In this document: positions 1 to 64,000 of the stretch, piece by piece
Numbering within the stretch: the first letter of the stretch is position 1
Layout of the letters: the number at the start of each line of letters is the position of its first letter
NCBI GenBank assembly: GCA_018713055.1
Contig: DVFW01000042.1
Coordinates: 5,802 to 69,801, forward strand
DNA: 64,000 nucleotides
Source of the DNA: Candidatus Scatavimonas merdigallinarum
GTDB lineage: Bacteria; Bacillota; Clostridia; Oscillospirales; Acutalibacteraceae
Direction of reading: 5' to 3'
Position numbers and translations under genes: made by a program
The notes under the pieces: generated by a model
What the model saw: only the letters and a program-made list of their open reading frames with translations
The model's database searches: none
Told to the model about the DNA's origin: nothing

Positions 1-205
1 GTGTGGCTTTACGTATGAGCTTTTTGAGCGGATGGACAATGTCTTCGTCCGGTATTTCCCTGTTTGCGGTAGCCACACGGCCGCATTCAACACCACGGGC
101 CGTTTCTACTATGACTGCGTCCCCTTCTTGAAGGGTTGTATTGTCGGGGTCAAAGTAATATACTTTTCCAACGTCTTTAAAGCGTACACCAATTACTTCT
201 GCCAT
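1..205 (-). CDS. yaaT: PSP1-domain protein YaaT/RicT, N-terminal 68 codons (gene runs off the left edge)
   Basis: Hand translation of the minus strand from the ATG at 205 gives MAEVIGVRFKDVGKVYYFDPDNTTLQEGDAVIVETARGVECGRV..., a typical YaaT N-terminus. AGGAGGA lies just upstream. holB-yaaT synteny is conserved in Firmicutes. Confidence 0.75.
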   Translation of the reverse strand, partial: MAEVIGVRFKDVGKVYYFDPDNTTLQEGDAVIVETARGVECGRVATANREIPDEDIVHPLKKLIRKAT

Positions 206-241
206 TTTATCCTCCTGTATTATATCGGCTTTTTCTTTATT

Positions 242-1123
242 TTAACGATTTTTTTCTTGCCTGAACGCCGCGCACAGCCAGGTGCAGAAAAGTGCCATAT
301 TGACATTGCGTATAAGTTTTGCCTGCGCGGTGCTTATGACGTTTAGAAGATTTAAAAGTCCCTGTTTTCTGATATGCGCACAGAGCGCTGCTTCCTGCGG
401 AGCGGCCTGCGTATTGCCGGTTACGGAGCAAACCAACGCGCCGCGGAGCAAAAGAGTGAGCTGTGCCAGCACGTCTGCGGCAAATGCTTTGTCTGAAAGC
501 GCACCTGTCAACTCCAGAAGGCGCATTTCGCCGCCGGTGTAAAGCGCCTGACAAATTTGCAGTGCAAGCGCGTATGCCTTCTGTTCAGCGGGGATGTCCT
601 GTATTTGCCCGGAAGATGTGGAAGACAGGTGAAAAACAGTCGCTCTGGAGCGGATTGTGGGCAAAAGGTTTTCCGCGTTTTCGCACGTCAGAATGAAAAG
701 GATATTCTGCGGCGGTTCCTCCAATACTTTTAAAAAGGCGTTTTGCGCGCCTTGCTGCATATTATCTGTATCAAACAGCAGATATACCTTGACCGGGGCT
801 TCGTTGGGGACAATATAAGCATCCATACAGATTTTGCGAATCTCGTCCACCGGAATGGCCCGTGTTTTCCCTGCGGTTTGCGCTGTGTAAATATCGGGAT
901 GGCTGTTTTTTACAGCTTTTATACATGCGTTGCATACACCGCATGGTTTTTCTTTGCCGGTGCACACTGCCCATCTGGAAAGATACAACGCGGTATCCAG
1001 AGCGGCCTGCTTGTCGCGGCATTCCAAAACAACCGCGTGCGGCAGACAGCTATGTTCCAAAAGCGCCAGAAGTTCCTCTGGAAGGGAAAACGTTTCCGAA
1101 CTTGCAGCGGGCATTGCGCGCAC
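242..1123 (-). CDS. holB: DNA polymerase III delta' subunit
   Basis: 293-aa ORF. It has an AAA+ clamp-loader-like N-terminus and the zinc module CGVCNACIKAVKNSHPDIY. It lies directly upstream of yaaT. Confidence 0.85.
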   Translation of the reverse strand: MRAMPAASSETFSLPEELLALLEHSCLPHAVVLECRDKQAALDTALYLSRWAVCTGKEKPCGVCNACIKAVKNSHPDIYTAQTAGKTRAIPVDEIRKICMDAYIVPNEAPVKVYLLFDTDNMQQGAQNAFLKVLEEPPQNILFILTCENAENLLPTIRSRATVFHLSSTSSGQIQDIPAEQKAYALALQICQALYTGGEMRLLELTGALSDKAFAADVLAQLTLLLRGALVCSVTGNTQAAPQEAALCAHIRKQGLLNLLNVISTAQAKLIRNVNMALFCTWLCAAFRQEKNR

Positions 1124-1299
1124 CCCCTTTTATGATACTATCCAGTTTATTTATACTACCATTTTTTCGCCTAAAAAGCAAATCAAAGGACATATAGAAA
1201 AATGGTAAAAAATACAACAATACAAAGGTGAATTTTGTTTTAATTATTGGATATTTTAGACAAAAGTTTTTCCTGATATAATATTTTTACACAAATTTA

Positions 1300-1328
1300 A
1301 TGACTTTAAAAAATTTCTGTGTTATAAT
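1300..1328 (+). promoter_or_regulatory. Candidate sigma-A promoter of the phoH-ybeY-dgkA-era operon
   Basis: ATGACT (1300-1305), a 17-nt spacer, then TATAAT (1323-1328) preceded by TGT (extended -10). It sits in an AT-rich gap 70 nt upstream of phoH. Confidence 0.35.
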
Positions 1329-1396
1329 TACAGATAATTTGAGTATAGTAGGGTTATATTGTGTATTTCCCATAATTTATTTTTCTGTAAGACCAC

Positions 1397-2380
1397 TTGG
1401 ATGAAGGTGAAGATGCACTGGAGCAAATTGTAAATGTAGACAGAATGGAGCATGCCGTAGCGTTATTTGGCAGCTTTGATGAAAACATTAAGCTGATAGA
1501 AAACGAATATGCAGTTGGTGTAATTGGCAGAGGCTCCGATTTGAAAATTACAGGCGAACCGGAGGCTGTTTCAAAGGCGGCGAAAGTGATTGAAAGTCTT
1601 TTAAAGCTTATTAACCGGGGCGAAAGTTTAAGCGAGCAAAACGTTCGTTATTGCATGTCGCTTGTCAATGACGGAAGCGAAGAGAAAATTGAACAGTTGG
1701 CGGGCGATTGCATTTGTATAACGTCGAAAGGCAAGCCTGTAAAACCCAAAACGCTTGGGCAAAAGCAATACTGTAACGCAATCCGAGACAATACAATTAC
1801 CATAGGTGTTGGACCTGCCGGCACGGGAAAAACCTATCTGGCGGTCGCTATGGCGGTAACAGCATTTCGTTCCAGGCAGATCAACCGGATTATTTTGACG
1901 CGTCCGGCTGTAGAGGCGGGAGAAAAGCTGGGATTTTTGCCAGGAGATTTGCAGAGCAAGGTAGACCCCTATCTGCGCCCGCTGTATGACGCGCTGTTTG
2001 ACATGCTTGGCGCCGAAACCTATCAGAAATATGTGGAACGGGGCAATATTGAGGTTGCACCGCTTGCCTATATGCGCGGCCGCACGCTGGACGACAGCTT
2101 TATTATTCTGGATGAGGCGCAGAATACAACCAGCGAGCAAATGAAAATGTTTTTGACAAGGCTTGGGTTTAACTCAAAAATGGTGATCACCGGCGATATT
2201 ACACAAATTGATCTGCCGCCGGGATGCCGGTCTGGATTAAAGGAATGTGTCAGGGTTTTAAAGAATATTAAAGATATCTGCCATGTGACCTTTAACGAGA
2301 AGGACGTTGTCAGACACAAGCTTGTACAAGATATAATAAGAGCCTATGAAAAAAATGAGGAGGTCAGACATAACAGATAA
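1397..2380 (+). CDS. phoH: PhoH-like ATPase (PhoH/YbeZ)
   Basis: 327 aa with Walker A GPAGTGKTYLAVAMAV and FIILDEAQN. phoH-ybeY-dgkA-era synteny is present. The TTG start at 1397 is uncertain. Confidence 0.9.
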   Translation: MDEGEDALEQIVNVDRMEHAVALFGSFDENIKLIENEYAVGVIGRGSDLKITGEPEAVSKAAKVIESLLKLINRGESLSEQNVRYCMSLVNDGSEEKIEQLAGDCICITSKGKPVKPKTLGQKQYCNAIRDNTITIGVGPAGTGKTYLAVAMAVTAFRSRQINRIILTRPAVEAGEKLGFLPGDLQSKVDPYLRPLYDALFDMLGAETYQKYVERGNIEVAPLAYMRGRTLDDSFIILDEAQNTTSEQMKMFLTRLGFNSKMVITGDITQIDLPPGCRSGLKECVRVLKNIKDICHVTFNEKDVVRHKLVQDIIRAYEKNEEVRHNR

Positions 2381-2877
2381 TGGATAAGATAAGAGTAATT
2401 ATTACAAACAAGCAGAAAGAAGTAAAAATTCCTACAGGACTGCGCATGCTGGTGCGCCGTTGCTGCAATGCGGTTTTACGTTTGGAAGAATTTAAGGGTC
2501 CGGCAGAAATTAGTGTGACCTTTGTAGATAATGCGCAGATTAAGGAGTATAATAAGCAGTACCGCGACAAGGATATGGTTACGGACGTTCTTTCCTTTGG
2601 AATGGGGGAAAACGGCGTTTACGACACAGACCCTGAAACGGGTGCGCAGATTTTGGGAGACGTAGTGATTTCCATGGAAAAAGCGCAGGAGCAGGCAAGA
2701 CGCTTTGACCACAGCCTGCAGCGGGAGGTTGGGTACCTTACGGCGCATTCTGTGCTGCACCTTCTTGGTTATGACCATGAAGACAACCTGGAACGGGTAC
2801 GTATGCGCGAAAAGGAAGAGTTTATTATGGATCAGTTGGGGCTCCCGGCGTCCTCCAGCTATGTAATCAATGAATAA
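2380..2877 (+). CDS. ybeY: rRNA maturation endoribonuclease YbeY
   Basis: 165 aa with the metal-binding motif HSVLHLLGYDHED. The start overlaps the phoH stop. Confidence 0.9.
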   Translation: MDKIRVIITNKQKEVKIPTGLRMLVRRCCNAVLRLEEFKGPAEISVTFVDNAQIKEYNKQYRDKDMVTDVLSFGMGENGVYDTDPETGAQILGDVVISMEKAQEQARRFDHSLQREVGYLTAHSVLHLLGYDHEDNLERVRMREKEEFIMDQLGLPASSSYVINE

Positions 2878-3374
2878 TGCGTTTTTTTCGTGCTTTTAAA
2901 TATGCTGTAAGCGGTATTGCGCACTGCATAAAAACAGAGCGGAATATACGGATACATATTGTGGTAACGGCCTATGTGCTGGTATTTGCAGCGTTTTTTG
3001 AATTGCCTGCGTTGCATTGGGCTTTACTTCTTCTGACGATTGCGGCGGTGTTGGCAGCGGAGCTTTTGAACACGGCGGTTGAACGCGTTTGCGATTACTG
3101 CGCAAAACAGCGCCATCCTTTGATTAAGGCGGCGAAAGATATGGCCGCCGGCGCGGTTCTTGTTTTGTCGGTTATTGCTGTGGCCGTGGGCGTATGCCTG
3201 TTCTGGCAGCCGCAAAAGCTTTGGGAGATGGTTACTTTTTTATGTTCCGATCCCGCGCTGTTTACCATATTTATTTTAACGGTTGTCCTAAGCCTTCTGT
3301 TTGTGATAATTGGTCCGTCTGGTATGGCGGAAAATGCAAAATGGTTATGCAGCAGAAAAAAGGATAAGGATTAG
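2877..3374 (+). CDS. dgkA: Diacylglycerol/undecaprenol kinase family membrane protein
   Basis: 165 aa, multi-pass hydrophobic, with an ELLNTAVE motif. It holds the conserved position after ybeY. Confidence 0.8.
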   Translation: MRFFRAFKYAVSGIAHCIKTERNIRIHIVVTAYVLVFAAFFELPALHWALLLLTIAAVLAAELLNTAVERVCDYCAKQRHPLIKAAKDMAAGAVLVLSVIAVAVGVCLFWQPQKLWEMVTFLCSDPALFTIFILTVVLSLLFVIIGPSGMAENAKWLCSRKKDKD

Positions 3375-3451
3375 ATTTTGATGATACGAACAGCAGCGGA
3401 GAGTTGTCGGCTCTCCGCTTTTTACATAAAGCGTAAACATGGAGGGATATT

Positions 3452-4387
3452 TTGACTAGTACAGGTTATCATGCGGAAAACGGGCAGGAAAAAACAGCCT
3501 TTATTGCAATTGTGGGCAGGCCCAATGTGGGAAAGTCTTCTATACTGAATCAATTGCTGGGGCAAAAGGTGGCAATTGTTTCCAGCAAGCCGCAAACAAC
3601 GCGCACCAGGATTATGGGAGTTTTGACAAAGGCGGATATTCAGCTTGTTTTTATTGACACGCCCGGTATGCATAAGCCCAAAACGCAGCTTGGCGATTAT
3701 ATGGTGCGCGCCGTCAGAGAATCTGTGTCCGGTGTGGACGCCTGCCTGCTTGTTGCGCAGGCGGGGAAAGCCCCGGCGGATATGGAACTTTTGCTGGTTG
3801 AAAAATTTAAGGCGCTTGGTATACCGGCGGTGCTGGCCTTAAATAAAATTGATCTTGTTAAAAACAAAGAGGATCTGATGCAGAATATTGCAGATTACAG
3901 TAAGCTGTTTGATTTTTCTGCGGTTGTACCGGTTTCCGCACTGCATGCAAACGGTATGCAGGCGCTGGAGAACGAGCTGAAAAAACAGGCACGGCAGGGC
4001 CGGCACCTGTTTGAAGGGGATACTTTAACCGACCAGCCTGAGCGGGTGCTTGCGGCAGAAATGATTCGTGAAAAGATTTTGCGGCAGTTGAATCACGAAA
4101 TTCCGCACGGGACGGCGGTTATTGTGGAAAAAATGCAGGCAAGGGAAGAAAGCGGCATAATGGATATGGACGCGGTTATTTACTGCGAGAGGGAAAGCCA
4201 TAAAGGAATTATTATTGGAAAAAACGGGGCAATGCTCAAAAGAATCGGTTCCTATGCGCGACAGGATATGGAGGCGTTTTTTGCCTGCAAAATAAACCTT
4301 TCGCTTTGGGTAAAGGTTAAAGAGGACTGGCGCAACAGGCGGGGGATTTTGCGGTCGCTAGGTTATGACAGCGATTATTTTCGTTAA
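3452..4387 (+). CDS. era: GTPase Era
   Basis: 311 aa with G1 GRPNVGKSS, a DTPG motif, NKID and a C-terminal KH domain. TTG start preceded by GGAGGG. Confidence 0.9.
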   Translation: MTSTGYHAENGQEKTAFIAIVGRPNVGKSSILNQLLGQKVAIVSSKPQTTRTRIMGVLTKADIQLVFIDTPGMHKPKTQLGDYMVRAVRESVSGVDACLLVAQAGKAPADMELLLVEKFKALGIPAVLALNKIDLVKNKEDLMQNIADYSKLFDFSAVVPVSALHANGMQALENELKKQARQGRHLFEGDTLTDQPERVLAAEMIREKILRQLNHEIPHGTAVIVEKMQAREESGIMDMDAVIYCERESHKGIIIGKNGAMLKRIGSYARQDMEAFFACKINLSLWVKVKEDWRNRRGILRSLGYDSDYFR

Positions 4388-4518
4388 TATAAAAACGGGA
4401 AAATTTAACTTTCATTTCTTCTACAATTTACACGCTATATCATCAAGCCGGGTGCGTATACTGTTAATAGGGATGCAAAAAACCATTCCCGCTATTTAAC
4501 GTTAAGGGTGTGTAAGGT

Positions 4519-4695
4519 ATGGATGAAACGGATGCATGGACGGCCTTTTTGAAATCGGGCAGCGTTCTGGACTATTTAACGTATACAAGCATAAAAAACG
4601 GTAAGGATTTTGCAGACAACACGCAGGAGGCGGAGCATGAAAATCAGCACGGACGGCCTGATTATAAAGGAACAGAATATAGGGGAGCAAAATAG
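4519..4695 (+). CDS. YqzL-like micro-protein (58 aa), below the ORF-track cutoff
   Basis: Hand translation gives MDETDAWTAFLKSGSVLDYLTYTSIKNGKDFADN.... B. subtilis yqzL occupies the same era-recO interval. The 3' end overlaps the recO start by about 59 nt. Confidence 0.45.
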   Translation: MDETDAWTAFLKSGSVLDYLTYTSIKNGKDFADNTQEAEHENQHGRPDYKGTEYRGAK

Positions 4696-5383
4696 ACTTG
4701 TGACAGCGCTTACAAAGAGTCATGGCATTATACGGGCGTTTGTCAGGAATGCCCGCAGCATAAAAAGCCCCAAAGGTTCTGCAACACGGCTGTTGTGCTA
4801 TTCCCGGCTTACTATTTTTATTGGCCGGGATACATATACAATTGACGAGGCGCAATCGCAGGAAATGTTTGTAAGCCTGCGCACGGATATTGTAAAAATG
4901 TCTTTGGCGCAGTATTTTTGCGAACTTGCGTTGGCTTTTGCACCGGAAAATCTTCCGGCAGAGGAGTATTTGCGCCTGTTTTTAAACGGGTTGTACGTAT
5001 TGTCCAGAGAAAAACGCTCCAGAGGGCTGGTAAAGGCGGCCGTGGAGCTGCGGCTTTTGTCCATTGCAGGTTACATGCCAGACCTTATGTGCTGCAACGG
5101 CTGCCAATGTTATGCGCATGAGAACATGTTTTTTTTACCGCAAAGCGGTATATTGCTGTGTGGAGATTGTATACAGGGAAGAGAAAAATACGGTATATTG
5201 CTTGGCATGGGTGTGACAACGGCAATGCGGCATTGTATTTACGCGCCGTTTGAAAAGCTTTTTGGCTTTACCCTGCCGGAGCCATCCGTTGCGCTTTTGG
5301 AGCAGGCAAGCGAGGCGTATGTGCTGCATGTGAGCGAGCGTGTCTTTAAAACGCTTGATTTTTATAAAACGATTCAAAATTGA
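4637..5383 (+). CDS. recO: DNA repair protein RecO
   Basis: Internal ATG at 4637 preceded by AGGAGG (4625-4630). OB-fold-like N-terminus and a C-terminal Cys cluster (CCNGC...CGDC). Conserved position after era. Confidence 0.85.
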   Translation: MKISTDGLIIKEQNIGEQNRLVTALTKSHGIIRAFVRNARSIKSPKGSATRLLCYSRLTIFIGRDTYTIDEAQSQEMFVSLRTDIVKMSLAQYFCELALAFAPENLPAEEYLRLFLNGLYVLSREKRSRGLVKAAVELRLLSIAGYMPDLMCCNGCQCYAHENMFFLPQSGILLCGDCIQGREKYGILLGMGVTTAMRHCIYAPFEKLFGFTLPEPSVALLEQASEAYVLHVSERVFKTLDFYKTIQN

Positions 5384-5404
5384 CGACAAGTTGGAGATAC
5401 ATAT

Positions 5405-7762
5405 ATGAACAAACATGAAAAGGCTTTGGAGCTTGATAAAATACTGGACAGGTTATCACAGGAAACAACCTGCCCTGACGCACGCGATCTGGCGTTGCGT
5501 TTGGAGCCTGTGCATAACGCCGCGCAGGCGCGGCGTTTGCTGGAGGAAACGGCGGATGCGCATATGCTTGCAGGACGTTTTGGGGCGCCGTCATTTTACG
5601 GTATGGAAAATGTCACAAATGCGTTGAAAAGAGGGCAAGCGGGCGGTATTTTGACAATGAAGGAACTGCTTTTGATAGCACAGTGCCTTCGTGTAATTCG
5701 TTCAGTTGCCCAGTGGAGACAAAAGTCGCAGGCAATAAAAACGGCGCTGGATCTTCGTTTTGAAGGGCTTATCCCCAATAAATATATGGAGGATAAAATT
5801 ACCGGTGCGATTTTATCGGAAGATGAAATGGCGGACCAGGCTTCGCACACGCTTGCGGAAATCCGAAAAAAAATAGCTGCAACGTCTGCAAAAGCAAGGG
5901 AAGCGCTTGAAAAAATGGTGCGCTCCGCTGCCTATCAGAAGTATTTGCAGGAAGCAATTATTACGATGCGCGACGGCAGATTTGTTGTGCCTGTCAAGGC
6001 GGAATGCAAGGGGAATATCAGCGGCCTGGTACACGATACTTCCGCCAGCGGCGCAACGCTTTTTATTGAGCCTATGAGCGTGGTAGAAGCCAATAATGAG
6101 ATAAAAGTACTCAAGGCAAAGGAAGAGCAGGAAATAGAACGGATTTTATTTGCGCTTTCCGCAGAAGTAGGTTCGTTTGCAGATGCGATTATTGGCAGCT
6201 ACGAAAACCTGGTGGAGCTAAATGTTATCTTTGCAAAAGCGCAGCTCGGCTATAAAATGAAAGCCAGTGTGCCTGTGCTTAACGAGGAGGGAATCATCCG
6301 TCTGCACAGCGCGCGCCATCCACTGATTGCTTCGGACCGGGTTGTGCCTACGGATATAGAGCTGGGCGACCGCTTTGATACGCTTGTGATTACAGGGCCA
6401 AACACAGGCGGAAAAACGGTGTCGCTGAAAACGCTGGGGCTTTTAACCCTGATGGCCATGTGCGGGCTTATGATCCCGGTGCGCGACAACAGCCAGATTT
6501 CTGTATTTCAAAATGTTTTAGTCGACATTGGCGACGAGCAGAGCATTGAGCAATCGCTTTCTACTTTTTCCGCACATATGACCAATATTACACAAATTTT
6601 AAAGCAGGCCGATGCAAACAGTTTGGTGTTAATTGATGAGCTTGGCGCGGGGACAGACCCTGTAGAGGGCGCGGCGCTGGCTATTGCCATATTGGAGCGT
6701 TTGCACGCGATAGGTGCGAAAACAGCCTCTACCACCCATTATGCAGAGCTTAAAGCATATGCACTGCAGACTAAACGTGTAGAGAACGGCTGCTGCGAAT
6801 TTGACGTTGCGACTTTGCGACCAACCTATAAGCTTTTAATTGGCGTGGCGGGCAAGTCGAATGCCTTTGCCATATCAGAACGCCTGGGACTGGAACAGGC
6901 GGTGGTGGAAAGGGCGCGCACGCTTGTTTCAAGGGAAAACAGAGCGTTTGAGGACGTTATGCAGACCTTGGAAAGCAAAAGACAGGAACTGGAAAAGCAC
7001 TTAAAACAGGCGCAGCAGGCCGTCTTACAGGCGCAGGCAGACAGACAGGCTGCAAAAAAAGAGCTGGACGGCGTAAAACAGCAGACCGAGAAGGAAATAA
7101 AAAGGGCAAAGGAAGAGGCGCAGCGCATCAGCACACAGACAAAAGCGCAAGCCTATGCGATTTTGGACCACCTGGAAGAAGTACAGAAAAAGAAGGAGAG
7201 TCTTTCAGCAGAAGACAGAACGCGTTTAAAGGCCAAAATAAAGTCTATGGAGGACAGTGCAGACCCCATAAAAGAAAAGGAAAACGATGGATATAAGCTG
7301 CCAAGAAAACTTAAACCAGGGGACAGCGTATTGATTTTTGATATTGACAAGGAGGGCGTGGTATTAAAGGAAGAGGATGCTGCCGGGCAGGTGCTTGTAC
7401 AGGCGGGAATTATTAAAACAAAGGTTCCGGTCGCTAACCTGCGGCTGCTGGATCAAAAACCAAAGCAACAGGTTGTGCGCTCTGTATCAAGAAACGTCAG
7501 GGGAAGGTCGGATATACGGCCTGTAACGGAAGTAGACCTGCGGGGAATGACCGCAATAGAAGCTGTTATGGAGCTGGACAGCGCAATTGACGCTGCCGTG
7601 CTTTCCGGTTTAGGGCGGCTTACGGTGATTCATGGCAAGGGAACAGGCGTTTTACGCCGTGAGGTGCATACGTTTTTAAAGGGACATAAGGCCGTTTGTT
7701 CGTTTCGTCTGGGCGTCTATGGAGAGGGTGAAACGGGTGTGACTATTGTGGAACTGAAATAA
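5405..7762 (+). CDS. mutS2: Endonuclease MutS2 (MutS domain plus C-terminal Smr domain)
   Basis: 785 aa with Walker A GPNTGGKTV and DELGAGTDP. It has a long coiled coil and a C-terminal Smr domain (LRGMTAIEAV...VIHGKGTGVLR). Confidence 0.9.
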   Translation: MNKHEKALELDKILDRLSQETTCPDARDLALRLEPVHNAAQARRLLEETADAHMLAGRFGAPSFYGMENVTNALKRGQAGGILTMKELLLIAQCLRVIRSVAQWRQKSQAIKTALDLRFEGLIPNKYMEDKITGAILSEDEMADQASHTLAEIRKKIAATSAKAREALEKMVRSAAYQKYLQEAIITMRDGRFVVPVKAECKGNISGLVHDTSASGATLFIEPMSVVEANNEIKVLKAKEEQEIERILFALSAEVGSFADAIIGSYENLVELNVIFAKAQLGYKMKASVPVLNEEGIIRLHSARHPLIASDRVVPTDIELGDRFDTLVITGPNTGGKTVSLKTLGLLTLMAMCGLMIPVRDNSQISVFQNVLVDIGDEQSIEQSLSTFSAHMTNITQILKQADANSLVLIDELGAGTDPVEGAALAIAILERLHAIGAKTASTTHYAELKAYALQTKRVENGCCEFDVATLRPTYKLLIGVAGKSNAFAISERLGLEQAVVERARTLVSRENRAFEDVMQTLESKRQELEKHLKQAQQAVLQAQADRQAAKKELDGVKQQTEKEIKRAKEEAQRISTQTKAQAYAILDHLEEVQKKKESLSAEDRTRLKAKIKSMEDSADPIKEKENDGYKLPRKLKPGDSVLIFDIDKEGVVLKEEDAAGQVLVQAGIIKTKVPVANLRLLDQKPKQQVVRSVSRNVRGRSDIRPVTEVDLRGMTAIEAVMELDSAIDAAVLSGLGRLTVIHGKGTGVLRREVHTFLKGHKAVCSFRLGVYGEGETGVTIVELK

Positions 7763-7773
7763 GGAGGAAAACT

Positions 7774-8541
7774 ATGCCGGAAAGGGATCAACGCAAGCGG
7801 CAACCGGCGTTTGCAGATCAATATGGAGATTCTTATGGGGAATTGCAAAATAGCGAGAAAAAACGCAGACATTTTGGAAGGAATATACTGATTACGCTAG
7901 GCGTTTTGATTGTTTTGCTGGCTGTTTCGTTCGTTGTAGTGGTTTGTTTGGCACTGCAGACGGAGGATCTGGAAAAATTTGATACGCCGCCGGATGACGG
8001 GCTGGTCTACACGTTGGCGCAGTCATTTATTTTTGGACAAAGGCAGGAAATTACGGATGAGCAGATCAACGCGTTTTTCGCCTGTCTTTTTGATCAGAAG
8101 CAGGAATCTGTGCCAGAGGGTTTGCAAATTTCGGCAGATGCGCTTGCTGTCTATTTTCACGATACGCAGCCAAGTGAAATTTATGTAAAACTGTTGTGTG
8201 GAAAGCAGGTGGTTGTACTTTCCGCGCTTGCAGATATATGGCTGGACACGGAGCAAAAGCAATTGATTGTGGACATAAAAGAAACCAGGATTGGCGCACT
8301 TGCGGTCGCGCCGGACTGGGTAATCCCGTTTTTGTTTGCGCATGAGGCGGTTACACCTGTTTCTGACCAAATTTCCTGCAGCGGCAATTTGGTATACGTG
8401 CCGTCTTACTGGACGGTGCAGGCGCTTTCAAACGAGGTGACATTTGAAGTGAAAGAATTTATTCCACAGCAGGCGCACGTGCAAATTCTTACTTCCAGCG
8501 CCGCAGATGTAATTGGGGGATTTTTTGAAGGGCTTTTTTAA
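7774..8541 (+). CDS. Hypothetical single-pass membrane protein
   Basis: 255-aa ORF with a basic N-terminus, one TM helix (ILITLGVLIVLLAVSFVVVVCLAL) and an extracytoplasmic domain. No family was recognised by eye. Confidence 0.55.
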   Translation: MPERDQRKRQPAFADQYGDSYGELQNSEKKRRHFGRNILITLGVLIVLLAVSFVVVVCLALQTEDLEKFDTPPDDGLVYTLAQSFIFGQRQEITDEQINAFFACLFDQKQESVPEGLQISADALAVYFHDTQPSEIYVKLLCGKQVVVLSALADIWLDTEQKQLIVDIKETRIGALAVAPDWVIPFLFAHEAVTPVSDQISCSGNLVYVPSYWTVQALSNEVTFEVKEFIPQQAHVQILTSSAADVIGGFFEGLF

Positions 8542-8638
8542 AAGCAGAAAGACTTGCATAAAAACGGATAAACGGCGGTTGTGCAGAAAAGCTTAAAAAC
8601 GTGAGCAGAAAAAGCGCTGTTAATATATCAGATGGAGA

Positions 8639-8665
8639 GCAGAGCGCATTAGCGCTCTGCTTTTT
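8639..8665 (+). terminator. Rho-independent terminator
   Basis: GCAGAGCGC-ATTA-GCGCTCTGC perfect 9-bp stem followed by TTTTT. Confidence 0.7.
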
Positions 8666-8730
8666 GCAAAAGCAAGCAGAATATGATACAATCAACGTCA
8701 GATATAATAAAAGAAGAAAAGGAGAGCGGC

Positions 8731-9243
8731 ATGCGCAAAAGGTATTTGGAAATAGGTAAAATTGTTGGAACACACGGGCTAAGGGGCGAAATGCGGGTGG
8801 AACCCTGGTGCGATACGCCGGCTTTCTTTTGCAGGTTTCAAACACTGTATTTGCAAGAGGGGGAAAAAAAGCTGTCTGTTTGTTCCCGCGTACATAAGCG
8901 GCTGGCCATTATGAAGGCGGAAGGCATAGACACGATAGAACAAGCAGACCTTATGCGGGGAAAAGTTTTGTATATGGACAGAAACGATGTTGCATTGGAA
9001 GAAGATGTGTACTTTATACAGGACATTATTGGGCTTCGAGTGCTTGATATTGACAGCAACAAAGAATATGGGATTATAACGGATGTATTTAAAACCGGAG
9101 CAAATGATGTGTACCAGGTAATGGACAGTGAAAAAAAAGAGTTCCTTTTGCCGGTAATTGATGAAATTATCAAAAAAACAGATATTGAAGACGGTGTTGT
9201 GCTGATAAAACCAATGAAAGGACTTTTTGAAGATGCGGATTGA
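8731..9243 (+). CDS. rimM: 16S rRNA processing protein RimM
   Basis: ATG at 8731 preceded by AAGGAGAG. N-terminus [25 protein letters not shown] is the typical RimM motif. It overlaps the trmD start. Confidence 0.85.
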
Positions 9244-9973
9244 CCTGATTACGCTGTTCCCCGAAATGTGTGAGGCGGTTATGGCGGAAAGCATTATTGG
9301 ACGGGCAAGACAGCGGGGCGCACTTGAAATTGTGTGCCACCAGCTGCGAGATTTTGCCTTTAACAAACACAACCGCGTGGACGATGCACCATATGGCGGT
9401 GGGATGGGTATGCTGTTAATGGCGCAGCCTGTTGCGCTTTGCTTTGAGAATATTTGCGAAATTCTTGGAAAAAAGCCGCATTTTATCTATATGTCGCCGC
9501 AAGGAAAAGTTCTTACACAGCAAAGAATAAAGGAGCTGTCGCGGTATGATACTATCTGTATACTTTGCGGCCATTATGAGGGGGTCGATCAGCGTGTGAT
9601 CGATGCATATGTAGATGAACAGATATCCATAGGCGATTATGTTCTTACCGGCGGCGAACTTCCGGCGCTGATTCTTGCAGACGCTGTAAGCCGAATGGTC
9701 CCCGGCGTTTTATCAGACGATCTTTGCTTTGAAGAGGAAAGCCATTTTGGCGGGTTGTTGGAATATCCACAATATACGCGCCCGGCGGTTTGGCGTGAAC
9801 GGGAAACGCCGCAGGTGCTGCTTTCCGGTCATCATGCAAATATTGAAAGATGGAGGAGGCAGCAGTCTTTGCTGCGTACCAGGCAACTTCGCCCCGATCT
9901 GCTTGCACAGGCGCAGCTGTCGTTGGAGGATAGGCATTTTTTAGATGAAACAGCGGGGGAAATTGACGAATAA
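9233..9973 (+). CDS. trmD: tRNA (guanine37-N1)-methyltransferase TrmD
   Basis: [12 protein letters not shown]... and YGGGMGM motifs, plus rimM-trmD coupling. Confidence 0.9.
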
Positions 9974-10101
9974 ATTTTTTATAGAAATAAATACTGTATG
10001 TCTGAAACAAAAATCGCAATACTTTTTGGCAAAGTTGTACAAGAAAGCGCGGAGGTGTTCGTCGGCAAATCGTTCATCAATCCGAAAATAGAAAAATAAT
10101 G

Positions 10102-10129
10102 TTGACGGTGGTTTTCTTTGTGCTATAAT
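10102..10129 (+). promoter_or_regulatory. Candidate sigma-A promoter of ptsH
   Basis: TTGACG (10102-10107), a 16-nt spacer, then TGcTATAAT (-10 hexamer at 10124-10129). Confidence 0.5.
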
Positions 10130-10237
10130 ACTAATTATTCATAAGAGGAAGTTTTTGTTTGGGAAACGCTTTTGGCATTACATGCAAATAGGTTTATAGT
10201 TTAAATGAAATTTATGTATGTAGGAGAGGGTTCAATT

Positions 10238-10501
10238 ATGTTTGTAAAAGATGTAGAAGTTCAAAATCAGGTAGGTCTTCACGCGCGCCCGGCAACTTTC
10301 TTTATTCAGAAAGCCAACGAGTATAAATCTTCCATTTGGGTTGAAAAGGAAGAAAGAAGAGTAAACGCAAAGAGCCTTCTGGGCGTTCTTTCGCTTGGTA
10401 TTGTTGGGGGGACTTCCATCCGGATTATTGCGGACGGCGCGGATGAACAGGGTGCTGTAAACGATCTGGTAAAGCTTGTTGAGTCAGGGTTTGCAGAATA
10501 A
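10238..10501 (+). CDS. ptsH: Phosphocarrier protein HPr
   Basis: ATG at 10238 after AGGAGAGGG. His-15 context GLHARPA and Ser-46 context NAKSLLGV are both present. Confidence 0.85.
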   Translation: MFVKDVEVQNQVGLHARPATFFIQKANEYKSSIWVEKEERRVNAKSLLGVLSLGIVGGTSIRIIADGADEQGAVNDLVKLVESGFAE

Positions 10502-10525
10502 TTGGAAAACAGGCGAAAAGTTTGT

Positions 10526-10553
10526 GGGCGGAGCTGTACTCCGCCCGTTTTTT
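10526..10553 (+). terminator. Rho-independent terminator after ptsH
   Basis: GGGCGGAG-CTGTA-CTCCGCCC stem followed by a T-run. Confidence 0.7.
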
Positions 10554-10596
10554 GTTATGATAAAAATGTTATGAAGAAAAGGGCTGGTGAAACGGC

Positions 10597-12423
10597 ATGA
10601 ATCAAAATTTGGAGAGCTTGCGAAAAAAATCCATGCGCCTGCCGCTTTTGCCAGGCGTATACATGATGCGCGACAAAAGTGGAAAAATAATTTATATCGG
10701 TAAGGCCAAGGCGTTAAAAAACCGGGTGAGTTCCTACTTTGGGTCCCAGAAAAATCACCAGGAAAAAGTCAGGCGGATGGTGGCGCAGGTGCAGGATTTT
10801 GACTATATTATAACGGACAGTGAATTTGAAGCGCTGATTTTAGAGTGCAGTCTGATTAAGCAGTACACGCCCAAATATAATATTTTACTGAAGGACGACA
10901 AGGGATATAGTTATATTAAAATTACAAAGGAAGAATGGCCGAGAATATCGGAGTCCAAACAGGCGTCTGACAAGAATGCTGAATATATCGGTCCATATAG
11001 CAGCGGCTATTATGTAAAGAATGCAGTGGACGAGGCAAGAAAGATTTTTAAACTTCCAGACTGTACCAGAAAATTTCCGCAAGAGTTTGGAAAGGGAAGG
11101 CCCTGTTTGAATTATCATATTAAGCAGTGCTGCGCTCTGTGCACGGGAAAAGTGTCCAATAAAGAGTATAATGAATATGTTGCGGAGGCCGTGGAGTTTC
11201 TTAAAGGAGGGAACAGCCTTTCCATCCGGGATCTAACAGAAAAAATGAATTCTGCGGCAGAAAATATGGAATATGAACGCGCGGCAAAAATTCGTGACCG
11301 CATCGCGGCGGTAAAGCGAATGAAGGAAAAGCAAAAGGTTGTTGCTACAAAGGTACGCGACCAGGATGTTATCGCACTTGTGCGCAACGGAACCACCGGT
11401 TGTTTTGAGGTTTTCCGGTTTAAGGACCGAAAGCTTTTTGACCGGGAGCATTTTATTATTTCGGATATTGGCGACCCGGTGCAGGCGCGCGCGGAATTTA
11501 TTGTACAGTACTATTCTATCCGAGAATGGGTTCCCGGGCAGATTACGCTTGACGGAGGCTGCGACGATGGAGAAACGCTGGAGCAGTGGCTTTCACAAAA
11601 GGCCGGACGCCGTGTGCGGATTGTGGTACCGCAAAAGGGCGAACAAATGCAGCTTGTGACCATGTGCAAAAATAACGCGGCGGAACGAATTGGGCAGATG
11701 AAGGGAAGCAGTGGGCGAGAAGCTTCTGCGCTGGACGAGCTTGCTTCTGTTTTAGGTCTTTCCAGTGTGCCTTCTTATATTGAGGCTTACGACATATCCA
11801 ACCTTGCAGGAAATGAAAATGTTGCAGGAATGATTGTATTTGAGAACGGACGTCCGCTGAAAAGCGCTTATAAGAAATTTAAAATTCAGGAAATTGCAGG
11901 GCAGGACGACTATGGTTCCATGTGTGAAGTCATTCGCCGCCGGTTTGAGGAATATAAGAAGGCGGAAAAAAACGGAGAAGGCTTTGGAAGGCTGCCCGAC
12001 CTGATTTTGCTTGACGGGGGGAAAGGGCATGTTTCAGCGGTTGAACCCGTTTTGCGTAAACTGGGGATACAGGTGCCGCTGTATGGTATGGTAAAAGATG
12101 ACAAGCACCGGACCCGTGCAATTACAGGCGACGGCGGAGAGATTGCAATTCAGTCCAACAGACGGGCGTTTTCACTTGTTTCTGCTATTCAGGAAGAGGT
12201 GCACCGGTTTGCAATCGGTTATCACAGGCAAAAGCGCAGCAAAAATACGTTTAAAAGTTCGCTTACGGAAATTGAAACGATTGGGCCTGCGCGTGCAAAG
12301 GCGTTGCTGCGCCATTTTGGTACGATTAAAAATATTGAGCTGGCAGATCTGCAGGAGTTGCTTGCGGCACCTTCCATGAATAAGGCTTCGGCGCAGGCGG
12401 TGTACAACCATTTTCACGGTTGA
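10597..12423 (+). CDS. uvrC: Excinuclease ABC subunit C
   Basis: 608 aa with an N-terminal GIY-YIG domain (GVYMMRDKSGKIIYIGKAKALKNRV), a UVR domain and a C-terminal HhH. Confidence 0.9.
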   Translation: MNQNLESLRKKSMRLPLLPGVYMMRDKSGKIIYIGKAKALKNRVSSYFGSQKNHQEKVRRMVAQVQDFDYIITDSEFEALILECSLIKQYTPKYNILLKDDKGYSYIKITKEEWPRISESKQASDKNAEYIGPYSSGYYVKNAVDEARKIFKLPDCTRKFPQEFGKGRPCLNYHIKQCCALCTGKVSNKEYNEYVAEAVEFLKGGNSLSIRDLTEKMNSAAENMEYERAAKIRDRIAAVKRMKEKQKVVATKVRDQDVIALVRNGTTGCFEVFRFKDRKLFDREHFIISDIGDPVQARAEFIVQYYSIREWVPGQITLDGGCDDGETLEQWLSQKAGRRVRIVVPQKGEQMQLVTMCKNNAAERIGQMKGSSGREASALDELASVLGLSSVPSYIEAYDISNLAGNENVAGMIVFENGRPLKSAYKKFKIQEIAGQDDYGSMCEVIRRRFEEYKKAEKNGEGFGRLPDLILLDGGKGHVSAVEPVLRKLGIQVPLYGMVKDDKHRTRAITGDGGEIAIQSNRRAFSLVSAIQEEVHRFAIGYHRQKRSKNTFKSSLTEIETIGPARAKALLRHFGTIKNIELADLQELLAAPSMNKASAQAVYNHFHG

Positions 12424-12534
12424 CACATAAAGTAAGGTACGGTACTATGAAATAAATGAGTACGAAAGTACCGTTCAGTAAAAGAAGACATGTTCGGATT
12501 TGCTATGTACGATAAAGCGGAAGGATAAAGATTT

Positions 12535-13083
12535 ATGAGAGTCATTACCGGAAATGCGAGAGGAAGAAAACTGCTGACGCTGGCAGGGGAAGAGGTACGG
12601 CCAACGCCGGAGCGCGTGAAAGAGGCGGTTTTCAGCATTATACAGTTCCAGATAGAGGGCAGAAGCTTTCTGGACCTTTTTGCTGGGTCCGGGCAAATGG
12701 GGATAGAGGCTCTTAGCCGCGGCGCCAGAAAAAGCGTTTTTGTGGATGCAAAGCGTGAAAGCGTGGAAACGGTGAAGAAAAATCTGGAAAATACAGGCCT
12801 TAAAAAAGATGCAGAGGTGGTACTGGCTGATGCATTAGCCTATTTGCGGCGATGCCGCGATACCTTTGACCTGGCTTTTTTGGACCCACCGTATTACAGC
12901 GGGTTGCTGCAGGAAACGTTACCAATGGTTGCCGAAATAATGAATCGGGGCGGTTTGATTATATGTGAAAGTCCACAAAATGAAGATTTATCACAGAAAA
13001 TTGGTGATTTTGTGCTTGACAGAAGCTATCGCTATGGTAAAATAAAAATTAACATATATTGTCATAAGGATGTGGTCAGATGA
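12535..13083 (+). CDS. rsmD: 16S rRNA (guanine966-N2)-methyltransferase RsmD
   Basis: 182 aa with MRVITGNARGRKL, FAGSGQMGIEALSRGA and DPPY motifs. It is coupled to coaD. Confidence 0.85.
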   Translation: MRVITGNARGRKLLTLAGEEVRPTPERVKEAVFSIIQFQIEGRSFLDLFAGSGQMGIEALSRGARKSVFVDAKRESVETVKKNLENTGLKKDAEVVLADALAYLRRCRDTFDLAFLDPPYYSGLLQETLPMVAEIMNRGGLIICESPQNEDLSQKIGDFVLDRSYRYGKIKINIYCHKDVVR

Positions 13084-13565
13084 AAAGGACTGTAATCTGC
13101 CCAGGCAGCTTTGACCCAGTGACTTTGGGCCATGTGGATATTATCGGCAGAGCTGCAAAAATGTTTGACCATGTGATTGTGGCGGTGCTGACAAATCTTG
13201 CAAAACAGCCCAGTTTTGCGATTGAAGAACGGATGTATCTTCTGAAGAAAGCGACAAAGGGTATAGAAAATATAGAAGTTGTGAGCTTTGACGGCCTTTT
13301 GGCGGAATATGCAAAGCAAAGAGGCGCAATTGCCGTAGTGAAAGGCCTGCGCGCTGTTTCTGATTTTGAATACGAATTTCAAATGTCTCTTACCAATAAA
13401 AAATTAAACCCCAATTTGGAAACAGTTTTTTTAACTTCCAGCGCGGAAAACATGTATTTAAGTTCCAGCATTGTAAAGCAGGTTGCAAGCCTGGGGGGCG
13501 ATATTACCAACTTTGTGCCGGAATGTATTCATGACGAAATCAAGGGAAGGCTCTATTCCAAATAA
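13080..13565 (+). CDS. coaD: Phosphopantetheine adenylyltransferase
   Basis: 161 aa with PGSFDPVTLGHVDII (T/HxGH motif). Confidence 0.9.
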   Translation: MKRTVICPGSFDPVTLGHVDIIGRAAKMFDHVIVAVLTNLAKQPSFAIEERMYLLKKATKGIENIEVVSFDGLLAEYAKQRGAIAVVKGLRAVSDFEYEFQMSLTNKKLNPNLETVFLTSSAENMYLSSSIVKQVASLGGDITNFVPECIHDEIKGRLYSK

Positions 13566-13647
13566 ATATGTACTTTATGCTAACGTGTGCCAAGCTTTAG
13601 TTTTAGTTCAGTATTTTTGGGAATCAAGAGAAAGGAATGAGTGTGTA

Positions 13648-14109
13648 ATGAAGGTTGAAGATTTGATTATTGAATTGAGAGAGGTTATTGACGATGCAAA
13701 AACCCTGCCGCTTTCCGGTGGGAAATCCGTAATAGATGCGGAACATATTAAGGAAATTTTGGATGACATTGAAGAAACGCTGCCGCAAGAGGTAAGACAG
13801 GCAAAGGCAATTGTTGCAGATCGGGCACAAATTATTGCAGACGCAAAAAAAGAAGGCGAAAACATTGTGCGTTCTGCTGAGGAGCGGAAAAAGACCCTGG
13901 TCAATCAGAACGAAATTGTGCGCCAGGCACAGCAGGAAGCAAGCGAGATTATTTCTGATGCAAAACTGAAAGCCAAGGAGATCAGAAAGGCCGCCAATGA
14001 ATATGTAGAAGAGCTTATGCGTAAAACAGACGAATTGATGACGGCGCAGGCAAACGAAATTAAGAAAACAAGGCAAAGTTTAAAAGCGAGCCAGCGTACG
14101 GGAAACTGA
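13648..14109 (+). CDS. Coiled-coil protein (ATPase subunit b/H-like charged helix), function unknown
   Basis: The internal ATG at 13648 avoids overlap with coaD. The product is a highly charged K/E/A/Q-rich helical sequence of 153 aa. Confidence 0.5.
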   Translation: MKVEDLIIELREVIDDAKTLPLSGGKSVIDAEHIKEILDDIEETLPQEVRQAKAIVADRAQIIADAKKEGENIVRSAEERKKTLVNQNEIVRQAQQEASEIISDAKLKAKEIRKAANEYVEELMRKTDELMTAQANEIKKTRQSLKASQRTGN

Positions 14110-14144
14110 GAGGATCATTTTTTAATAACAGCCCATTAAACAAT

Positions 14145-14178
14145 AAAACCGGCAAGTGGAATTCCACTTGCCGGTTTT
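14145..14178. terminator. Strong bidirectional-looking rho-independent terminator
   Basis: AAAACCGGCAAGTGGAATTCCACTTGCCGGTTTT is a perfect palindromic hairpin. Confidence 0.8.
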
Positions 14179-14302
14179 ATTGTTTTTAAGCGCAGGCAGA
14201 ACTGCTGGCGGAGAAAAAGGCCGGAAAAACGAGGGAAGGCTGAAAAACACATAAAAAATTAGAAAAAATGTGCTTTTTGGCATATCTTTTTTTAAAAACA
14301 TA

Positions 14303-14379
14303 TTGCAATTTCTAAATCAATCGTCTATAATTGAAACACAAAGTGGCACTTTAGGCCATTTTGTGGCACACAATAGCAC
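14303..14379 (+). promoter_or_regulatory. dcw promoter with candidate MraZ operator repeats
   Basis: TTGCAA (14303-14308), a 17-nt spacer, then TATAAT (14326-14331). Downstream lie direct repeats GTGGCAC (14343-14349), GTGGCAC (14363-14369) and ATAGCAC (14373-14379) with 10/20-bp phasing. Confidence 0.5.
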
Positions 14380-14412
14380 TATAGTATGCATGTATGACAT
14401 GGAAGTGATGTT

Positions 14413-14847
14413 ATGTTTATTGGGACTTACCAACATAACATAGATGCGAAAGGCCGCATTATTATGCCCGCGAAGTTCCGTGAGGAGCTTGGCGAGGCTT
14501 TCTATGTCACAAAAGGGATCCATACAGGGCCGGAGGAAGGAAAAGGCTGCCTGCAGGTGCTTTCCCTTGCAAAATGGGAAGAGTTCCTGGCAAAAATTAG
14601 CGCTTTGCCGGTTTCAAAGGCGACAGGGCTGTACAGGTATTTCTGTGCGGGGGCAGATGTTTCTGAACCAAACGCACAGGGAAGAATTCTGATACCCGAC
14701 CATTTACGGCAGCATGCCTGTTTGGAAAAAGAGGCCGTGATTATCGGCTGCGGCACAAGAGTGGAGATTTGGAACAGGGAAAACTGGGAAAATTATCTGG
14801 ACCGTCAAGCAGGCGAGGATATTGTTGCTTTACTAGAAATGATTTAG
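14413..14847 (+). CDS. mraZ: Transcriptional regulator MraZ
   Basis: 144 aa starting MFIGTYQHNIDAKGRIIMPAKFR, with a second SpoVT/AbrB-like repeat (AQGRILIP). Confidence 0.9.
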   Translation: MFIGTYQHNIDAKGRIIMPAKFREELGEAFYVTKGIHTGPEEGKGCLQVLSLAKWEEFLAKISALPVSKATGLYRYFCAGADVSEPNAQGRILIPDHLRQHACLEKEAVIIGCGTRVEIWNRENWENYLDRQAGEDIVALLEMI

Positions 14848-14867
14848 CATGACGGAGGGTCCTACCG

Positions 14868-15791
14868 ATGGAGTTTTCCCATATACCGGTGCTGCTTACT
14901 GAAACCATACAGGTGCTTGCGATAAAACCAAACGGAATTTACGTGGATGGAACAGCCGGCGGAGGCGGCCACTCAGCTGAAATTTTAAAAAGGCTGAAAG
15001 CCGGGAGGCTAATTTCTATTGATCAGGATCCCGACGCCATTGAAACAGTAACAAAGAGGTTTTTTGGAAACGGCAACTCCATGGTGGTGCAGGCCAATTT
15101 TAGTCAGATGGATACGATTGTACGGTCGCTTGGGTTTGAAGGCGTTGACGGAGTGCTGTTGGATATAGGGGTTTCCTCCAGACAGCTTGATACTGCGCAG
15201 CGTGGATTTTCCTTTCATCACGAGGCTCCGCTGGATATGCGTATGAGCAAACAGGGGACGACGGCATACGAGTTGGTTAACACTCTGCCGTATGTGGAAC
15301 TTACAAAGATAATTCGCACTTATGGGGAAGAAAAATTTGCAGGGCCGATTGCAGGAGCAATTATAAAGACCAGGGAAAAAGAAGCGATACGGACAACCAC
15401 GCAGCTTGCGGAAATTATTAAAAGCGCTGTACCTGCGGCCAGAAGGCGCGACGGGCATCCTGCAAGGAAGACGTTTCAGGCGCTCCGGATTGCTGTCAAC
15501 GGCGAGCTTGACAGGCTTTCGCAAGGGCTGGACGCTGCGTTTTCCATTTTAAAACCCGGTGGACGTCTTGCGGTGATAAGTTTCCATTCGTTGGAGGACC
15601 GCATTGTTAAGCAGCGTATGGCGATGTGGTGCCAAGGATGTACTTGCCCAAAAGATTTTCCCATATGTGTTTGCGGGAAGAAGCCCAAAGCAAAGCTTAT
15701 TTTTAAAAAGCCGGTGGAGGCCTCAGCGCAGGAGCTGCAGGAAAATCCAAGAAGCAGAAGTGCAAAGCTGCGAGCAATAGAAAAATTGTAA
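14868..15791 (+). CDS. rsmH: 16S rRNA (cytosine1402-N4)-methyltransferase RsmH
   Basis: 307 aa with HIPVLL, DGTAGGGGHS, DLGVSS-like (DIGVSSRQLD) and SFHSLEDRIVK motifs. Confidence 0.9.
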   Translation: MEFSHIPVLLTETIQVLAIKPNGIYVDGTAGGGGHSAEILKRLKAGRLISIDQDPDAIETVTKRFFGNGNSMVVQANFSQMDTIVRSLGFEGVDGVLLDIGVSSRQLDTAQRGFSFHHEAPLDMRMSKQGTTAYELVNTLPYVELTKIIRTYGEEKFAGPIAGAIIKTREKEAIRTTTQLAEIIKSAVPAARRRDGHPARKTFQALRIAVNGELDRLSQGLDAAFSILKPGGRLAVISFHSLEDRIVKQRMAMWCQGCTCPKDFPICVCGKKPKAKLIFKKPVEASAQELQENPRSRSAKLRAIEKL

Positions 15792-16085
15792 CAAAGTTGT
15801 AAAAATTGTTAAAAAAAGCTTTGACAAAAGCAGGTACATGTAGTAGACTATATATTGTGGTTGAATGAAAAAGTTTTGCAGGGAACACTACATATTGTGC
15901 ATACATACGTTCGACTAACAAGCCGTAAAAAAATAGATAAAATTCAAAAAGTTACAAAAATAATACAAGGCAGTTTGCCACCTGAAATTACATAAAAAAT
16001 ACGTTTAAAACAGAAAAGAATATACAAAAATACGACTTCGTTTATATATTATAGGATGTTAAGGGTTTACATAGAGGTGTAAGGA

Positions 16086-16604
16086 ATGGCTTTTGAAGAG
16101 AGAAATGCAGCGTATGATATTAGCCTGTTTGAAGCAGCCGAACAGATTGAGATAGAAGAACCGAAAAAGCAGGTTCACAGGAGAAAAAAGAATAATGTGC
16201 TGAGTATTCCTGAAGAGCAGCTGGATAAAATACGCAGGCGTAAATATAACCCTGCGAAACTGTTTACAGGGTTTATGTTGGGATTGATTGTCACCGGTGC
16301 TGTGGTCATGATTGTACATGGACAGGTACAGTTGACAGAGCTGAACCAGCAGATCAGCAACGCGGCAAGCGAGCTTGCAGATCAGGAAAGCCTGTATACG
16401 CAGCTGCAGATGAAGGTGGAGTCCAAACTTTCCCCATCTGTGGTAGAGGCGTATGCGTCGGAAGAATTGGGAATGTCCAGAGCCGACAATTATCAAAAAG
16501 AGTACATAAGTCTTTCACAGGGGGATAAAGCGGAAATCTCTCAGACAGACGGCGGTAATCTGTTTGAATCCATTGCTGATGCGATTGCAGGGCTTTGGTC
16601 ATAA
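16086..16604 (+). CDS. ftsL: FtsL-like cell division protein (single TM plus coiled coil)
   Basis: 172 aa with a charged N-terminus, one TM helix (LFTGFMLGLIVTGAVVMIV) and a coiled coil. It holds the canonical position after rsmH. Confidence 0.6.
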   Translation: MAFEERNAAYDISLFEAAEQIEIEEPKKQVHRRKKNNVLSIPEEQLDKIRRRKYNPAKLFTGFMLGLIVTGAVVMIVHGQVQLTELNQQISNAASELADQESLYTQLQMKVESKLSPSVVEAYASEELGMSRADNYQKEYISLSQGDKAEISQTDGGNLFESIADAIAGLWS

Positions 16605-16982
16605 CCAGAGCAGGTTTCTAATACACATATATATAAGAATTATAAGAATGACGAAGCGGTTGTAACAGGGAGCGGCGGTCTGCCGTTTCTGAATGAGTTG
16701 GTAAACGGACGTATTACTGTTATGGGGTAATTGCTGGCTGACTTATGTTACAACCGTATTTTTATATGCAAAACGATATATGTAAGAAAGCCGAGGCAAA
16801 AATTTCAGGTTTACCCTGTGTGCAGGATATGCTTATATTATATATGTAGACAGAATATAGGGAAAATATCCTGTAAAAAGGGATGAATAAGTAGTATAAA
16901 ATGGTAACATTTCCCGGCAGCCGGTAAAAGCGGCTGTTTATAGGGGAAGAACCCCAGTGAGTTGGAAGGGAGTTTGTCTGAT

Positions 16983-19232
16983 ATGTCAAAAGGCGCAAAT
17001 ACAAAGCTGGTTCACAGGTCTGTAATTATTTTGATATTAATCCTTGTGATTGGTTTTGGCAGCGCAATATTGCGGCTTACGCAGTTAAGCGTCGTACAGG
17101 GGGAAGAACTGCAGCAGGCGGCTGTGGCGCAGCAGCTGAACGATACGACGATCAGTGCAAGGAGAGGCACCATTTATGATACCAACGGAAAGGTGCTTGC
17201 GCAGAGCGCCACCGTTTGGAAGGTGGTATTGTCCCCAATCAATTTTGAATCTGACGAGGAACGTACCATTGTTTCCCAGGGGCTGGCAGAGATACTGGAT
17301 TTGGAACAGGCGGATATTTTTGAAAAAACAAAGGAAAAGTCTTATTATGTGGTAGTAAAGCGGCAGATTGAAAGCGACGTCAGAGACGAAATTCTGAAGT
17401 TTGTAGACGAATTGGACGAAGAACATAATATTACCGGTGTAATCGACTTGATTGAGGACTATAAACGGTACTACCCATATGGCTCGTTTGCCTCTTCCCT
17501 GATTGGTTTTACAGGCAGCGACGACCAGGGGCTTTCCGGTATAGAATATCAGTATGACGAAAGCCTGACGGGAACGCCCGGCCGGCTGGTAACGGCGAAG
17601 AATGCAAACGGGACGGAAATGCCGTTTGATTATGAGCAAAAAGTACAGGCGGAGGATGGGAACAGCCTGGTGCTGACGATTGACGAAACGATTCAGCATA
17701 TTATGGAAAAGTATTTACAAAAGGGCATAGAAGAGCACAAGGTGTATAATCGCGCAGTGGCGATTATGATGGAGGTCAACACGGGCGCCATTTTAGGAAT
17801 GGCGGTGGAAGAAGGGTATGACCTGAACGACCCGTTTACTTTAGTCAGCCAGACGGCAAAAGATGAGATCGCGCAGCTGCCGGAGGATGAGAAGGCTGCG
17901 GCGGAAAGCGCCGCGCTTTCCAAACAATGGAGAAACAAGGCAGTCAGCGATACTTACTATCCCGGTTCGGTATGGAAAATTATCACGTCTTCCATGGCGC
18001 TGGAGGAAAACCTGGTCAATGATGAATCGCGCTTTTACTGCACAGGATCTTACGTGCCGTTTGAGGGTGCATCGTCCATCAGCTGCCATAATACAGCAGG
18101 GCATGGCACACAGACCTTTGAAGAAGCGGTATGTAATTCCTGCAACCCGGCGTTTATGCAGATTGGTAATTTAATTGGCGCAACAAAATTCTGGGAATAT
18201 TACCAGGCGTTTGGATTTTCTGAGAAAACGGGGATTGACCTGCCGGGCGAATCGGAAGATATCTTTTTTAACGAGGACGGCTCGATGGGGCCCATGGATC
18301 TGGCGGTTGCATCGTTTGGGCAAAACTTTTCTGTAACGCCAATCCAGATGGTGACGGCTGTTTCTGCAGTTGCAAACGGCGGAAAGCTTTTGCAGCCTTA
18401 TACGGTCAGGCAGATTCTTGACAGCGACGGCAACGTGGTAGAGTCGACAGATACAACCGTGAAACGGCAGGTCATTTCGGAAGAGGTGTCTAAGGAGCTG
18501 TGCGCCATACTGGAGGAAAATGCGATTAGCGGTGCGGCGAAAAATGGTTACGTACAGGGGTACAGGATTGCCGGAAAAACGGGAACGTCTGAAAAGCTGA
18601 CCGATTCTAACGGCGATGGAATGGAGGACTATATTCCATCTTTCTGCGGCTTCGCCCCGGCGGATGATCCACAGGTAGCGCTGCTTGTATACTTTGATAC
18701 TCCCCCTGGCGGACAGTATTACGGAAGCCAGGTGGCAGCGCCTGTGTTTGCGGAAATTATGGCAGAAGTGCTGCCGTATCTGGAGGTCGAAACACAGTAT
18801 AATGAAGAAGAACTGTCGATGCTGGATACAACAGCGGGCAATTACGTGGGCGAAAGTGTGGAGCAGGCGCAGGCTGCGGCTGAGAAAGACGGATTTGTAT
18901 CTATTGTAAAGGGTGAAGGGACGACCGTTGCTGCACAGATTCCTGCGGCGGAGTCCAGAATCCCGCAGGGAGGTACGGTTGTACTTTATACAGATACAGC
19001 CGGCGTAGACGAGGATATGGTGGAAGTCCCCGATCTTACAGGGCTTTCCATATCAGATGTAAACAGTATAGCCTCTCAGTATAATTTAAATATCAGCATT
19101 GCGGGCGCAAGCGCTGCCGGCGAGGGGATTTCCCAATCGCAAAGCATTGCGCAGGGAACCATGGTAAGCCAGGGCACGGTGGTTATTGTGACGTTTGTGC
19201 AGGACAGCAGCTACGGAGAACCAATCTTTTAG
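16983..19232 (+). CDS. Class B penicillin-binding protein (FtsI/SpoVD type) with two C-terminal PASTA domains
   Basis: ATG at 16983. TM anchor, dimerisation domain, transpeptidase motifs (GSVWK, AGKTGT) and two PASTA-like repeats at the C-terminus. Confidence 0.85.
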   Translation: MSKGANTKLVHRSVIILILILVIGFGSAILRLTQLSVVQGEELQQAAVAQQLNDTTISARRGTIYDTNGKVLAQSATVWKVVLSPINFESDEERTIVSQGLAEILDLEQADIFEKTKEKSYYVVVKRQIESDVRDEILKFVDELDEEHNITGVIDLIEDYKRYYPYGSFASSLIGFTGSDDQGLSGIEYQYDESLTGTPGRLVTAKNANGTEMPFDYEQKVQAEDGNSLVLTIDETIQHIMEKYLQKGIEEHKVYNRAVAIMMEVNTGAILGMAVEEGYDLNDPFTLVSQTAKDEIAQLPEDEKAAAESAALSKQWRNKAVSDTYYPGSVWKIITSSMALEENLVNDESRFYCTGSYVPFEGASSISCHNTAGHGTQTFEEAVCNSCNPAFMQIGNLIGATKFWEYYQAFGFSEKTGIDLPGESEDIFFNEDGSMGPMDLAVASFGQNFSVTPIQMVTAVSAVANGGKLLQPYTVRQILDSDGNVVESTDTTVKRQVISEEVSKELCAILEENAISGAAKNGYVQGYRIAGKTGTSEKLTDSNGDGMEDYIPSFCGFAPADDPQVALLVYFDTPPGGQYYGSQVAAPVFAEIMAEVLPYLEVETQYNEEELSMLDTTAGNYVGESVEQAQAAAEKDGFVSIVKGEGTTVAAQIPAAESRIPQGGTVVLYTDTAGVDEDMVEVPDLTGLSISDVNSIASQYNLNISIAGASAAGEGISQSQSIAQGTMVSQGTVVIVTFVQDSSYGEPIF

Positions 19233-19242
19233 TTTTAGATGA

Positions 19243-19848
19243 ATGAAGGCAGGGAAAGCGATGAAAAACAGAAAATCAGGCGGCGGCGTACCTCCATACG
19301 GGCAGATTACAGCAGTGGGAAGGCAGCCATTGGTGGAACGTTCCTTAAAAGCGCTGGAGTATGTGCTTGCAGCGGCGGGAAAAAGTGTAACGGCAAAAAG
19401 CATGTCTGTTCAAACAGAGCATCCCTGTTGCGTTGGAAGTATTACCTGTGCGGCGGGACAACGTGTGATCGACACGGTGCTGTTTACAGATGAGAGTGCC
19501 TGTCCATATGAGCAGAAGTGGCTGCAAACATGCACTGCGCTGGTTCTTCCCTATGAGGAGCCAAGAAAACAGCGGCTGGAAGAAAAGCAAAGAGAAAAAA
19601 TTGTAGAATATTCCTATAATGACGACCGGGCGGACCTTGTTGCAAAGAATATAACGCAAACGCCGGAGCATATAAATTTTGAACTTGTAGGCACGGGACT
19701 GATTGGCAGGATTAAGCTAAAAGAAGGCTGCGGCCTTTCAGTTGAAAGTGCACTTGCGCTTGCAGGCGCGCTGCTTGCTTCGGGTATTGCGCTGAAAGAG
19801 ATAGCAGACGGGCTGAGCACCCTTGAAAGTTTGGCGGCCTTTGCATAA
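19243..19848 (+). CDS. Degenerate Mur-ligase central-domain-like protein (no P-loop, no C-terminal domain); possible remnant or pseudoenzyme
   Basis: 201-aa ORF in the slot where murE/murF normally lie. Its C-terminal part ...RADLVAKNITQTPEHINFELVGTGLIGRIKLKEGCGLSVESALALAGALLASGIALKEIADGLSTL mirrors the end of the Mur ligase middle domain. No GxxGKT motif is present. This is a by-eye similarity only. Confidence 0.4.
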   Translation: MKAGKAMKNRKSGGGVPPYGQITAVGRQPLVERSLKALEYVLAAAGKSVTAKSMSVQTEHPCCVGSITCAAGQRVIDTVLFTDESACPYEQKWLQTCTALVLPYEEPRKQRLEEKQREKIVEYSYNDDRADLVAKNITQTPEHINFELVGTGLIGRIKLKEGCGLSVESALALAGALLASGIALKEIADGLSTLESLAAFA

Positions 19849-19879
19849 TTTTGAGGTTGAAAATGATGGAGGTTTTTCT

Positions 19880-20899
19880 ATGAACGTTGGTTGGATACTG
19901 GGAAGTGCGGTAGTTTCGTTTGCGATTGCCGCAATTTTAGGAAAATGGCTTGTACCTTTTTTACAAAAGCTGAAATATGGTCAGACGATTTTAGATATTG
20001 GGCCAAAATGGCATAAAGGAAAGCAGGGTACACCGACCATGGGCGGTTTGATGTTTGTGGCCAGTACCATTGTGACGTCTGTTGCCGGTGTTTTGCTTTG
20101 CAGCGCGTTTGCTTCGGGAGAGGATCCCGTATTTACACAGGTGACGCTTTCTTTTAACAAGGTGTTTGCGGGCCTTGCCATGGCGGCGGCATTTGGCGCA
20201 ATTGGTTTTTTTGACGATTATATTAAGGTGGTAAAGAAGCGGAATTTGGGCCTTACGGCAAAGCAAAAGCTGATTTTGCAGTTTGGCGTTGCGGCTGCGT
20301 ATTTGTTTACGTTGTCTTTAACAGGCGTTACTTCTGAAACACTGCTCCCCTTTGTTGGGCCGGTAGATCTGGGGTGGCTTTACTGGATATTATCTGCGAT
20401 ACTGATTGTGGGCGTTGTGAACGCCGTTAACCTTTCAGACGGGATAGACGGACTGGTGGGTTCTATGACCTTTTTTGCCGCGCTTGCTTTTATGCTGATT
20501 GCTTCTACTTTGGTTTCGCAGGGAATCGGGATTATGTCTGCAGCTCTGGCAGGCGGATGCCTTGGCTTTCTGATCTGGAACTTTCATCCGGCAAAGGTTT
20601 TTATGGGCGATACGGGCTCCTTGTATCTTGGAGGTTTTTTATGCGCGTTGGCATTTGGAATGAATATGCCGGTTATTTTAATTCCCATTGCACTTGTATA
20701 TTTGCTTGAGATGCTTTCAGTCGTTTTGCAGGTTGTATATTTTAAAGCGACAAAAGGAAAAAGGCTGTTTAAAATGAGCCCGATTCATCACCATTTTGAA
20801 ATGTGCGGATGGTCGGAAGTGAAAATTGTAGTTGTGTTCAGCCTGGCAACGGCGCTATGCGGCGTGTTGGCGCTTGCGTTGGTAATGACGGGTTTTTAA
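19880..20899 (+). CDS. mraY: Phospho-N-acetylmuramoyl-pentapeptide transferase
   Basis: ATG at 19880 after GGAGG. Polytopic membrane protein with KxGTPTMGG, NLSDGIDGL and FMGDTGSL motifs. Confidence 0.9.
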   Translation: MNVGWILGSAVVSFAIAAILGKWLVPFLQKLKYGQTILDIGPKWHKGKQGTPTMGGLMFVASTIVTSVAGVLLCSAFASGEDPVFTQVTLSFNKVFAGLAMAAAFGAIGFFDDYIKVVKKRNLGLTAKQKLILQFGVAAAYLFTLSLTGVTSETLLPFVGPVDLGWLYWILSAILIVGVVNAVNLSDGIDGLVGSMTFFAALAFMLIASTLVSQGIGIMSAALAGGCLGFLIWNFHPAKVFMGDTGSLYLGGFLCALAFGMNMPVILIPIALVYLLEMLSVVLQVVYFKATKGKRLFKMSPIHHHFEMCGWSEVKIVVVFSLATALCGVLALALVMTGF

Positions 20900-20946
20900 A
20901 ATGAGGCTGGCGCGCGTTTTATGTATAACTGTATGGTGGTGGAAAG

Positions 20947-22215
20947 ATGGATAGAAAATACCCCTTAAGATATGAGGCGGAGCTTAAACGAAAAGCACAG
21001 GAAGCATATAACAAAAGGCGCAGTTACTATGCTTCTGCAGCGGCGCGCGAAAAAACGGCGGATACAAAACGCCGTGGTATACGGAAAAAACTCAAGCTGT
21101 TTTCAGTACGTGCCGGGTTGGATATGCCTTTTTTGCTTTTAATCCTGATTTTGCTTGTTATTGGAATTATTATGATGTTTTCCGCAAGCTATCCGGTTGC
21201 TTATTTTACCAACGGAGATAGTTACCTGTATTTGAAAAGACAAGTCATTTTTGCAGTGATTGGCGTTGCTGCAATGCTTGCTATTTCTTTTTTTGATTAT
21301 CATCACTTCCATAAACTGGCGGTGTGGGTTTTAGCCCTTGCGTTTTTACTTTTGGTTGTTGTGCTGTTTATTCCGTCTGAAACGGGTGTGCACCGATGGA
21401 TTGACCTGGGCATAGCAAGTTTCCAGGCGTCTGAGCTTATGAAATTTGCGTTGATTTTGTTTTTGGCCCATTGGAGTTCTGTGTATTTTTATAAAATGGA
21501 AACGTTTAAATACGGTGTTTTACCGGCAATTGTAATCCTTGTTCCCACAGTGTTGCTGCTGCTGTTGGAACCGCATTATTCCGGTATTGTTATTGTAACG
21601 CTTTTAACGGCGCTGATGATGTATATATCGGGTGTGAAGGGAAAATGGTTTTTATTTGCAGGCGGCGGCATATTGGTTATTTTCCTTGTTATGTCGGCTA
21701 CCGGACTGCTTTCTTATGCAATGGAGCGCATGGAAGGCTGGGGGCAGGCGCTGGAATATACAACGCCTGAGATGTGGCAGACGACATGGCAGACCAGAAA
21801 TTCCATGTATGCAATTGGCTCCGGCGGGCTTATGGGCCTGGGGTTAGGGCAGTCCAGGCAAAAATATCTGTATCTGCCGGAACCGCAAAACGACTTTATC
21901 TTTGCGATTGTCTGTGAAGAGCTGGGGTTGATCGGCGCAGTGATTATCCTTGCAATTTTTGGACTTCTTGTATGGCGCGGGATTACCATATCGATGCGTG
22001 CAAAGGATAAGTTCGGTACGCTTTTAGGCGTGGGGCTGACCGCACAAATTGGGCTGCAGGTAATTTTGAATATTCTGGTTATTACCGATTTGCTTCCAAA
22101 CACCGGAATCAGCCTGCCGTTTTTCAGCTCAGGCGGAAGTTCGCTTGTTATGTTGTTGGCGCAGATGGGGATTGTGCTTTCGATTTCAAGGACGTCTAAT
22201 ATTAATAAAGCATAA
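20947..22215 (+). CDS. ftsW: SEDS-family peptidoglycan polymerase FtsW/SpoVE
   Basis: 422 aa and polytopic, with LPEPQNDFIFA and PFFSSGGSS motifs. Confidence 0.85.
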   Translation: MDRKYPLRYEAELKRKAQEAYNKRRSYYASAAAREKTADTKRRGIRKKLKLFSVRAGLDMPFLLLILILLVIGIIMMFSASYPVAYFTNGDSYLYLKRQVIFAVIGVAAMLAISFFDYHHFHKLAVWVLALAFLLLVVVLFIPSETGVHRWIDLGIASFQASELMKFALILFLAHWSSVYFYKMETFKYGVLPAIVILVPTVLLLLLEPHYSGIVIVTLLTALMMYISGVKGKWFLFAGGGILVIFLVMSATGLLSYAMERMEGWGQALEYTTPEMWQTTWQTRNSMYAIGSGGLMGLGLGQSRQKYLYLPEPQNDFIFAIVCEELGLIGAVIILAIFGLLVWRGITISMRAKDKFGTLLGVGLTAQIGLQVILNILVITDLLPNTGISLPFFSSGGSSLVMLLAQMGIVLSISRTSNINKA

Positions 22216-22251
22216 GCCTGTGGCGGGTTGTGTGACAAGGGAGGAGCGTCT

Positions 22252-23379
22252 ATGAGAATTTTATTTGCAGGCGGCGGCACGGCGGGCCATATTAACCCTG
22301 CGCTTGCAGTAGCCGGTTATATAAGGAAAAAAGAGCCGGATGTGCAGATTTTGTATGTGGGAGCAAAAGGCGGTATGGAGGAACGCCTGGTGCCGCAGGC
22401 CGGTTTTGCTTTTAAAGGGATTTCTGTGTCCGGGTTTAAGCGGAGCTTTTCTCCAGGAGCCATAAAGGACAATATCATTACAGTAAAAAAGGCGTTGCAG
22501 GCGGGGGCTGTGTCAAAAGGAATTATCCGGGATTTCAGGCCGGATATTTGTATGGGAACGGGCGGCTATGTGAGCGGTCCGGTGATTCGGGCGGCAGCAA
22601 AGCTTTCTGTCCCGACGGTGATTCATGAGCAGAACGCTTTTCCGGGCGTTACTACAAAAATGTTGTCCAGATATGCAAAGCGCGTAATGCTTGCAATGCC
22701 GGAGGCAAAACGCTATTTAAGCAGCGGATGCCACTGCGTTACGACGGGCAACCCCGTAAGGCAGGAGATTTTAACAGCAGACAAAACGGCGTGCAGAAAG
22801 AAGCTGGGGCTGGATAGCCGCCCTGTGATTTTGTCGTTTGGTGGAAGCCTGGGCGCCAGGAAGATCAACGAGAGCGTTGCAGGAATGATAGCGCGCAGTG
22901 CCAGGGACGGAAGATACCAAATTATACACGCTTACGGCCAATATGGGAAATGGTTTCCCGATCTTTTGCGAAAGATGGGGGCGGACCCGGATGGTTGTGA
23001 AAATTTAGATATAAGAGAATATATTGACGATATGCCTGTGTGCCTTGCGGCGGCAGACCTTGTTATATGCAGGGCGGGGGCAATTACGTTAAGCGAGCTG
23101 CAGGCGCAGGGAAAACCCGCTATTTTGATTCCTTCGCCCAATGTAGCGGAAAACCACCAGTATCACAACGCTATGGCGATGGCTGACCGGAAGGCGGCCC
23201 GCGTTTTAAAAGAAGAGGCATTGACCCGGGAATCGGTTATGCAGGCGGTGGACGATATGGTAAGCGATCCGGAAAAGCTAAAAAAGTATAGTGAAAACGC
23301 CAGAAGGCTTGCAATTACAGATGCAAACGAAAGGATTTATTCGGTTATTAAAAAAGTGCTTGGCACAGCAACAGTTTAA
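22252..23379 (+). CDS. murG: UDP-GlcNAc:lipid I GlcNAc transferase MurG
   Basis: ATG at 22252 after GGGAGGAG. MRILFAGGGTAGHINPALA and a C-terminal glycosyltransferase fold. Confidence 0.9.
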   Translation: MRILFAGGGTAGHINPALAVAGYIRKKEPDVQILYVGAKGGMEERLVPQAGFAFKGISVSGFKRSFSPGAIKDNIITVKKALQAGAVSKGIIRDFRPDICMGTGGYVSGPVIRAAAKLSVPTVIHEQNAFPGVTTKMLSRYAKRVMLAMPEAKRYLSSGCHCVTTGNPVRQEILTADKTACRKKLGLDSRPVILSFGGSLGARKINESVAGMIARSARDGRYQIIHAYGQYGKWFPDLLRKMGADPDGCENLDIREYIDDMPVCLAAADLVICRAGAITLSELQAQGKPAILIPSPNVAENHQYHNAMAMADRKAARVLKEEALTRESVMQAVDDMVSDPEKLKKYSENARRLAITDANERIYSVIKKVLGTATV

Positions 23380-23509
23380 CCGTTGAGATGCGCCGGCTGT
23401 ATGGAAACGTTTTGGCTTTTGTACCTGTGTAACAACAGACAGCCTTAAAACATAAGATATCAAGGGTTGATTTTCAGCTCTAAAGCTTTTGTTGGAAAGG
23501 GTGTTCTGT

Positions 23510-24763
23510 GTGTCGAAGCTTATGATAGAGGGATGCAACAGACTAAACGGCAGTATTTCTGTACAGGGGGCTAAAAACAGTGCGCTCCCTGTTCTGGCGG
23601 CAACACTGTTATCAGGTGACCGCTGTGTGTTACATAACTGCCCGCACCTTTCCGATGTGGAGACTTCTATCAAAATTTTACGTTATCTGGGCTGCAACGT
23701 CAGCCGCAGCGGCAGCACCCTAACTGTGGATACACACAATATGTACCGGTATGATATACCGGATGAGCTAATGCGGGAGATGCGATCTTCTATTGTCTTT
23801 TTAGGTGCGATTATTGCCACCATGGGAAGGGCAAGGCTGTCTTTTCCGGGCGGATGTGAGCTGGGACCGCGCCCGATTGATTTGCACTTAAAGGCGTTGC
23901 GCCTGATGGGGCTGGAAATCACGGAGCATCATGGGATTTTAGATTGCAGCGTTCCCAACGGCTTACACGGTGCAAAGGTTACGTTGTCTTTTCCAAGTGT
24001 GGGTGCTACTGAAAATATTATGCTTTCGGCTGTGCTTGCCAAGGGAACGACGATCATTACAAACGCGGCAAGAGAACCGGAAATCTGCGACCTTGCGGAC
24101 TTTTTAAACGGCTGCGGTGCAAAGATTTCCGGCGCCGGCGAAGGGACCATTTTTATTGACGGTGTAGAACGGCTTACAGGAACGCAGCATACGATTATTC
24201 CGGACAGAATTGTAACCGCAACTTATATGGCTGCAGCGGCTGTGACCGGCGGCAGTCTGGAACTGAAACATGTTGTTCCCGCGCATCTGGGTTCTATTAT
24301 TTCCGTTTTTGAAGAAGCTGGTTGTACGATCCGGATCAGCGGAAATACACTGCATATTTTTGCACCGCAGCGGCTTAAGGCGGTAAAGTTTATAAGGACG
24401 ATGCCGTATCCCGGTTTTCCTACAGATGCGCAGGCGCCTATTATGGCGATGACGGCTCTTGCAAATGGAACAAGCGTGTTTGTGGAAAATATTTTTGAAA
24501 GCCGTTATAAGCATGTGGGGGAACTGTTGCGTCTTGGTGCAAATATCAAGGTGGAAGGCAGAGTTGCTGTTGTAGAGGGCGTAAAACATTTTTACGGCGC
24601 TTCTGTGGAGGCGCTTGACCTGCGCGGCAGTGCCGCATTGGTGGTAGCAGCGCTTGCGGCGGAGGGCGTAACTGAGCTTAAGGGCGTAAATTTTCTGGAA
24701 CGCGGTTATGAAGATATAGAGCTTTATTTATCCAATGTGGGAGCAACGGTTAAAAAGGTGTAA
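23510..24763 (+). CDS. murA: UDP-N-acetylglucosamine 1-carboxyvinyltransferase
   Basis: SKLMIEGCNRLNGSISVQGAKNSALP N-terminus. The start could be GTG 23510 or ATG 23522. It occupies the slot usually held by murB/murC. Confidence 0.85.
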   Translation: MSKLMIEGCNRLNGSISVQGAKNSALPVLAATLLSGDRCVLHNCPHLSDVETSIKILRYLGCNVSRSGSTLTVDTHNMYRYDIPDELMREMRSSIVFLGAIIATMGRARLSFPGGCELGPRPIDLHLKALRLMGLEITEHHGILDCSVPNGLHGAKVTLSFPSVGATENIMLSAVLAKGTTIITNAAREPEICDLADFLNGCGAKISGAGEGTIFIDGVERLTGTQHTIIPDRIVTATYMAAAAVTGGSLELKHVVPAHLGSIISVFEEAGCTIRISGNTLHIFAPQRLKAVKFIRTMPYPGFPTDAQAPIMAMTALANGTSVFVENIFESRYKHVGELLRLGANIKVEGRVAVVEGVKHFYGASVEALDLRGSAALVVAALAAEGVTELKGVNFLERGYEDIELYLSNVGATVKKV

Positions 24764-24818
24764 AACAGAGAACAACCGGAGAAAGATATGGACTTCAATC
24801 TGTAAGGATGTAGAAAAG

Positions 24819-26252
24819 ATGGAAAACAAGAACAAAGGCAGCAATCAAAATCAGCAAAGCAAGCGGGCGCCCGCACAGGGGCCAGGTATGCAAAATAGCA
24901 GCCGGAAGCTGCGCAGCACAAGAAAACCGGCAGGCGAAAGAAGGACCGCGGCGGCTCCGGGCAATAAACGGGCTGCCACGGAAAAAAGCGCTGGGCGGCC
25001 TTTTTCTGGGGAAAAAGAGAAAAAACAACAGACAAAGCGCAGCTCCGCTGCGAAAACGGTACAAAAGGCTGCGGGGAAATCAACGCGCATGCCTCAAAAC
25101 GGGGGTAAGAAGGGAAATAACGCGGCAAGAAGAAGCAGAAGCGGCGCGGTAAGAAAGGCGTACACAGAGGAGCCGATTATCCGGCGGGATGATTACGGCG
25201 ACGGCTTTTACACGGATGAAGTCGCCATGAAGCGAAATGCCGCTATGCAGGCCGAGGAAGAGGCAAGGATCCAGGAGGAACTCAGCAGAGAGCCGTTTTC
25301 CAGAAAAACCAGAAAGGCTATTAACATTGCCGTTTGCGGCGCAATTCTGCTGGTTATACTGATCACAGGCATTGTGCTTTCATTGACGGTGTTTTTTAAA
25401 TCAGAGCAAATTGAGGTGGAAGGTTCTGCACATTACAGCAATCAGGAGATTATTGATGCAAGCGGTCTGACGCTGGGGGAAAATTTGTTTTTAAGCGATA
25501 AAAAAACAGGGGAAGAGAAGATTAAGCAGGCGCTCCCATATGTGGAAGAGGCGAAAATTGATATACGAATCCCCGATACGATGGTCATACATATCACAGA
25601 AGCGCAGCCGGCGTATGTGATTGCACAAGGGAAAGAATTTGTGGTCATTTCCTCTGAGGGAAGGGTGCTGGAGCGAATCAGTAAAAATACATATGACGCA
25701 CCGGTCATCAAAGGCTGCACGCTGGAAAAGGCCGAGGTGGGGAACGCGGCTCAGGTAAAGAATAAGAATATTATGCCGATCTTAAACGAAGTTACCGAGG
25801 TCTTGCAAAAAAATGAATTTAACGGTATACGGGAAATTGATGTTTCAAGCACAGCCAATATTACGTTGAATTATGCAGACAGAATTCAGATTGTTCTGGG
25901 AATGCCGGAGGATATTGATTATAAAATCCGTACGGCGCAGACGATTATTAACCAGAAGCTTGCCCAGACAGATATGGGCGTTTTAGATGTCTCCGCCTGC
26001 AATGGAAGTAAAAAGGCGTCTTATTACAATCCGGACAATACGTTGTATGCCACCGAGCCCGCTACTGAGCCCGCAACCGCTGCTACCGAGCCTGTAACAG
26101 ATTATACCTGGCAGGACAGCGGTGATGGATATACCGACAGCTATTCCGCAGAGGGATATGACTATGACGACGGCTATTCCGACGAGGGGTATTACTATGA
26201 CGACGGGTACACCGACGGAACAGACGGGTATAACGCCGGGGTATATGCCTGA
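24819..26252 (+). CDS. ftsQ: FtsQ/DivIB-type division protein with long basic N-terminal and acidic Tyr-rich C-terminal tails
   Basis: ATG at 24819, just after the murA stop. It has a TM helix (INIAVCGAILLVILITGIVLSLTVFF) and a POTRA-like region (EQIEVEGSAHYSNQEIIDASGL). It lies before ftsZ. Confidence 0.7.
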   Translation: MENKNKGSNQNQQSKRAPAQGPGMQNSSRKLRSTRKPAGERRTAAAPGNKRAATEKSAGRPFSGEKEKKQQTKRSSAAKTVQKAAGKSTRMPQNGGKKGNNAARRSRSGAVRKAYTEEPIIRRDDYGDGFYTDEVAMKRNAAMQAEEEARIQEELSREPFSRKTRKAINIAVCGAILLVILITGIVLSLTVFFKSEQIEVEGSAHYSNQEIIDASGLTLGENLFLSDKKTGEEKIKQALPYVEEAKIDIRIPDTMVIHITEAQPAYVIAQGKEFVVISSEGRVLERISKNTYDAPVIKGCTLEKAEVGNAAQVKNKNIMPILNEVTEVLQKNEFNGIREIDVSSTANITLNYADRIQIVLGMPEDIDYKIRTAQTIINQKLAQTDMGVLDVSACNGSKKASYYNPDNTLYATEPATEPATAATEPVTDYTWQDSGDGYTDSYSAEGYDYDDGYSDEGYYYDDGYTDGTDGYNAGVYA

Positions 26253-26454
26253 TCTTTCCACGGTACCTGGGTAAAAGGCGTTGAAATCGAGAATATTTGC
26301 TGAATTTTTAAATTTTTCTGCAAGAACTTATTGAAATTTTTCAGCGCTTGTGATACATTATTAAATAGGCGTATAGTCGATTGGATTATAGATTGAAAAC
26401 ATCAGGCTTTTTTAATTGGATAAGCAATCAGATGTTGATTAGGAGGAAGTTCAA

Positions 26455-27606
26455 ATGGCATTCGAGCTTGAAAAAGAGTACAGCAACAACATCCCTGTTA
26501 TTAAGGTCATTGGCGTAGGCGGCGGCGGCGGAAACGCTGTAAACCGCATGGTAAAAATGGGTGTGCGCTGTGTTGAATTTATTGCAATTAATACCGACGA
26601 CCATGTTTTGCAGTTTTCCAACGCTTCACAGAAGCTTCAGATAGGCGAAAAAATTACGCATGGAAAAGGCGCTGGATCCAAGCCGGAGGTTGGCAGAGAG
26701 GCGGCGGAAGAAAACCGCGAGGAAATCACCGCTGTGCTGCAGGGGACGGACATGGTCTTTATTACTGCCGGTATGGGCGGCGGAACCGGCACGGGCGCCG
26801 CACCAATTGTTGCGGAAATTGCAAAAGATATGGGTGTGTTGACAGTTGCCATTGTAACAAAGCCTTTTGCATTTGAGGGTAAAAAGCGTATGGAGCAGGC
26901 GGAAGCCGGTATTGCGGCTTTAAGGGAGCATGTGGATTCGCTGATTGTTGTACCGAACGAAAGGTTGAAATATGCAAGCGAACAGCGCATTACATTAAAA
27001 AATGCGTTTGATCTGGCGGACGATGTGCTGCGTCAGGGCGTACAAAGTATTTCGGACCTGATCTTAATTCCCGGTTTGGTCAACCTGGACTTTGCGGATG
27101 TAACCGCTATCATGAACAACGCGGGTTATGCGCACATGGGAATTGGCTATGCACAGGGGAAGGACAAGGCCGAAGAAGCTGCAAGAATGGCGATTACAAG
27201 CCCGCTGCTTGAAACCTCGATTGACGGCGCCAAGGGTGTGATTGTCAATATTACGGCTTCTGCGGATATTGGGCTGGATGAAATTGATACGGCTTCCGCC
27301 ATGATCACAGACCAGGCCGACCCGGAAGCAAATATTATCTGGGGTGCTGTTTTGGATGAAAATATGGAAGACGAAATGAGCGTTACAGTGATTGCCACAG
27401 GCTTTGCGTCGTTTGACGGCGGAAAGAAGGATAATGCGTCTGCGTCCAGAATGTCGATGACCTCTTCACGGACGGAAATGCTCAGAAACCAGGCGGCCTC
27501 TGTTGCAGCGGCAAAGGATGTGGCGGCAAGAAAAACGGGCAATGTGGATGTAGCCGACGACGACGATACGTTCTATGACATTATGTCTATTTTTAACCGT
27601 AAATAA
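26455..27606 (+). CDS. ftsZ: Cell division GTPase FtsZ
   Basis: 383 aa with [13 protein letters not shown] and [14 protein letters not shown] tubulin signature motifs. AGGAGG RBS upstream. Confidence 0.95.
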
Positions 27607-27630
27607 TAAAGTGTAAAATGAAAAAAAAGA

Positions 27631-27666
27631 GCAGGAGAACAGCGGCGACTTGTTTTCCTGCTTTTT
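27631..27666 (+). terminator. Rho-independent terminator after ftsZ
   Basis: GCAGGAGAACA...TGTTTTCCTGC forms an 11-bp stem (one G:U pair) followed by TTTTT. Confidence 0.7.
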
Positions 27667-27695
27667 GTATGTGCAAACGGAAAGAGGGTTTTTGT

Positions 27696-28514
27696 GTGCA
27701 GATAGATACAATTGATAAGGGAAAAGCTTTTGATTTTGGAAACACAGCGCGGGAGTACGGAAAATACAGGGATATTTACCCGCAAAGTATGTATAATAAG
27801 CTTTATGCCTTTGGGATTGGCAGGTTGGGGCAAAAAATACTGGACCTGGGCAGCGGCACGGCTGTGCTGCCACGCAATATGTATGCTGCAGGTGCGAGCT
27901 TTACCGCGACAGACCCTTCCCGGGAGCAGCTGGCTGCAGGCAAAAGGCTTGCAGAAAGGGCCGGCATGGATGCAATTGCGTTTCAAGTGTGCGCCGCGGA
28001 GGATACCGGTTTTGCAGACAGACAGTTTGACGCGGTAACCGCCGCGCAATGCTTTTGGTATTTTGACGTAAAGCGCGCAGTGCCGGAAATTGCGCGTGTT
28101 TTGCGGCCCGGCGGGGCGTTTTGTAAAATTTCCATGGAATGGCTGCCGTTCGAAGATGCCGTTGTAAAGGAAATGGAAGCGCTTGTACTGCAGTATAATC
28201 CGGACTGGACAGGAGGCGGGTTTTGCCCGGGCGTCTATTCGTTTCCAGCGTGGGCGAAACCGTATTTTACATTGGAGACTGTCCATGTATATAAAGAGAA
28301 AATTGTCTTTGCTAAAGACGCATGGCGCGGCAGAATCCGGACCTGCAGGGGGGTGGGCGCAAGCCTGCCGGAAGAAAGGGTGCGGGCGTTTGACCGTGCG
28401 TACAAGGCACTTTTGTCAAAATACCCCGGTAACACGGTTGCGATCCGGCATCAGATTCAGATAGAAGTTTACAGGCGCATGGAAGAGCCCGCCAACCGGA
28501 CCGCGCCGCAATAA
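27696..28514 (+). CDS. Class I SAM-dependent methyltransferase
   Basis: GTG at 27696, 7 nt after AAAGAGGG and downstream of the ftsZ terminator. Motif I is ILDLGSGTA. The ORF-track start at 27618 would run through the terminator. Confidence 0.7.
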   Translation: MQIDTIDKGKAFDFGNTAREYGKYRDIYPQSMYNKLYAFGIGRLGQKILDLGSGTAVLPRNMYAAGASFTATDPSREQLAAGKRLAERAGMDAIAFQVCAAEDTGFADRQFDAVTAAQCFWYFDVKRAVPEIARVLRPGGAFCKISMEWLPFEDAVVKEMEALVLQYNPDWTGGGFCPGVYSFPAWAKPYFTLETVHVYKEKIVFAKDAWRGRIRTCRGVGASLPEERVRAFDRAYKALLSKYPGNTVAIRHQIQIEVYRRMEEPANRTAPQ

Positions 28515-28545
28515 AAAAAGCCCGCCGGGGTGCTCCCGGGCGGGC
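28513..28545 (-). terminator. Rho-independent terminator of cysK (shared convergent gap)
   Basis: GC-rich hairpin GCCCGCCGGGG-TGCT-CCCGGGCGGGC. The A7 run on the plus strand becomes a U-run for the minus-strand transcript. Confidence 0.7.
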
Positions 28546-28565
28546 CTGGTCTGTAAAAATAAAAA

Positions 28566-29492
28566 TCAGGTGAAAAGCGGCGTGCTGAAATAACGCTCGG
28601 CAGTGTCTGGCAGCACGGTGATAACGGTTTTGCCGGGTCCAAGCTTTTTTGCCATTTTTAAGGCGGCTGCTACGTTTGTGCCGGAGGAAATCCCGCACAT
28701 AAGCCCTTCCAGGCGCGCAAGATCTTTGGCGGTTTGTATGGCTTCTTCGTCACTTACAATGTAGATATCGTCATAAATCTGTGTGTTCAGGTTGCGGGGA
28801 ATCAGGCCGTCACCTATCCCCATCTGCAAATGGGCGCCTATGGTGCCGCCTGCCAGAATCGCCGCGTTTTCCGGCTCGACCGCCCAGATGAGAATATCAG
28901 GATATTGCGCCTTGAGCACCTCGCCTATACCGGTAATGGTGCCGCCTGTTCCTATACCGGAGCAAAAGCCGTCGATTGGCTGCGCAACCTGCTCCATAAT
29001 CTCCAGAGCGGTGTGGCGCTTATGTACAAGCGGGTTTGCGGGGTTTTCAAACTGCTGCGGAACGTAAACGCGCGGGTCTTCTTTTACCATTTGCAGCGCC
29101 GTTTGCAGGCAGGTTTCTATACATTTGCCAATGTTGCCGTCGTCATGAATTAAAATGACCTTTGCGCCGTAATGCTCAACCAGCTTTCTGCGCTCGTAGC
29201 TGACCGAGTCCGGCATAATGATCACCGTTTGGTAACCGCGTACCGCGCCCACAAGCGCCAGGCCAATGCCCTGGTTGCCGCTGGTGGGCTCTACTATGAT
29301 GGTATCTTTATGGATAAGCCCGTCTTTTTCGGCCTGCAGGATCATGTTATAGGCGGTTCTGGTTTTAATCGACCCACCTACGTTGAGCCCTTCGTATTTT
29401 ACAAGCACCTGCGCGCCGTTTTTGTCGGCCATCCTGTTTAAGCGTATGACCGGCGTATGGCCAATTGCTTCGAGCACGTTGTCATAAATCAT
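28566..29492 (-). CDS. cysK: Cysteine synthase A (O-acetylserine sulfhydrylase)
   Basis: 308 aa with the PLP lysine context NVGGSIKTRTA, plus TSGNQG and GTGGTITG motifs. Confidence 0.9.
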   Translation of the reverse strand: MIYDNVLEAIGHTPVIRLNRMADKNGAQVLVKYEGLNVGGSIKTRTAYNMILQAEKDGLIHKDTIIVEPTSGNQGIGLALVGAVRGYQTVIIMPDSVSYERRKLVEHYGAKVILIHDDGNIGKCIETCLQTALQMVKEDPRVYVPQQFENPANPLVHKRHTALEIMEQVAQPIDGFCSGIGTGGTITGIGEVLKAQYPDILIWAVEPENAAILAGGTIGAHLQMGIGDGLIPRNLNTQIYDDIYIVSDEEAIQTAKDLARLEGLMCGISSGTNVAAALKMAKKLGPGKTVITVLPDTAERYFSTPLFT

Positions 29493-29658
29493 AATGCCGC
29501 CCCTTTTCCATATGTAGATTCACACGAAAGAAATTATACACCGAAATTGCCGTTTGTGCAATTGCAAAGCAGAGAATAAAACCGGTTGCGTTGTTGTTTG
29601 CCCGCAATTGTGGTATAATAACTACAATATGCAATTATATGAAAGGACGGAAAAAAAC

Positions 29659-30507
29659 ATGCTGCATATTGGTTCGCATTTGTCGGCCGCCAAAGGGTTT
29701 ACCCATATGGCGCAGGAGGCGGTGTCCATAGGCGCCAACACGTTCCAGTTTTTTACGCGCAACCCCAGAGGGTTTGCTGCAAAGGAGATAGACCCGGAAG
29801 ATATTGCGCAGTTTCACGCATATATAGCAGATAAAGGCTTCGCGCCAATTTTGGCGCACGCGCCGTATACGCTCAATGCCTGCTCTGCAGACGCCCGCAC
29901 CAGAGAGCTGGCGCAGATGATTATGGAAGACGACCTTAAGCGGATGGAGTATGTGCCGCATAATTATTATAATTTTCATCCGGGCAGCCATGTAAAGCAG
30001 GGGGCGGAAGCGGGCATTGAGATGATTGCGGCGCTTTTAAACAGAATTTTAAAGCCGGAGCAGACCACAACCGTGCTGCTGGAAACCATGGCGGGCAAGG
30101 GCAGCGAGGTGGGACGCAGTTTTGAAGAGCTGCGCGCAATTTTAGACCGCGTGCAGCTAAAAGAGAAAATGGGTGTGTGCCTGGATACCTGCCATGTAAA
30201 CGACGCGGGGTATGACATTGTGCATAACTTGGACGGCGTTTTGGAGGAGTTTGACCGGGTGATCGGCCTGGAGCGGCTGTACGCCGTCCATCTAAACGAC
30301 AGCAAAACCCCCGGCGGCAGCCATAAAGACAGGCATGAAACCATTGGCAACGGCTATTTGGGGCTGGAGGCCATTGCCCGGGTGATCAACCACCCCAGGC
30401 TTCGGCATTTGCCGTTTTATCTGGAAACGCCGAACGACCTTGCGGGTTATGCGCAGGAGATCCGGCTTTTGCGGGGCCTGTATCAGGAAGACGGCGCACC
30501 GGCATAG
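29659..30507 (+). CDS. nfo: Endonuclease IV
   Basis: Internal ATG at 29659 (MLHIGSHLS...). TIM-barrel AP endonuclease motifs are present ([27 protein letters not shown]). Confidence 0.9.
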
Positions 30508-30534
30508 CGGGCCGCGCGCCGTTTACAGGCGGGC

Positions 30535-30719
30535 TTATTCTTTTTTATACCTTTGCTGTAAAATTTTCAGCTGTGTCTCCAGCATGCTGGTGGCAACATT
30601 GTTAAAACTGGAATCGGTCATGCTTGCAATTTCTTCAATACCGGCAATATAAATGGATTTACTGCTGCATTTTTTCTTTGCCGGATCCCCAGTTCATCAA
30701 AATCAAACGCAAAGCTCAT
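30535..30719 (-). pseudogene. Frameshifted paralogue of the small RHH-like gene at 30870-31055
   Basis: Hand translation: from the ATG at 30719 the frame reads MSFAFDFDELGIRQRK and stops early. The -1 frame continues KKCSSKSIYIAGIEEIASMTDSSFNNVATSMLETQLKILQQRYKKE*, which aligns with the paralogue. The switch point is the T6/A6 run at 30670-30675. Confidence 0.4.
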
Positions 30720-30794
30720 AAGGCCGTGTCTTCCCTTCAAATTTGTTTTTACGTTTTTCTTTATACAAGTTGTTTTTAACCCAACGGTTTTTTC

Positions 30795-30837
30795 TGTTTA
30801 TATACATTTCTTCTAATAAGTTTTTGTTCATTTCTTA
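30795..30837. repeat. 43-bp direct repeat, copy 1 (upstream region of the frameshifted RHH gene)
   Basis: TGTTTATATACATTTCTTCTAATAAGTTTTTGTTCATTTCTTA matches 31119-31161 at 40 of 43 positions. Confidence 0.8.
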
Positions 30838-30850
30838 CGGAAGCCTTTTT

Positions 30851-30889
30851 AAAAAACCGCTGTGTGGATTTATTTCACACAGCGGTTTT
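30851..30889. terminator. Bidirectional rho-independent terminator overlapping the stop of the RHH gene
   Basis: AAAAAA-CCGCTGTGTG-(9-nt loop)-CACACAGCGG-TTTT. Confidence 0.7.
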
Positions 30890-31055
30890 CCGGTTGTTCC
30901 GGGAACAGCGTTTTTTCCAGTATAGAAACAAGCGCAAAGTTAAAACTGGTATCGTTTTTTATGGAGACTTCTTCTATTTTGTCGGCAAGCGCTTCCGGCA
31001 AGTAAACGGTTTTGTAGATGTGAGGAGTTTTTTTTCGCGGGGACACCCTGTACAT
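30870..31055 (-). CDS. Small ribbon-helix-helix (Arc/CopG-like) DNA-binding protein, putative
   Basis: 61 aa. The segment KTVYLPEALADKIEEVSIKNDTSFNFALVSILEKTL has a beta-strand-helix-helix pattern. GGAGGA RBS upstream. A terminator overlaps its stop. Confidence 0.5.
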   Translation of the reverse strand: MYRVSPRKKTPHIYKTVYLPEALADKIEEVSIKNDTSFNFALVSILEKTLFPEQPENRCVK

Positions 31056-31118
31056 GCTTTTTCCTCCTTTCCTAAGTTTTCTTTATACGGGCTTTTATTT
31101 TACCCGCCGGCTATGATA

Positions 31119-31161
31119 TGTTTATATAGCTTTCTTCTAAAAAGTTTTTGTTCATTTCTTA
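31119..31161. repeat. 43-bp direct repeat, copy 2 (upstream region of the intact RHH gene)
   Basis: TGTTTATATAGCTTTCTTCTAAAAAGTTTTTGTTCATTTCTTA. See copy 1 at 30795-30837. Confidence 0.8.
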
Positions 31162-31185
31162 TAAAAGAAATGAACAAAAACTTTT
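31140..31185 (-). terminator. Perfect 21-bp inverted repeat (4-nt loop): terminator of the 31228-31776 gene and/or RHH operator
   Basis: AAAAGTTTTTGTTCATTTCTT-ATAA-AAGAAATGAACAAAAACTTTT. It lies 43 nt downstream of the minus-strand stop at 31228 and about 85 nt upstream of the RHH start. Confidence 0.5.
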
Positions 31186-31227
31186 CTGTCCGCGTAGCGG
31201 CTTTTCGTTCTATGCTGGATTGTTTAT

Positions 31228-31776
31228 TTAAATGGAATACCCATCCTCCGGCTTAATCCCGCACAGCAAAAGCGTACCGCACACGGCAAGCAGCGGGTAA
31301 ACTTCTGTCTTTTCAGAAAGATGCGCAATAAAATCGTGTGGCTCGTATGCTTCCCCGTTTATGGAAGTCAGCTCGCGCTGCAGGCTGATGGTGGCGCGCG
31401 CATCGTCCAGGCTTGCAATGCTTAAAGTGTCGCGCAGGCCGGTGCCGCAGGTAATGGCGATATGGCTTGCGTCTTTCAGGCGGGAAACCGCCTTTTTATT
31501 ATTGCTTTCCAAAACGGGGATCAACCCCTGAGAAAGCGGAAAACTGCCCGCGCTTTTAAAATTTTCGTCAAATACCAAAACGCCCTTTGCGCTGCCGGCG
31601 CGTGGCGCGCTGTGCGTACAAAAAAGCGTAAAGCGCGGGTCTTTGCAGCTTGTATACAGGGTGTTGCCAAGCATACCCTGCACGCCGCCATAATTGGAAA
31701 GCGCGCGCAAAAAGGTATGGTGCAGGCTTTGATCCCTGCGGCAGGAGCATAACACGACAACGGGCATAAGAATCAT
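31228..31776 (-). CDS. Hypothetical protein, weakly Mur-ligase-middle-domain-like (no P-loop)
   Basis: 182-aa ORF. The pattern VLVFDEN...HIAITCGTG...ATISLQRELTSINGEAYEPHDFIAHL...YPLLAVCGTLLLCGI resembles the layout of the 19243-19848 ORF and of Mur ligase central domains. By eye only. Confidence 0.4.
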   Translation of the reverse strand: MILMPVVVLCSCRRDQSLHHTFLRALSNYGGVQGMLGNTLYTSCKDPRFTLFCTHSAPRAGSAKGVLVFDENFKSAGSFPLSQGLIPVLESNNKKAVSRLKDASHIAITCGTGLRDTLSIASLDDARATISLQRELTSINGEAYEPHDFIAHLSEKTEVYPLLAVCGTLLLCGIKPEDGYSI

Positions 31777-31841
31777 CCATTTCTATTGTATTATGTAGCG
31801 TTGCGTTTATTATTTGCCTTTGCCGCCGTTGTATACGCCTG

Positions 31842-32741
31842 TTATGCGTTTATCAGCGCGTCAAGCGCCGTTTCGTCTGTAAAGCCGTTTGCCGCTCCCG
31901 CTTCGCCAATTTTATAAGAGGCAAAATACACGGCGCGCCGCAAAGAGAAGAGCGCGTCGTTTGTTTTTGTATAAAAATGCATAAAGGCGGAAAAAAGCGC
32001 GTCGCCCGCGCCGACCGTATTCACAACCGGGCGGGTATAAACAGCGGGGATATGAATGCACTGCCGGTTTTCCCTTGTGTAAAGTAAAGCGCCTTTATGC
32101 CCAAGCCCTACGGCGATGACCTTACAGCAGTAAACGCCGGCGAGCGCTTTTACAAAGTCAGAAACTTCTCCTGGGATTGCTTCGTCGCTTAAAAAAAGCA
32201 CGTCGGCGCTGTGCATGAAGTCCGCGTTAAAGGCGTCGTGCAGATCGGAAAGGACATGCACGTCCGTAGCGATTAAAACGCCGGCCTTTTTTGCAACGGA
32301 CAAAAGCGGGCGGTTAAAATTGATGTTGCATAATACGGCCGTTTTGCAGCCTGTAAGCGCTTTTGTAAAAAGCGCGGGGTCGCACACGGCCTGCTGAATG
32401 TCTTTCAGGTCGCAGTAGATCTGGCGCTTTCCGCTTTTGTCATATAAAACGACCGTTTGGGGCGACAGTGCCAGAGCAGGGCGGATATATGCAGTTTCCA
32501 GTCCTGCTTCCTGCACAGCCTGCAAAATGGCCTGCCCGGCCTGGTCGCGGCCTGTCAGGGAAAACAGCGTTACGCTGTCGCCCAGTGTGCGCAGCGCCTT
32601 TGCAACGTTAAAGCCCACCCCGGATACAGTGGCGTCGATACCGAAAAACGGAAAATGGATGGGGCAGTATTCTATGGGAAAGCGCTCCACCTGCACGGTT
32701 GTTTCCGTATTTAAAAGACCCGATACTAAAATTTGTTCCAC
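31842..32741 (-). CDS. PfkB-family carbohydrate kinase
   Basis: 299 aa with the C-terminal PfkB signature VNTVGAGDALFSAF. Confidence 0.8.
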   Translation of the reverse strand: MEQILVSGLLNTETTVQVERFPIEYCPIHFPFFGIDATVSGVGFNVAKALRTLGDSVTLFSLTGRDQAGQAILQAVQEAGLETAYIRPALALSPQTVVLYDKSGKRQIYCDLKDIQQAVCDPALFTKALTGCKTAVLCNINFNRPLLSVAKKAGVLIATDVHVLSDLHDAFNADFMHSADVLFLSDEAIPGEVSDFVKALAGVYCCKVIAVGLGHKGALLYTRENRQCIHIPAVYTRPVVNTVGAGDALFSAFMHFYTKTNDALFSLRRAVYFASYKIGEAGAANGFTDETALDALINA

Positions 32742-32850
32742 GACGAAATTCTCCTGTTCTGTTGAAAGTATTTATGCTATACTAATATAAATACACAATA
32801 TCCCGGATTTTGTCAATACACACCGGGACGCATGAAGAAGGGGAAGAAAA

Positions 32851-33765
32851 ATGCTGGATATTTTGATTATCGGCGCGGGACCCGCCGGCATGAGCGCCGC
32901 AATTTACGCGCTACGCGCAGGAAAACGCGTCGCCGTGTTTGACAAGGCCATGTACGGGGGGCAAACCGTCAACACCTATGAAATTGAAAATTATCCGGGA
33001 ATCCGCAGGATCAGCGGAACGGATTTTGCCATGCAGCTGTACGAGCAGGCCGCCGCGCTGGGCGCGCAGTTTGTATTTGCGGATGTTGCGCCGCTTTGCC
33101 TGGAGGGAAAGGAAAAAAAGCTTATGGCTGGCGAACAGGAATATACGGCCAAAGCGGTTATTATTGCAAACGGTGCGGCGCGCAGGAAGCTTGAATGCAA
33201 CGGCGAGCAGCGGCTTACAGGGCGCGGCGTGTCTTACTGTGCAACGTGCGACGGCGCGTTTTTCAAGGGCAAACAGGCAATTGTGGCTGGCAGCGGCAAC
33301 ACGGCGCTGGAAGACGCGCTGTACCTTGCCAATATTTGTGCAGAGGTCAGGCTGCTGATCCGCGGGGACCGGATTAAGGGAGAAGAAACAACGGCGCAGC
33401 GGCTGAAGAAAAAGAAGAATGTAACCATTATTTTTAACGAAAGCATAGCGGAAATTTTGGGGGAAAACCGTGTGGAAGCGGTGCGGACCGTTCACAGGGA
33501 AACGGGAAAGGAACAGGTTTACCACACAGACGCGGTGTTTGTGGCGGTTGGGCAGGCTCCAAACAACGAGCCGTTTCGGGACTTTGTAAAACTGGACAAG
33601 GACGGCTATATTATAGCGGGGGAAGATTGCAAAACCAACATGGAGGGCGTGTATGCGGCGGGCGATACACGCGCCAAACGTTTGCGGCAGATTGTAACGG
33701 CGGCCGCAGACGGCGCAATTGCGGCCGTATATGCAGCAGAATATATAGAAAAACTGGAATTTTAG
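32851..33765 (+). CDS. trxB: Thioredoxin-disulfide reductase
   Basis: 304 aa with IIGAGPAGMSAAIYA (FAD), redox CATCDG, a GSGNTALEDA NADPH site and GDTR motifs. Confidence 0.9.
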   Translation: MLDILIIGAGPAGMSAAIYALRAGKRVAVFDKAMYGGQTVNTYEIENYPGIRRISGTDFAMQLYEQAAALGAQFVFADVAPLCLEGKEKKLMAGEQEYTAKAVIIANGAARRKLECNGEQRLTGRGVSYCATCDGAFFKGKQAIVAGSGNTALEDALYLANICAEVRLLIRGDRIKGEETTAQRLKKKKNVTIIFNESIAEILGENRVEAVRTVHRETGKEQVYHTDAVFVAVGQAPNNEPFRDFVKLDKDGYIIAGEDCKTNMEGVYAAGDTRAKRLRQIVTAAADGAIAAVYAAEYIEKLEF

Positions 33766-33851
33766 TTTAAATATGTTGCTTATTTTTTAAATTTCGATTA
33801 TCATAAAAGAAAAAGGGGCGCGGCCTCTGAAAGAAATGGACGGCGGAAAAG

Positions 33852-34346
33852 ATGGGAGTAAACCGTATAGACAAGAAGAATTATTATCTGGATATAGCGG
33901 AAACGGTTTTGGAAAGGGGCACGTGCCTGAGACGGAACTTTGGGGCGATTATAGTAAAAAACGATCAGATTGTTTCGACCGGCTATGTGGGAGCGCCAAG
34001 AGGCAGACATAACTGCATCGACCTGGGGGTGTGCATCCGCGAAAGTATGCAGGTGCCCAGGGGCGAGCGCTATGAGCTTTGCAGAAGCGTGCATGCAGAG
34101 GCAAACGCAATTATTCATGCTTCCAGGAATGATATGATTGGCGCGACGATGTACCTGGTGGGAAAGGACGCCAAGACCGGCGAATATGTAAAGGACGCAA
34201 ATTCATGCGCCATGTGTAAGCGCATGATTATCAACGCGGGGATCAAGCGCGTGATCATACGCAATTCCAGGGATACTTTTACGGCCATCTATGTGGACGA
34301 CTGGATTGCAAACGACGAATCGCTTCACGGAGAAATGGGATATTGA
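33852..34346 (+). CDS. dCMP deaminase (ComEB-type cytidine/deoxycytidylate deaminase)
   Basis: 164 aa with zinc motifs HAEANAI and CAMCKRMI. Confidence 0.85.
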   Translation: MGVNRIDKKNYYLDIAETVLERGTCLRRNFGAIIVKNDQIVSTGYVGAPRGRHNCIDLGVCIRESMQVPRGERYELCRSVHAEANAIIHASRNDMIGATMYLVGKDAKTGEYVKDANSCAMCKRMIINAGIKRVIIRNSRDTFTAIYVDDWIANDESLHGEMGY

Positions 34347-34371
34347 AAGAAAAGGGGAAAAGCCATTCAGA

Positions 34372-34405
34372 CAAAAAAACCCGGCACGGAAGTGCCGGGT
34401 TTTTT
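34372..34405. terminator. Bidirectional rho-independent terminator in the convergent gap
   Basis: AAAAAAA-CCCGGCAC-GGAA-GTGCCGGG-TTTTTT. Confidence 0.8.
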
Positions 34406-34450
34406 CATGAAAAATTTTCAAGGTGCATATATTTACTATGCGCCTTTTTG

Positions 34451-34729
34451 TCATTCTGCGGGGTCCACCTCATTTTTTTCAGAAAGCTTATTTTCCAGCT
34501 CTTCGATGCAGTCTTCGCAAATCAGCTTTCCTTCATGGGAGATAAGGTTTGAAATACTGTTGCAAAAGGTGCATCCAGGCGTATATTTTCTGATAACAAT
34601 GGTGTCTTCTGTGGGGAAAAGCTCAATGGAAGTACCGCTTTCCAATTCGTAAGATTTTCTTAATGGTTTTGGAATAACAATACGACCCAGGTTGTCGACC
34701 GTGGCAAAAAAGTTTGTGGCGTTTTTCAT
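34451..34729 (-). CDS. AbrB/SpoVT-family DNA-binding protein with C-terminal CxxC...CxxC module
   Basis: 92 aa. The N-terminus VDNLGRIVIPKPLRK is the looped-hinge-helix signature. The C-terminus is CTFCNSISNLISHEGKLICEDC. Confidence 0.8.
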   Translation of the reverse strand: MKNATNFFATVDNLGRIVIPKPLRKSYELESGTSIELFPTEDTIVIRKYTPGCTFCNSISNLISHEGKLICEDCIEELENKLSEKNEVDPAE

Positions 34730-34864
34730 ACTAAGGACTCCTTTCTACGATTTCTTGTAAAAAATATAGTGGTTTAGCAGAATTTCTTTCATTTTACCAA
34801 AAAATGCCATAATTGTCAATAAATATAACATCTTTGTTATTTTTCCGTAGTGAGGTGACAAATA

Positions 34865-35455
34865 GTGCTAAACTATATATGGGGCGCAATTTTGCTAATA
34901 AGCATAATATGTGGTGTTTTTACAGGAAAAACAGCGCAATTAAGCCAGGGTGCGCTCAACGGCGCGCAGGAGGCAATAGAGCTGCTGCTCACCATGTGCG
35001 GTATGATGTGCCTGTGGTCGGGCCTGATGGCGATTGCTGAGCGGGGAGGTATTACCGCGCTGCTTGCAAAAATTTTTTCCCCTGTGCTGGGAAGGCTGTT
35101 TCCCCAGTATAAAGAGGACGAAAAGGCCTGCAGCGCAATTTGTTCTAATGTGACGGCGAACCTGCTGGGGCTTGGCAACGCTGCCACACCGCTTGGAATA
35201 GAGGCCATGCGCAGGATGCAGCTGAAAAACCCGGAACAGGAGCGGGCAAACGACAGTATGGTTATGTTTGTTGTGCTCAATACGGCGTCGATCCAGCTTA
35301 TTCCGACAACAATTGCCGTTTTGCGGCAGAGCCATGGCGCAGGCGCGCCGTTTGATATTTTACCGTGCGTGTGGGTAAGCTCTGTTTTTGCGCTTGCAGT
35401 AGGCATTACGACGGCAAAGCTGTTACAAAAATGCAGGGCAAGGAAGGTGGGTTAG
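34865..35455 (+). CDS. spmA: Spore maturation protein A (nucleoside-recognition domain membrane protein)
   Basis: 196 aa starting (M)LNYIWGAILLISIICGVF.... Polytopic. Followed immediately by spmB. Confidence 0.85.
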   Translation: MLNYIWGAILLISIICGVFTGKTAQLSQGALNGAQEAIELLLTMCGMMCLWSGLMAIAERGGITALLAKIFSPVLGRLFPQYKEDEKACSAICSNVTANLLGLGNAATPLGIEAMRRMQLKNPEQERANDSMVMFVVLNTASIQLIPTTIAVLRQSHGAGAPFDILPCVWVSSVFALAVGITTAKLLQKCRARKVG

Positions 35456-35977
35456 ATCGAACAGCTTGGAAATTATGTAATCCCAATTGTAATTTTTTTG
35501 ATTATTCTATTTGCTTTTATCAGAAAAGTTCCCTGCTTTGACACCTTTTTGGACGGGGCAAAGCAGGGGCTGGTTTCTACTTATAAAATTGCGCCTTCGC
35601 TGATTGGGCTGATTGTTGCGGTCAACATGCTCAAGGCTTCGGGCGCGCTGGAAATGCTGATCAACTTTATAAGACCTGCGGCGGAATTTTTGGGGTTTCC
35701 GGCGGAGGTAGTCCCGCTGGCGCTGCTGCGCCCGGTATCTGGCAGCGGTTCGACGGCAATTTTAAACAGTATTTTACAGGATTACGGCCCGGACAGCTTT
35801 ATTGGGCGCGCAGCCAGCGTAATGGCGGGCTCTACAGAAACGACGTTTTATGCAATTGCCGTATATTATGGGGCGGTAGGGATCCGGAAAATCCGCCATA
35901 CCGTCCCTGCCGCGCTGTGTGCGGATTTTGCAGGGATGGTTATGGCGGTTTTGAGTGTGCGTTTTTTTTACCCGTAG
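35456..35977 (+). CDS. spmB: Spore maturation protein B; probable non-canonical ATC start (first canonical start is TTG 35498)
   Basis: The frame is open from the codon after the spmA TAG. IEQLGNYVIPIVIFLIILFAFIRKVPCFDTFLDGAKQG matches the conserved SpmB N-terminal TM helix. A strong SD (AGGAAGGTGG, 35441-35450) lies 5 nt before ATC 35456. Confidence 0.7.
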   Translation: MEQLGNYVIPIVIFLIILFAFIRKVPCFDTFLDGAKQGLVSTYKIAPSLIGLIVAVNMLKASGALEMLINFIRPAAEFLGFPAEVVPLALLRPVSGSGSTAILNSILQDYGPDSFIGRAASVMAGSTETTFYAIAVYYGAVGIRKIRHTVPAALCADFAGMVMAVLSVRFFYP

Positions 35978-35981
35978 GCGT

Positions 35982-37400
35982 TTATTTTGTCAGCGGCGTG
36001 CGGATCAGTTTGCGTGCGAGAGCTTTGCCGTTAAACGGGATGAGGGGGTACAGATAACTTTTGCCCGATACCGTTTTGTTTGTCAGCAACAGGATAAAAG
36101 TCAGGACAATGCCCGCGCAAAAGCCCCATATATTAAACAGCTGGGTCAGGATCAGCAAAAGCATGCGCAGAAATTTGAGTGAATAGCCCAGTTCATAGCT
36201 TGGCTGCGTATAGTTGGCAATGGCGACAAAGGCCATATAAAGGATGGCTTCTGTAGAAAACCAGCCTACGGTAACGGCAAAATCGCTCAGGGCGATTGCG
36301 CCGATGATGCTTAAAGAGGTACTTAAGCTGTTTGGTGTGTTGACAGAGGCAAGGCGCAGGCCATCTATGCCCAGTTCCAGAAGCATTAACTGCCAGAAAA
36401 CAGGGATATTGACAGGCTCTGTGATCAATATAAATGAAAAAGCTTTGGGGACAAGATCCGGGTTTTTCAGGGCAAGCAGCCACAGCGGTGTAATGACCAG
36501 TGTGGCCAGCGTAACAATATAACGTGCAAAGCGGATATAAGTGCCGGTAAGCGGTGGAAAGTAATAATCGTCGGCTTCCTCGATAATATCAAAAATTGAG
36601 GTTGGCAAAATCAGAACAGAGGGAGAATTGTCAACAAGAATAACGATGTTGCCCTCAAGCAGTGAAGAGGCGGCGGTATCCGGACGCTCGGTGTATTTAA
36701 TTTTTGGAAAGGGATTATACCATTTGTGTTTATAAATTGCTTCGATGAGGCTTTGCTGGTTCATTGTGAGCGAATGGACGTTGATCGCTTCAATCTGCTT
36801 TGTAATTTTTGCAAGGAGCTGTTTGTCTACTTTATCGTCCATATAGCAGACAGCCACGTCTGTTTTAGATTCTCTGCCTACGACAAAGGCGTTTATGCGC
36901 AGGTTTGTGTCGCGTATGCGCCGCCGGAGCAGGGCGGTGTTGCTGATCAGGGTTTCTACAAAGCCGTCTTTGGAGCCGCGCAGAGATTTGTCTTTTTCCG
37001 GTTCGCTGGTCTGGCGCTGTGGATAGGTGCGACTGTCAATCATGATGGCCTGTTCAAAGCCGTCTATAAATAGTGCGGAAACGCCGGAAAGGATATTCAT
37101 ACAGATTTGTTGTAAATTGTCTGCAACGGCTACCTCTACGTATGGAACGCAGTTTTTGACAAAAGTGTGTGCGTCGCGCATATCCTCTTCTTTGTCAAGT
37201 GAATAAAAAAATTCTAAAACCTTTTCCATGACCTCGTCCTTGATCAGCCCATCTATAAAAAACAGGCAGCAGCGGCGGCTGTTAATCTGTACGGGCCTGC
37301 AGATTAAGTCAAAGCTTTCATCTGTATGCAGTGTTTTTCTGAATAAAGCTATATTGTCGTCAATATGTGTAGAAAGCGGCATGTTTTCACTCTTTTCCAT
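35982..37400 (-). CDS. GerA-family spore germination protein (GerAA/SpoVAF-like A subunit)
   Basis: 472 aa with a soluble N-terminal domain and a C-terminal 4-5 TM region. It shows GerA-like motifs (LLRRRIRDTNL, PxxFWQ). Confidence 0.8.
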   Translation of the reverse strand: MEKSENMPLSTHIDDNIALFRKTLHTDESFDLICRPVQINSRRCCLFFIDGLIKDEVMEKVLEFFYSLDKEEDMRDAHTFVKNCVPYVEVAVADNLQQICMNILSGVSALFIDGFEQAIMIDSRTYPQRQTSEPEKDKSLRGSKDGFVETLISNTALLRRRIRDTNLRINAFVVGRESKTDVAVCYMDDKVDKQLLAKITKQIEAINVHSLTMNQQSLIEAIYKHKWYNPFPKIKYTERPDTAASSLLEGNIVILVDNSPSVLILPTSIFDIIEEADDYYFPPLTGTYIRFARYIVTLATLVITPLWLLALKNPDLVPKAFSFILITEPVNIPVFWQLMLLELGIDGLRLASVNTPNSLSTSLSIIGAIALSDFAVTVGWFSTEAILYMAFVAIANYTQPSYELGYSLKFLRMLLLILTQLFNIWGFCAGIVLTFILLLTNKTVSGKSYLYPLIPFNGKALARKLIRTPLTK

Positions 37401-37528
37401 TGATAACGTTCTTTTTTATAGTCTGTGCTGTTTTTTTTCTGTCATACAATGAAAAACAGAAATCAAGAAATCTCCATACCTGCTGTTGGTGCCTTTTTAC
37501 CGTATAATGGCGAAGTGAAAAATACAGG

Positions 37529-37557
37529 TTGACAAAACAGAATAAGTGGGATATAAT
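37529..37557 (+). promoter_or_regulatory. Consensus sigma-A promoter of the T-box leader
   Basis: TTGACA (37529-37534), a 17-nt spacer, then TATAAT (37552-37557). Confidence 0.75.
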
Positions 37558-37559
37558 GC

Positions 37560-37820
37560 AGATAAATGGTAAACCGATGATTAAGAGGAGTACCTGTAAA
37601 CGAGAGGGTTTGAAGAGAGCTGCAGACGGTGGAAGTGCGGCAGCCCTTTTACAGGGAATGGGCTTATGAGGGCCGGGTGAAATAGCAGTAGCCAGGACGG
37701 GAACTCCACCCGTTACCAAGGGAGCATACGTAACAGCGTATGGGAAGAGAGGGCCTTTTGGCCAATTTGGGTGGTACCACGGAAGTTTGCTTTCGTCCCT
37801 TTGGGGCGAGGGCTTTTTTT
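37560..37820 (+). promoter_or_regulatory. T-box riboswitch leader, probably Trp-specific
   Basis: Conserved T-box sequence AATTTGGGTGGTACCACGG (37764-37782). Terminator GCTTTCGTCCC-TTT-GGGGCGAGGGC followed by T7 (37789-37820). Candidate specifier UGG followed by A at 37630-37633, downstream of an AGAGA box. Confidence 0.75.
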
Positions 37821-37852
37821 ATTTTTCAGACAAAAAGAGAGGAGTTTTTACT

Positions 37853-39232
37853 ATGGCAAAAGTACCTTATAGATTTTATCTTTCTGAGGATCAGATTCCA
37901 AAGCAGTGGTATAATATGCGTGCGGATATGAAGGAACAGCCGGATCCGATTATCAATCCTGCTACAATGCAGCCTGCAACGGAAGAGGACTTATATCCGG
38001 TATTTTGCAAAAAGCTTGCACACCAGGAGATGGACGCGCAAACGCGCTATGTAGATATTCCTGAGGAAATACGGGAAATGTACAAAATATACCGTCCGGC
38101 CCCTCTGATCCGTGCTTATAATTTGGAGAAAGAACTGAAAACGCCGGCAAAGATTTATTATAAGTTTGAGGGGAACAATACTTCGGGCAGCCATAAGCTG
38201 AATTCTGCTATTGCGCAGGCATATTATGCCAAGGAGCAAGGGCTTACCTCGCTTACGACGGAAACAGGAGCCGGGCAGTGGGGGACGGCCTTGAGCGAGG
38301 CATGCGCGTATTTTAAACTGCCTTTGACGGTATATATGGTTAAGGTGTCTTATGAGCAAAAGCCGTTTCGCAAGGCGGTTATGCAGACATTTGACGCCAA
38401 TGTGATCCCCAGCCCCAGTGATACAACAAAAGTGGGACGGGCGATTCTTCAGAAAAATCCGGGGACTGGTGGAAGCCTTGGATGCGCTATTTCTGAGGCG
38501 GTAGAAAAGGCAGTAACGACAGAGGGCTGCCGGTATGTACTGGGTTCTGTGCTCAACCAGGTTTTACTGCACCAGTCCGTGATTGGGCTGGAAGCAAAAA
38601 AAGCGATGGAAATTCTGGATGAATACCCGGATGTGGTTATTGGCTGCGCAGGCGGCGGGTCCAACCTGGGAGGGCTGATTGCACCGTTTATGCAGGATAA
38701 GCTTACCGGTATGGCTGACCCGCGTATTGTTGCGGTGGAGCCTGCATCCTGCCCCTCGTTTACCAGAGGGAAGTATGCGTATGACTTCTGCGACACGGGA
38801 AAGATTACGCCGCTTGCCAAAATGTATACGTTGGGCAGCAGCTTTATGCCGAGTGCAAATCACGCAGGCGGGTTGCGTTACCATGGTATGTCGCCGATTT
38901 TGTCAAAGCTGTATCACGATGGATACATGGAAGCGGTAGCAGTGGAACAAACTAAAGTATTTGAAGCCGCCACGCTTTTTGCAAAGGTAGAAACAATTTT
39001 ACCGGCACCTGAATCTGCACATGCGATTCGTGTGGCAATGGACGAAGCGATCCGCTGCAGAGAAACGGGGGAGAAAAAGACGATCCTGTTCGGATTGACA
39101 GGGACGGGTTATTTTGACATGACCGCATATGCTGCGTTCCATGACGGAAAAATGAGCGACTATATTCCCACAGATGAGGATTTACAGAAGGGCTTTGATC
39201 AGCTCCCAAAGATTCCGGGGGTACAGGAATAA
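37853..39232 (+). CDS. trpB: TrpB-like PLP-dependent enzyme (tryptophan synthase beta, TrpB2 type), stand-alone
   Basis: ATG at 37853 after AGAGAGGAG. N-terminus MAKVPYRFYLSEDQIPKQWYN. PLP lysine context GSHKLNSA. GGGSN motif present. No trpA is adjacent. Confidence 0.85.
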   Translation: MAKVPYRFYLSEDQIPKQWYNMRADMKEQPDPIINPATMQPATEEDLYPVFCKKLAHQEMDAQTRYVDIPEEIREMYKIYRPAPLIRAYNLEKELKTPAKIYYKFEGNNTSGSHKLNSAIAQAYYAKEQGLTSLTTETGAGQWGTALSEACAYFKLPLTVYMVKVSYEQKPFRKAVMQTFDANVIPSPSDTTKVGRAILQKNPGTGGSLGCAISEAVEKAVTTEGCRYVLGSVLNQVLLHQSVIGLEAKKAMEILDEYPDVVIGCAGGGSNLGGLIAPFMQDKLTGMADPRIVAVEPASCPSFTRGKYAYDFCDTGKITPLAKMYTLGSSFMPSANHAGGLRYHGMSPILSKLYHDGYMEAVAVEQTKVFEAATLFAKVETILPAPESAHAIRVAMDEAIRCRETGEKKTILFGLTGTGYFDMTAYAAFHDGKMSDYIPTDEDLQKGFDQLPKIPGVQE

Positions 39233-39250
39233 TGAAATAAAAAATAGCAA

Positions 39251-39290
39251 AGACGGTATGCACAATACATCTGTGCATACCGTCTTTTTT
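39251..39290 (+). terminator. Rho-independent terminator of trpB2
   Basis: AGACGGTATGCACA-(loop)-TGTGCATACCGTCT forms a 14-bp perfect stem followed by TTTTTT. Confidence 0.85.
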
Positions 39291-39511
39291 ATCGTTTAAG
39301 GCTGCTCTCTTTGCTCACCAGTTTTGGTTTTAAAATTTTGTTTTGTACTTTCTGGCAACGTCTGTTAATGATGCCAAGCAGAATTTGGACAGCATTGGCT
39401 CCGGTTGCTTTGTATAAGCAAAACTTTTTGCCATAGGTTAACACCTTTTTGTTTTCATGGATTTGCATGCATTGTTTCTTGAAAAATAATGTTTTTGCCT
39501 AAATAGCAATC

Positions 39512-39548
39512 AAAAGTTGACCGATCCAGGTCAACTTTTTCTTTTTTT
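39512..39548 (+). terminator. Second terminator-like hairpin immediately upstream of the phage-like cluster
   Basis: AAAAGTTGACC-GATCCA-GGTCAACTTTT forms an 11-bp perfect stem followed by TCTTTTTTT. It lies 73 nt before the terS start. Confidence 0.6.
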
Positions 39549-39620
39549 AACCGTTTTATGTAAGAGGGGCGGCATACGTCAGCGCCTCCTTTTACGGGAA
39601 TAGCGAAAGGGGGATAAGGC

Positions 39621-40127
39621 GTGGAAAAAAATACGGTACAAAGGTTGACAAAACAGCAGCGTCTTTTTTGCCGGTGCTATGTCAATACCGGCAATGCCAG
39701 AGAAGCCGCCGTACAGGCCGGCTTTATCTCTGACGCACAGAAAAACGGAGAAGCACTTTTATGCAAAAGCGCAATTACAAAAGAGATTGCACGGTTGCTT
39801 AAGCAACGCAGAGAAATGCTTTCCTTGAAAGCGCTCAGCGGTTACGAACGACTGGCTTTTGGCAGCATTGCGGATGGTATTCGTCTGCTATATATAGAAG
39901 ATCCGCTGCAGACTGACCTGGAAAGTATGGACCTTTTTAATATTGCAGAAATAAAAAGGCCAAAAGACGGGGCTATGGAAATTAAATTTTTTGATCGGCT
40001 CAAGGCCCTTGAAAAGCTTATGCAGGCAAGAACAGAAGAAGATACGCCCTGTGTTCCGTTTTATGCGGCTTTACAACAGGGAGCGCAGGCGCTTGAAAGG
40101 TATGGCAATGAGAGGCTGGAGGAATAG
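39621..40127 (+). CDS. Phage terminase small subunit
   Basis: 168 aa, GTG start after AAGGGGGA. The segment LTKQQRLFCRCYVNTGNAREAAVQAGF is the HTH typical of Terminase_2/P27-type TerS. Confidence 0.75.
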   Translation: MEKNTVQRLTKQQRLFCRCYVNTGNAREAAVQAGFISDAQKNGEALLCKSAITKEIARLLKQRREMLSLKALSGYERLAFGSIADGIRLLYIEDPLQTDLESMDLFNIAEIKRPKDGAMEIKFFDRLKALEKLMQARTEEDTPCVPFYAALQQGAQALERYGNERLEE

Positions 40128-40130
40128 CCA

Positions 40131-41402
40131 TTGGAGTTTAAAGCTTTTTCTGAAAAACAGCTTCGTGTTTTGACATGGTGGTGTGAAAAAAGCAGGTATG
40201 CAAAAAAGGATGCAATTATTTGTGACGGCGCGGTAAGAAGCGGAAAAACCGTTTGCATGGGTATTTCTTTTATCGCATGGGCTTTTTACCGGTTTGACGG
40301 GGCAAATTTTGCAATGTGTGGGAAAACAATACGTTCTTTAAAAAGAAATGTGGTCACGGCAATTTTGCCCGTTTTAAAGCAGTTGGGTTTTGCCTGCACG
40401 GAAAAGCTGTCTCAAAACCTTTTAGAGGTCAGCATAGGCGGCCGTACAAACTGCTTTTATCTGTTTGGCGGGAGGGATGAATCTTCGGCTTCACTGATAC
40501 AGGGGATGACGCTTTCGGGCGTGCTGTTTGACGAAGTGGCGCTGATGCCCAAATCGTTTGTAGAGCAGGCGCTGGCAAGATGTTCTGTAGAAGGGTCCAA
40601 GTTTTGGTTCAATTGCAATCCACAATATCCGCAGCACTGGTTCAGACAGGAGTGGATTTTAGATAAAGCAGGAAAAAATGCGCTTTATATTCATTTTAAG
40701 ATGGAAGATAACCCCTCTCTTTCTCCTAAGATGCTTGCGCGCTACAAAAATCTGTATACAGGAACCTTTTACCAACGGTTTATTGAGGGAAAATGGGTGT
40801 CGGCACAAGGGCTGGTATACCCGTTTATGACCGCTGATAATATGTGTTGGGATACACCAAAAACAGACGCGGACGAGTTCGTGATTTCCTGCGACTATGG
40901 AACCGTAAACCCGGCTTCGTTCGGGTTGTGGGGTCATTACATAGATGGATGGTACAGAGTGGACGAGTATTATTATGACTCCAGAAAAGAGGGCGTGCAA
41001 AAGACAGATGAAGAACATTACCAGGGCTTATGCAGGCTTGCGCAGGAAAAGACTGTCCGCTGTGTAATTGTCGATCCATCTGCGGCAAGCTTTATGGAGG
41101 TTATACGCAGACATGGACGCTTCAAGGTATTGCCTGCAAGTAATTGTGTGCTGGACGGGATTCGCAGCGTTGCGAGCGCGCTGAAGCAGGGGGAAATTAA
41201 AATTTGCAAAAGCTGTACAGACGCTCTGCGGGAGTTTGGGCTTTACCGTTGGAAAGAGAACGGGCTGCACGATGCGCCTGTTAAAGAAAACGACCATGCC
41301 ATGGACGATATACGCTATTTTGTTTCAACCTATTTAAACCGGAGCGACGATGGTATATTTGCCATTGCCGCGCGACGCACAGGAGGTAAAGCGTGGGATT
41401 AA
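40131..41402 (+). CDS. Phage terminase large subunit (PBSX-like)
   Basis: 423 aa with Walker A DGAVRSGKT, Walker B LFDEV and a C-terminal RNaseH-like nuclease region (VIVDPSAASF...DHAMDDIRY). Confidence 0.85.
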   Translation: MEFKAFSEKQLRVLTWWCEKSRYAKKDAIICDGAVRSGKTVCMGISFIAWAFYRFDGANFAMCGKTIRSLKRNVVTAILPVLKQLGFACTEKLSQNLLEVSIGGRTNCFYLFGGRDESSASLIQGMTLSGVLFDEVALMPKSFVEQALARCSVEGSKFWFNCNPQYPQHWFRQEWILDKAGKNALYIHFKMEDNPSLSPKMLARYKNLYTGTFYQRFIEGKWVSAQGLVYPFMTADNMCWDTPKTDADEFVISCDYGTVNPASFGLWGHYIDGWYRVDEYYYDSRKEGVQKTDEEHYQGLCRLAQEKTVRCVIVDPSAASFMEVIRRHGRFKVLPASNCVLDGIRSVASALKQGEIKICKSCTDALREFGLYRWKENGLHDAPVKENDHAMDDIRYFVSTYLNRSDDGIFAIAARRTGGKAWD

Positions 41403-42601
41403 TAGATAGAAGAAAAAAGAAAAAACAAACTTTTTCCGCTGTGCAGACGGCCTGCACGGAGCGCCGCAGCGTGCATCCGTTTACAGAGTTCAACGGATAT
41501 ATACCGTTAAAGACGGCGCAGCACGGGTTATATGCCGCTATGCGGGAGGCAATCCCTATTGTTGACGCCGCAATTTTAAAAACGGTGCGGCTTGTGGGAG
41601 ACTTTACAGTGGAATGCCAGAGCTTGCAGGCGCAACGGCAGCTGGCTGATTTTTTAAAAAATGTGCAGGTAGGCGGATGTTCCCGCGGGATTGTGCCGTT
41701 TTTATCTTCTTATCTGGAGCAGATGCTGACCTATGGTACGGCGGCAGGGGAAATCGTATTATCGGCAGATGGGAGGTCGATTGGCGCGCTGTACAATGCA
41801 GATCTGGACAATATTGCGTTGCGGGCAGAGCAGAATCCACTGGAGGCAACGGTTTACTGCCGGGATGAAACAGGGCGCTGCATCCCGGCTCCATACCAGG
41901 CATTGCTTTGTGTGACGCCGTTAAACCCCAGGCCGGGAGCGCTTACAGGAACATCTGTACTTAGCGGACTGCCGTTTGTAAGCGGAATTCTTTTAAAAAT
42001 TCTGCATACGATCGGCCTCAATTGGGAACGTGTGGGGAATGTGCGCTTTGCGGTAACATATAAGCCCTCCGGGGATGTATCGGAACGCGCTTTTACAAAG
42101 GAGCGCGCGCAGCAGATTGCCGACCAGTGGGGGAAAGCCATGCGCAATACAGGGCAGATCAGTGATTTTATTTCGGTCGGAGATGTAAATATCCGGGTTA
42201 TTGGCGCAGACAACCAGGTGCTGGACAGCGAAGTACCAGTCAGGCAAATATTGGAACAAATTGTTGCAAAGCTTTCTATTCCTCCGTTTTTGCTTGGGCT
42301 TTCCTGGTCAAGCACAGAGCGGATGTCCAGCCAGCAGGCAGATATCCTGACCAGCGAGCTGGAATATTACAGAAATCTTTTAAACCCTGTTATTTGTAAA
42401 ATATGCAGCTTGTGGCTGCGGTTGCACGGCTTTGAAGAAACGTTTGAGGTGTGCTGGAACAATATCAATTTGCAAGATGAAGTAGAGCTTGCAAACGCAA
42501 GGCTTTTACGTGCGCAGGCAGAAAAAACAGAGCAAGAAACACAAGAGGGGATGAAAAATGAAACAGGGACAAATTATCAAGAGCGCGGCGCAGGCGCTTA
42601 A
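41393..42601 (+). CDS. Phage portal protein
   Basis: 402 aa immediately after terL, overlapping it by 10 nt. It has a portal-like core (IPPFLLGLSWSST...). The call rests on size and position. Confidence 0.7.
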   Translation: MGLIDRRKKKKQTFSAVQTACTERRSVHPFTEFNGYIPLKTAQHGLYAAMREAIPIVDAAILKTVRLVGDFTVECQSLQAQRQLADFLKNVQVGGCSRGIVPFLSSYLEQMLTYGTAAGEIVLSADGRSIGALYNADLDNIALRAEQNPLEATVYCRDETGRCIPAPYQALLCVTPLNPRPGALTGTSVLSGLPFVSGILLKILHTIGLNWERVGNVRFAVTYKPSGDVSERAFTKERAQQIADQWGKAMRNTGQISDFISVGDVNIRVIGADNQVLDSEVPVRQILEQIVAKLSIPPFLLGLSWSSTERMSSQQADILTSELEYYRNLLNPVICKICSLWLRLHGFEETFEVCWNNINLQDEVELANARLLRAQAEKTEQETQEGMKNETGTNYQERGAGA

Positions 42602-43532
42602 ACCGGAAGAGCTGGCGCAAATTCATACCTATACCCGCAGGGAAATGGCACAGGAAGAAATTTACACCTTTTCGGTTGTTTTATGCGACAACGATATTGA
42701 CCGCGATTTTGAATGCTTTGACGAGGAAGCGCTTTATACGCTTAAGAGACTTTTTGTGGGAAAAACAGGCATTTTTGACCACGACTTAAAAGCGGAAAAC
42801 CAAACGGCACGTATTTATGACTGCTATGTGGAACGGCTGCAGGACAAAAAAACACAGACAGGCAAGCCTTATATGCGTCTTGTGGGCAAGGCGTACCTGC
42901 CGCGTTGCGCAAAAAATGAGGATCTGATTCTGGCGTTGGACAGCGGTATCCAAAAAGAGGTCAGCGTAGGTTGCGCGATAAGCAGGCGTACATGCTCTGT
43001 TTGTGGGGAAGATATGGGCGCCTGTGCGCATCAAAAAGGCAAAAAGTACCGCGGACGGCTATGCTACGCTACATTAAGCGGCATAACGGACGCTTACGAG
43101 TGGAGTTTTGTCGCAGTGCCGGCACAAAGGCAGGCCGGTGTATTGAAAGCTTTAAAAAAAGAGGATATGGAGGGGAATACCTTGCAGAACATTATAAAAA
43201 GCCTTTGTGCGCAGCAGCCGGTTATGCTGTCTGCGCAGGACGCACAGGCATTATATGCACACATTCGCGGGCTGGAATGCGACGCAGGCTACGGAAGCGC
43301 TTACAGGCAGGAGCTAAAGGATGAGGTTGTCCGGCTGAGCATGCTGGTGCAGCCGGAAATTGCAAAGGAAACAATGCAAAGTTTAACCGAAAAAATGGAT
43401 ATAGAAGAGCTCAAGGCGTTTAAAAAAGGATATATGGAAAAAAGCGCAAAGGTTTTGCCGTTGCGGCCGCAGCTTTTTGGGCCCAGAGAAAGCGGGAAGA
43501 AGACGGAAGAAAATACCGATTATAAAATTTAA
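42558..43532 (+). CDS. Prohead protease-like N-terminal domain fused to a scaffold-like helical C-terminus
   Basis: 324 aa. The segment IYTFSVVLCDNDIDRDFECFDEEALYTLKRLFVGKTGIFDHD resembles the HK97-type prohead protease N-terminus. The C-terminal half is charged and helical. It lies between the portal and capsid genes. Confidence 0.5.
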   Translation: MKQGQIIKSAAQALKPEELAQIHTYTRREMAQEEIYTFSVVLCDNDIDRDFECFDEEALYTLKRLFVGKTGIFDHDLKAENQTARIYDCYVERLQDKKTQTGKPYMRLVGKAYLPRCAKNEDLILALDSGIQKEVSVGCAISRRTCSVCGEDMGACAHQKGKKYRGRLCYATLSGITDAYEWSFVAVPAQRQAGVLKALKKEDMEGNTLQNIIKSLCAQQPVMLSAQDAQALYAHIRGLECDAGYGSAYRQELKDEVVRLSMLVQPEIAKETMQSLTEKMDIEELKAFKKGYMEKSAKVLPLRPQLFGPRESGKKTEENTDYKI

Positions 43533-43646
43533 CGGATAAAACAGATCCGGCGGCAGGAAACGCGGCCCGTAAGGTGAAAAAGATTGCCTGAACCAGGCCG
43601 GGTTTGATTTTTCTATGTAAAAAAACAACGGAAAGGAAGCTAAAAA

Positions 43647-43982
43647 ATGAATGTGAGTTTTAACGGATATGATGAAAAAGTATTAACTTTTGTATGCACA
43701 GACAAGCTGGAAAAGGGTACGCCGGTAAAGCTTTCGGGCAACGGTACGGTTACGGCTTGTGCAGACGACGACGTATTTATTGGCATTGTGCTTTCTGTGC
43801 GGGACGGGTTTGCCGCTGTGCAAACAGGAGGCTATGTACAGCTGGTACCTTCCGGCAGTATTGCGATTGGGTATCAGAAAATTTCGGCTGCAACAGATGG
43901 CAAGGTCAAGGCGGACACAGACAATGGGCGTGAATATCTGGTGCTGCATACAGAGCAGGACAATGTAGGCGTCATTCTTTGA
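43647..43982 (+). CDS. Small head decoration / capsid cement-like protein (DUF2190-like)
   Basis: 111 aa, Gly/Val-rich and beta-type, directly upstream of the major capsid gene. Confidence 0.45.
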   Translation: MNVSFNGYDEKVLTFVCTDKLEKGTPVKLSGNGTVTACADDDVFIGIVLSVRDGFAAVQTGGYVQLVPSGSIAIGYQKISAATDGKVKADTDNGREYLVLHTEQDNVGVIL

Positions 43983-44010
43983 CAATAGGGATATAAGGAG
44001 GCAATAGATT

Positions 44011-45018
44011 ATGGCATTATATGAAACAATAGCGCTGGAAAAGGGTATGTACGGGGCAAGAGGAAAAAGCATGACGCAGGTATTGGAGGAGATGGATCCT
44101 TCAGAAAACTACCGCGACACACCTCTTGAAGGCTTGGACGCTTTTCAGCGACAGCTTAAACGGTTTGATATTAAGGTAAGCGGTGCGCATTCGGACAGTG
44201 TGGAAAAGTTTTTTCAGAGCAGTTCATCCGCGGCCCTTTTTCCGGAATATATAGGCCGCGCCGTTAAACAAGGGATGGAGGCGGCGGACATCCTTCCCAA
44301 TATCATTGCCGCGGTAACTAAAATTGAGGGAATGGATTACCGCAGCATTGTGTCTACACCCACACAGGACGACAAGGAATTAAAGCCGGTGGCAGAGGGC
44401 GCAATGATTCCGCAGACTGTAGTAAAAACACAGGAAAACCTGGTGAAGCTTCATAAAAGAGGCAGAATGCTGGTATCTTCCTATGAAGCGCTGCGTTTTC
44501 AGAGGCTGGATCTGTTTACCGTAACGCTGCGGCAGATCGGTGCGTATATTGCAAGGGCGCAGTTGAAAGACGCGGTAAATGTACTGCTAAACGGCGACGG
44601 AAACAGCAACCCGGCCGGTGCAGTTGCGGCTGACGGCGAAACGCTTGCATACAGCGACCTGCTAAAGCTTTGGGGCGCGCTTTCCCCCTATGAGCTTAAT
44701 ACTATTTTGGCTCCAACGGCGGTCGTCCAGAAGATTTTGGCCATGACGCAAATGCAGGACGCACAGGCGGGGCTGACATTTCAGGGGACAGGTAAAATGG
44801 TAACGCCTATGGGCGCCACACTGTTGCACGTACCTTCTATTGAAGGAAATACGATTATTGGGCTTGATAAAAACTGCGCGCTGGAAATGGTGCAGGCAGG
44901 GGAGGTCATCACCGATTATGACAAGCTGATTGACCGGCAGCTGGAACGCGCTACAATCAGTTGTATTGCCGGGTTTGCCAAAATTTTTACTGACTCTGCC
45001 AAAAAGCTTACATTTTAA
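44011..45018 (+). CDS. Major capsid protein
   Basis: 335 aa with a strong AAGGAGG RBS. Called from position after protease/decoration and from size. No motif check is possible by eye. Confidence 0.7.
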   Translation: MALYETIALEKGMYGARGKSMTQVLEEMDPSENYRDTPLEGLDAFQRQLKRFDIKVSGAHSDSVEKFFQSSSSAALFPEYIGRAVKQGMEAADILPNIIAAVTKIEGMDYRSIVSTPTQDDKELKPVAEGAMIPQTVVKTQENLVKLHKRGRMLVSSYEALRFQRLDLFTVTLRQIGAYIARAQLKDAVNVLLNGDGNSNPAGAVAADGETLAYSDLLKLWGALSPYELNTILAPTAVVQKILAMTQMQDAQAGLTFQGTGKMVTPMGATLLHVPSIEGNTIIGLDKNCALEMVQAGEVITDYDKLIDRQLERATISCIAGFAKIFTDSAKKLTF

Positions 45019-45035
45019 CACATGGGGGCGGCGGT

Positions 45036-45398
45036 ATGAACTTTAAAGAGGTATATGAACGTTTTTTATTGATTGCGGATATGGATCAGGAAGAGGGTTC
45101 TAAGTGGGCCGTACTGTGCAACGAAGCAATAGAGGATATACAGAATATGTGCAAAAGCGGTACGGATATACAGTTAAACGGCAGGCGGCTTTCAGCCGCT
45201 GCCGCTGCCCTGGCGTTTTATAAAATGGCGCTTATGCAAAACGCTGCAGAGGACGTTTCTTCTTTTAAAGCGGGCGACATAAGCATTCAAATGGGAAGTC
45301 GCTGTACAAAAGCGCAGCAGGCCTGGCTGTGTGCAAAAGCGCATATCAGCGACCTGATACGCGACGAAGATTTCCTTTTTGAACAGGTGACAATATGA
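45036..45398 (+). CDS. Head-tail connector (gp6-like) protein
   Basis: 120 aa, helical, first gene after the capsid gene. Confidence 0.45.
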   Translation: MNFKEVYERFLLIADMDQEEGSKWAVLCNEAIEDIQNMCKSGTDIQLNGRRLSAAAAALAFYKMALMQNAAEDVSSFKAGDISIQMGSRCTKAQQAWLCAKAHISDLIRDEDFLFEQVTI

Positions 45399-45787
45399 AC
45401 ACGTATACGATGAAAACCATACAAAGGTTGATTAAAACTTTTGGAAATACAATTGAGGTACTGCTGGACGGACAGCTGCAGGAAACGGGAAGAGCGTTTA
45501 TACAGCCTTTGCGCTATAAGAACAAGATTTATCTAGATGGCTATTATTTGCCGCCGGGCTATTGCGACGGGGGACATTTTCTTTATATAGGTCCACCTGA
45601 TATTCATTTTGTACGCCCGTATGAAAATCTTGTGATCCGATGTGAAGAGCTAAGTGAAAGCTATACGGTTAAGCGTGCGGAAACATATAAATTTGCAGGC
45701 AGACCCGTTTATGTATGGGCTGTGCTTACGCCCTGCACTGCCGATTTGGAAGAAAGCGCGCAGAGTCGACAGGAGGGAGCGGTATGA
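45395..45787 (+). CDS. Head closure / head-tail adaptor-like protein
   Basis: 130 aa, beta-rich, coupled by ATGA overlaps on both sides. Confidence 0.4.
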   Translation: MNTYTMKTIQRLIKTFGNTIEVLLDGQLQETGRAFIQPLRYKNKIYLDGYYLPPGYCDGGHFLYIGPPDIHFVRPYENLVIRCEELSESYTVKRAETYKFAGRPVYVWAVLTPCTADLEESAQSRQEGAV

Positions 45788-46554
45788 AAACGGCGCAGGA
45801 AACCGTGCAATCTGTTTTAGAATGGCTAAAAACCGGGGATGAACTGCAGGAGGTTTCTTTTGTTCCGTCTTACCAAAGCAAAAGCTTTGCAGTTCCGGTA
45901 AAAAAGCCAGTGGCTGCGGTAGGGAAGCACAGTATTTTTGCCTGTGCAGAGGCCAAAAGCAGCGAAATACAGGCGGTACAGGAAAAAGGGCTTAGGATCG
46001 CTGTGGATGTATTTGTCCCTGTTCTGGATGGCGGCGAGGCCTGCGCGCAACTGCTGGATAAAATAAGCGCCAGGCTTCTGGAGCATGTACAGGAAGGCCG
46101 GTATGAGATCAAAACGGGCGCAGTACAATATCAGAGCAGCACAGGTGCATTTACAGCACAGCTTCTGCTTACCATCATGCAGATACAGGCGGCCCAGCAG
46201 GAAGCAGACAAGAGAAATGTGGTTATGCATGTAAACGGCGCCCGGTTTTATGCGCAAAATGTAACGGTAACAGAAACAGAAGACCTGTACCCGATAGAGT
46301 GTTATGGGGAAAGGGTGCCGTATGCTTCAATCAACCGCGGACGGCGCTATGAAGTTATGATTCAAAAACCTGTAACAAAGGACAATCTCTCGGAAGCGTT
46401 TACACAGATAAATGCAACGGTATCTGTACGCAATGCAGGCGGCGGCATTTATCTGTATGGGTGTAATGTAAAGCGTATAGAAAGCCATGTGGAAAACGGG
46501 CTTTATTATATGGATACGATTGTACTGACGGCACAAAGAAAAGAAACCGTATAG
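45784..46554 (+). CDS. Neck/tail-terminator-like N-terminal half fused to a beta-rich, possibly tube-like C-terminal half
   Basis: The ATG at 45784 overlaps the previous stop. The 256-aa product sits where tail completion, sheath and tube genes sit in Mu/PBSX-type modules. Assignment is by position only. Confidence 0.3.
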   Translation: MKTAQETVQSVLEWLKTGDELQEVSFVPSYQSKSFAVPVKKPVAAVGKHSIFACAEAKSSEIQAVQEKGLRIAVDVFVPVLDGGEACAQLLDKISARLLEHVQEGRYEIKTGAVQYQSSTGAFTAQLLLTIMQIQAAQQEADKRNVVMHVNGARFYAQNVTVTETEDLYPIECYGERVPYASINRGRRYEVMIQKPVTKDNLSEAFTQINATVSVRNAGGGIYLYGCNVKRIESHVENGLYYMDTIVLTAQRKETV

Positions 46555-46567
46555 AAAGGGGCGTAAA

Positions 46568-46726
46568 ATGGAAACGCAGACAAAATATACAGCTGTACAA
46601 CAGGAACTGTCCCAACGGTATATGGAGCAAGCGGAAAACGCAAGGTTGTTGTCGGATGTTTTCGAACGCGACAGCCGCCGTTACTCAAATACGCTCAAAG
46701 AAGAAGAGGAGGTGCAGGCTCTGTGA
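46568..46726 (+). CDS. 52-aa helical micro-protein in the tape-measure position
   Basis: Hand translation gives METQTKYTAVQQELSQRYMEQAENARLLSDVFERDSRRYSNTLKEEEEVQAL*. Its stop overlaps the GTG start of the LysM gene. It falls below the ORF-track cutoff. Confidence 0.45.
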   Translation: METQTKYTAVQQELSQRYMEQAENARLLSDVFERDSRRYSNTLKEEEEVQAL

Positions 46727-47247
46727 ACCACCCACCTATACGGTACAGAGGCGTAGAACTGCACCATAATCCTAAAAGCATACAAATTGAAGAGAACAAA
46801 AGCTATAGCGAACATTTTTTTGTCAACGCCCTCGGGGCGGTGCAGGAATCCGGAAGAAAGGCGCGGGTTGTGTCAGGAGAAGGGGAATTCTTTGGAAAGG
46901 ATTGCCTTACGCAATATAATGCGGTATTGGAGTTGTTTACAAGCAGAGAAGGCGGGCTTTTGTCTGTAAGCGGCTATACGCCCTTTTATGCGCGTTTTGT
47001 TTTATTTACGCTGACACAGCCGCCTCTGGAAAATTTTTTAAGTTACCGTTTTGTTTTTATAGAGGACATGTCGCTGATGCCGCAGGGAATAAAAGTCAGA
47101 CAGCAGACCCATACGGTAACGGAAAACCAAACGCTTTGGGATATTGCTTACCTGTATGGTATACCGGTAGAGTCGCTTTTGATAAATAATCCCGGGATAA
47201 GCAGGCCAGATGCACTGACAAGCGGACAAGAGGTGAAACTTTTATGA
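46723..47247 (+). CDS. LysM-domain tail protein (XkdP / Mu gp43 / P2 gpX-like)
   Basis: 174 aa with a C-terminal LysM domain: HTVTENQTLWDIAYLYGIPVESLLINNPGISRPDALTSGQEVKL. Confidence 0.7.
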   Translation: MNHPPIRYRGVELHHNPKSIQIEENKSYSEHFFVNALGAVQESGRKARVVSGEGEFFGKDCLTQYNAVLELFTSREGGLLSVSGYTPFYARFVLFTLTQPPLENFLSYRFVFIEDMSLMPQGIKVRQQTHTVTENQTLWDIAYLYGIPVESLLINNPGISRPDALTSGQEVKLL

Positions 47248-48185
47248 CTTTTACGGCAATTACCGCCGACAGAAAAATGTTTACGCTTTGCAGTCCGCTG
47301 TCCTGTTGTATGGAATATGAGCAGGGGATACCGGCAGACGCTTTAACAGCCGCGTTTCCTTACAGATCCGACATACCGCAGCTTGCGTATATTGTGGTGC
47401 AGAAGGATAAAAAGCCTGTTTTTACAGGCGTAATTGACGAACAGCGCTTTTTATCTGTAGAAGGAGAAGGCATGGTTATGCTTTCTGCCAGAAGCCTGGC
47501 GGCGCTGCTGCTGGACAATGAAGCAATGCCGCAAAACTATAACAACCCGGATGCCCAGACAATTTTTTTGCGGCATATACAACCTCTTGGCATTACACAG
47601 TACAGCTGCGAAAAAAAACCAAGAGCAGCAAGCTTTACGGTGGATAAGGGGTCGACGCATTGGCAGGTTCTTGAAAGTTTTTGCAGGGTTTGTCTGGACA
47701 GTTACCCTGCAGTGGATGAAACCGGACGTGTATGTATGTGCGGACGTCCGGGCGGGGAAAACGCGCTTTTGTTTGCAAATACAGGCGAAGGAATCCGTTT
47801 TACCAGGTTTGAAAAAACAGTGAAACGGTGCAAGCGACTGTCGGAAGTGCTTGTAAAAACATCTGTAGACGGCGCCTATTCGACGCCGGTGCGAAACGCC
47901 GTCGCCCTTTCAGAAGGCGTTATAAGGCGGCGGTATTTAAATGCATCGGAACTGTCTGGGAACAGTGTATTGGACGCAGATAAAATGATCCGGGAAGGGG
48001 AGTATGCATCGGTTGAAATTACACTTAGCTGCCCCAGTCCCCTTTTAGGGTGTATGGGACGTACCGCACGGATTCTGTATGGAGAAGAAACATACGACGG
48101 ATTATATATTAGCGGGCTGCAGTATACCTGTGCACGGGAAGAGGAAAAAACGGTTCTGTTATTTTCAAAATACAGGAAGGAATAA
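47244..48185 (+). CDS. Baseplate hub / late control gpD-like protein (XkdQ / Mu gp44-like)
   Basis: 313 aa. Position and size match the gene that follows the LysM protein in PBSX/Mu modules. Confidence 0.55.
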   Translation: MTFTAITADRKMFTLCSPLSCCMEYEQGIPADALTAAFPYRSDIPQLAYIVVQKDKKPVFTGVIDEQRFLSVEGEGMVMLSARSLAALLLDNEAMPQNYNNPDAQTIFLRHIQPLGITQYSCEKKPRAASFTVDKGSTHWQVLESFCRVCLDSYPAVDETGRVCMCGRPGGENALLFANTGEGIRFTRFEKTVKRCKRLSEVLVKTSVDGAYSTPVRNAVALSEGVIRRRYLNASELSGNSVLDADKMIREGEYASVEITLSCPSPLLGCMGRTARILYGEETYDGLYISGLQYTCAREEEKTVLLFSKYRKE

Positions 48186-48189
48186 AATT

Positions 48190-48537
48190 ATGTGGCTTTT
48201 AAAAAATATGGCGCAAAATGGAAGGACAGAGAAAAAAGCAGATAAAGGAAAAATATCGTCTGTATCTCAATCTTTTGTTACGGTACAAACAGCGCTTGAA
48301 CATCGGAAAATTCCAGTGGTCTGTCCATATGGGCTTGCATATGTACCGGCCCCGGGGGAAGAGTGTGTAACGCTTCCTCTGCAAAACGGGCAAATCTGCA
48401 TTGGTGCTCCCGTAAAAGACAAGGAGTTGCAGCCGGGGGAAATTATGCTGTATTCTGCCGGCGGCGCGACGTTGGTTTTAAAAAATGACGGAACGATTTT
48501 GGCGAATGGAAAAGTCCTGGAAAGCGGGGATGGATAA
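48190..48537 (+). CDS. Baseplate spike / assembly protein V-like (XkdR / Mu gp45-like)
   Basis: ATG at 48190, 115 aa. The segment PGEIMLYSAGGATLVLKNDGTILANGKV resembles the gpV/gp45 N-terminal OB region. Confidence 0.5.
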   Translation: MWLLKNMAQNGRTEKKADKGKISSVSQSFVTVQTALEHRKIPVVCPYGLAYVPAPGEECVTLPLQNGQICIGAPVKDKELQPGEIMLYSAGGATLVLKNDGTILANGKVLESGDG

Positions 48538-48885
48538 ATGGATACAGCATTAAATGACGCTGGGGATTTTGCTCTGGACGGCAGAGGAATGCCTTATCTT
48601 TTGAGCGGCCTTGCGGAACTAATGCAGCGGGTGAAGCTGTGTTTACAGATCAAAAAGGGAAGTTTTCTTTATGACCGCAACCTGGGGTCGGAACTTCATA
48701 CCTTGGAGCACGGCACGGAGCTTTTGCAGCAGAGAGCGCAGATGCTTGTATATGAAGCGGTTGCCGCGGTGCCGCAGGTCAGGCTTTACAACATTCAGGC
48801 TGATTTTCCTCAGGACGGCCCTTTGAAATTATCACTCGATATTGATTTTGCCGGCGAAACGGGAACGCTGGAGGTGACGCTTTAA
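48538..48885 (+). CDS. Baseplate wedge protein gpW/gp25-like (XkdS-like)
   Basis: 115 aa with typical size and position directly upstream of baseplate J. Pattern: LLQRAQMLVYEAVAAVPQVRLYNI. Confidence 0.55.
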   Translation: MDTALNDAGDFALDGRGMPYLLSGLAELMQRVKLCLQIKKGSFLYDRNLGSELHTLEHGTELLQQRAQMLVYEAVAAVPQVRLYNIQADFPQDGPLKLSLDIDFAGETGTLEVTL

Positions 48886-49955
48886 TGGACAGCTATCAGG
48901 AAATTTTGGACAGAATGAAAGAAAAATATAAGGAACTCAGCGGATATGACGCCGACGGGGCGTCGGACATTGGTATACGAATGCAAGTGCTTGCAGGCGA
49001 AGTTTTTTCGCTGAATTGCTATGCACAGTGGATGATCAGACAAATGTTCCCGCAAACGGCGCAGGGGCAACAGCTGGATTATCATGCGCTTGAGCAGGGG
49101 CTTACCAGAAAACCCGCAATTGCGGCAAAGGGGACTTTGTCTTTTTATCTGGAAGAGGCGGCCGGCGAGGACATACAGATTCCTGCCGGTACGGTGTGCG
49201 CAACGGCGGGCGAAGACGCCATGCGTTTTGTAACAACACAGGACGCGACGCTTTCTCAGGGAAGCATTGTGGCAGCCGTTCCGGCTGCGGCGCAGGAAGA
49301 AGGAGCAAAGGGAAATGTGGCGCCCCAGAGTATAAGCGTCATGGTCACACCGCCGGCGGGGATTGCTTATGTAAAAAATACCGTTCCTTTTACAGGCGGA
49401 GAAGACGAAGAGACAGACGAACATCTGCGGCGGCGCATATTGGAAAATCTGCGAAATCCGCCGCGCGGGACAAACAGTGCTTTTTATAAACAGGCAGCTG
49501 AAAGCGTAGACGGCGTATATTCTGCCGGCGTAGCGCCGAAGGCGCGCGGGACGGGAACCGTTAATGTATATATTGCAAAACAGGGGACGGCGGCGCCGCA
49601 ATCGCTTGTGGAGCAGGTACAGGAAAAATTGGAGGCGGAAAGGGAAATTAACGTGGACGTCCTTGTGGCGTCTGCACAGGCGGTTCCGTATGATGTACAT
49701 GCTGAAATAGAGATTGCAGACGGATATACATGGAGTACAATAGAAAGCCAGTGCGAGCAGGCAATTCGTGCGTATTTTGATACAGTCGGCGTTGGACAGG
49801 CGGTACGGACTTCTGGTATAGGCGAGGCAATTTTTCACGTGGCGGGAGTAAAAAGCTATATTTTTGACGATTATTATACAAACGATATACAGGCGCTTGC
49901 ATCCCAGCTTTATGTAGTCAGAAATATTGTATTGACAGAAAGAGGGAGTACATAA
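48885..49955 (+). CDS. Baseplate J-like protein (XkdT / Mu gp47 / P2 gpJ)
   Basis: 356 aa. N-terminus YQEILDRMKEKYKELSGYDADGASDIGIRMQVLAGEVF is typical of the Baseplate_J family. Confidence 0.75.
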   Translation: MDSYQEILDRMKEKYKELSGYDADGASDIGIRMQVLAGEVFSLNCYAQWMIRQMFPQTAQGQQLDYHALEQGLTRKPAIAAKGTLSFYLEEAAGEDIQIPAGTVCATAGEDAMRFVTTQDATLSQGSIVAAVPAAAQEEGAKGNVAPQSISVMVTPPAGIAYVKNTVPFTGGEDEETDEHLRRRILENLRNPPRGTNSAFYKQAAESVDGVYSAGVAPKARGTGTVNVYIAKQGTAAPQSLVEQVQEKLEAEREINVDVLVASAQAVPYDVHAEIEIADGYTWSTIESQCEQAIRAYFDTVGVGQAVRTSGIGEAIFHVAGVKSYIFDDYYTNDIQALASQLYVVRNIVLTERGST

Positions 49956-50521
49956 TGGGCGCAGTGGCATCTATGATCCAAAAACTTGCGCCGCTTGGTG
50001 TTTATGCACTGCAACAGAACAGCGCGGTTTATAAAGAACTGTGCGCGTATGCGGCGGCTCTGGATATCCTTGAAGCAACGCTTTTGCAGGCACAGCAGGA
50101 ATGCTTTATTTGTACGGCGCAATCATACGGGTTGTCGCATAGAGAGATTAATATAGGGCCGGTCAGGGAAGAACTTACCCTGGAAAAACGCAGAGAAATG
50201 TTGTTGTCCAGAGCGGCTCTAAAGCAGGACGATTTTAATAGAAGCGGCGTCGAACAGATGTTAAGTGCGCTTGGACTGGAATTTACGCTTTTTGAGCTTC
50301 CACATCAGCAAACGCTCCATATTGATTGTAAAGGCAGCTATACGCAGGCACAGCGCAAATGGATTTCTTCGCAGGCAATTGCGCAGCTTCCTGCGCATCT
50401 GGATGTGCTTTTGGACTTTAGAAACCTGCAATGGAGCACAATTGATGCAAAAAACCTGACGTTTGCTTCTATGGACGCCAAAGCAATGACATGGAAACAG
50501 ATTGAGAGCTACGGAGTATGA
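49955..50521 (+). CDS. Baseplate/tail protein gpI-like (XkdU / Mu gp48, DUF2313-like)
   Basis: 188 aa. N-terminus KLAPLGVYALQQNSAVYKELCAYAAALDILE resembles YmfQ/XkdU-type proteins. It follows the J gene. Confidence 0.6.
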   Translation: MGAVASMIQKLAPLGVYALQQNSAVYKELCAYAAALDILEATLLQAQQECFICTAQSYGLSHREINIGPVREELTLEKRREMLLSRAALKQDDFNRSGVEQMLSALGLEFTLFELPHQQTLHIDCKGSYTQAQRKWISSQAIAQLPAHLDVLLDFRNLQWSTIDAKNLTFASMDAKAMTWKQIESYGV

Positions 50522-50539
50522 TGAAAGGAAGGACAGAAA

Positions 50540-51004
50540 ATGGCATCTTCAGAAAAAACGGCAAATTTGGGGTTGAACCTGTGGGAACCGGAAGATAAAC
50601 CGATCAGGGCCGACTTTGTGGCTGATAACCAGCTGATTGATCAGGTAGTCGGTACACATACAAAAAATTCCAATATCCACATAACAGCGTCGGAAAAAAC
50701 AAAGCTCAACGAGCCTTATCAGGTAAAAATGTTTGCCGGAACAGGAAGCGCCAGTTTTACCTATACGTTCGATTTTTCCCCTAAATTTGTAGTGGTCTAT
50801 AAAAAGAACGCCCCCATGTTTGTGTATAGTGGCGGCGCAAGTGTTATAAACGGGGCGCTTGCAGCCTCTGTTTATGGCGCGACGCAGGGCGCGCAGCTAA
50901 ATGCGAACAAGCTGACGCTGACGCAACAATCTGCGTCGGTCAACGGCATACGCTGCAATTTAAATGAAGAAGACGGACAGTATGTAATTGTGGCGTACCG
51001 GTGA
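50540..51004 (+). CDS. Short tail-fibre / receptor-binding-like protein
   Basis: 154 aa. N-terminus KTANLGLNLWEPEDKPIRADF is the baseplate-attachment motif common at tail-fibre N-termini. The remainder is beta-rich. It is the last gene before the terminator. Confidence 0.45.
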   Translation: MASSEKTANLGLNLWEPEDKPIRADFVADNQLIDQVVGTHTKNSNIHITASEKTKLNEPYQVKMFAGTGSASFTYTFDFSPKFVVVYKKNAPMFVYSGGASVINGALAASVYGATQGAQLNANKLTLTQQSASVNGIRCNLNEEDGQYVIVAYR

Positions 51005-51020
51005 CATTAAAAGACCGTAC

Positions 51021-51057
51021 AAAAAGGCGGAAGCTTCTTAAGAAGCTTCCGCCTTTT
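51021..51057. terminator. Strong bidirectional terminator closing the phage-like cluster and the convergent mfd operon
   Basis: AAAAA-GGCGGAAGCTTC-TTAA-GAAGCTTCCGCC-TTTT, a perfect 12-bp stem. Confidence 0.85.
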
Positions 51058-51069
51058 ACGTTTAAAGCA

Positions 51070-51882
51070 TTAGCGGTCTTTTCGGTCCGCACCCAGGTCG
51101 ATATCAATTTCTGCCGTATCGTATTTTTGCAGTTTGTTCTTTTTAGGCTGATAAATCGTTTTAGAAGGGGCTTTTCCCTGTAAACGGCCACGTCTGCCGC
51201 CAGAGGCTGCGGCAAGCATTTTTCTGCGTTTGTTTATACAGGTAAATACTACGCAGATGACGCCGATTACTGCGCCCACAATCATGGCAACGCCTAAATA
51301 CAGCATCCACTGAAAGGTGGTCTCGTCATCTGCCGATTTGTTGTTTTTTATAAAGTTAAAATCGTTTGTACCATCCATACTTCCGGAAAAATCAAGCGCC
51401 ATTTCCCAGTCGGAAGCATCCAGCTCGTTTGTATCGACCGATTTGCTTACGTCATACAATTCGTTGGGGGCACTGGAAACGGAGCCGTCATTATTATAGT
51501 CTGCATAGCCATCGTCCGATGAAGTGGAATAACCGTCTGGCGACGGTTCCACAAAAGAAAAATTGTTCTGATATGAATCGTCATAGTAGTCATCGTAATC
51601 GTTGTAGTCATTATAATCGTTGTATGAGGAAGTTTGGCCGCTGGAATCCGGTTGAGAATCGTAGTTGTCTTCAACAGTGCTGGAATCCGGCAATGGCTCC
51701 GGCTGCGGCGGCTCTGTCTGCGATTCGACACCGCTGTCAGAGTATGTGGGGTCTTCATAAATATCATCCGGTTCTCCAACCACGTTGCTGCTGTCTGTCA
51801 CGGCAGCTGCATAGTAGCTGCAAAGACAGGCCAGAAAAACGGGAAGGAGCAATTGCACAAATATACGCAGGCGTTGTTTCAT
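51070..51882 (-). CDS. Signal-peptide plus C-terminal TM-anchored protein with an Asp/Tyr/Asn/Ser-rich low-complexity ectodomain
   Basis: ATG at 51882, 8 nt after GGAGG. N-terminal signal-like helix. Low-complexity runs include NDYNDYNDYDDYYDDSYQNN. TM helix WMLYLGVAMIVGAVIGVICVVF, then a basic tail. Confidence 0.6.
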   Translation of the reverse strand: MKQRLRIFVQLLLPVFLACLCSYYAAAVTDSSNVVGEPDDIYEDPTYSDSGVESQTEPPQPEPLPDSSTVEDNYDSQPDSSGQTSSYNDYNDYNDYDDYYDDSYQNNFSFVEPSPDGYSTSSDDGYADYNNDGSVSSAPNELYDVSKSVDTNELDASDWEMALDFSGSMDGTNDFNFIKNNKSADDETTFQWMLYLGVAMIVGAVIGVICVVFTCINKRRKMLAAASGGRRGRLQGKAPSKTIYQPKKNKLQKYDTAEIDIDLGADRKDR

Positions 51883-52021
51883 TTGCCATGCCTCCAAAAA
51901 AGATTAATACGACTTATAATACCACACAATGGACAAATTTTTCAATACAGATGCAGATTTTCAATTGTTTTTCTGCAAACTGTGCAGTAAAAACCGGTTA
52001 ACAGAAAGCAATAACGGCATA

Positions 52022-53155
52022 TTACAGCACGTCTTTAAACATGGTCGGCTGGTAACTGTTGATAGCGGCGTCATTTTTCTCGCATTCATACGCTTTGGCC
52101 TGCGCATCCATATCTTTTTGATATTCTTCAAATTTCATGGAATACAGCACCGAGCTGCGCTGGGATTCTTCAAAAACATTTTCCGCTTCTTTATTGATGT
52201 CGCCCTTATAGACAAGGTATAAAACAGCGGTGGAATCTTCCCCCACCTGAATTACAGTTGCCTGATTGGCGTCAAGCCCTTCCAGCGCTTCTTTCAGTTC
52301 GTCACCCAGAGAAGAATCTTCTAAAATTTCCGTATTTGTAACGGAAGGATCTTCTTCCAAACCCGCGGCTGTGGTGTAAGCCTGCGCAATTTCGTCATAG
52401 GTTTTGCTGCCGTTGTTGATCTGCTGTGCATAAGCGTTGAAATCGTCTGTGGCTTGTTTGACTTCCTCCTCACTGAAAGCTACAGAGGTTGAATCGGTGG
52501 AGGAAGCGTCGTCGCTTTCACTGTCGGTTGTTGTATACAAATTCATAGGCAAATATGCGTAATTGGTATAGTTTTCTATGAAATAGGCCTTAATTTCGTC
52601 GTCAGAAACAGCCTTTTCACCGCCTATGCCGTAGATTGCGTCAAAAAGCGCGTTGTATTTGGCGGCAAACAGATATTCTGCACGATAAAAAGAGTCCTTG
52701 GAAATCCCCAGCTTTTCATACGTTTGTCCGTAATAGCTCCATGCCTGGTCCGCATTGCTTTCTGCAGCAGTAAGCTCCGTTTCCGAAAGAGTCAGACCCT
52801 TCTGAGCAAAAAGCTTTTCAGTGTTTAACAGGTTTTTGCAAGCGTTTTCAGCCTCCTGCAAAATATAATCCTGTGCGTTTACCTTGTCGCCGTTTGGATC
52901 TTCAATTTCCTGCGTAAGAACGTCCACCGCTTCTGTTGCGGCTTCTGTTCCCGATTGCGTTGCGCTTTCTGTTTGGGCGGAAGAAACCTGGTTGGAAGCA
53001 TATCCGTACGCACCCGACATATAGTAGATATATGTGCCGATAGAAAGCGTGTTTATGTCGTCTTTATATGACCATGATTGGTCAGCGCAACTGGCGCTGA
53101 TTGTAAGCATACCCATTGCAAGGGCCAAAGCAAGCAGCTTTTTTGTTGTTTTCAT
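52022..53155 (-). CDS. Lipoprotein, SurA-N/PrsA-like chaperone domain without a recognisable parvulin domain
   Basis: ATG at 53155. Lipobox LTISASC. The body is a helical Ala/Glu/Tyr-rich domain. It lies immediately downstream of mfd. Confidence 0.5.
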   Translation of the reverse strand: MKTTKKLLALALAMGMLTISASCADQSWSYKDDINTLSIGTYIYYMSGAYGYASNQVSSAQTESATQSGTEAATEAVDVLTQEIEDPNGDKVNAQDYILQEAENACKNLLNTEKLFAQKGLTLSETELTAAESNADQAWSYYGQTYEKLGISKDSFYRAEYLFAAKYNALFDAIYGIGGEKAVSDDEIKAYFIENYTNYAYLPMNLYTTTDSESDDASSTDSTSVAFSEEEVKQATDDFNAYAQQINNGSKTYDEIAQAYTTAAGLEEDPSVTNTEILEDSSLGDELKEALEGLDANQATVIQVGEDSTAVLYLVYKGDINKEAENVFEESQRSSVLYSMKFEEYQKDMDAQAKAYECEKNDAAINSYQPTMFKDVL

Positions 53156-53277
53156 AATGGTATGATCGTTCCTTTCGTTTAATACAAATCGTAAGTAATT
53201 ATACACGTTTGGGACAAATTTGTCTATAATAATTCCATCATTTTAAAAGGAGTTCACAATTTAATTAGAAACAAAAG

Positions 53278-56200
53278 TCATCCGCGCAGGGCAAAAATCG
53301 TATGCAACGCCGCTTGTACAGAAAGATTTTTCCCCATTTTTACCGCAATATAAGGCTTACTTCCGGCGTTTAAGAGCGCCTTGCCTTTCAGGCGCGCGAT
53401 AATATCTGCTACCGCAGGCGACTTTATCTGTTTGACATAGAGCAGAAACGTATAGCCCTGTTGTTTAATTTCATAAATGCCCATAGCTGCGGCAGCGCTG
53501 CGTACCAACGCTATATCAATCAGCCCAAGCACAGCCTGCGGGGGCTCGCCGAAACGGTCAATCAGCTCGTCTGTAACATCGCGCGCATCCTCTTTGTTGC
53601 GGATGTCTGAAATATGACGGTAAATATCAAGCCGTTGGCTTAAGCTTTGAATGTAATCTTCCGGGATATGCGCCTGAATCTGCACGTCGATCAGGCATTC
53701 CAGTTCCGCGCTGCTGTTAGACTGTCCCTTTTCTTCGTTGACAGCCTCGCTAAGCAGCTTTAAATACATATCATAGCCAACGTCTTCCATATGCCCGTGC
53801 TGCTGCGCGCCGAGAATATTTCCTGCGCCGCGCAGTTCCAGGTCGCGCATGGCAATTTTAAAGCCGGAGCCAAACTGTGTGAATTCCCGTATGGCGGTTA
53901 GGCGCTTTTGCGATATTTCGCTGAGCACTTTGTTTTGAACAAACGTAAAATAGGCATAGGCCCGCCTGGAAGAGCGGCCTACGCGCCCGCGCAGCTGGTG
54001 CAATTGGGAAAGCCCCATACAGTCTGCGTTTTCTATAATCAGCGTGTTGGCGTTTGGGAGGTCAATTCCCGTTTCAATAATAGTGGTACATACAAGCACG
54101 TTCACTTCCTGCTCAAGCATCTTGCGCCAAACGCTGGAAAGCTCCTGTTCGGTCATTTTTCCATGTCCAACGGCGATTTTGGCTTCCGGCATCATAGTTC
54201 GCAGTTTTTGGGCCTTTTGCTCTATGCTTTCGACTTTGTTGTGCAGATAGAACACCTGGCCGCCGCGGCGGAGCTCACGGCGGATCGCTTCACAAATTAC
54301 AGCATCGTCATGTTCCAGCACATAGGTTTGTACGGGGTATCTGTCTTGCGGCGCTTCTTCCAAAATCGACATATCGCGTATGCCGCTCATTGCCATATTC
54401 AGCGTTCTTGGAATGGGCGTGGCGGAAAGCGTCAGGACGTCTACATTTTTACAAAGCGCTTTAAACCGTTCCTTTTGCGCCACGCCAAAGCGCTGTTCTT
54501 CATCAATAATACATAATCCCAAGTCGTGAAACTGCACGTCCTTTTGCACCAGCCGATGGGTTCCAACGACCATATCTATGTCGCCGCGCCGCAAACGCCG
54601 GATTATGTCGGCCTGCTGCTTGGAGGAACGAAAACGGGACAAAAGCTCGATCCTTACAGGGTAACCTTCAAAACGACGCAGAACCGTCTGATAATGCTGC
54701 CAGGCAAGAATCGTTGTGGGGCAAAGCAGCGCGCACTGCTTGGAGTCTGTCACACATTTAAATGCGGCGCGCAGCGCAACTTCTGTTTTTCCAAAGCCCA
54801 CGTCGCCGCATAAAAGCCGGTCCATGGGGGCTGTATGCTCCATATCGTTTTTTATTTCGTCTATACAGCGAATCTGGTCTTCCGTTTCTTCATATTCAAA
54901 ACGTGCTTCAAAATCTCTCTGCCAGTCAGAATCCGGCGGGAAGGCGTGACCCTGCGCCTGCATGCGCTGGGCATACAGGGCGATCAGCTCCTTAGCCATA
55001 TCTTTAACGGCGCTCCTGACGCGGGCTTTTGCTTTTTGCCAATCCGTACTGCCCAGCCGGCTTAAACGCACTGCGGAGTTTTCGCGTGGACCAATGTATT
55101 TTGAAATTAAATCTAACTGGGTAACGGGGACGTAAAGTGCATCTTTCTTTGCATATTCGACCTTGATATAGTCCTTTACAATCCCTTGTGTTTCTATTTT
55201 GTGAATACCGCTGAAAATACCAATGCCATGCGTGGAATGGACAACATAATCCCCAACGTTCAGCTCTGCCAGACTGTAAATTTGCCGGGCGTTTTTATTT
55301 TTTGCCTTCTTTTTTCTGGAAGCATGGACAACCTGCCCGTGGGTAATAAGTATGAAATGTAAAGCCGGGTATTCAAACCCGGACGACAGGCAGCCTTCCA
55401 TTACATAAATTTTTCCCTGTACAGGCTGCGAAAGCTGCTCTGTTAACTGTACGGGGAATCCTTTTTCTGAAAGAGCCTGCACAACAGACTGCGCGCTGCG
55501 CGCGGTACCGGCCAGAACGACCACGCTGCTGTTTTTGTGAAAAGCAGCCTGCAGGTCTTCGCAAAGCACCTGGATTGAGCCGCTCCAGGTTGAAAGTTGC
55601 TTGGCGGTGAAAGAAACAAGCTCATGCAGCGGCAGGTCGTAACTGCCGTGTGTAAAATTGTCCAAATAGATCAGCCTTGCCCGCCTGAAAATGTCAAGCA
55701 GGTCTGTCTGGTCAAGGAAATAGGTGTCATATCCTTTGCACAGTGCACCGGTGGAAAAGCAGTCTTTCAGTTCTTCCTCAAACAGACGCGTATACGCACG
55801 CATGCGGTCGTTTGTTTTGACAGGCTCAGAGATAAAAAGAAAGTCTTCCCCGCCCATATAATCAAAAAGTGTAGCCGGCTTTTCATAAACCAGACTGATA
55901 AATTTATCTTTAGAAGCAATTGTAAGCCCGTTTTTCAAAGCGTCTGCTTCATTTTGCAAAACCTGGCGCGCAAGCGGCGCCGCTTTGCCGCGCAGCAAGG
56001 CGGCGTGGCGCTCAATTTGTAGGGCGAGCGCGTTTTTATCCTGGATCAGAACTTCGGTGGAGGGGGTAAGCGTCAGTTCTTCAATATATTCGGTTCTGCG
56101 TTGGGTTTCCGGATCAAAATAATTGAGCGTGTCAACCTGGTCGCCCCAGAATTCTGCACGCACAGGAGCCGGGGCATCCGGCATGTAAAAGTCCAGAATA

Positions 56201-56730
56201 CCGCCTCTTACAGCAAACTGGCCGGCGCCTTCGACCTGCTCACAACGTTCATAACCAATGCGTATTAGCGCTTGCACGGCTGCTTCCATAGACAAGTTGC
56301 CGCCGGAGCGGAAGTTGAGCGTGGCTTTTTTTAGAAATTCAGGGGGAATGGTGTATTGGCTTGCTGCATCTATACAGGCAATGACTACGGAAAACTCACC
56401 GCGCAGCATTTTGGAAAGTACGCTTAAACGTTTATGCTCATACTCGTGCGACTGCCCCTGCACGTCCCGAAACGTAAAGTCGCGCAGCGGGTATACAAGC
56501 GCTCTGGAGCCCATAGAGGACAGGTCGTTTGCAAGTGTTTGCGCTTCGGCTTCGTTCGACACGGCAACCAGAGCCCGGTTGCCGGTTTCGCTGCATAGCG
56601 AATGAATTATATGCGCCTTATGAATTGCGGCCAAGCCGGTGGCGGCCAATGTAGAGCAGGGTAGCGCCGCGCAGTCGCGCAGCCGACGGTATTCCGGCAA
56701 TTGTTGCAGAATGCTTGTTAAAAATTTCAT
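53278..56730 (-). CDS. mfd: Transcription-repair coupling factor Mfd
   Basis: ATG at 56730 (MKFLTSILQQLPEY). UvrB-homology N-terminus, RID, and an SF2 translocase with GDVGFGKTEVA, DEEQRFG, TATPIPRT-like (SATPIPRT) and QLHQLRGRVGR motifs. Confidence 0.95.
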   Translation of the reverse strand: MKFLTSILQQLPEYRRLRDCAALPCSTLAATGLAAIHKAHIIHSLCSETGNRALVAVSNEAEAQTLANDLSSMGSRALVYPLRDFTFRDVQGQSHEYEHKRLSVLSKMLRGEFSVVIACIDAASQYTIPPEFLKKATLNFRSGGNLSMEAAVQALIRIGYERCEQVEGAGQFAVRGGILDFYMPDAPAPVRAEFWGDQVDTLNYFDPETQRRTEYIEELTLTPSTEVLIQDKNALALQIERHAALLRGKAAPLARQVLQNEADALKNGLTIASKDKFISLVYEKPATLFDYMGGEDFLFISEPVKTNDRMRAYTRLFEEELKDCFSTGALCKGYDTYFLDQTDLLDIFRRARLIYLDNFTHGSYDLPLHELVSFTAKQLSTWSGSIQVLCEDLQAAFHKNSSVVVLAGTARSAQSVVQALSEKGFPVQLTEQLSQPVQGKIYVMEGCLSSGFEYPALHFILITHGQVVHASRKKKAKNKNARQIYSLAELNVGDYVVHSTHGIGIFSGIHKIETQGIVKDYIKVEYAKKDALYVPVTQLDLISKYIGPRENSAVRLSRLGSTDWQKAKARVRSAVKDMAKELIALYAQRMQAQGHAFPPDSDWQRDFEARFEYEETEDQIRCIDEIKNDMEHTAPMDRLLCGDVGFGKTEVALRAAFKCVTDSKQCALLCPTTILAWQHYQTVLRRFEGYPVRIELLSRFRSSKQQADIIRRLRRGDIDMVVGTHRLVQKDVQFHDLGLCIIDEEQRFGVAQKERFKALCKNVDVLTLSATPIPRTLNMAMSGIRDMSILEEAPQDRYPVQTYVLEHDDAVICEAIRRELRRGGQVFYLHNKVESIEQKAQKLRTMMPEAKIAVGHGKMTEQELSSVWRKMLEQEVNVLVCTTIIETGIDLPNANTLIIENADCMGLSQLHQLRGRVGRSSRRAYAYFTFVQNKVLSEISQKRLTAIREFTQFGSGFKIAMRDLELRGAGNILGAQQHGHMEDVGYDMYLKLLSEAVNEEKGQSNSSAELECLIDVQIQAHIPEDYIQSLSQRLDIYRHISDIRNKEDARDVTDELIDRFGEPPQAVLGLIDIALVRSAAAAMGIYEIKQQGYTFLLYVKQIKSPAVADIIARLKGKALLNAGSKPYIAVKMGKNLSVQAALHTIFALRG

Positions 56731-56811
56731 GAATTTCCCAACCGTATCCTTTGTAAAATAAAATATGTAAACAGCAAAGGAAGCGCCCGGCGGCATTATG
56801 CCGGGCAAAGG

Positions 56812-57420
56812 TCAGCTGTTGTAAAGGTTCATGGCTTTATCGATTTCGCCGTTGATGATAAGTTCCACAGCTGCGCAGGCGTTGCAGGCTGCTGTATCCA
56901 AACGCTCCAGCTCGTCTGGCGTAAAACGGGACAATACCCAGTCTGCAAGTTCCCACCCTGGGTTTGGTTTAGCGCCGATCCCCAGCTTTATGCGGGGAAA
57001 ATCGTCTTTACCGGAAAGGTAAATAATGCTGCGCATACCTTTTTGCCCGCCATCGCTGCCTTTTCTGCGGATGCGCAGGCGGCCTACATCCAGAGAAACG
57101 TCATCAAACAGTATAATGACATGTGCAGGCGGAATTTTGTAGAAAGACATCGCCTGTGTCACAGACTGTCCGCTGTGATTCATAAAGGTCTGCGGTTTTA
57201 AAAGCAAGGTCCGGCGTCCGCTGATTGTACATTCTCCATACAGCGCCTTAAACTTCAAACGGTTAAGCTGTGTCCCGTGCTTTTCAGCGAGCTTTTCTAT
57301 GGTGATATAGCCTGCGTTGTGCCGCGTGTTTTCATATTCACGCCCGGGGTTCCCAAGACCGGCAACAATATATTCCACCGGTCCGGTCAAAGGTTTGCTT
57401 TTTTTTAAAAAATGCATCAT
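56812..57420 (-). CDS. pth: Peptidyl-tRNA hydrolase
   Basis: 202 aa with GLGNPG, YENTRHNAGY and MNHSG motifs. Confidence 0.9.
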   Translation of the reverse strand: MMHFLKKSKPLTGPVEYIVAGLGNPGREYENTRHNAGYITIEKLAEKHGTQLNRLKFKALYGECTISGRRTLLLKPQTFMNHSGQSVTQAMSFYKIPPAHVIILFDDVSLDVGRLRIRRKGSDGGQKGMRSIIYLSGKDDFPRIKLGIGAKPNPGWELADWVLSRFTPDELERLDTAACNACAAVELIINGEIDKAMNLYNS

Positions 57421-57562
57421 GATTTCGTCTCCGTTTTGGCGGCATGGGCCATACAGCGCTGGAGTCCGCCTGTTTTTTCAGCGCTGTTTTTATTTTTATA
57501 CGGCTAAAAGGCGGCATAAACTGTATGCCGCCTGGAAAGTTTATCTGTATGGATAGAAAAGA

Positions 57563-58522
57563 TCAGCCAAACATGGGGGAAACAGGTTTGTCGGCATAAA
57601 TTCTTTCGATTGCTTCGGCAAATACGGGCGCCACGGGAAGAATGGTAAATTTATCCAGCATTTTGTCGTCTGGGATCGGAACGGTGTCAAGTAAAATCAG
57701 TTCTTTAATAGGGCTTTTTTCAATTCTCTCGATCGCCGGGCCGGAAAGGACAGAATGCGTAGCACAGGCATAAACGCTTGTTGCGCCGCCCTTTTCTATA
57801 ATGGCGGTTGCAGCGTTGCAAAGTGTGCCGGCAGTGTCGATCATATCGTCGACAAGGATAACCTTTTTGCCCTCTACATCGCCGATAATGTTCATAACTT
57901 CAGAAACGTTGGCCTTCTGGCGGCGCTTATCAATAATAGCAAGCGGACAGCCGATTTTTGCGGCAAAATTTCTGGCCCTTGTAACGGACCCCAGGTCGGG
58001 CGAAACAACAACATACTCGTCTGTTTTGGTAGCAATCTGTTCTCTTAAATGTGCAGCCAGCATGGGCGCGCCCAGCAGATGGTCAACAGGAATATTGAAA
58101 AAGCCCTGAATCTGCGCTGCATGCAGGTCCATTGTAAGCACACGGTCCGCCCCGGCGACGGTAATCAGGTCGGCAACCAGCTTTGCAGAGATTGGATCTC
58201 TGGCCTTGGCCTTTCTGTCCTGCCTTGCATAGCCAAAATACGGCATAACGGCCGTAATGCGCGCGGCAGAAGCGCGCTTCATAGCGTCGATCATAATTAA
58301 AAGCTCCATGATGTTGTTGTTTACAGGCGCGCAGGTCGACTGTACAATAAAGCACTCGGAGCCTCTGACTGATTCATGCAGCGAAACGGAAATTTCCCCG
58401 TCGCTGAAGGTAGAGCAGTCGGACTTTCCAAGCGGAAGGCCAAGGCAGCCTGCAATGCCCTGCGCCACGTCTTTATTGGAGCTTCCTGTGAAAATTTTAA
58501 TGTCCTTACCGTGAAAATTCAT
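57563..58522 (-). CDS. prs: Ribose-phosphate pyrophosphokinase
   Basis: 319 aa with YARQDRK, DLHA and VDDMIDTAGT motifs. Confidence 0.95.
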   Translation of the reverse strand: MNFHGKDIKIFTGSSNKDVAQGIAGCLGLPLGKSDCSTFSDGEISVSLHESVRGSECFIVQSTCAPVNNNIMELLIMIDAMKRASAARITAVMPYFGYARQDRKAKARDPISAKLVADLITVAGADRVLTMDLHAAQIQGFFNIPVDHLLGAPMLAAHLREQIATKTDEYVVVSPDLGSVTRARNFAAKIGCPLAIIDKRRQKANVSEVMNIIGDVEGKKVILVDDMIDTAGTLCNAATAIIEKGGATSVYACATHSVLSGPAIERIEKSPIKELILLDTVPIPDDKMLDKFTILPVAPVFAEAIERIYADKPVSPMFG

Positions 58523-58575
58523 GATTGATCCCCCTGATATAAATTAAAATGTGCAGCCCAAAAGGCCATGCACAT

Positions 58576-59340
58576 TTATACATGCAAGCTTCCGTATTTT
58601 TTTTCTGCAAGCCTGTTTAATTCTGCAAGCTGCTGCGGGTCGTTCGCCCCCAAAACCGCGTCTGCGCACGGCGCAGTAAACGCCTGCACGGTTTTGCCCT
58701 TCTGCAAGAGCAGCTTCAGCGCGTCGGGCAGGTAATATTCCCGCGCGTTGTTATTTGTGGTAATATCGCCAAGCACTTCTAAAAGCGCATCTATATGAAA
58801 CCAGTAGGCGCCGGAGTTGACTTCCCGGATCAGCGCGGTTTTCCCGTCTGTATCCTTTTGCTCTACAACGGCGCGCAGCGTGCCTGTATGATTATCCCTG
58901 ATAATTCTGCCATAACCGGAAGGGTCGTCCACATTTGCAGAAATAACCGTTGCGCTGCTTTGCTTTTTTTTGTGCAGCGCATATGCGTCCCGGATTGTTT
59001 CGCCGTTGATAAACGGTGCGTCGCCGTTTAAAACAACAACGTCGCCCCCGCCGTTTTTCTGTAAAAAATCCTTTGCCGTCATGACAGCGTGGCCTGTTCC
59101 AAGGCGTTCAGACTGAAATACAGTTTCAAGCGGATAGGGCAGCGTTTTTATATATGCGTCTATACATTCGTGCTTATACCCGGTAACAATGCATATACGG
59201 TCAATGCCGCTTTCTTTTAAAGCGTCTAGTACCCATTGCAGCATGGGCTTTTCAAGCACCATGGAAAGTGTTTTGGGCTTTTGCGAGCGCATGCGCGTTC
59301 CCTCGCCGCCTGCTAAAATTACGGCGCACTGCTGTGACAT
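58576..59340 (-). CDS. glmU: GlmU-like UDP-GlcNAc pyrophosphorylase domain only (no left-handed beta-helix acetyltransferase domain)
   Basis: ATG at 59340 after AAGGAG. ILAGGEGTRMRS, KPM and GTGHA motifs are present. The ORF stops after about 254 aa, in the linker helix, and prs follows 50 nt later. Confidence 0.7.
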   Translation of the reverse strand: MSQQCAVILAGGEGTRMRSQKPKTLSMVLEKPMLQWVLDALKESGIDRICIVTGYKHECIDAYIKTLPYPLETVFQSERLGTGHAVMTAKDFLQKNGGGDVVVLNGDAPFINGETIRDAYALHKKKQSSATVISANVDDPSGYGRIIRDNHTGTLRAVVEQKDTDGKTALIREVNSGAYWFHIDALLEVLGDITTNNNAREYYLPDALKLLLQKGKTVQAFTAPCADAVLGANDPQQLAELNRLAEKKYGSLHV

Positions 59341-59597
59341 AAGAGCACTCCTTTTTACATGCTGTTTTTTTGCAGCCTGCAAAGCCCCGTTTCCCAGCTA
59401 TACAGTGCAAAGCGGGTGCAAATGCACGTTATTTTTTGTCCTACAGATATTCATATTATCGCACAGATATTATATTTTTCAAGTTTTAAATTACACTTTC
59501 TGACAATTTTAACGTTTTCAACAGTATTATGTTTTATAATAATCATTAAATTAGTCTGTTTTTATTGGAAAAAAGTATAGCCTTTTCAGGAAATCTT

Positions 59598-59606
59598 TGC
59601 TATAAT
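59598..59606 (+). promoter_or_regulatory. Extended -10 element (TGcTATAAT), candidate ppdK promoter
   Basis: TGCTATAAT lies 84 nt upstream of the ppdK ATG. No good -35 was seen. Confidence 0.35.
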
Positions 59607-59689
59607 ACAACGTGGACTTGTAAAGTCAGTTTATCTTGTAAATGGTGCAAATGCATTTTGCACGGAAAAAATTTTAGGAGGTCATTCCA

Positions 59690-62326
59690 ATGAGCCATAA
59701 GTATGTTTATCTTTTCTCCGAAGGCGACGAAACCATGAGAGAGCTTCTTGGCGGAAAAGGCGCGAACCTTGCCGGCATGGTCAAGCTTGGTATGCCGGTT
59801 CCTCAGGGTTTTACGGTTTCTACAGAAGCCTGTACCCGTTATTATGAAGATGGAAGAAAAATCGGCGCAGATATTGAAGAGCAGATCTATCAGGCACTGG
59901 CAAAGGTCGAAGAGATCAACGGCAAAAAATTTGGCGACACAAAAAATCCGCTGCTTGTATCTGTCCGCAGCGGTGCAAGAGCGTCTATGCCGGGTATGAT
60001 GGACACGATTTTGAACCTGGGCTTGAACGACGACGTTGTCGCCGGCCTGATTGCGGGCAATCCGGATCCTAAATTTGAGCGGTTTGTGTATGACTCCTAC
60101 CGCCGTTTTATCCAGATGTTCTCCGACGTTGTTATGGAAATTTCCAAAAAGCGTTTTGAGGTTATCATTGACGAAGTAAAAGAAAAGAAAGGCATTAAGG
60201 ACGACATTGATCTGGATGCCGACGATATGAAGCAGCTGGTTGTTCTGTTTAAGGACTTTTACAGGCAGGAAAAGGGCGAGGATTTCCCGACTGATCCAAA
60301 AGTACAGATGATGGAGGCTGTAAAGGCTGTTTTCCGTTCTTGGGACAACCCCCGCGCAAACGTATACCGCCGTATGAACGATATCCCCTATTCCTGGGGT
60401 ACCGCCGTCAACGTACAGCCCATGGTGTTTGGTAACCTGAATGAAAACTCAGGTACGGGCGTTGCTTTTACGCGCGACCCTGCAACGGGCGAAAAAGCGC
60501 TGTTTGGCGAATACCTTATCAACGCGCAGGGTGAAGACGTTGTTGCCGGTGTACGTACACCCAGCCATATTACAAAGCTTGCGGAAGACATGCCCGAGGT
60601 GTACAAGCAGTTTGTAGATATTGCAAACCGGCTGGAAAAGCATTACAGAGATATGCAGGATATGGAATTTACCATTGAAAACGGAAAACTTTATATGCTG
60701 CAGACGAGAAACGGCAAGAGAACCGCTGCGGCGGCGCTGAAAATAGCAGTGGACCTTGTAAAAGAAGGCATGATTACAGAGGAAGAGGCTGTTTTGCGCG
60801 TTGACCCCAAGCAGCTTGACGCATTGCTCCACCCGCAGTTCGACGCAAGTGCATTGAAGGCCGCAACGCCGATTGGCAAGGGCTTGGCTGCATCTCCCGG
60901 CGCTGCATGCGGTAAGGTTGTGTTTACTGCCGAAGACGCCAAAACGTGGGTTGAAAAGGGCGAAAAAGTTGTTTTGGTCCGTTTGGAAACTTCCCCGGAA
61001 GACATTGAAGGCATGAATGCTGCTGAAGGTATTTTGACCGTGAGGGGCGGTATGACCTCCCACGCTGCCGTTGTTGCGCGTGGTATGGGTACCTGCTGTG
61101 TTTCCGGCTGCGGTGAGATCAGCATTGACGAAGAAGCAAAAATGTTTACCCTTGGCGGCAAGACGATTAAAGAAGGCGACTATATATCTCTCAACGGTTC
61201 AACCGGCGACATTTACGGCGAAGCCATCCCCACAGTGGACGCTGCAATTGTAGGCGATTTTGACGTGTTTATGAAGTGGGCGGACGCGGCCAGAACGCTG
61301 AAGGTAAGAACAAATGCGGACAACCCCCGCGACACGGCACAGGCTGTAAAATTTGGCGCGGAAGGCATTGGCCTTTGCCGCACCGAGCACATGTTCTTTG
61401 AAGGCGACAGGATTAAGGCGATCCGTGAAATGATCGTCTCCGACACGGTAGAAGAAAGAAAGAACGCACTTGCGAAAATTATGCCGTACCAGCAGGGCGA
61501 CTTTGAAGCCATGTACAGGGTGCTGGAAGGGCGTCCCATGACGATCCGCTTCCTTGACCCCCCGCTGCATGAATTTGTTCCTACAAAGGAAGAAGATATT
61601 GTAGAGCTTGCAAAAGAAATGAACATTACGGTTGAGCACCTGAAAAGCGTGATCAGCGGCCTGCACGAGTTTAACCCGATGATGGGCCACCGCGGCTGCC
61701 GTCTGGCGGTAACGTACCCGGAAATTGCAGAAATGCAGACGACTGCCGTAATCAACGCGGCGATCACGGTTAATAAAGAACATCCGGAATACAACATTGT
61801 GCCGGAAATCATGATTCCGCTGGTAGGCGAGCTCAAAGAGCTCAAGTATGTAAAGGATGTTGTAACGGCAACGGCCGACAAGCTGATTGCAGAAGCGGGC
61901 GTGAACATGCAGTACCATGTGGGTACGATGATCGAAATCCCAAGGGCTGCGCTTACCGCGGACGAAATTGCAAAAGAAGCAGAATTCTTCAGCTTTGGTA
62001 CAAACGATCTGACGCAGATGACCTTTGGCTTCAGCCGTGACGACGCCGGCAAGTTCTTGGATGCATACTATGAAAAGAAAATCTACGAATTTGACCCGTT
62101 TGCGAAGCTTGACCAAACAGGCGTTGGCAAACTGGTAAAGATGGCGGCCGAGCTTGGCAGAGCAACGCGCCCGGATATTAAGCTGGGTATTTGCGGCGAG
62201 CACGGCGGTGATCCTTCTTCTGTTGAGTTCTGCCATAATGTTGGCCTCAACTATGTATCCTGCTCCCCGTTCCGCGTGCCGATCGCACGTCTGGCTGCAG
62301 CACAGGCTGCTATTAAAAGCAAATAA
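59690..62326 (+). CDS. ppdK: Pyruvate, phosphate dikinase
   Basis: 878 aa starting LGGKGANLAGM, with the phosphohistidine site GGMTSHAAVVARG and a C-terminal PEP-utilising TIM barrel (GICGEHGGDP). Confidence 0.95.
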   Translation: MSHKYVYLFSEGDETMRELLGGKGANLAGMVKLGMPVPQGFTVSTEACTRYYEDGRKIGADIEEQIYQALAKVEEINGKKFGDTKNPLLVSVRSGARASMPGMMDTILNLGLNDDVVAGLIAGNPDPKFERFVYDSYRRFIQMFSDVVMEISKKRFEVIIDEVKEKKGIKDDIDLDADDMKQLVVLFKDFYRQEKGEDFPTDPKVQMMEAVKAVFRSWDNPRANVYRRMNDIPYSWGTAVNVQPMVFGNLNENSGTGVAFTRDPATGEKALFGEYLINAQGEDVVAGVRTPSHITKLAEDMPEVYKQFVDIANRLEKHYRDMQDMEFTIENGKLYMLQTRNGKRTAAAALKIAVDLVKEGMITEEEAVLRVDPKQLDALLHPQFDASALKAATPIGKGLAASPGAACGKVVFTAEDAKTWVEKGEKVVLVRLETSPEDIEGMNAAEGILTVRGGMTSHAAVVARGMGTCCVSGCGEISIDEEAKMFTLGGKTIKEGDYISLNGSTGDIYGEAIPTVDAAIVGDFDVFMKWADAARTLKVRTNADNPRDTAQAVKFGAEGIGLCRTEHMFFEGDRIKAIREMIVSDTVEERKNALAKIMPYQQGDFEAMYRVLEGRPMTIRFLDPPLHEFVPTKEEDIVELAKEMNITVEHLKSVISGLHEFNPMMGHRGCRLAVTYPEIAEMQTTAVINAAITVNKEHPEYNIVPEIMIPLVGELKELKYVKDVVTATADKLIAEAGVNMQYHVGTMIEIPRAALTADEIAKEAEFFSFGTNDLTQMTFGFSRDDAGKFLDAYYEKKIYEFDPFAKLDQTGVGKLVKMAAELGRATRPDIKLGICGEHGGDPSSVEFCHNVGLNYVSCSPFRVPIARLAAAQAAIKSK

Positions 62327-62391
62327 GCATGGCGCATGGCTGTTAAAGTGCAAATCAATTTTTACAAAAAATTTGTGCTAAACTAAAGAAT

Positions 62392-62433
62392 AGACCTTGT
62401 GAGTCATTTCGGCTCACAGGGTCTTATTTTTTT
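62392..62433 (+). terminator. Rho-independent terminator of ppdK
   Basis: AGACCTTGTGAG-(loop)-CTCACAGGGTCT followed by TATTTTTTT. Confidence 0.8.
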
Positions 62434-62602
62434 GCGACATGGCAAAAAACCTTAAAAATACGGTATTTTTGATAATAAAATAAAGTTTTGTTGTGATTTG
62501 GATTTTGCAAACCCTCGCAGTAGAGGCGTTTGCTGGGGCAAGAATTTTTTACAAAACCATTTTTTGCCGTGATAATGGCCGGGGAGCTGGCGATGTCTAG
62601 AT

Positions 62603-62643
62603 AAAATGCGCATACCGCTTAAAACAGCGGTATGCGCATTTTT
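62603..62643. terminator. Orphan strong terminator hairpin (no annotated gene ends here)
   Basis: ATGCGCATACCGCT-TAAAAC-AGCGGTATGCGCAT forms a 14-bp perfect stem. It is flanked by AAA upstream and TTTTT downstream. Confidence 0.7.
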
Positions 62644-62762
62644 ATGGAAAAACAAAAAAATAAAAAGAAAAATATAGAATATTTCTTTACTTTTTGTTTA
62701 CAAAACGGTATTATTATAATATATTAAATACAGAACTGTTGCCGGCAGAGAAAGGAGATATT

Positions 62763-63185
62763 ATGAAAAAATATATAAAAACTGCGATAATAGTGGCGTG
62801 TATTGTAACAGCAGCTGCAACGTGCAAGGCTTCTGCTATGGATTTGAACTATAATCTGAATCAAGAGTATGATGTATACAACACCAACGGCGTTGTCAAC
62901 AGCGTATATGATATTGGTTCGATTATGCCGTATGATGACGTGCGGGCACGCACCAGAGCAGATTCCACAGGTGGAATGAGTGTAACAGCACGCGCCATTA
63001 TAACTGCGACAGATGGACAGACGAAGCGGATAGAAAGCAATCAAAAGAATGTATCTGGCTGGGTGGACAGCGGCTGGGTACAGATAGATGGGCAAGACTA
63101 TGCAAAAGTAGTACAACACCAGGCTTACCGCAAGTTTATTGCTACCAATGCATTAGACAAAGCATACGAATACTATATTACATAG
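62763..63185 (+). CDS. Small secreted protein of unknown function
   Basis: ATG at 62763 after AAAGGAGA. Signal peptide MKKYIKTAIIVACIVTAAATCKASA. The mature part is about 115 aa and beta-rich. Confidence 0.6.
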   Translation: MKKYIKTAIIVACIVTAAATCKASAMDLNYNLNQEYDVYNTNGVVNSVYDIGSIMPYDDVRARTRADSTGGMSVTARAIITATDGQTKRIESNQKNVSGWVDSGWVQIDGQDYAKVVQHQAYRKFIATNALDKAYEYYIT

Positions 63186-63258
63186 TCTATAAAAATAAAA
63201 TGTAATTAAATACCGGCACAGTTCGTTTACATTTGAGTAAGAGCAAAAGAGGATTGGT

Positions 63259-64000
63259 ATGAAGACATTACGCCTTGTGGCATCGAGGTTTTTTCTTTAT
63301 TTTACGAATAATAAAATTATTTTTGTCTTGTTTCTTTTGGGTGGGATTGCCTGCTCTATTGCGTTTATCCATTTTTATGGAAACGGAACCAGCTATAAAA
63401 AAGTACAGGCAGAGGACAACGCTTCGTTGCGATATTACGCCCTGGAGTTTCAGCAGCCTGTTCCGCAGCCGGAAGTTGATCAAGAAGTTCTGCATAATGA
63501 AAATATTTGCGACATAGAACTTGCACATGCGCTTGTACAGGAGGAAATGCCCATTTCCATAGAAGGCAACAGACGCTTTTTTATAAAAACAAAAATGCAA
63601 AATGGCGCACCGCTGTATGCGGAAAAGGGACGAGTCGCCTTTACACAGCAAGAGCTTGCGCAGGCGCAGCGGGTGGTTATCCTGCCGGGAATGGTGGAGG
63701 CGTTGTATGAGGTGGAAATTGGCAGTACCATGCGCATTCTTGGAGAAGCGTTTACAGTAATTGGGATGTCTACAGATATGGAGGGATTTTATATCCCTTT
63801 CTCTGTTTTTGAGCAATGGGGTCTTTCTGTGTCTGAATTTTCGGTAACGCTTGACCAAAAGCTCAGTGTTGCAGACAACAATGCGTTTATTGCACAGCTG
63901 CATAATGCTTATCCTACGGCCGTTTTGACACAGTCTCCCTCCAATTATTATAGTTTGGCAAGCGAAAGATTTTCTTTGCAGCTCTTTTCCATATCGGTAG
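63259..64000 (+). CDS. FtsX/MacB-like ABC transporter permease, 5' part (runs off the right edge; absent from the ORF track)
   Basis: Hand translation from ATG 63259 (RBS AAAAGAGGA) gives MKTLRLVASRFFLYFTNNKIIFVLFLLGGIACSIAFIHFYG..., followed by an extracytoplasmic domain. The frame stays open to position 64000. Confidence 0.6.
   Translation, partial: MKTLRLVASRFFLYFTNNKIIFVLFLLGGIACSIAFIHFYGNGTSYKKVQAEDNASLRYYALEFQQPVPQPEVDQEVLHNENICDIELAHALVQEEMPISIEGNRRFFIKTKMQNGAPLYAEKGRVAFTQQELAQAQRVVILPGMVEALYEVEIGSTMRILGEAFTVIGMSTDMEGFYIPFSVFEQWGLSVSEFSVTLDQKLSVADNNAFIAQLHNAYPTAVLTQSPSNYYSLASERFSLQLFSISV

Follow-up and report, generated by a model that had tools for sequence, protein, structure and literature searches.

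A PBSX/Mu-type head-and-baseplate cluster of Oscillospirales: a probable domesticated myovirus derivative and candidate gene transfer agent

Introduction

RcGTA-type gene transfer agents (GTAs) of Alphaproteobacteria, and CcGTA, are head-tail clusters of structural genes only, vertically inherited under purifying selection, with lysis and regulation encoded elsewhere and a control point at the leader level; CcGTA is controlled by anti-termination. RcGTA derives from a siphovirus and has both tube and tape measure; its packaging and transfer of host DNA have been demonstrated. Capsid-forming PICIs (cf-PICIs) bring a compact terS-terL-portal-protease-capsid-connector module into bacterial chromosomes; they possess int, alpA and rep genes, are mobile between att sites and are not known to have tail or baseplate genes. 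PBSX of Bacillus subtilis (xtmA/xtmB, xkdE-xkdV) is established to package host DNA but to kill instead of transducing (discussed in PMC12946183).

FpGTA of Faecalibacterium prausnitzii is a podovirus-derived proposed GTA (Borodovich et al., Nat Commun 2026; PMC12946183), whose particles were reported to lack visible tails and to package small host DNA fragments. GTA-like packaging of 4.6–8.9 kb host fragments was described in Ruminococcaceae and Oscillospiraceae; Faecalibacterium apart, the responsible locus has not been identified (PMC12946183). An earlier sequence-only reading of the present locus, which held that no such compact type was known in Clostridia, is outdated in this respect.

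Comparison with described systems

The cluster lies in a 64-kb window (the whole stretch of DNA analysed). It shares with PBSX a PBSX-family terL (TIGR01547) and a Terminase_2-type small subunit, a chromosomal location, an inability (here inferred from gene content) to propagate itself, and the gene order head, neck, tail, LysM protein (XkdP), hub (XkdQ), small protein (XkdR position), gp25-like protein (XkdS), Baseplate_J (XkdT), gp48-like protein (XkdU) and fibre. Unlike PBSX, it has no sheath (XkdK), free tube (XkdM), chaperone or tape measure (XkdO), its locus lacks the xre/xpf regulators and the xhlAB/xlyA lysis cassette, and it is only 30–50% identical to any isolated Bacillus-type phage. 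PBSX is limited to a few Bacillus species, whereas a portal relative of the cluster was found in the genomes of at least 482 Oscillospirales species.

FpGTA comes from the same bacterial order and habitat and likewise has an integrase-less head operon of roughly 10 kb. However, its capsid is of the N4-gp56 type, its protease Prp-like, its tail nozzle that of a podovirus and its fibres BppU-type, and a separate operon at a distance of 125 kb holds the genes for baseplate, fibre and lysis (PMC12946183). The cluster instead has its HK97/PF25209 capsid, PBSX terminase and Mu/P2-type baseplate together in one operon. The two, compared via published annotations and not sequences, appear to be different lineages and independent domestications. 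The cluster resembles RcGTA-type GTAs in its restriction to structural genes, its vertical inheritance under purifying selection, the absence of lysis and regulatory genes from the locus and a terminator-like hairpin in its leader, but has no sequence relationship to RcGTA. It differs from cf-PICIs in having a full baseplate and no int, alpA or rep.

Gene organization

Seventeen plus-strand ORFs, overlapping or separated by few bases, filled positions 39621–51004 (Table 1), and an independent gene call on conspecific contigs recovered the same 17 genes. The sequence-only reading had described this packing correctly, together with the distances to the neighbours (given as 390 and 66 nt; the cluster begins 388 nt past trpB2 and ends 65 nt ahead of the convergent gene), the host-like composition (GC 0.45–0.49 within the cluster and 0.45–0.52 outside) and the terminators on both sides, where three hairpins were located. 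Its gene identities stood for terS, terL, portal, capsid and the baseplate families other than ORF 13, which gave profile matches to known families, but not for ORF 9, which it had called a neck protein. Two start codons were corrected, that of ORF 9 to 45784 (256 aa; AGGAGG ribosome-binding site) and that of ORF 13 to 48190 (115 aa; from gene calls).

Table 1. Features of the cluster and its flanks (positions in the window)
Feature	Position	Strand	Evidence or remark
Terminator hairpin between trpB2 and cluster	39249–39287		
Sigma-70-like promoter candidate, TTTGCA-17-AATAAT	39462–39490	+	consensus scan only; upstream of leader hairpin
Palindrome/hairpin AAAAGTTGACC-N6-GGTCAACTTTT, then T-run	39512–39539	+	81 nt upstream of terS
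Second leader hairpin	39559–39596	+	begins at TGTAAGAG (-10-like); adjoins terS ribosome-binding site
Small terminase subunit (terS), 168 aa	39621–40127	+	PF03592 6e-17, phrog_51
Large terminase subunit (terL), PBSX family, 423 aa	40131–41402	+	TIGR01547 3e-54, phrog_2 2e-46
Portal protein, 402 aa	41393–42601	+	phrog_30703 4e-140
Scaffold/head-maturation-protease-like, 324 aa	42558–43532	+	phrog_16951 2e-94 (no known function)
Small virion/decoration-like protein, 111 aa	43647–43982	+	phrog_4588 4e-19, 'virion structural protein'
Major capsid protein, HK97 fold, 335 aa	44011–45018	+	PF25209 7e-17, phrog_3922 2e-99
Neck protein 1, probable head-tail adaptor, 120 aa	45036–45398	+	position and weak homology
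Neck protein 2, probable head closure/stopper, 130 aa	45395–45787	+	orthologues match phrog_161 Hc1
Tail-terminator/tail-tube fusion (ORF 9), 256 aa	45784–46554	+	terminator-like residues 1–136, tube 144–256
Helical protein, 52 aa	46568–46726	+	like C-terminus (FERDxRRY motif) of L020/L026 95–125-aa ORF
LysM protein, Mu gp43 (DNA_circ_N)-like N-terminus, 174 aa	46723–47247	+	PF01476 1.5e-8, PF07157 6e-4
Baseplate hub, gp44/gpD-like, 313 aa	47244–48185	+	phrog_177 7e-13, PF22255 weak
Small baseplate protein (ORF 13), XkdR position, 115 aa	48190–48537	+	phrog_25991 (no known function)
gp25/gpW-like wedge protein ('sheath initiator'), 115 aa	48538–48885	+	PF10934 7.5e-5, phrog_43/120
Baseplate J wedge protein, 356 aa	48885–49955	+	PF04865 1.4e-57, phrog_6 4e-75
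Mu gp48/P2 gpI-like wedge protein, 188 aa	49955–50521	+	PF10076 2e-6, phrog_521 1e-10
Short fibre/receptor-binding candidate, 154 aa	50540–51004	+	N-terminal 58 residues match phrog_33092
Bidirectional terminator hairpin, cluster/convergent gene	51022–51057	.	16-bp stem, A-tract and T-tract, fold z-score -6.6

No integrase, recombinase, repressor, holin or endolysin occurred among the ~50 annotated of roughly 70 window ORFs, in agreement with the earlier claim for the 64 kb; all of those annotated were housekeeping (dcw cluster, ftsZ, mutS2, uvrC, spmAB, gerA, T-box-trpB2, mfd-pth-prs and PPDK). Neither lysis genes nor a regulator were found in these annotated ORFs or within ~10 kb in relatives. 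Among 149 flank ORFs of 67 species, the families matched by at least three ORFs included no integrase or recombinase; this census returned HflX, GerA, ABC transporters, GntR and HtrA. The cluster is without integration, replication, immunity or lysis genes.

The nearest isolated phages were distant (portal at most 28%, baseplate J ~30% and terL ~50% identity). The terL of relatives showed 58–73% identity and capsid homologues were found in at least 8000 clusters, typically at 74–76%. The 324-aa protein, whose gene position is kept among relatives, had only weak protease matches (1e-4); it is scaffold-like or head-maturation-protease-like by homology, and its function is not settled. The 111-aa virion protein is missing in some relatives. 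Both neck families recur (61 loci for neck protein 1 and 63 for neck protein 2), but the predicted roles are weakly supported, with a few orthologues matching head-tail adaptor or head closure families (two of neck protein 1 match the adaptor family phrog_541). The LysM protein occupies the XkdP/tube-initiator position. Thirty-one ORF 13 orthologues match phrog_25991, and a spike/gpV identity is unverified. Ten orthologues of the fibre candidate also match phrog_33092, and in one locus (L072) the terminator domain has a related domain attached as a fusion.

Terminator-tube fusion and reduced tail

The tail is reduced rather than plainly absent: a tube domain was located within ORF 9, where the earlier reader had overlooked it. 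Local HMMs placed a terminator-like domain at residues 31–149 and a tube domain at 168–273 of the 279-aa version of this ORF, and the tube profile matched PDB tube proteins (8q01_A, 6e-4). In Foldseek, a two-domain AlphaFold2 model (pLDDT 81.5) matched both tube proteins (5e-6 to 1e-4) and terminators of the gpU type (3e-4 to 3e-3), and the assignment as a neck protein was rejected on this evidence. The tube domain, the sole tube homologue of the cluster, is thus present 1:1 with the tail terminator in the fusion. In ~24 relatives each domain has a gene of its own, and in L020 and L026 these genes sit either side of a sheath gene. The count of independent fusions relied on an NJ tree that was rooted at its midpoint and had no support values.

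The cluster contained no sheath gene and no gene of tape-measure size, and the gap between capsid and LysM genes, with a median of 1.64 kb among relatives' loci, leaves no room for both; sheath and tape measure are lost. The tails of relatives formed a graded series, with a complete contractile tail at one end and no tube whatsoever at the other: full-tail relatives in IMG/VR showed a gap of 5.8–6.8 kb and matched a sheath at 1e-74, and some relatives were head-only. The 52-aa protein (36–37 loci; dN/dS 0.17) resembles part of an ORF that occupies the tape-measure position in the sheath-bearing L020 and L026. It is a candidate vestigial tape-measure or tail-lumen protein from position only, and a database search gave no support for such a function.

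Conservation of the locus

The order from terS to gp48 was identical in about 60 of the 80 fetched loci, with a median of 9,988 nt from terS to the end of J. Carriers in culture include Caproicibacter fermentans EA1, Caproiciproducens galactitolivorans YR-4 and Ruminococcoides intestinihominis CLA-AA-H171. Furthermore, the arrangement tadA, abrB-like gene, (spmAB-gerA), cluster, two small genes and mfd recurred in relatives with 74–75% capsid identity. All 21 conspecific contigs with the exact trpB2 protein contained the cluster, and none showed an empty site. dN/dS ranged from 0.04 to 0.18 across all 17 genes (major capsid protein, 0.038; gp25/gpW-like protein, 0.042; terS, 0.047), with dS of 0.27–0.69 in the cluster versus 0.29–0.55 in the flanks. 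The packaging and head set (terS, terL, portal, scaffold/protease-like protein and capsid), the neck proteins and the baseplate are all under purifying selection. Cluster proteins co-diverged with the neighbouring host GerA (Mantel r 0.88–0.94, 0 of 2000 permutations as high), and the capsid protein evolved more slowly than GerA. An apparent stop in the L001 portal gene, considered as a disrupted ORF, was rejected because it only trims seven C-terminal residues.

The sequence-only reading had proposed a domesticated, chromosomally fixed locus rather than a decaying prophage, which called for the same site in relatives and a dN/dS well below 1 for every gene and which a clean empty site in sister strains or disrupted ORFs in relatives would have refuted. 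Both expectations were met and neither contrary observation was made. Domestication is supported by the fixed locus, the low dN/dS, the co-divergence with GerA and the absence of an integrase and of an empty site.

Leader elements

The palindrome was kept in 49 of 55 relatives. Pairing held in 96.9% of cells and 9 of 11 pairs varied on both sides, which 0 of 500 shuffles matched; across 1.56 Mb of scanned loci, 36 of 38 motif matches lay 55–136 nt upstream of terS. It may be a leader element resembling a terminator, or else an operator. The region 39500–39630 had a fold z-score of -3.1, and relatives carried analogous hairpins or -10-like TATAGGTG/TATAAGTG motifs in the leader. The sigma-70-like promoter candidate is weak and was not kept in the closest relative, L001. 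In metagenome contigs, the leader element also stood ahead of unrelated phage or mobile-element genes (fibre-like, excisionase-like and primase-like), with an independent -10-like motif at a fixed spacing of 15–16 nt. As judged from these motif matches, a putative palindrome-plus-promoter element is common to the cluster and to mobile elements of this clade.

Discussion

The cluster is probably an anciently domesticated, vertically inherited PBSX/Mu-type myovirus derivative that forms DNA-filled heads with a baseplate and a very short non-contractile tail, and we regard it as a strong candidate for the as yet unidentified GTAs of gut Clostridia, although packaging, release and DNA transfer are untested. 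Against a GTA stand the inferred one-ring tail, which, lacking sheath, tape measure and lytic domain, has no evident way of delivering DNA through a Gram-positive wall, the lack of lysis genes and a regulator noted above, and the fact that the family has not been tied by experiment to particles or packaged DNA. In the particle that we infer, the channel would run from portal through adaptor, stopper, terminator-tube ring and LysM initiator to the hub. Fusion stoichiometry, without a structure, suggests a tube of one hexameric ring under its own terminator domain, for which no length ruler would be needed; the 52-aa protein may be the remnant of one, a tape measure. Analogy with headful terminases of the PBSX type and with known GTAs, without packaging data, suggests that the heads most likely load pieces of host chromosome. 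Expression is probably controlled by a trans-acting factor reading the palindrome-plus-promoter upstream of terS, and release would follow lysis of a subpopulation via genes elsewhere. Baseplate and short fibre would then bind neighbouring cells, with the particles acting as GTAs, for which there are no particle data.

A recent, decaying prophage remnant with its integration, replication, lysis and central tail genes deleted would account for a locus of structural genes with part of the tail module missing. We regard it as highly improbable, given that every ORF is intact under low dN/dS with host-like dS, that portal relatives with a recurring gene order occur in hundreds of species and share the locus even when distant, that no empty site exists in the 21 conspecific contigs, and that the capsid protein changes more slowly than the adjacent GerA. 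A domesticated particle without a transfer role (one that kills as PBSX does, a public good tied to lysis, or a container that never delivers its DNA) is unlikely but has a precedent in PBSX itself, the nearest named terminase relative, and a LysM domain with an intact baseplate does suggest binding to cell walls. However, sheath, long tube and tape measure, the killing device of PBSX and tailocins, are precisely the parts lost, and constraint on terS, terL and portal ranks with the strongest in the cluster (dN/dS 0.04–0.10), which speaks for DNA packaging itself as the function under selection.

The reading as a domesticated GTA candidate under putative host control must also be set against a helper-dependent, satellite-like chromosomal element that stays silent until a phage late activator reads the shared palindrome-promoter. 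The phage may also provide sheath, tape measure and lysis, and the particles would interfere with the phage or ride its burst. Since genes of phages and mobile elements likewise follow the leader element with its -10-like motif, phages and not the host could be the source of activation; the lack of regulator and lysis genes and the existence of head-only relatives point the same way. We nevertheless consider this quite unlikely: int, rep and att sites are absent, and the fixed locus has diverged in step with the host across families. Purifying selection maintains a baseplate, fibre, tube and terminator within the cluster itself, which would be needless were tails stolen, and the terminator-tube fusions are incompatible with a long helper-type tail.

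Gene content and surroundings of the cluster

ORF mapping revealed 17 ORFs in one direction, separated or overlapped by a few bases and together filling the cluster, and genes called independently on metagenome contigs of the same species were the same 17. The cluster and about 50 further window ORFs were annotated with Pfam, PHROG and NCBIfam. The ORF map, the second gene call and the profile searches confirmed the tightly packed, co-directional structural locus described in the sequence-only reading; the cluster products listed below were identified by profile searches, while the earlier label "gpV-like" for ORF 13 remained unverified. The LysM, hub, gp25-like, J and gp48-like genes follow the XkdP–XkdU order, and the terminase belongs to the PBSX family. 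The two ORFs after the capsid gene may encode neck proteins, a weak assignment based only on position and on poor matches of a few orthologues.

Features of the cluster, its surroundings and the tail regions of related loci
Feature	Position	Strand	Size	Basis or remark
AbrB/SpoVT-type gene, window	34451–34729	−	79–92 aa (both genes)	PF04014
AbrB/SpoVT-type gene, related locus L084	5067–5306	−		PF04014
ORF overlapping the T-box leader	37387–37719	opposite to leader	110 aa	probably spurious
T-box leader	37568–37803	+		RF00230, 105.7 bits; upstream of trpB2-like PALP gene
Hairpin terminator	39249–39287			after trpB2
Hairpin terminator	39512–39539			upstream of terS
Cluster	39621–51004	+	17 ORFs	between trpB2 and mfd operon
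terS				PF03592
terL, PBSX-family				TIGR01547, 3e-54
Portal				phrog_30703, 4e-140
Scaffold/protease-like protein			324 aa
Small virion protein				profile search
Capsid protein, HK97-fold				PF25209; phrog_3922, 2e-99; HK97 model match weak
ORF 9, corrected start 45784	45784–46554	+	256 aa	terminator-like and tube domains
LysM/Mu-gp43-like protein				profile search
Hub, gp44/gpD-like				profile search
ORF 13, corrected start 48190	48190–48537	+	115 aa
Wedge protein, gp25/gpW-like	48538–48885	+		profile search
Baseplate_J				1e-57
Mu gp48-like protein				profile search
Fibre-type N-terminus protein			154 aa
Hairpin terminator	51022–51057			3' of cluster
Convergent gene	51070–51897	−
Convergent gene	52022–53206	−
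L020/L026 gap	L020 11610–14417; L026 14375–17182 (genes 2–5)		3.6 kb
L020/L026 gap, gene 1			161 aa	phrog_25177
L020/L026 gap, gene 2, sheath			345 aa	PF04984/PF17482; phrog_279, 4e-29
L020/L026 gap, gene 3, free tube			130 aa	phrog_27038
L020/L026 gap, gene 4, chaperone-like ORF			128 aa
L020/L026 gap, gene 5			95–125 aa	tape-measure position
Full tail			5.8–6.8 kb gap	IMG/VR L236, L237, L242–L244, L250; sheath HMM 1e-74; portal about 50% identical to the window's
Short sheath-bearing tail				L020, L026
Sheath lost; terminator and tube separate genes				about 24 loci
Terminator–tube fused				window and about 22 loci
Stopper (neck protein 2)–tube fused; terminator lost				9 loci
No tube				5 loci
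No baseplate				L063; L072

All annotated window ORFs (about 50 of about 70) are housekeeping genes, including the dcw cluster, ftsZ, mutS2, uvrC, spmAB, gerA, the T-box-controlled trpB2, mfd-pth-prs and PPDK. No integration, replication or immunity genes were found in the cluster, among these annotated ORFs or, for families matched by three or more flank ORFs, in a flank census of 67 species, and no regulator or lysis genes within the window or in the relatives' flanks; xre/xpf-type regulators and a holin–amidase cassette are absent next to the cluster, where the neighbours are trpB2 and the mfd operon. The sequence-only reading had claimed that the window lacks integrase, replication, repressor and lysis genes, that terminators bound the cluster and that its base composition is host-like. 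The first claim holds for the annotated ORFs, hairpins were located on both sides, and composition was unremarkable and not distinct from the flanks.

The AbrB/SpoVT-type gene is a conserved upstream neighbour. It divergently adjoins terS in L084; in the window, spmA-spmB-gerA and T-box-trpB2 lie in between. A regulatory link between this gene and the cluster is possible, without data to support it. Between the cluster and mfd there are always two convergent genes, one encoding a membrane protein that contains an extended acidic region of low complexity and the other a lipoprotein. Neither matched a Pfam or NCBIfam family above threshold, and the position of both is kept in distant relatives.

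A tail reduced to a fused tube domain

The gap between the capsid and LysM genes is 1.7 kb in the window (0.83–3.7 kb in relatives, median 1.64 kb), so small that it leaves no room for a sheath and a tape measure. HMM searches found no sheath in the cluster and a tube only as a fused domain. Two related loci, L020 and L026, carry five genes in a longer gap, including a sheath, and their tails would be very short contractile ones, between the full-tail relatives and the window form.

Iterated local HMMs revealed that ORF 9 joins the 161-aa and 130-aa families that are separate genes in L020 and L026. The 161-aa family was named the terminator-like ("term") domain. The profile of the 130-aa family matched solved tail tube proteins (8q01_A, 6e-4; also gp56, an XkdM-related protein). 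The AlphaFold2 model of ORF 9 (pLDDT 81.5, 18-sequence input) showed two domains joined by a disordered linker, and Foldseek matched it both to the tube proteins of phage 812, Mu, monocin, phiCD508, Hcp and AFP/PVC (5e-6 to 1e-3) and to gpU-type tail terminators (2gjv_A, 3e-4; lambda gpU, 3e-3). The Foldseek output did not give the aligned domain for each match; the domains were assigned from the HMM results and secondary structure. The earlier interpretation of the capsid-to-LysM region as neck genes thus does not hold throughout, as ORF 9 lies there. A reading of ORF 9 as no more than an extended terminator, comparable to phiCD508 gp53, was also considered and was rejected because relatives have separate terminator and tube genes flanking a sheath gene.

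Homologues of ORF 9 were difficult to detect: a word-indexed search with the protein alone or as a profile returned only 2–3 proteins, and an exhaustive HMMER search was needed. In the phage database, ORF 9 was unmatched and the 125-aa protein at the tape-measure position reached chance level only. In PDB sequence searches, neither the capsid protein nor the portal nor the terminator-domain profile had a match. ORF 10 (46568–46726; 52 aa) is homologous to the C-terminus of the 95–125-aa protein at the tape-measure position; because the phage database gave no real matches, its designation as a vestigial tape measure rests on position alone. With each tube subunit fused 1:1 to a ring of which a tail has only one, no long tube can be assembled, and we therefore infer, without having observed it, that the window-type tail has one tube ring and needs no length ruler.

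Graded tail forms among relatives

Relatives of the cluster form a graded series from full tails to loci without a baseplate. Three loci are head-only variants. L072 (8483–9337) has no baseplate downstream, and its terminator domain is joined to one that resembles the 154-aa fibre protein of the window; L063 (13998–14417) and L088 (MT835508.1, 21602–27705) end after a terminator-like gene. The simple ORF caller used produced spurious antisense ORFs in GC-richer loci, and the maps of L237 and L242 are only partly resolved. The tail forms grouped by clade in a rough NJ tree without support values, in which the fused form L049 was placed inside an unfused clade; this suggests repeated fusion in the family, subject to the lack of support values. 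The family illustrates how a contractile tail can be taken apart without loss of a functional head and baseplate, and its seemingly independent fusions (terminator–tube, stopper–tube and terminator–fibre) amount to natural experiments on tail length without a tape measure.

The gp25/gpW-type gene, a "sheath initiator", showed a dN/dS of 0.04 and is among the most constrained genes, though nearly every lineage has lost its sheath.

Distribution, selection and vertical descent

A scan of one genome per species revealed portal relatives in at least 482 species, and among the matches listed nearly all carriers were Acutalibacteraceae, Ruminococcaceae, Oscillospiraceae or unclassified Clostridia. 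Of the 80 fetched loci, about 60 had an identical gene order from terS to the gp48-like gene, and the median from terS to the end of J was 9,988 nt. Two of the related loci, L028 and L058, lie in complete genomes (CP181263.1 and CP181261.1), and L084 lies on a 0.7-Mb contig. The genes for head and packaging are the best conserved of the cluster.

The sequence-only reading had asked whether relatives hold the cluster at the same locus with dN/dS well below 1, and had named disrupted ORFs or a clean empty site as findings against domestication. The closest relative, Candidatus Scatovicinus merdipullorum (L001), is colinear over 19.7 kb including flanks (89% nucleotide identity). All 17 genes showed dN/dS values of 0.04–0.18 in this comparison, with a dS of 0.27–0.69 in the cluster that matches the 0.29–0.55 of flanking host genes. 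The ORFs are intact in this relative; the sole apparent stop, in its portal gene, trims the C-terminus by 7 residues only. Distant relatives with capsid proteins 74–75% identical, including a dockerin-bearing Ruminococcus-like organism, share the locus, with the order tadA, abrB-like gene, optional spmA-spmB-gerA, cluster, two small convergent genes and mfd. No empty site was found: all 21 inspected contigs encoding the exact trpB2 protein carry the adjoining cluster, and the capsid protein occurred in 381 collection blocks versus 340 for trpB2.

In 15 species with GerA adjoining the cluster, terL, portal, capsid and J distances tracked GerA distances (Pearson 0.88–0.94), and none of 2000 Mantel permutations gave a correlation as high. 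GerA evolves faster than the capsid protein does. The flank census (149 ORFs, 67 species) comprised mostly HflX, GerA, ABC transporters, GntR and HtrA, and no recombinase, holin or amidase family was matched by three or more of these ORFs. No close isolated phage was found, the best identities being ≤28% for the portal, about 30% for J and about 50% for terL.

These data demonstrate that selection maintains packaging motor, heads, neck, one tube domain and baseplate in a locus that is not mobile and is inherited vertically. Two GTA criteria are met: vertical inheritance with the host under purifying selection on structural genes, and a phage-derived structural cluster devoid of integration, replication and immunity genes.

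Leader element upstream of terS

At 81 nt upstream of terS there is a palindrome, AAAAGTTGACC-N6-GGTCAACTTTT, with a T-run after it; the element is kept in 49 of 55 relatives. Its outer AARTTG/CAAYTT is nearly invariant and its inner three pairs covary; pairing holds in 96.9% of cells and both sides change in 9 of 11 pairs, which none of 500 shuffles reached. The fetched loci, 1.56 Mb in total, contain the motif 38 times, and 36 of these occurrences lie 55–136 nt upstream of terS. A metagenome scan with the commonest variant ruled out a cluster-specific palindrome: terS adjoins only about 22–25 of 80 sites, and the others lie ahead of phage or mobile-element genes, among them fibre-like, LRR, excisionase-like and primase-like ones. 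A −10-like TATAGGTG/TATAAGTG, which was not in the search pattern, follows 15–16 nt past the palindrome in about 45 of the 80 sites.

The occurrence of the element before phage and mobile genes, together with the −10-like motif, indicates a composite regulatory unit shared with the clade's mobile elements. It looks like a clade-wide promoter/operator type, for which no regulator has been identified. One possibility is an operator that overlaps the −35 region of an activator-dependent promoter, another a terminator–promoter pair. A sporulation sigma-factor or Spo0A-box leader was rejected, as no consensus fits by eye. The leader belongs to no Rfam family; the only Rfam match in the window is the T-box upstream of trpB2. 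The element (window positions 39512–39560) recurs ahead of unrelated phage and mobile-element genes in many gut and rumen metagenome contigs (L089–L168), in the form AARTTGCATA-N4-TATGCAAYTT with a TATAGGTG-like motif 15–16 nt later.

Comparison with known systems and proposed function

Among named systems, PBSX comes nearest in its terminase family and in the order of its baseplate genes; however, the cluster lacks its defining contractile tail (sheath, tube, chaperone and tape measure), regulators and lysis cassette, retaining a tube only in fused form. The closest system in biology is FpGTA, the published GTA of Faecalibacterium prausnitzii, which is podovirus-derived, with an N4-gp56-type capsid protein, a Prp-like protease, a podovirus tail nozzle and a two-operon layout (PMC12946183, supplementary file 4), whereas the cluster has a PF25209 capsid protein without a match to the N4-gp56 model and a Mu/P2-type baseplate. 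Judged from the published FpGTA annotations, without sequence comparison, the two appear to be independent domestications. R- and F-type tailocins are tail-only and have no head or packaging genes, whereas the cluster has complete sets of both. No description of this family was found in the searchable literature, where most subscription-journal papers are missing.

The evidence supports a domesticated phage particle or GTA-like element, very widespread and with an unusual, progressively minimised tail, although its function is unproven. The competing account of a decaying prophage is effectively excluded, being contradicted by the intact ORFs, purifying selection, fixed locus, co-divergence with the host, absence of an empty site among the inspected contigs and lack of a close isolated phage, and the domestication proposed in the sequence-only reading is upheld on the same grounds. 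A helper-activated, satellite-like element is favoured only by the promoter element common to the cluster and mobile elements; capsid-forming PICIs and similar satellites are mobile, att-flanked and without tail genes and carry an integrase, a regulator and a replication module, whereas none of these three was found in the window or the 67-species flanks, the locus is fixed and a baseplate is present. A particle with a function other than transfer is a further rival.

As a gene transfer agent, the particle would package host DNA by headful, as inferred from homology to PBSX-type terminases, would be released through lysis genes presumed to be encoded elsewhere and might attach via baseplate and short fibre; together these inferred steps describe GTA behaviour that is unproven. 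Nanopore sequencing of faecal virus-like particles has revealed GTA-like packaging of 4.6–8.9-kb host fragments in Ruminococcaceae, Oscillospiraceae and Christensenellaceae, with a locus identified only in Faecalibacterium (PMC12946183). The MAGs with such packaging in that study include Ruminococcus callidus, at 4.6 kb, CAG-115, Onthomonas and Gemmiger. A mouse study reported similar packaging patterns, mostly without loci (10.64898/2026.07.08.737213). This published packaging in related families gives only circumstantial support for the cluster's packaging of largely random host DNA in fragments too short to hold the entire cluster. We tentatively propose, as a reading that falls somewhat short of an even chance, that the cluster represents an undescribed, very widespread GTA family of gut Oscillospirales (Acutalibacteraceae, Ruminococcaceae and Oscillospiraceae) and the missing genetic basis of faecal-virome GTA-like packaging outside Faecalibacterium, with a myovirus tail pared stepwise to a single terminator-fused tube ring without sheath or tape measure, in a living myovirus-to-podovirus-like series. 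The family could explain the published packaging data, and, with recent work having found such packaging widespread in gut Ruminococcaceae and Oscillospiraceae, the cluster is a concrete candidate locus for many other taxa. It is easily recognised and carried by several cultured strains, making the question directly testable; among these strains are Caproicibacter fermentans EA1 (L037), Caproiciproducens galactitolivorans YR-4 (L060), Ruminococcoides intestinihominis CLA-AA-H171 (L080), Faecalispora jeddahensis JCD (L035) and Ruminococcus sp. LCP21S3_E8 (L075).

Occurrence in virus databases

Virus-prediction pipelines and phage databases already list such clusters as "viruses" of 10–13 kb, among them IMG/VR UViGs, which inflates prophage counts in gut Clostridia. 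Many IMG/VR "viral genomes" (9.5–14 kb; L212–L291) consist of this cluster alone, trimmed at its boundaries, and it also occurs in GenBank "Bacteriophage sp." records from human faeces (MT835508.1, MT835952.1, MT836604.1, MT838993.1 and MT835769.1). These records are probably chromosomal fragments filed as phages.

Follow-up and report, generated by a model that had tools for sequence, protein, structure and literature searches.

The cluster and its flanks

The window analysed here, a 64-kb stretch of DNA from the gut bacterium Candidatus Scatavimonas merdigallinarum, a member of the Oscillospiraceae, contains at positions 39,621–51,004 a phage-derived cluster of 17 structural and packaging genes that spans ~11 kb, with every feature described below on the + strand. 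The base composition of the cluster approximates that of its host (GC 0.480 versus 0.474), its flanks within the window are host genes, and no integrase, replication or lysis gene lies nearby. All ten of the other long window ORFs that we scanned were host genes, encoding MutS2, UvrC, a penicillin-binding protein, FtsW, MurG, MurA, FtsQ, FtsZ, Mfd and PPDK. The 17 genes of the cluster are all intact and under purifying selection, with dN/dS values of 0.04–0.18 at a dS of about 0.4. Upstream of terS, a leader (39,462–39,539) combines a promoter-like site detected by consensus scan (39,462–39,490) with a strong hairpin and T-run (39,512–39,539). The orthologous locus L001 shares this hairpin and the flank 3′ of it without a single difference, despite the coding dS of about 0.4, and a search of Rfam returned no match to the leader; we regard its function as putative.

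The head genes required for DNA packaging are complete, comprising TerS, a PBSX-type TerL, a portal protein and an HK97-type capsid protein. The small terminase subunit TerS (168 aa; 39,621–40,127) matches Pfam Terminase_2 (E = 5.8e-17) over model positions 1–127 of 141, that is, over most of the model, and is followed by a large terminase subunit of the PBSX family (423 aa; 40,131–41,402) that matches NCBIfam TIGR01547 over its full length (E = 3e-54) as well as Pfam Terminase_6N. The match of the portal protein (402 aa; 41,393–42,601) to Pfam Phage_portal (E = 2e-6) is below the curated cut-off; portal orthologs in the L007 lineage carry a precomputed match to the same family. Downstream, a 324-aa protein (42,558–43,532), assigned to the protease/scaffold slot by its position, is kept in all relatives, and a 111-aa head-module protein (43,647–43,982) is conserved in the family; neither has a family match. 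The major capsid protein of HK97 fold (335 aa; 44,011–45,018; Pfam Phage_capsid_4, E = 7e-17) is identical in sequence to HIQ81201.1 of Ca. S. merdigallinarum.

At its downstream end the cluster encodes a baseplate block. It opens with a LysM protein (174 aa; 46,723–47,247) in the position of Mu gp43/XkdP, which matches Pfam LysM (E = 1.5e-8) and, at a borderline level, DNA_circ_N (E = 5.8e-4), with PDB profile matches to LysM domains only; we presume it to be a tube initiator with a peptidoglycan-binding C-terminus. The baseplate hub, of the Mu gp44 type (313 aa; 47,244–48,185), matches 3d37_A (E = 1.4e-7), 3cdd and 1wru, together with PHROG 177 (E = 7e-13). There follow a small Mu gp45-like spike or plug (115 aa; 48,190–48,537), a gp25/gpW-like wedge protein (115 aa; 48,538–48,885), a Baseplate_J-like wedge protein (356 aa; 48,885–49,955; Pfam Baseplate_J, E = 1.4e-57; PHROG 6, E = 4e-75) and a Mu gp48/P2 gpI-like wedge protein (188 aa; 49,955–50,521; Pfam Phage_Mu_Gp48, E = 2.3e-6; PHROG 521). 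The matches of the gp45-like protein (Phage_Mu_Gp45, weak at E = 0.018) and of the gp25-like protein (Sheath_initiator, E = 7.5e-5) fall below Pfam cut-offs; both assignments are supported by position and by PHROGs, namely PHROG 25991 (E = 9e-14) for the former and PHROGs 120 and 43 for the latter. All constituents of a baseplate core, namely hub, spike and gp25-, gp6/J- and gp7/I-like wedges, are present. The last gene encodes a 154-aa protein (50,540–51,004) without a family match that may, given its position, be a fibre or receptor-binding protein; it is kept in L001 and in the L007 lineage and is absent from the Ruminococcus bromii clusters.

The interval between neck and baseplate

Two small genes occupy the neck position behind the capsid gene: a120 (120 aa; 45,036–45,398), a presumed head–tail adaptor, and a130 (130 aa; 45,395–45,787), a presumed stopper or tail-completion protein, each present in all 66 loci of the family described below. 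An earlier note on this DNA had called them head–tail adaptors, and as far as location goes the name is apt; their identity is read from position, as a120 had no sequence match in Pfam, PHROG or PDB, and the a130 profile none in PDB or Pfam. The same note had reported only two ORFs between these genes and the LysM gene, and we confirmed both with their coordinates: p256 (256 aa; 45,784–46,554) and p52 (52 aa; 46,568–46,726). In the reference myophages, which are those with the strongest Baseplate_J matches in the phage database, the LysM gene is immediately preceded by genes for a sheath, a tube, a chaperone and a tape measure of 752–1429 aa. Neither a sheath nor a chaperone nor a long tape measure was detected anywhere in the 64-kb window. 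Of the proposal that sheath, tube and tape measure have all been replaced, the part concerning the sheath and the tape measure is upheld; the tube is retained as the C-terminal half of p256.

Overlapping start and stop codons mark both ends of this interval, as had been noted. At 45,784, the ATG (45,784–45,786) and TGA (45,785–45,787) of an ATGA overlap, and at 46,723 the GTG (46,723–46,725) and TGA (46,724–46,726) of a GTGA; a Shine–Dalgarno-like sequence is located upstream of each of the two starts. The GTGA, where the micro-ORF runs into the LysM gene, is conserved in relatives with called genes; the ATGA is not conserved, L001 having a gap of 21 nt there.

p256 fuses two tail proteins, with the terminator in the N-terminal half and the tube protein in the C-terminal half. 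Queried with Foldseek, the AlphaFold2 model of the N-terminal domain (residues 1–140; 45,784–46,203; pLDDT 87.9, pTM 0.82) returned tail terminators of gpU-like fold as its top matches, comprising 2gjv, lambda gpU, T5 p142, the collars of pyocin R2 and diffocin, and the Mu terminator. Neither PDB nor Pfam yielded a sequence-level match to the profile of this domain, and because terminator and tube share one fold, its identification as a terminator rests on the Foldseek ranking together with gene order. The C-terminal domain (residues 141–256 and the stop codon; 46,204–46,554) has no Pfam family, and with its profile we recovered 8q01_A, the tail tube protein of phage 812 (E = 3.1e-7), in an alignment that covers nearly the full length and includes the conserved GC motif. 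The model of full-length p256 matched tube, terminator and Hcp folds. A gpU-like first half and a tube-like second half are what had been predicted for this protein, and its fusion-like character is borne out by 36 of the 66 loci, in which the halves are adjacent separate genes. By hhalign, the C-terminal domain matched three XkdM-type tube proteins at most weakly, and the N-terminal domain showed no clear relation to what two phages encode ahead of their sheath gene. An internal duplication was also considered as the origin of p256 and discarded, hhalign detecting no similarity between the two domains.

The micro-ORF p52, the sole occupant of the tape-measure slot, overlaps the start of the LysM gene and carries the core motif [LF]E[RQ][DE]SRRY[SP]..L.EEEE, with ERDSRRY..L.EEEE as its conserved core. 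Such a micro-ORF is present in 62 of the 66 loci, always immediately upstream of the LysM gene, and is absent in four; it measures 30–53 aa in most loci, a few having an ambiguous start codon, and its length loosely tracks the number of tube-like domains. No family in Pfam or PHROG matched p52, no similarity to the tape-measure C-termini of three reference phages was seen, and a micro-ORF HMM found no match among all ORFs of four reference phage regions. Its proposed part as a miniature ruler is putative and derives from its place in the tape-measure slot. Inspection by eye reveals a hydrophobic stripe with i+3/i+4 spacing (Y7, V10, L14, Y18, A25, L28, F32).

Related loci in gut Oscillospirales

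The p256 family was recovered by exhaustive HMMER searching; a word-indexed search gave near-identical proteins only, a search for related loci with a narrow p256 alignment yielded only one GTDB genome, and tblastn of p256 against 50,697 phage records returned no match even at E = 10. Full-length p256 homologues extend down to 21–32% identity. Across the family of 66 loci, for which 20–64 kb of DNA around each element was inspected, terminator (135–180 aa) and tube (116–154 aa) are separate adjacent genes in 36 and are fused in 18, the tube domain is fused to a130 with no terminator in five, and both halves are missing in seven. The distance from the end of the capsid gene to the start of the LysM gene does not exceed 1.71 kb in any of the 66, and sheath, tail chaperone and normal tape measure are absent family-wide.

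The family is common among gut Oscillospirales, and R. bromii is one of the species with this design. L001 is an ortholog that shares both gene order and a GerA/PALP flank with the window, the same cluster is present in L006 (Ca. Scatovicinus), and colinearity is preserved gene for gene with a lineage whose p256 is only 22–24% identical. The R. bromii loci (L092–L094) lie at one common chromosomal site, and R. bromii resembles the window in having a PPDK gene close to the element. In the window, L001, L007 and L092–L094 the cluster is flanked by host genes and has no integrase or lysis gene next to it, and across four lineages we detected no integration, replication, lysis, lysogeny or regulatory genes in or beside it. 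Nine IMG/VR contigs (L032 and eight others), with capsid proteins 67–72% identical, were evaluated as possible tailed relatives and rejected, as they share no other genes; in L032 the capsid gene has unrelated neighbours, some of them with roles in nucleic-acid metabolism.

The element follows the gene order of PBSX-type defective prophages and of PBSX/phiCD27/phiOH2-like myophage tail modules (XkdK–XkdU), which runs terminator, tube, [tape measure], LysM (XkdP-like), hub, small spike, gp25-like, Baseplate_J and gp48/DUF2313-like, and it shares their PBSX-family large terminase (TIGR01547); like PBSX, it is a chromosomal element with phage structural genes. Unlike these modules, it has no sheath, no XkdN-like chaperone, no tape measure of 750–1400 aa and no adjacent lysis or regulatory genes, its terminator and tube are fused, and its tube domain matches the phage 812/K type clearly and XkdM-related proteins weakly. 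In characterised tails, terminator and tube are separate proteins, with six terminator subunits against hundreds of tube subunits, whereas here a domain with the terminator fold of lambda gpU, T5 p142 and the pyocin R2/diffocin collars is joined in one polypeptide to a sequence-level homologue of the phage 812/K tube. A podovirus-type tail does not fit the locus, in which no nozzle or knob family was detected and the distal end is a Mu/PBSX-type baseplate.

A possible ultra-short tail on a gene transfer agent-like particle

Judged from gene content, an ultra-short tail is the best reading of the locus, and the operon probably encodes an almost tail-less, DNA-carrying particle. Since a fused protein provides one terminator and one tube domain per polypeptide, and the terminator caps the tail as a single ring, the tube would consist of only one hexameric ring; this constraint is limited to the fused loci, and the separate genes of 36 loci leave the ring number free. 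The particle would be ordered from the head and portal through a120, a130, the terminator ring, one tube ring and the LysM tube-initiator ring to the hub and spike, with the wedge ring surrounding the latter two. The resulting tail would be non-contractile, of approximately podovirus length and furnished with a myovirus-type tip, and the micro-peptide may line or plug the short channel as a remnant of the tape measure. The tails of tailed phages are conventionally taught as falling into three classes, namely contractile, long non-contractile and short. In this locus, a baseplate of the contractile type would apparently work without a sheath on a tube of about one ring, and we found no published description of such a sheathless one-ring design. 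A separate observation, the retention of a gp25-like ‘sheath initiator’ without a sheath, counts against a sheathless reading.

We favour, with a probability of roughly 0.6, a domesticated particle resembling a gene transfer agent (GTA), in which a phage-derived operon kept by the host specifies a myovirus-type baseplate on a tail of about one ring. The GTA-like function is suggested by the absence of integration, replication, lysis and lysogeny genes, the host flanks, the host-like composition and the purifying selection. Alphaproteobacterial GTA clusters of the RcGTA type contain head, packaging and tail genes only, are vertically inherited under purifying selection and have their other functions encoded elsewhere. 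The present element likewise holds head, packaging and tail genes without replication, integration or lysogeny functions at a vertically inherited chromosomal locus under purifying selection, and the two agree in size (about 11–15 kb and about 17 genes). The tail of RcGTA is of the siphovirus type, built from a tube and a tape measure and ending in a distal-tail/hub/megatron tip, whereas the element lacks a sheath and combines a baseplate of the contractile type with at most about one tube ring. The operon would work like a GTA by headful packaging of DNA, with particle release through lysis directed from another genome site. As the R. bromii clusters are without the fibre gene, other loci must contribute parts there. 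Counting against the GTA reading, the coverage of most of the Terminase_2 model by TerS leaves room for sequence-specific packaging; the cluster also has no peptidoglycan hydrolase, which counts against DNA delivery across a Gram-positive wall.

A precedent for a near-tail-less GTA in related bacteria is the published FpGTA of Faecalibacterium prausnitzii, whose 40-nm particles have no visible tail and package 8.4–8.9 kb of host DNA (Borodovich et al., Nat Commun 2026, PMC12946183). Both FpGTA and the element belong to gut Clostridia and consist of phage structural genes only. FpGTA has a capsid protein of the N4-gp56 family, together with a Prp protease, a tail nozzle as in podoviruses and BppU-like fibres, and is encoded in two operons that include a holin and an endolysin; in contrast, the element is a single operon in which the capsid protein is of the HK97/PF25209 type and the baseplate of the Mu/PBSX type. 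The proteins are unrelated, and identity with FpGTA is ruled out by these different protein families.

The absence of integrase, replication, regulatory and lysis genes in and beside the cluster in four lineages also bears on whether the locus is a mobile element, autonomous or satellite-like, such as a minimal phage or a capsid-forming island whose particles would carry the ~11 kb of the element itself and not host DNA. We consider this unlikely; the integrase, replication and regulation module of a cfPICI-like satellite was found beside the cluster in none of the four lineages. Hundreds of relatives are listed as viral contigs in IMG/VR, and at least two different samples yielded Logan contigs that are all 11,282 bp long and contain nothing but the element, but these contigs have no terminal overlap. 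An imperfect 102-nt direct repeat flanks L009 on both sides, but its copies are only 86% identical, and L007 has the motif upstream only. The extensive Terminase_2 match of TerS would suit a mobile element; the GerA/PALP flank common to the window and L001, the single chromosomal site in R. bromii, the nearby PPDK gene across genera and the host-like composition all speak against one. It is very improbable that the locus is a decaying prophage remnant, in which p256 would be a chance fusion at a deletion scar and the 52-aa ORF spurious. The slot does lack the genes found in every reference myophage, and p256 and p52 match no curated family, but their dN/dS values (0.18 and 0.17, respectively, at dS 0.41–0.45), the integrity of all 17 genes and the full-length p256 homologues at 21–32% identity are at odds with decay, as are the independent conservation of both halves as genes in 36 loci and the micro-ORF motif in 62 of 66. 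We observed no pseudogenes, truncation, relaxed selection or patchy conservation. No complete prophage was close enough to map a deletion, the best Baseplate_J phages being only ~30% identical; a simple deletion scar at the junction, which the earlier note had itself raised, is contradicted by the family-wide arrangement and the purifying selection.

A normal contractile tail assembled from a split gene set, with sheath, extra tube and tape measure supplied in trans by another chromosomal locus or a helper phage, is distinctly improbable. Fusion of the tube to the terminator (18 loci) or to a130 (5 loci) fixes a one-to-one ratio of tube to neck, seven loci have no tube gene in the DNA examined, and the tape-measure slot beside the LysM gene is filled by a conserved micro-ORF. 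None of the 66 relatives has kept the missing genes in the slot, and the 64-kb window has no sheath gene. Supply in trans would agree with the retention of a protein of the gp25-like ‘sheath initiator’ family and a complete contractile-type wedge, with the fibre-less R. bromii clusters, some of whose parts must be encoded elsewhere, with the published split of FpGTA over two loci, and with an inspection that covered 20–64 kb per element.

Extending the favoured reading of a domesticated, GTA-like particle beyond this locus, we tentatively propose, as a possibility somewhat short of an even chance, a very widespread and undescribed GTA family in gut Oscillospirales, with a new tail type in which zero to one tube ring connects a sheathless baseplate of the contractile type to the neck, and with lineages that capture successive stages of tail loss. 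This family may explain unassigned packaging activity: GTA-type packaging of 4–6-kb fragments, for which no locus has been assigned, was detected for several gut Oscillospirales by Nanopore sequencing of faecal virus-like particles (PMC12946183). If the operon is the source of this packaging, it would be a candidate for a major means by which keystone gut fibre degraders exchange genes. The two-gene, fused, half-lost and fully lost states constitute a natural series on terminator/tube reduction, which lets one ask what role the gp25/J/I wedge and hub play without contraction, and the system suits testing whether a peptide of 30–50 residues can stand in for a tape measure. R. bromii is culturable, which makes direct testing feasible. 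Carriers of the proposed family include R. bromii, Acutalibacteraceae and chicken-gut Oscillospiraceae, and the R. bromii capsid-protein cluster alone numbers 2,189 member sequences.

Gene content and conservation of the cluster

Seventeen tightly packed genes occupy the + strand of the window at 39621-51004. The order runs from TerS (Terminase_2), TerL (PBSX family, TIGR01547) and portal through genes for a 324-aa and a 111-aa protein to an HK97-type capsid protein (PF25209) and two small proteins in the neck position, a120 (45036-45398) and a130 (45395-45787). The 256-aa ORF, p256 (45784-46554), and the 52-aa micro-ORF, p52 (46568-46726), follow; as the earlier note had observed, only these two ORFs separate the neck genes from the LysM gene, and both overlaps that it cited, at 45784 and 46723, are present. 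The LysM protein (with a borderline DNA_circ_N match), a gp44-type hub, a gp45-like spike, a gp25/W-like protein, Baseplate_J (E = 1e-57) and a gp48/I-like protein constitute a complete baseplate block of Mu/PBSX type, after which a 154-aa ORF ends the cluster. Mechanical ORF calling places the p256 start at 45715 (45715-46554, + strand, 279 aa), but orthologs and a Shine-Dalgarno sequence support the predicted start at 45784. A 362-aa antisense ORF spanning the entire Baseplate_J gene (48882-49970, - strand) is almost certainly spurious.

The capsid protein of the window is found, identical in sequence, in a MAG of Ca. Scatavimonas merdigallinarum (Oscillospiraceae). Sister-lineage loci, including L001 and L006 from Ca. 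Scatovicinus merdipullorum, possess the identical 17-gene set and order with p256 86–87% identical, and in L001 GerA and PALP genes lie upstream as in the window. Even the distant lineage L007, L009 and L010 is colinear gene for gene, with p256 22–24% and the capsid protein 65–66% identical. A comparison of the window with L001 gives a dS of about 0.4 and, for every gene, a dN/dS of 0.04–0.18 (p256, 0.18; p52, 0.17).

Two flanking features were observed. In the leader 5' of terS (39462-39620), a promoter-like site precedes a hairpin, perfectly palindromic and bearing a T-run (AAAAGTTGACCGATCCAGGTCAACTTTTTCTTTTTTT), that is 100% conserved in L001 despite a dS of about 0.4 in coding genes; it matches no Rfam family and could be an attenuator or operator governing the operon. 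Directly downstream of the cluster (51070-51897, - strand) lies a gene for a 275-aa protein without a Pfam family match, which carries a repetitive, very acidic Asp/Tyr/Asn-rich stretch (…YNDYNDYNDYDDYYDDSY…) and a C-terminal hydrophobic segment.

A short interval between capsid and LysM genes

The earlier note expected sheath, tube and tape-measure genes ahead of a LysM block of this type, and three phages chosen from those with the best Baseplate_J protein matches, phiCD27, phiOH2 and Lietuvens, bear this out in their annotation: all three encode sheath, tube, chaperone and a 752–1429-aa tape measure immediately 5' of the LysM gene, and the interval in the window is thus truly short. Neither a sheath nor a tape measure was found among ten other long ORFs of the window, all of them housekeeping (MutS2, UvrC, penicillin-binding protein, FtsW, MurG, MurA, FtsQ, FtsZ, Mfd and PPDK). 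An IMG/VR scan with the capsid protein as query returned >486 relatives, and the 66 loci having both capsid and LysM genes were used to map the distance between the two, which is 1.46–1.71 kb in most, 1.03–1.13 kb in six and 0.79–0.85 kb in another six. No sheath or tape measure occupies this slot in any of the 66. With the slot never exceeding 1.71 kb, the same arrangement in sister and distant lineages, and low dN/dS in every gene, a deletion scar is rejected.

Nine loci on 56–114-kb contigs of IMG/VR sample 3300045988 (L032, L052, L055, L056, L064, L069, L071, L074 and L077) encode capsid proteins 67–72% identical to that of the element and otherwise share at most a protease/scaffold-position gene. 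In L032 a DHH phosphoesterase, a tRNA-His guanylyltransferase and a primase-like protein are encoded among the neighbours of the capsid gene; L071 and L074 lie on one contig and represent two copies of the capsid gene separated by about 12 kb.

A terminator-tube fusion and a series of reduced tails

An exhaustive HMMER search delineated a full-length p256 family of about 240–280 aa. The AlphaFold2 model of p256 (pLDDT 81.5) comprises two domains, with residues 137–143 forming a low-confidence linker between them, and the folds that the earlier note had envisaged were recovered for both halves, terminator-type by Foldseek for the N-terminal half and tube by sequence profile for the C-terminal half. 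The tube is hence not replaced, as that note had proposed, but retained as the C-terminal domain: a profile built for this half on 24 diverse members matches the phage 812 tail tube protein (whole-sequence E = 3.1e-7; profile positions 3–106 to chain residues 12–130), with the invariant Gly-Cys of the family falling on the same motif, and weakly matches an XkdM-related protein and the phiCD508 tube. Modelled alone, the N-terminal half (pLDDT 87.9, pTM 0.82) retrieved mostly tail terminators, its matches including 2gjv, lambda gpU, T5 p142, the pyocin R2 and diffocin collars, the monocin cap, the SaPI1/80alpha neck, the Mu terminator, and the E217 and Pa193 gateway proteins; at the sequence level, nothing in PDB or Pfam matches it. 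That it duplicates the C-terminal half was rejected. Because terminators and tubes have one common fold, its assignment as a putative tail terminator rests on hit ranking together with the gene order of tails: terminator, (sheath), tube. When the full-length model was queried against BFVD, the best viral matches were two-domain 260–380-aa 'tail proteins' from uncultured human-gut 'Siphoviridae sp. ct…' contigs (e.g. A0A8S5QY21), which may be further fusion-family members deposited as phage proteins.

Classing the 66 loci by HMMs of the two p256 halves places the fusion, on sequence grounds a true one, within a reduction series. Separate adjacent terminator (135–180 aa) and tube (116–154 aa) genes are present in 36 loci, the R. 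bromii type included; 18 carry the fusion as in the window; in five the tube domain sits on the a130 C-terminus and the terminator is absent; and seven have neither half in the available DNA of the locus. One terminator and one tube domain per polypeptide would impose equal copy numbers and, since the terminator cap consists of one ring, the tube of fused lineages would be limited to one ring. The a130-tube fusions would likewise have one ring, and loci without either half would imply a neck docked straight onto the LysM initiator ring.

The micro-ORF is a genuine gene. It was found by HMM in 62 of the 66 loci, in all architecture classes and always directly 5' of the LysM gene, whose start it overlaps in relatives with called genes; L060 and L066 have none because the fusion gene directly abuts the LysM gene. 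Its length is 30–53 aa in most loci, with an ambiguous start codon in a few, and a variable N-terminal part precedes the core [LF]E[RQ][DE]SRRY[SP]..L.EEEE. It is somewhat longer beside two tube-like domains (mostly 41–53 aa) than beside one or none (about 30–46 aa), in classes that are not phylogenetically independent and with the L007 lineage, a 37-aa micro-ORF beside a fused protein, as the exception. No family in Pfam or PHROG matches it, nor do the C-termini of three tape measures; its role as a remnant tape measure or channel plug is therefore hypothesized from position.

A probable domesticated element of gene-transfer-agent type

Taken together, sequence, fold and comparative genomics make an ultra-short tail, as the earlier note raised, the best-supported reading; supply of the missing tail parts in trans is a minority alternative. 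In the window, L001, L007 and three R. bromii loci (L092–L094), the element neither contains nor adjoins genes for an integrase, replication, a repressor, a holin or an endolysin. Its GC content (0.480, host 0.474) and tetranucleotide usage are host-like. The capsid-protein cluster of R. bromii and Ruminococcoides holds 2,189 member sequences on contigs of up to 2.39 Mb, and relatives form >8,000 90%-identity clusters, the named ones from Ruminococcus and Acutalibacteraceae. In R. bromii the locus adjoins a PPDK gene (L092:16735-19362, - strand), and the pyruvate phosphate dikinase gene of the window (59690-62326, + strand) lies 8.7 kb from the element, which hints at an old common chromosomal neighbourhood. 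Combined, these genomic features are characteristic of a domesticated element of gene-transfer-agent type with putative packaging and transfer, a function that we infer; a self-packaging mobile element is a minority alternative. In R. bromii the operon stops at the gp48-like gene (L092–L094, 15763-16281 and downstream), and no homologue of the last window gene (50540-51004) is present, so that genome probably carries a fibre or receptor-binding protein at another locus.

FpGTA of Faecalibacterium, with 40-nm particles, no visible tail and 8.4–8.9 kb contents, is the one relevant precedent that was found, but has its own distinct protein set in two operons: N4-gp56 capsid protein, Prp protease, tail nozzle and BppU-like fibres (PMC12946183). 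For CAG-115, Onthomonas, UBA11524, R. callidus, HGM11616 and QANA01, the same study describes packaging of gene-transfer-agent type that is assigned to no locus and whose main length peaks lie at 4.1–6.3 kb; for an R. bromii MAG, it lists a secondary peak of 5.95 kb (PMC12946183). No published description of the present family was found by a search whose coverage excludes most subscription journals.

Members of the distant lineage contain a 31-nt motif, TTGG[CT]ACAGAT.TA.ACGA..GCAGTGCAGG, that recurs on the + strand in at least three copies within a 1.4-kb stretch without called genes 5' of terS (L007:2796-3970; L009:1-186; L010:79-109), its copies coming after hairpins that by eye are terminator-like; it is absent from the window. 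In L009, the upstream region has a further copy 3' of the element (L009:11501-11602), 102 nt long and 86% identical. The Logan contigs L010 and L011, from at least two different samples, are 11,282 bp each, contain the element alone and have no terminal overlap; they may reflect an assembly break at flanking repeats, or element coverage differing from that of the flanks.
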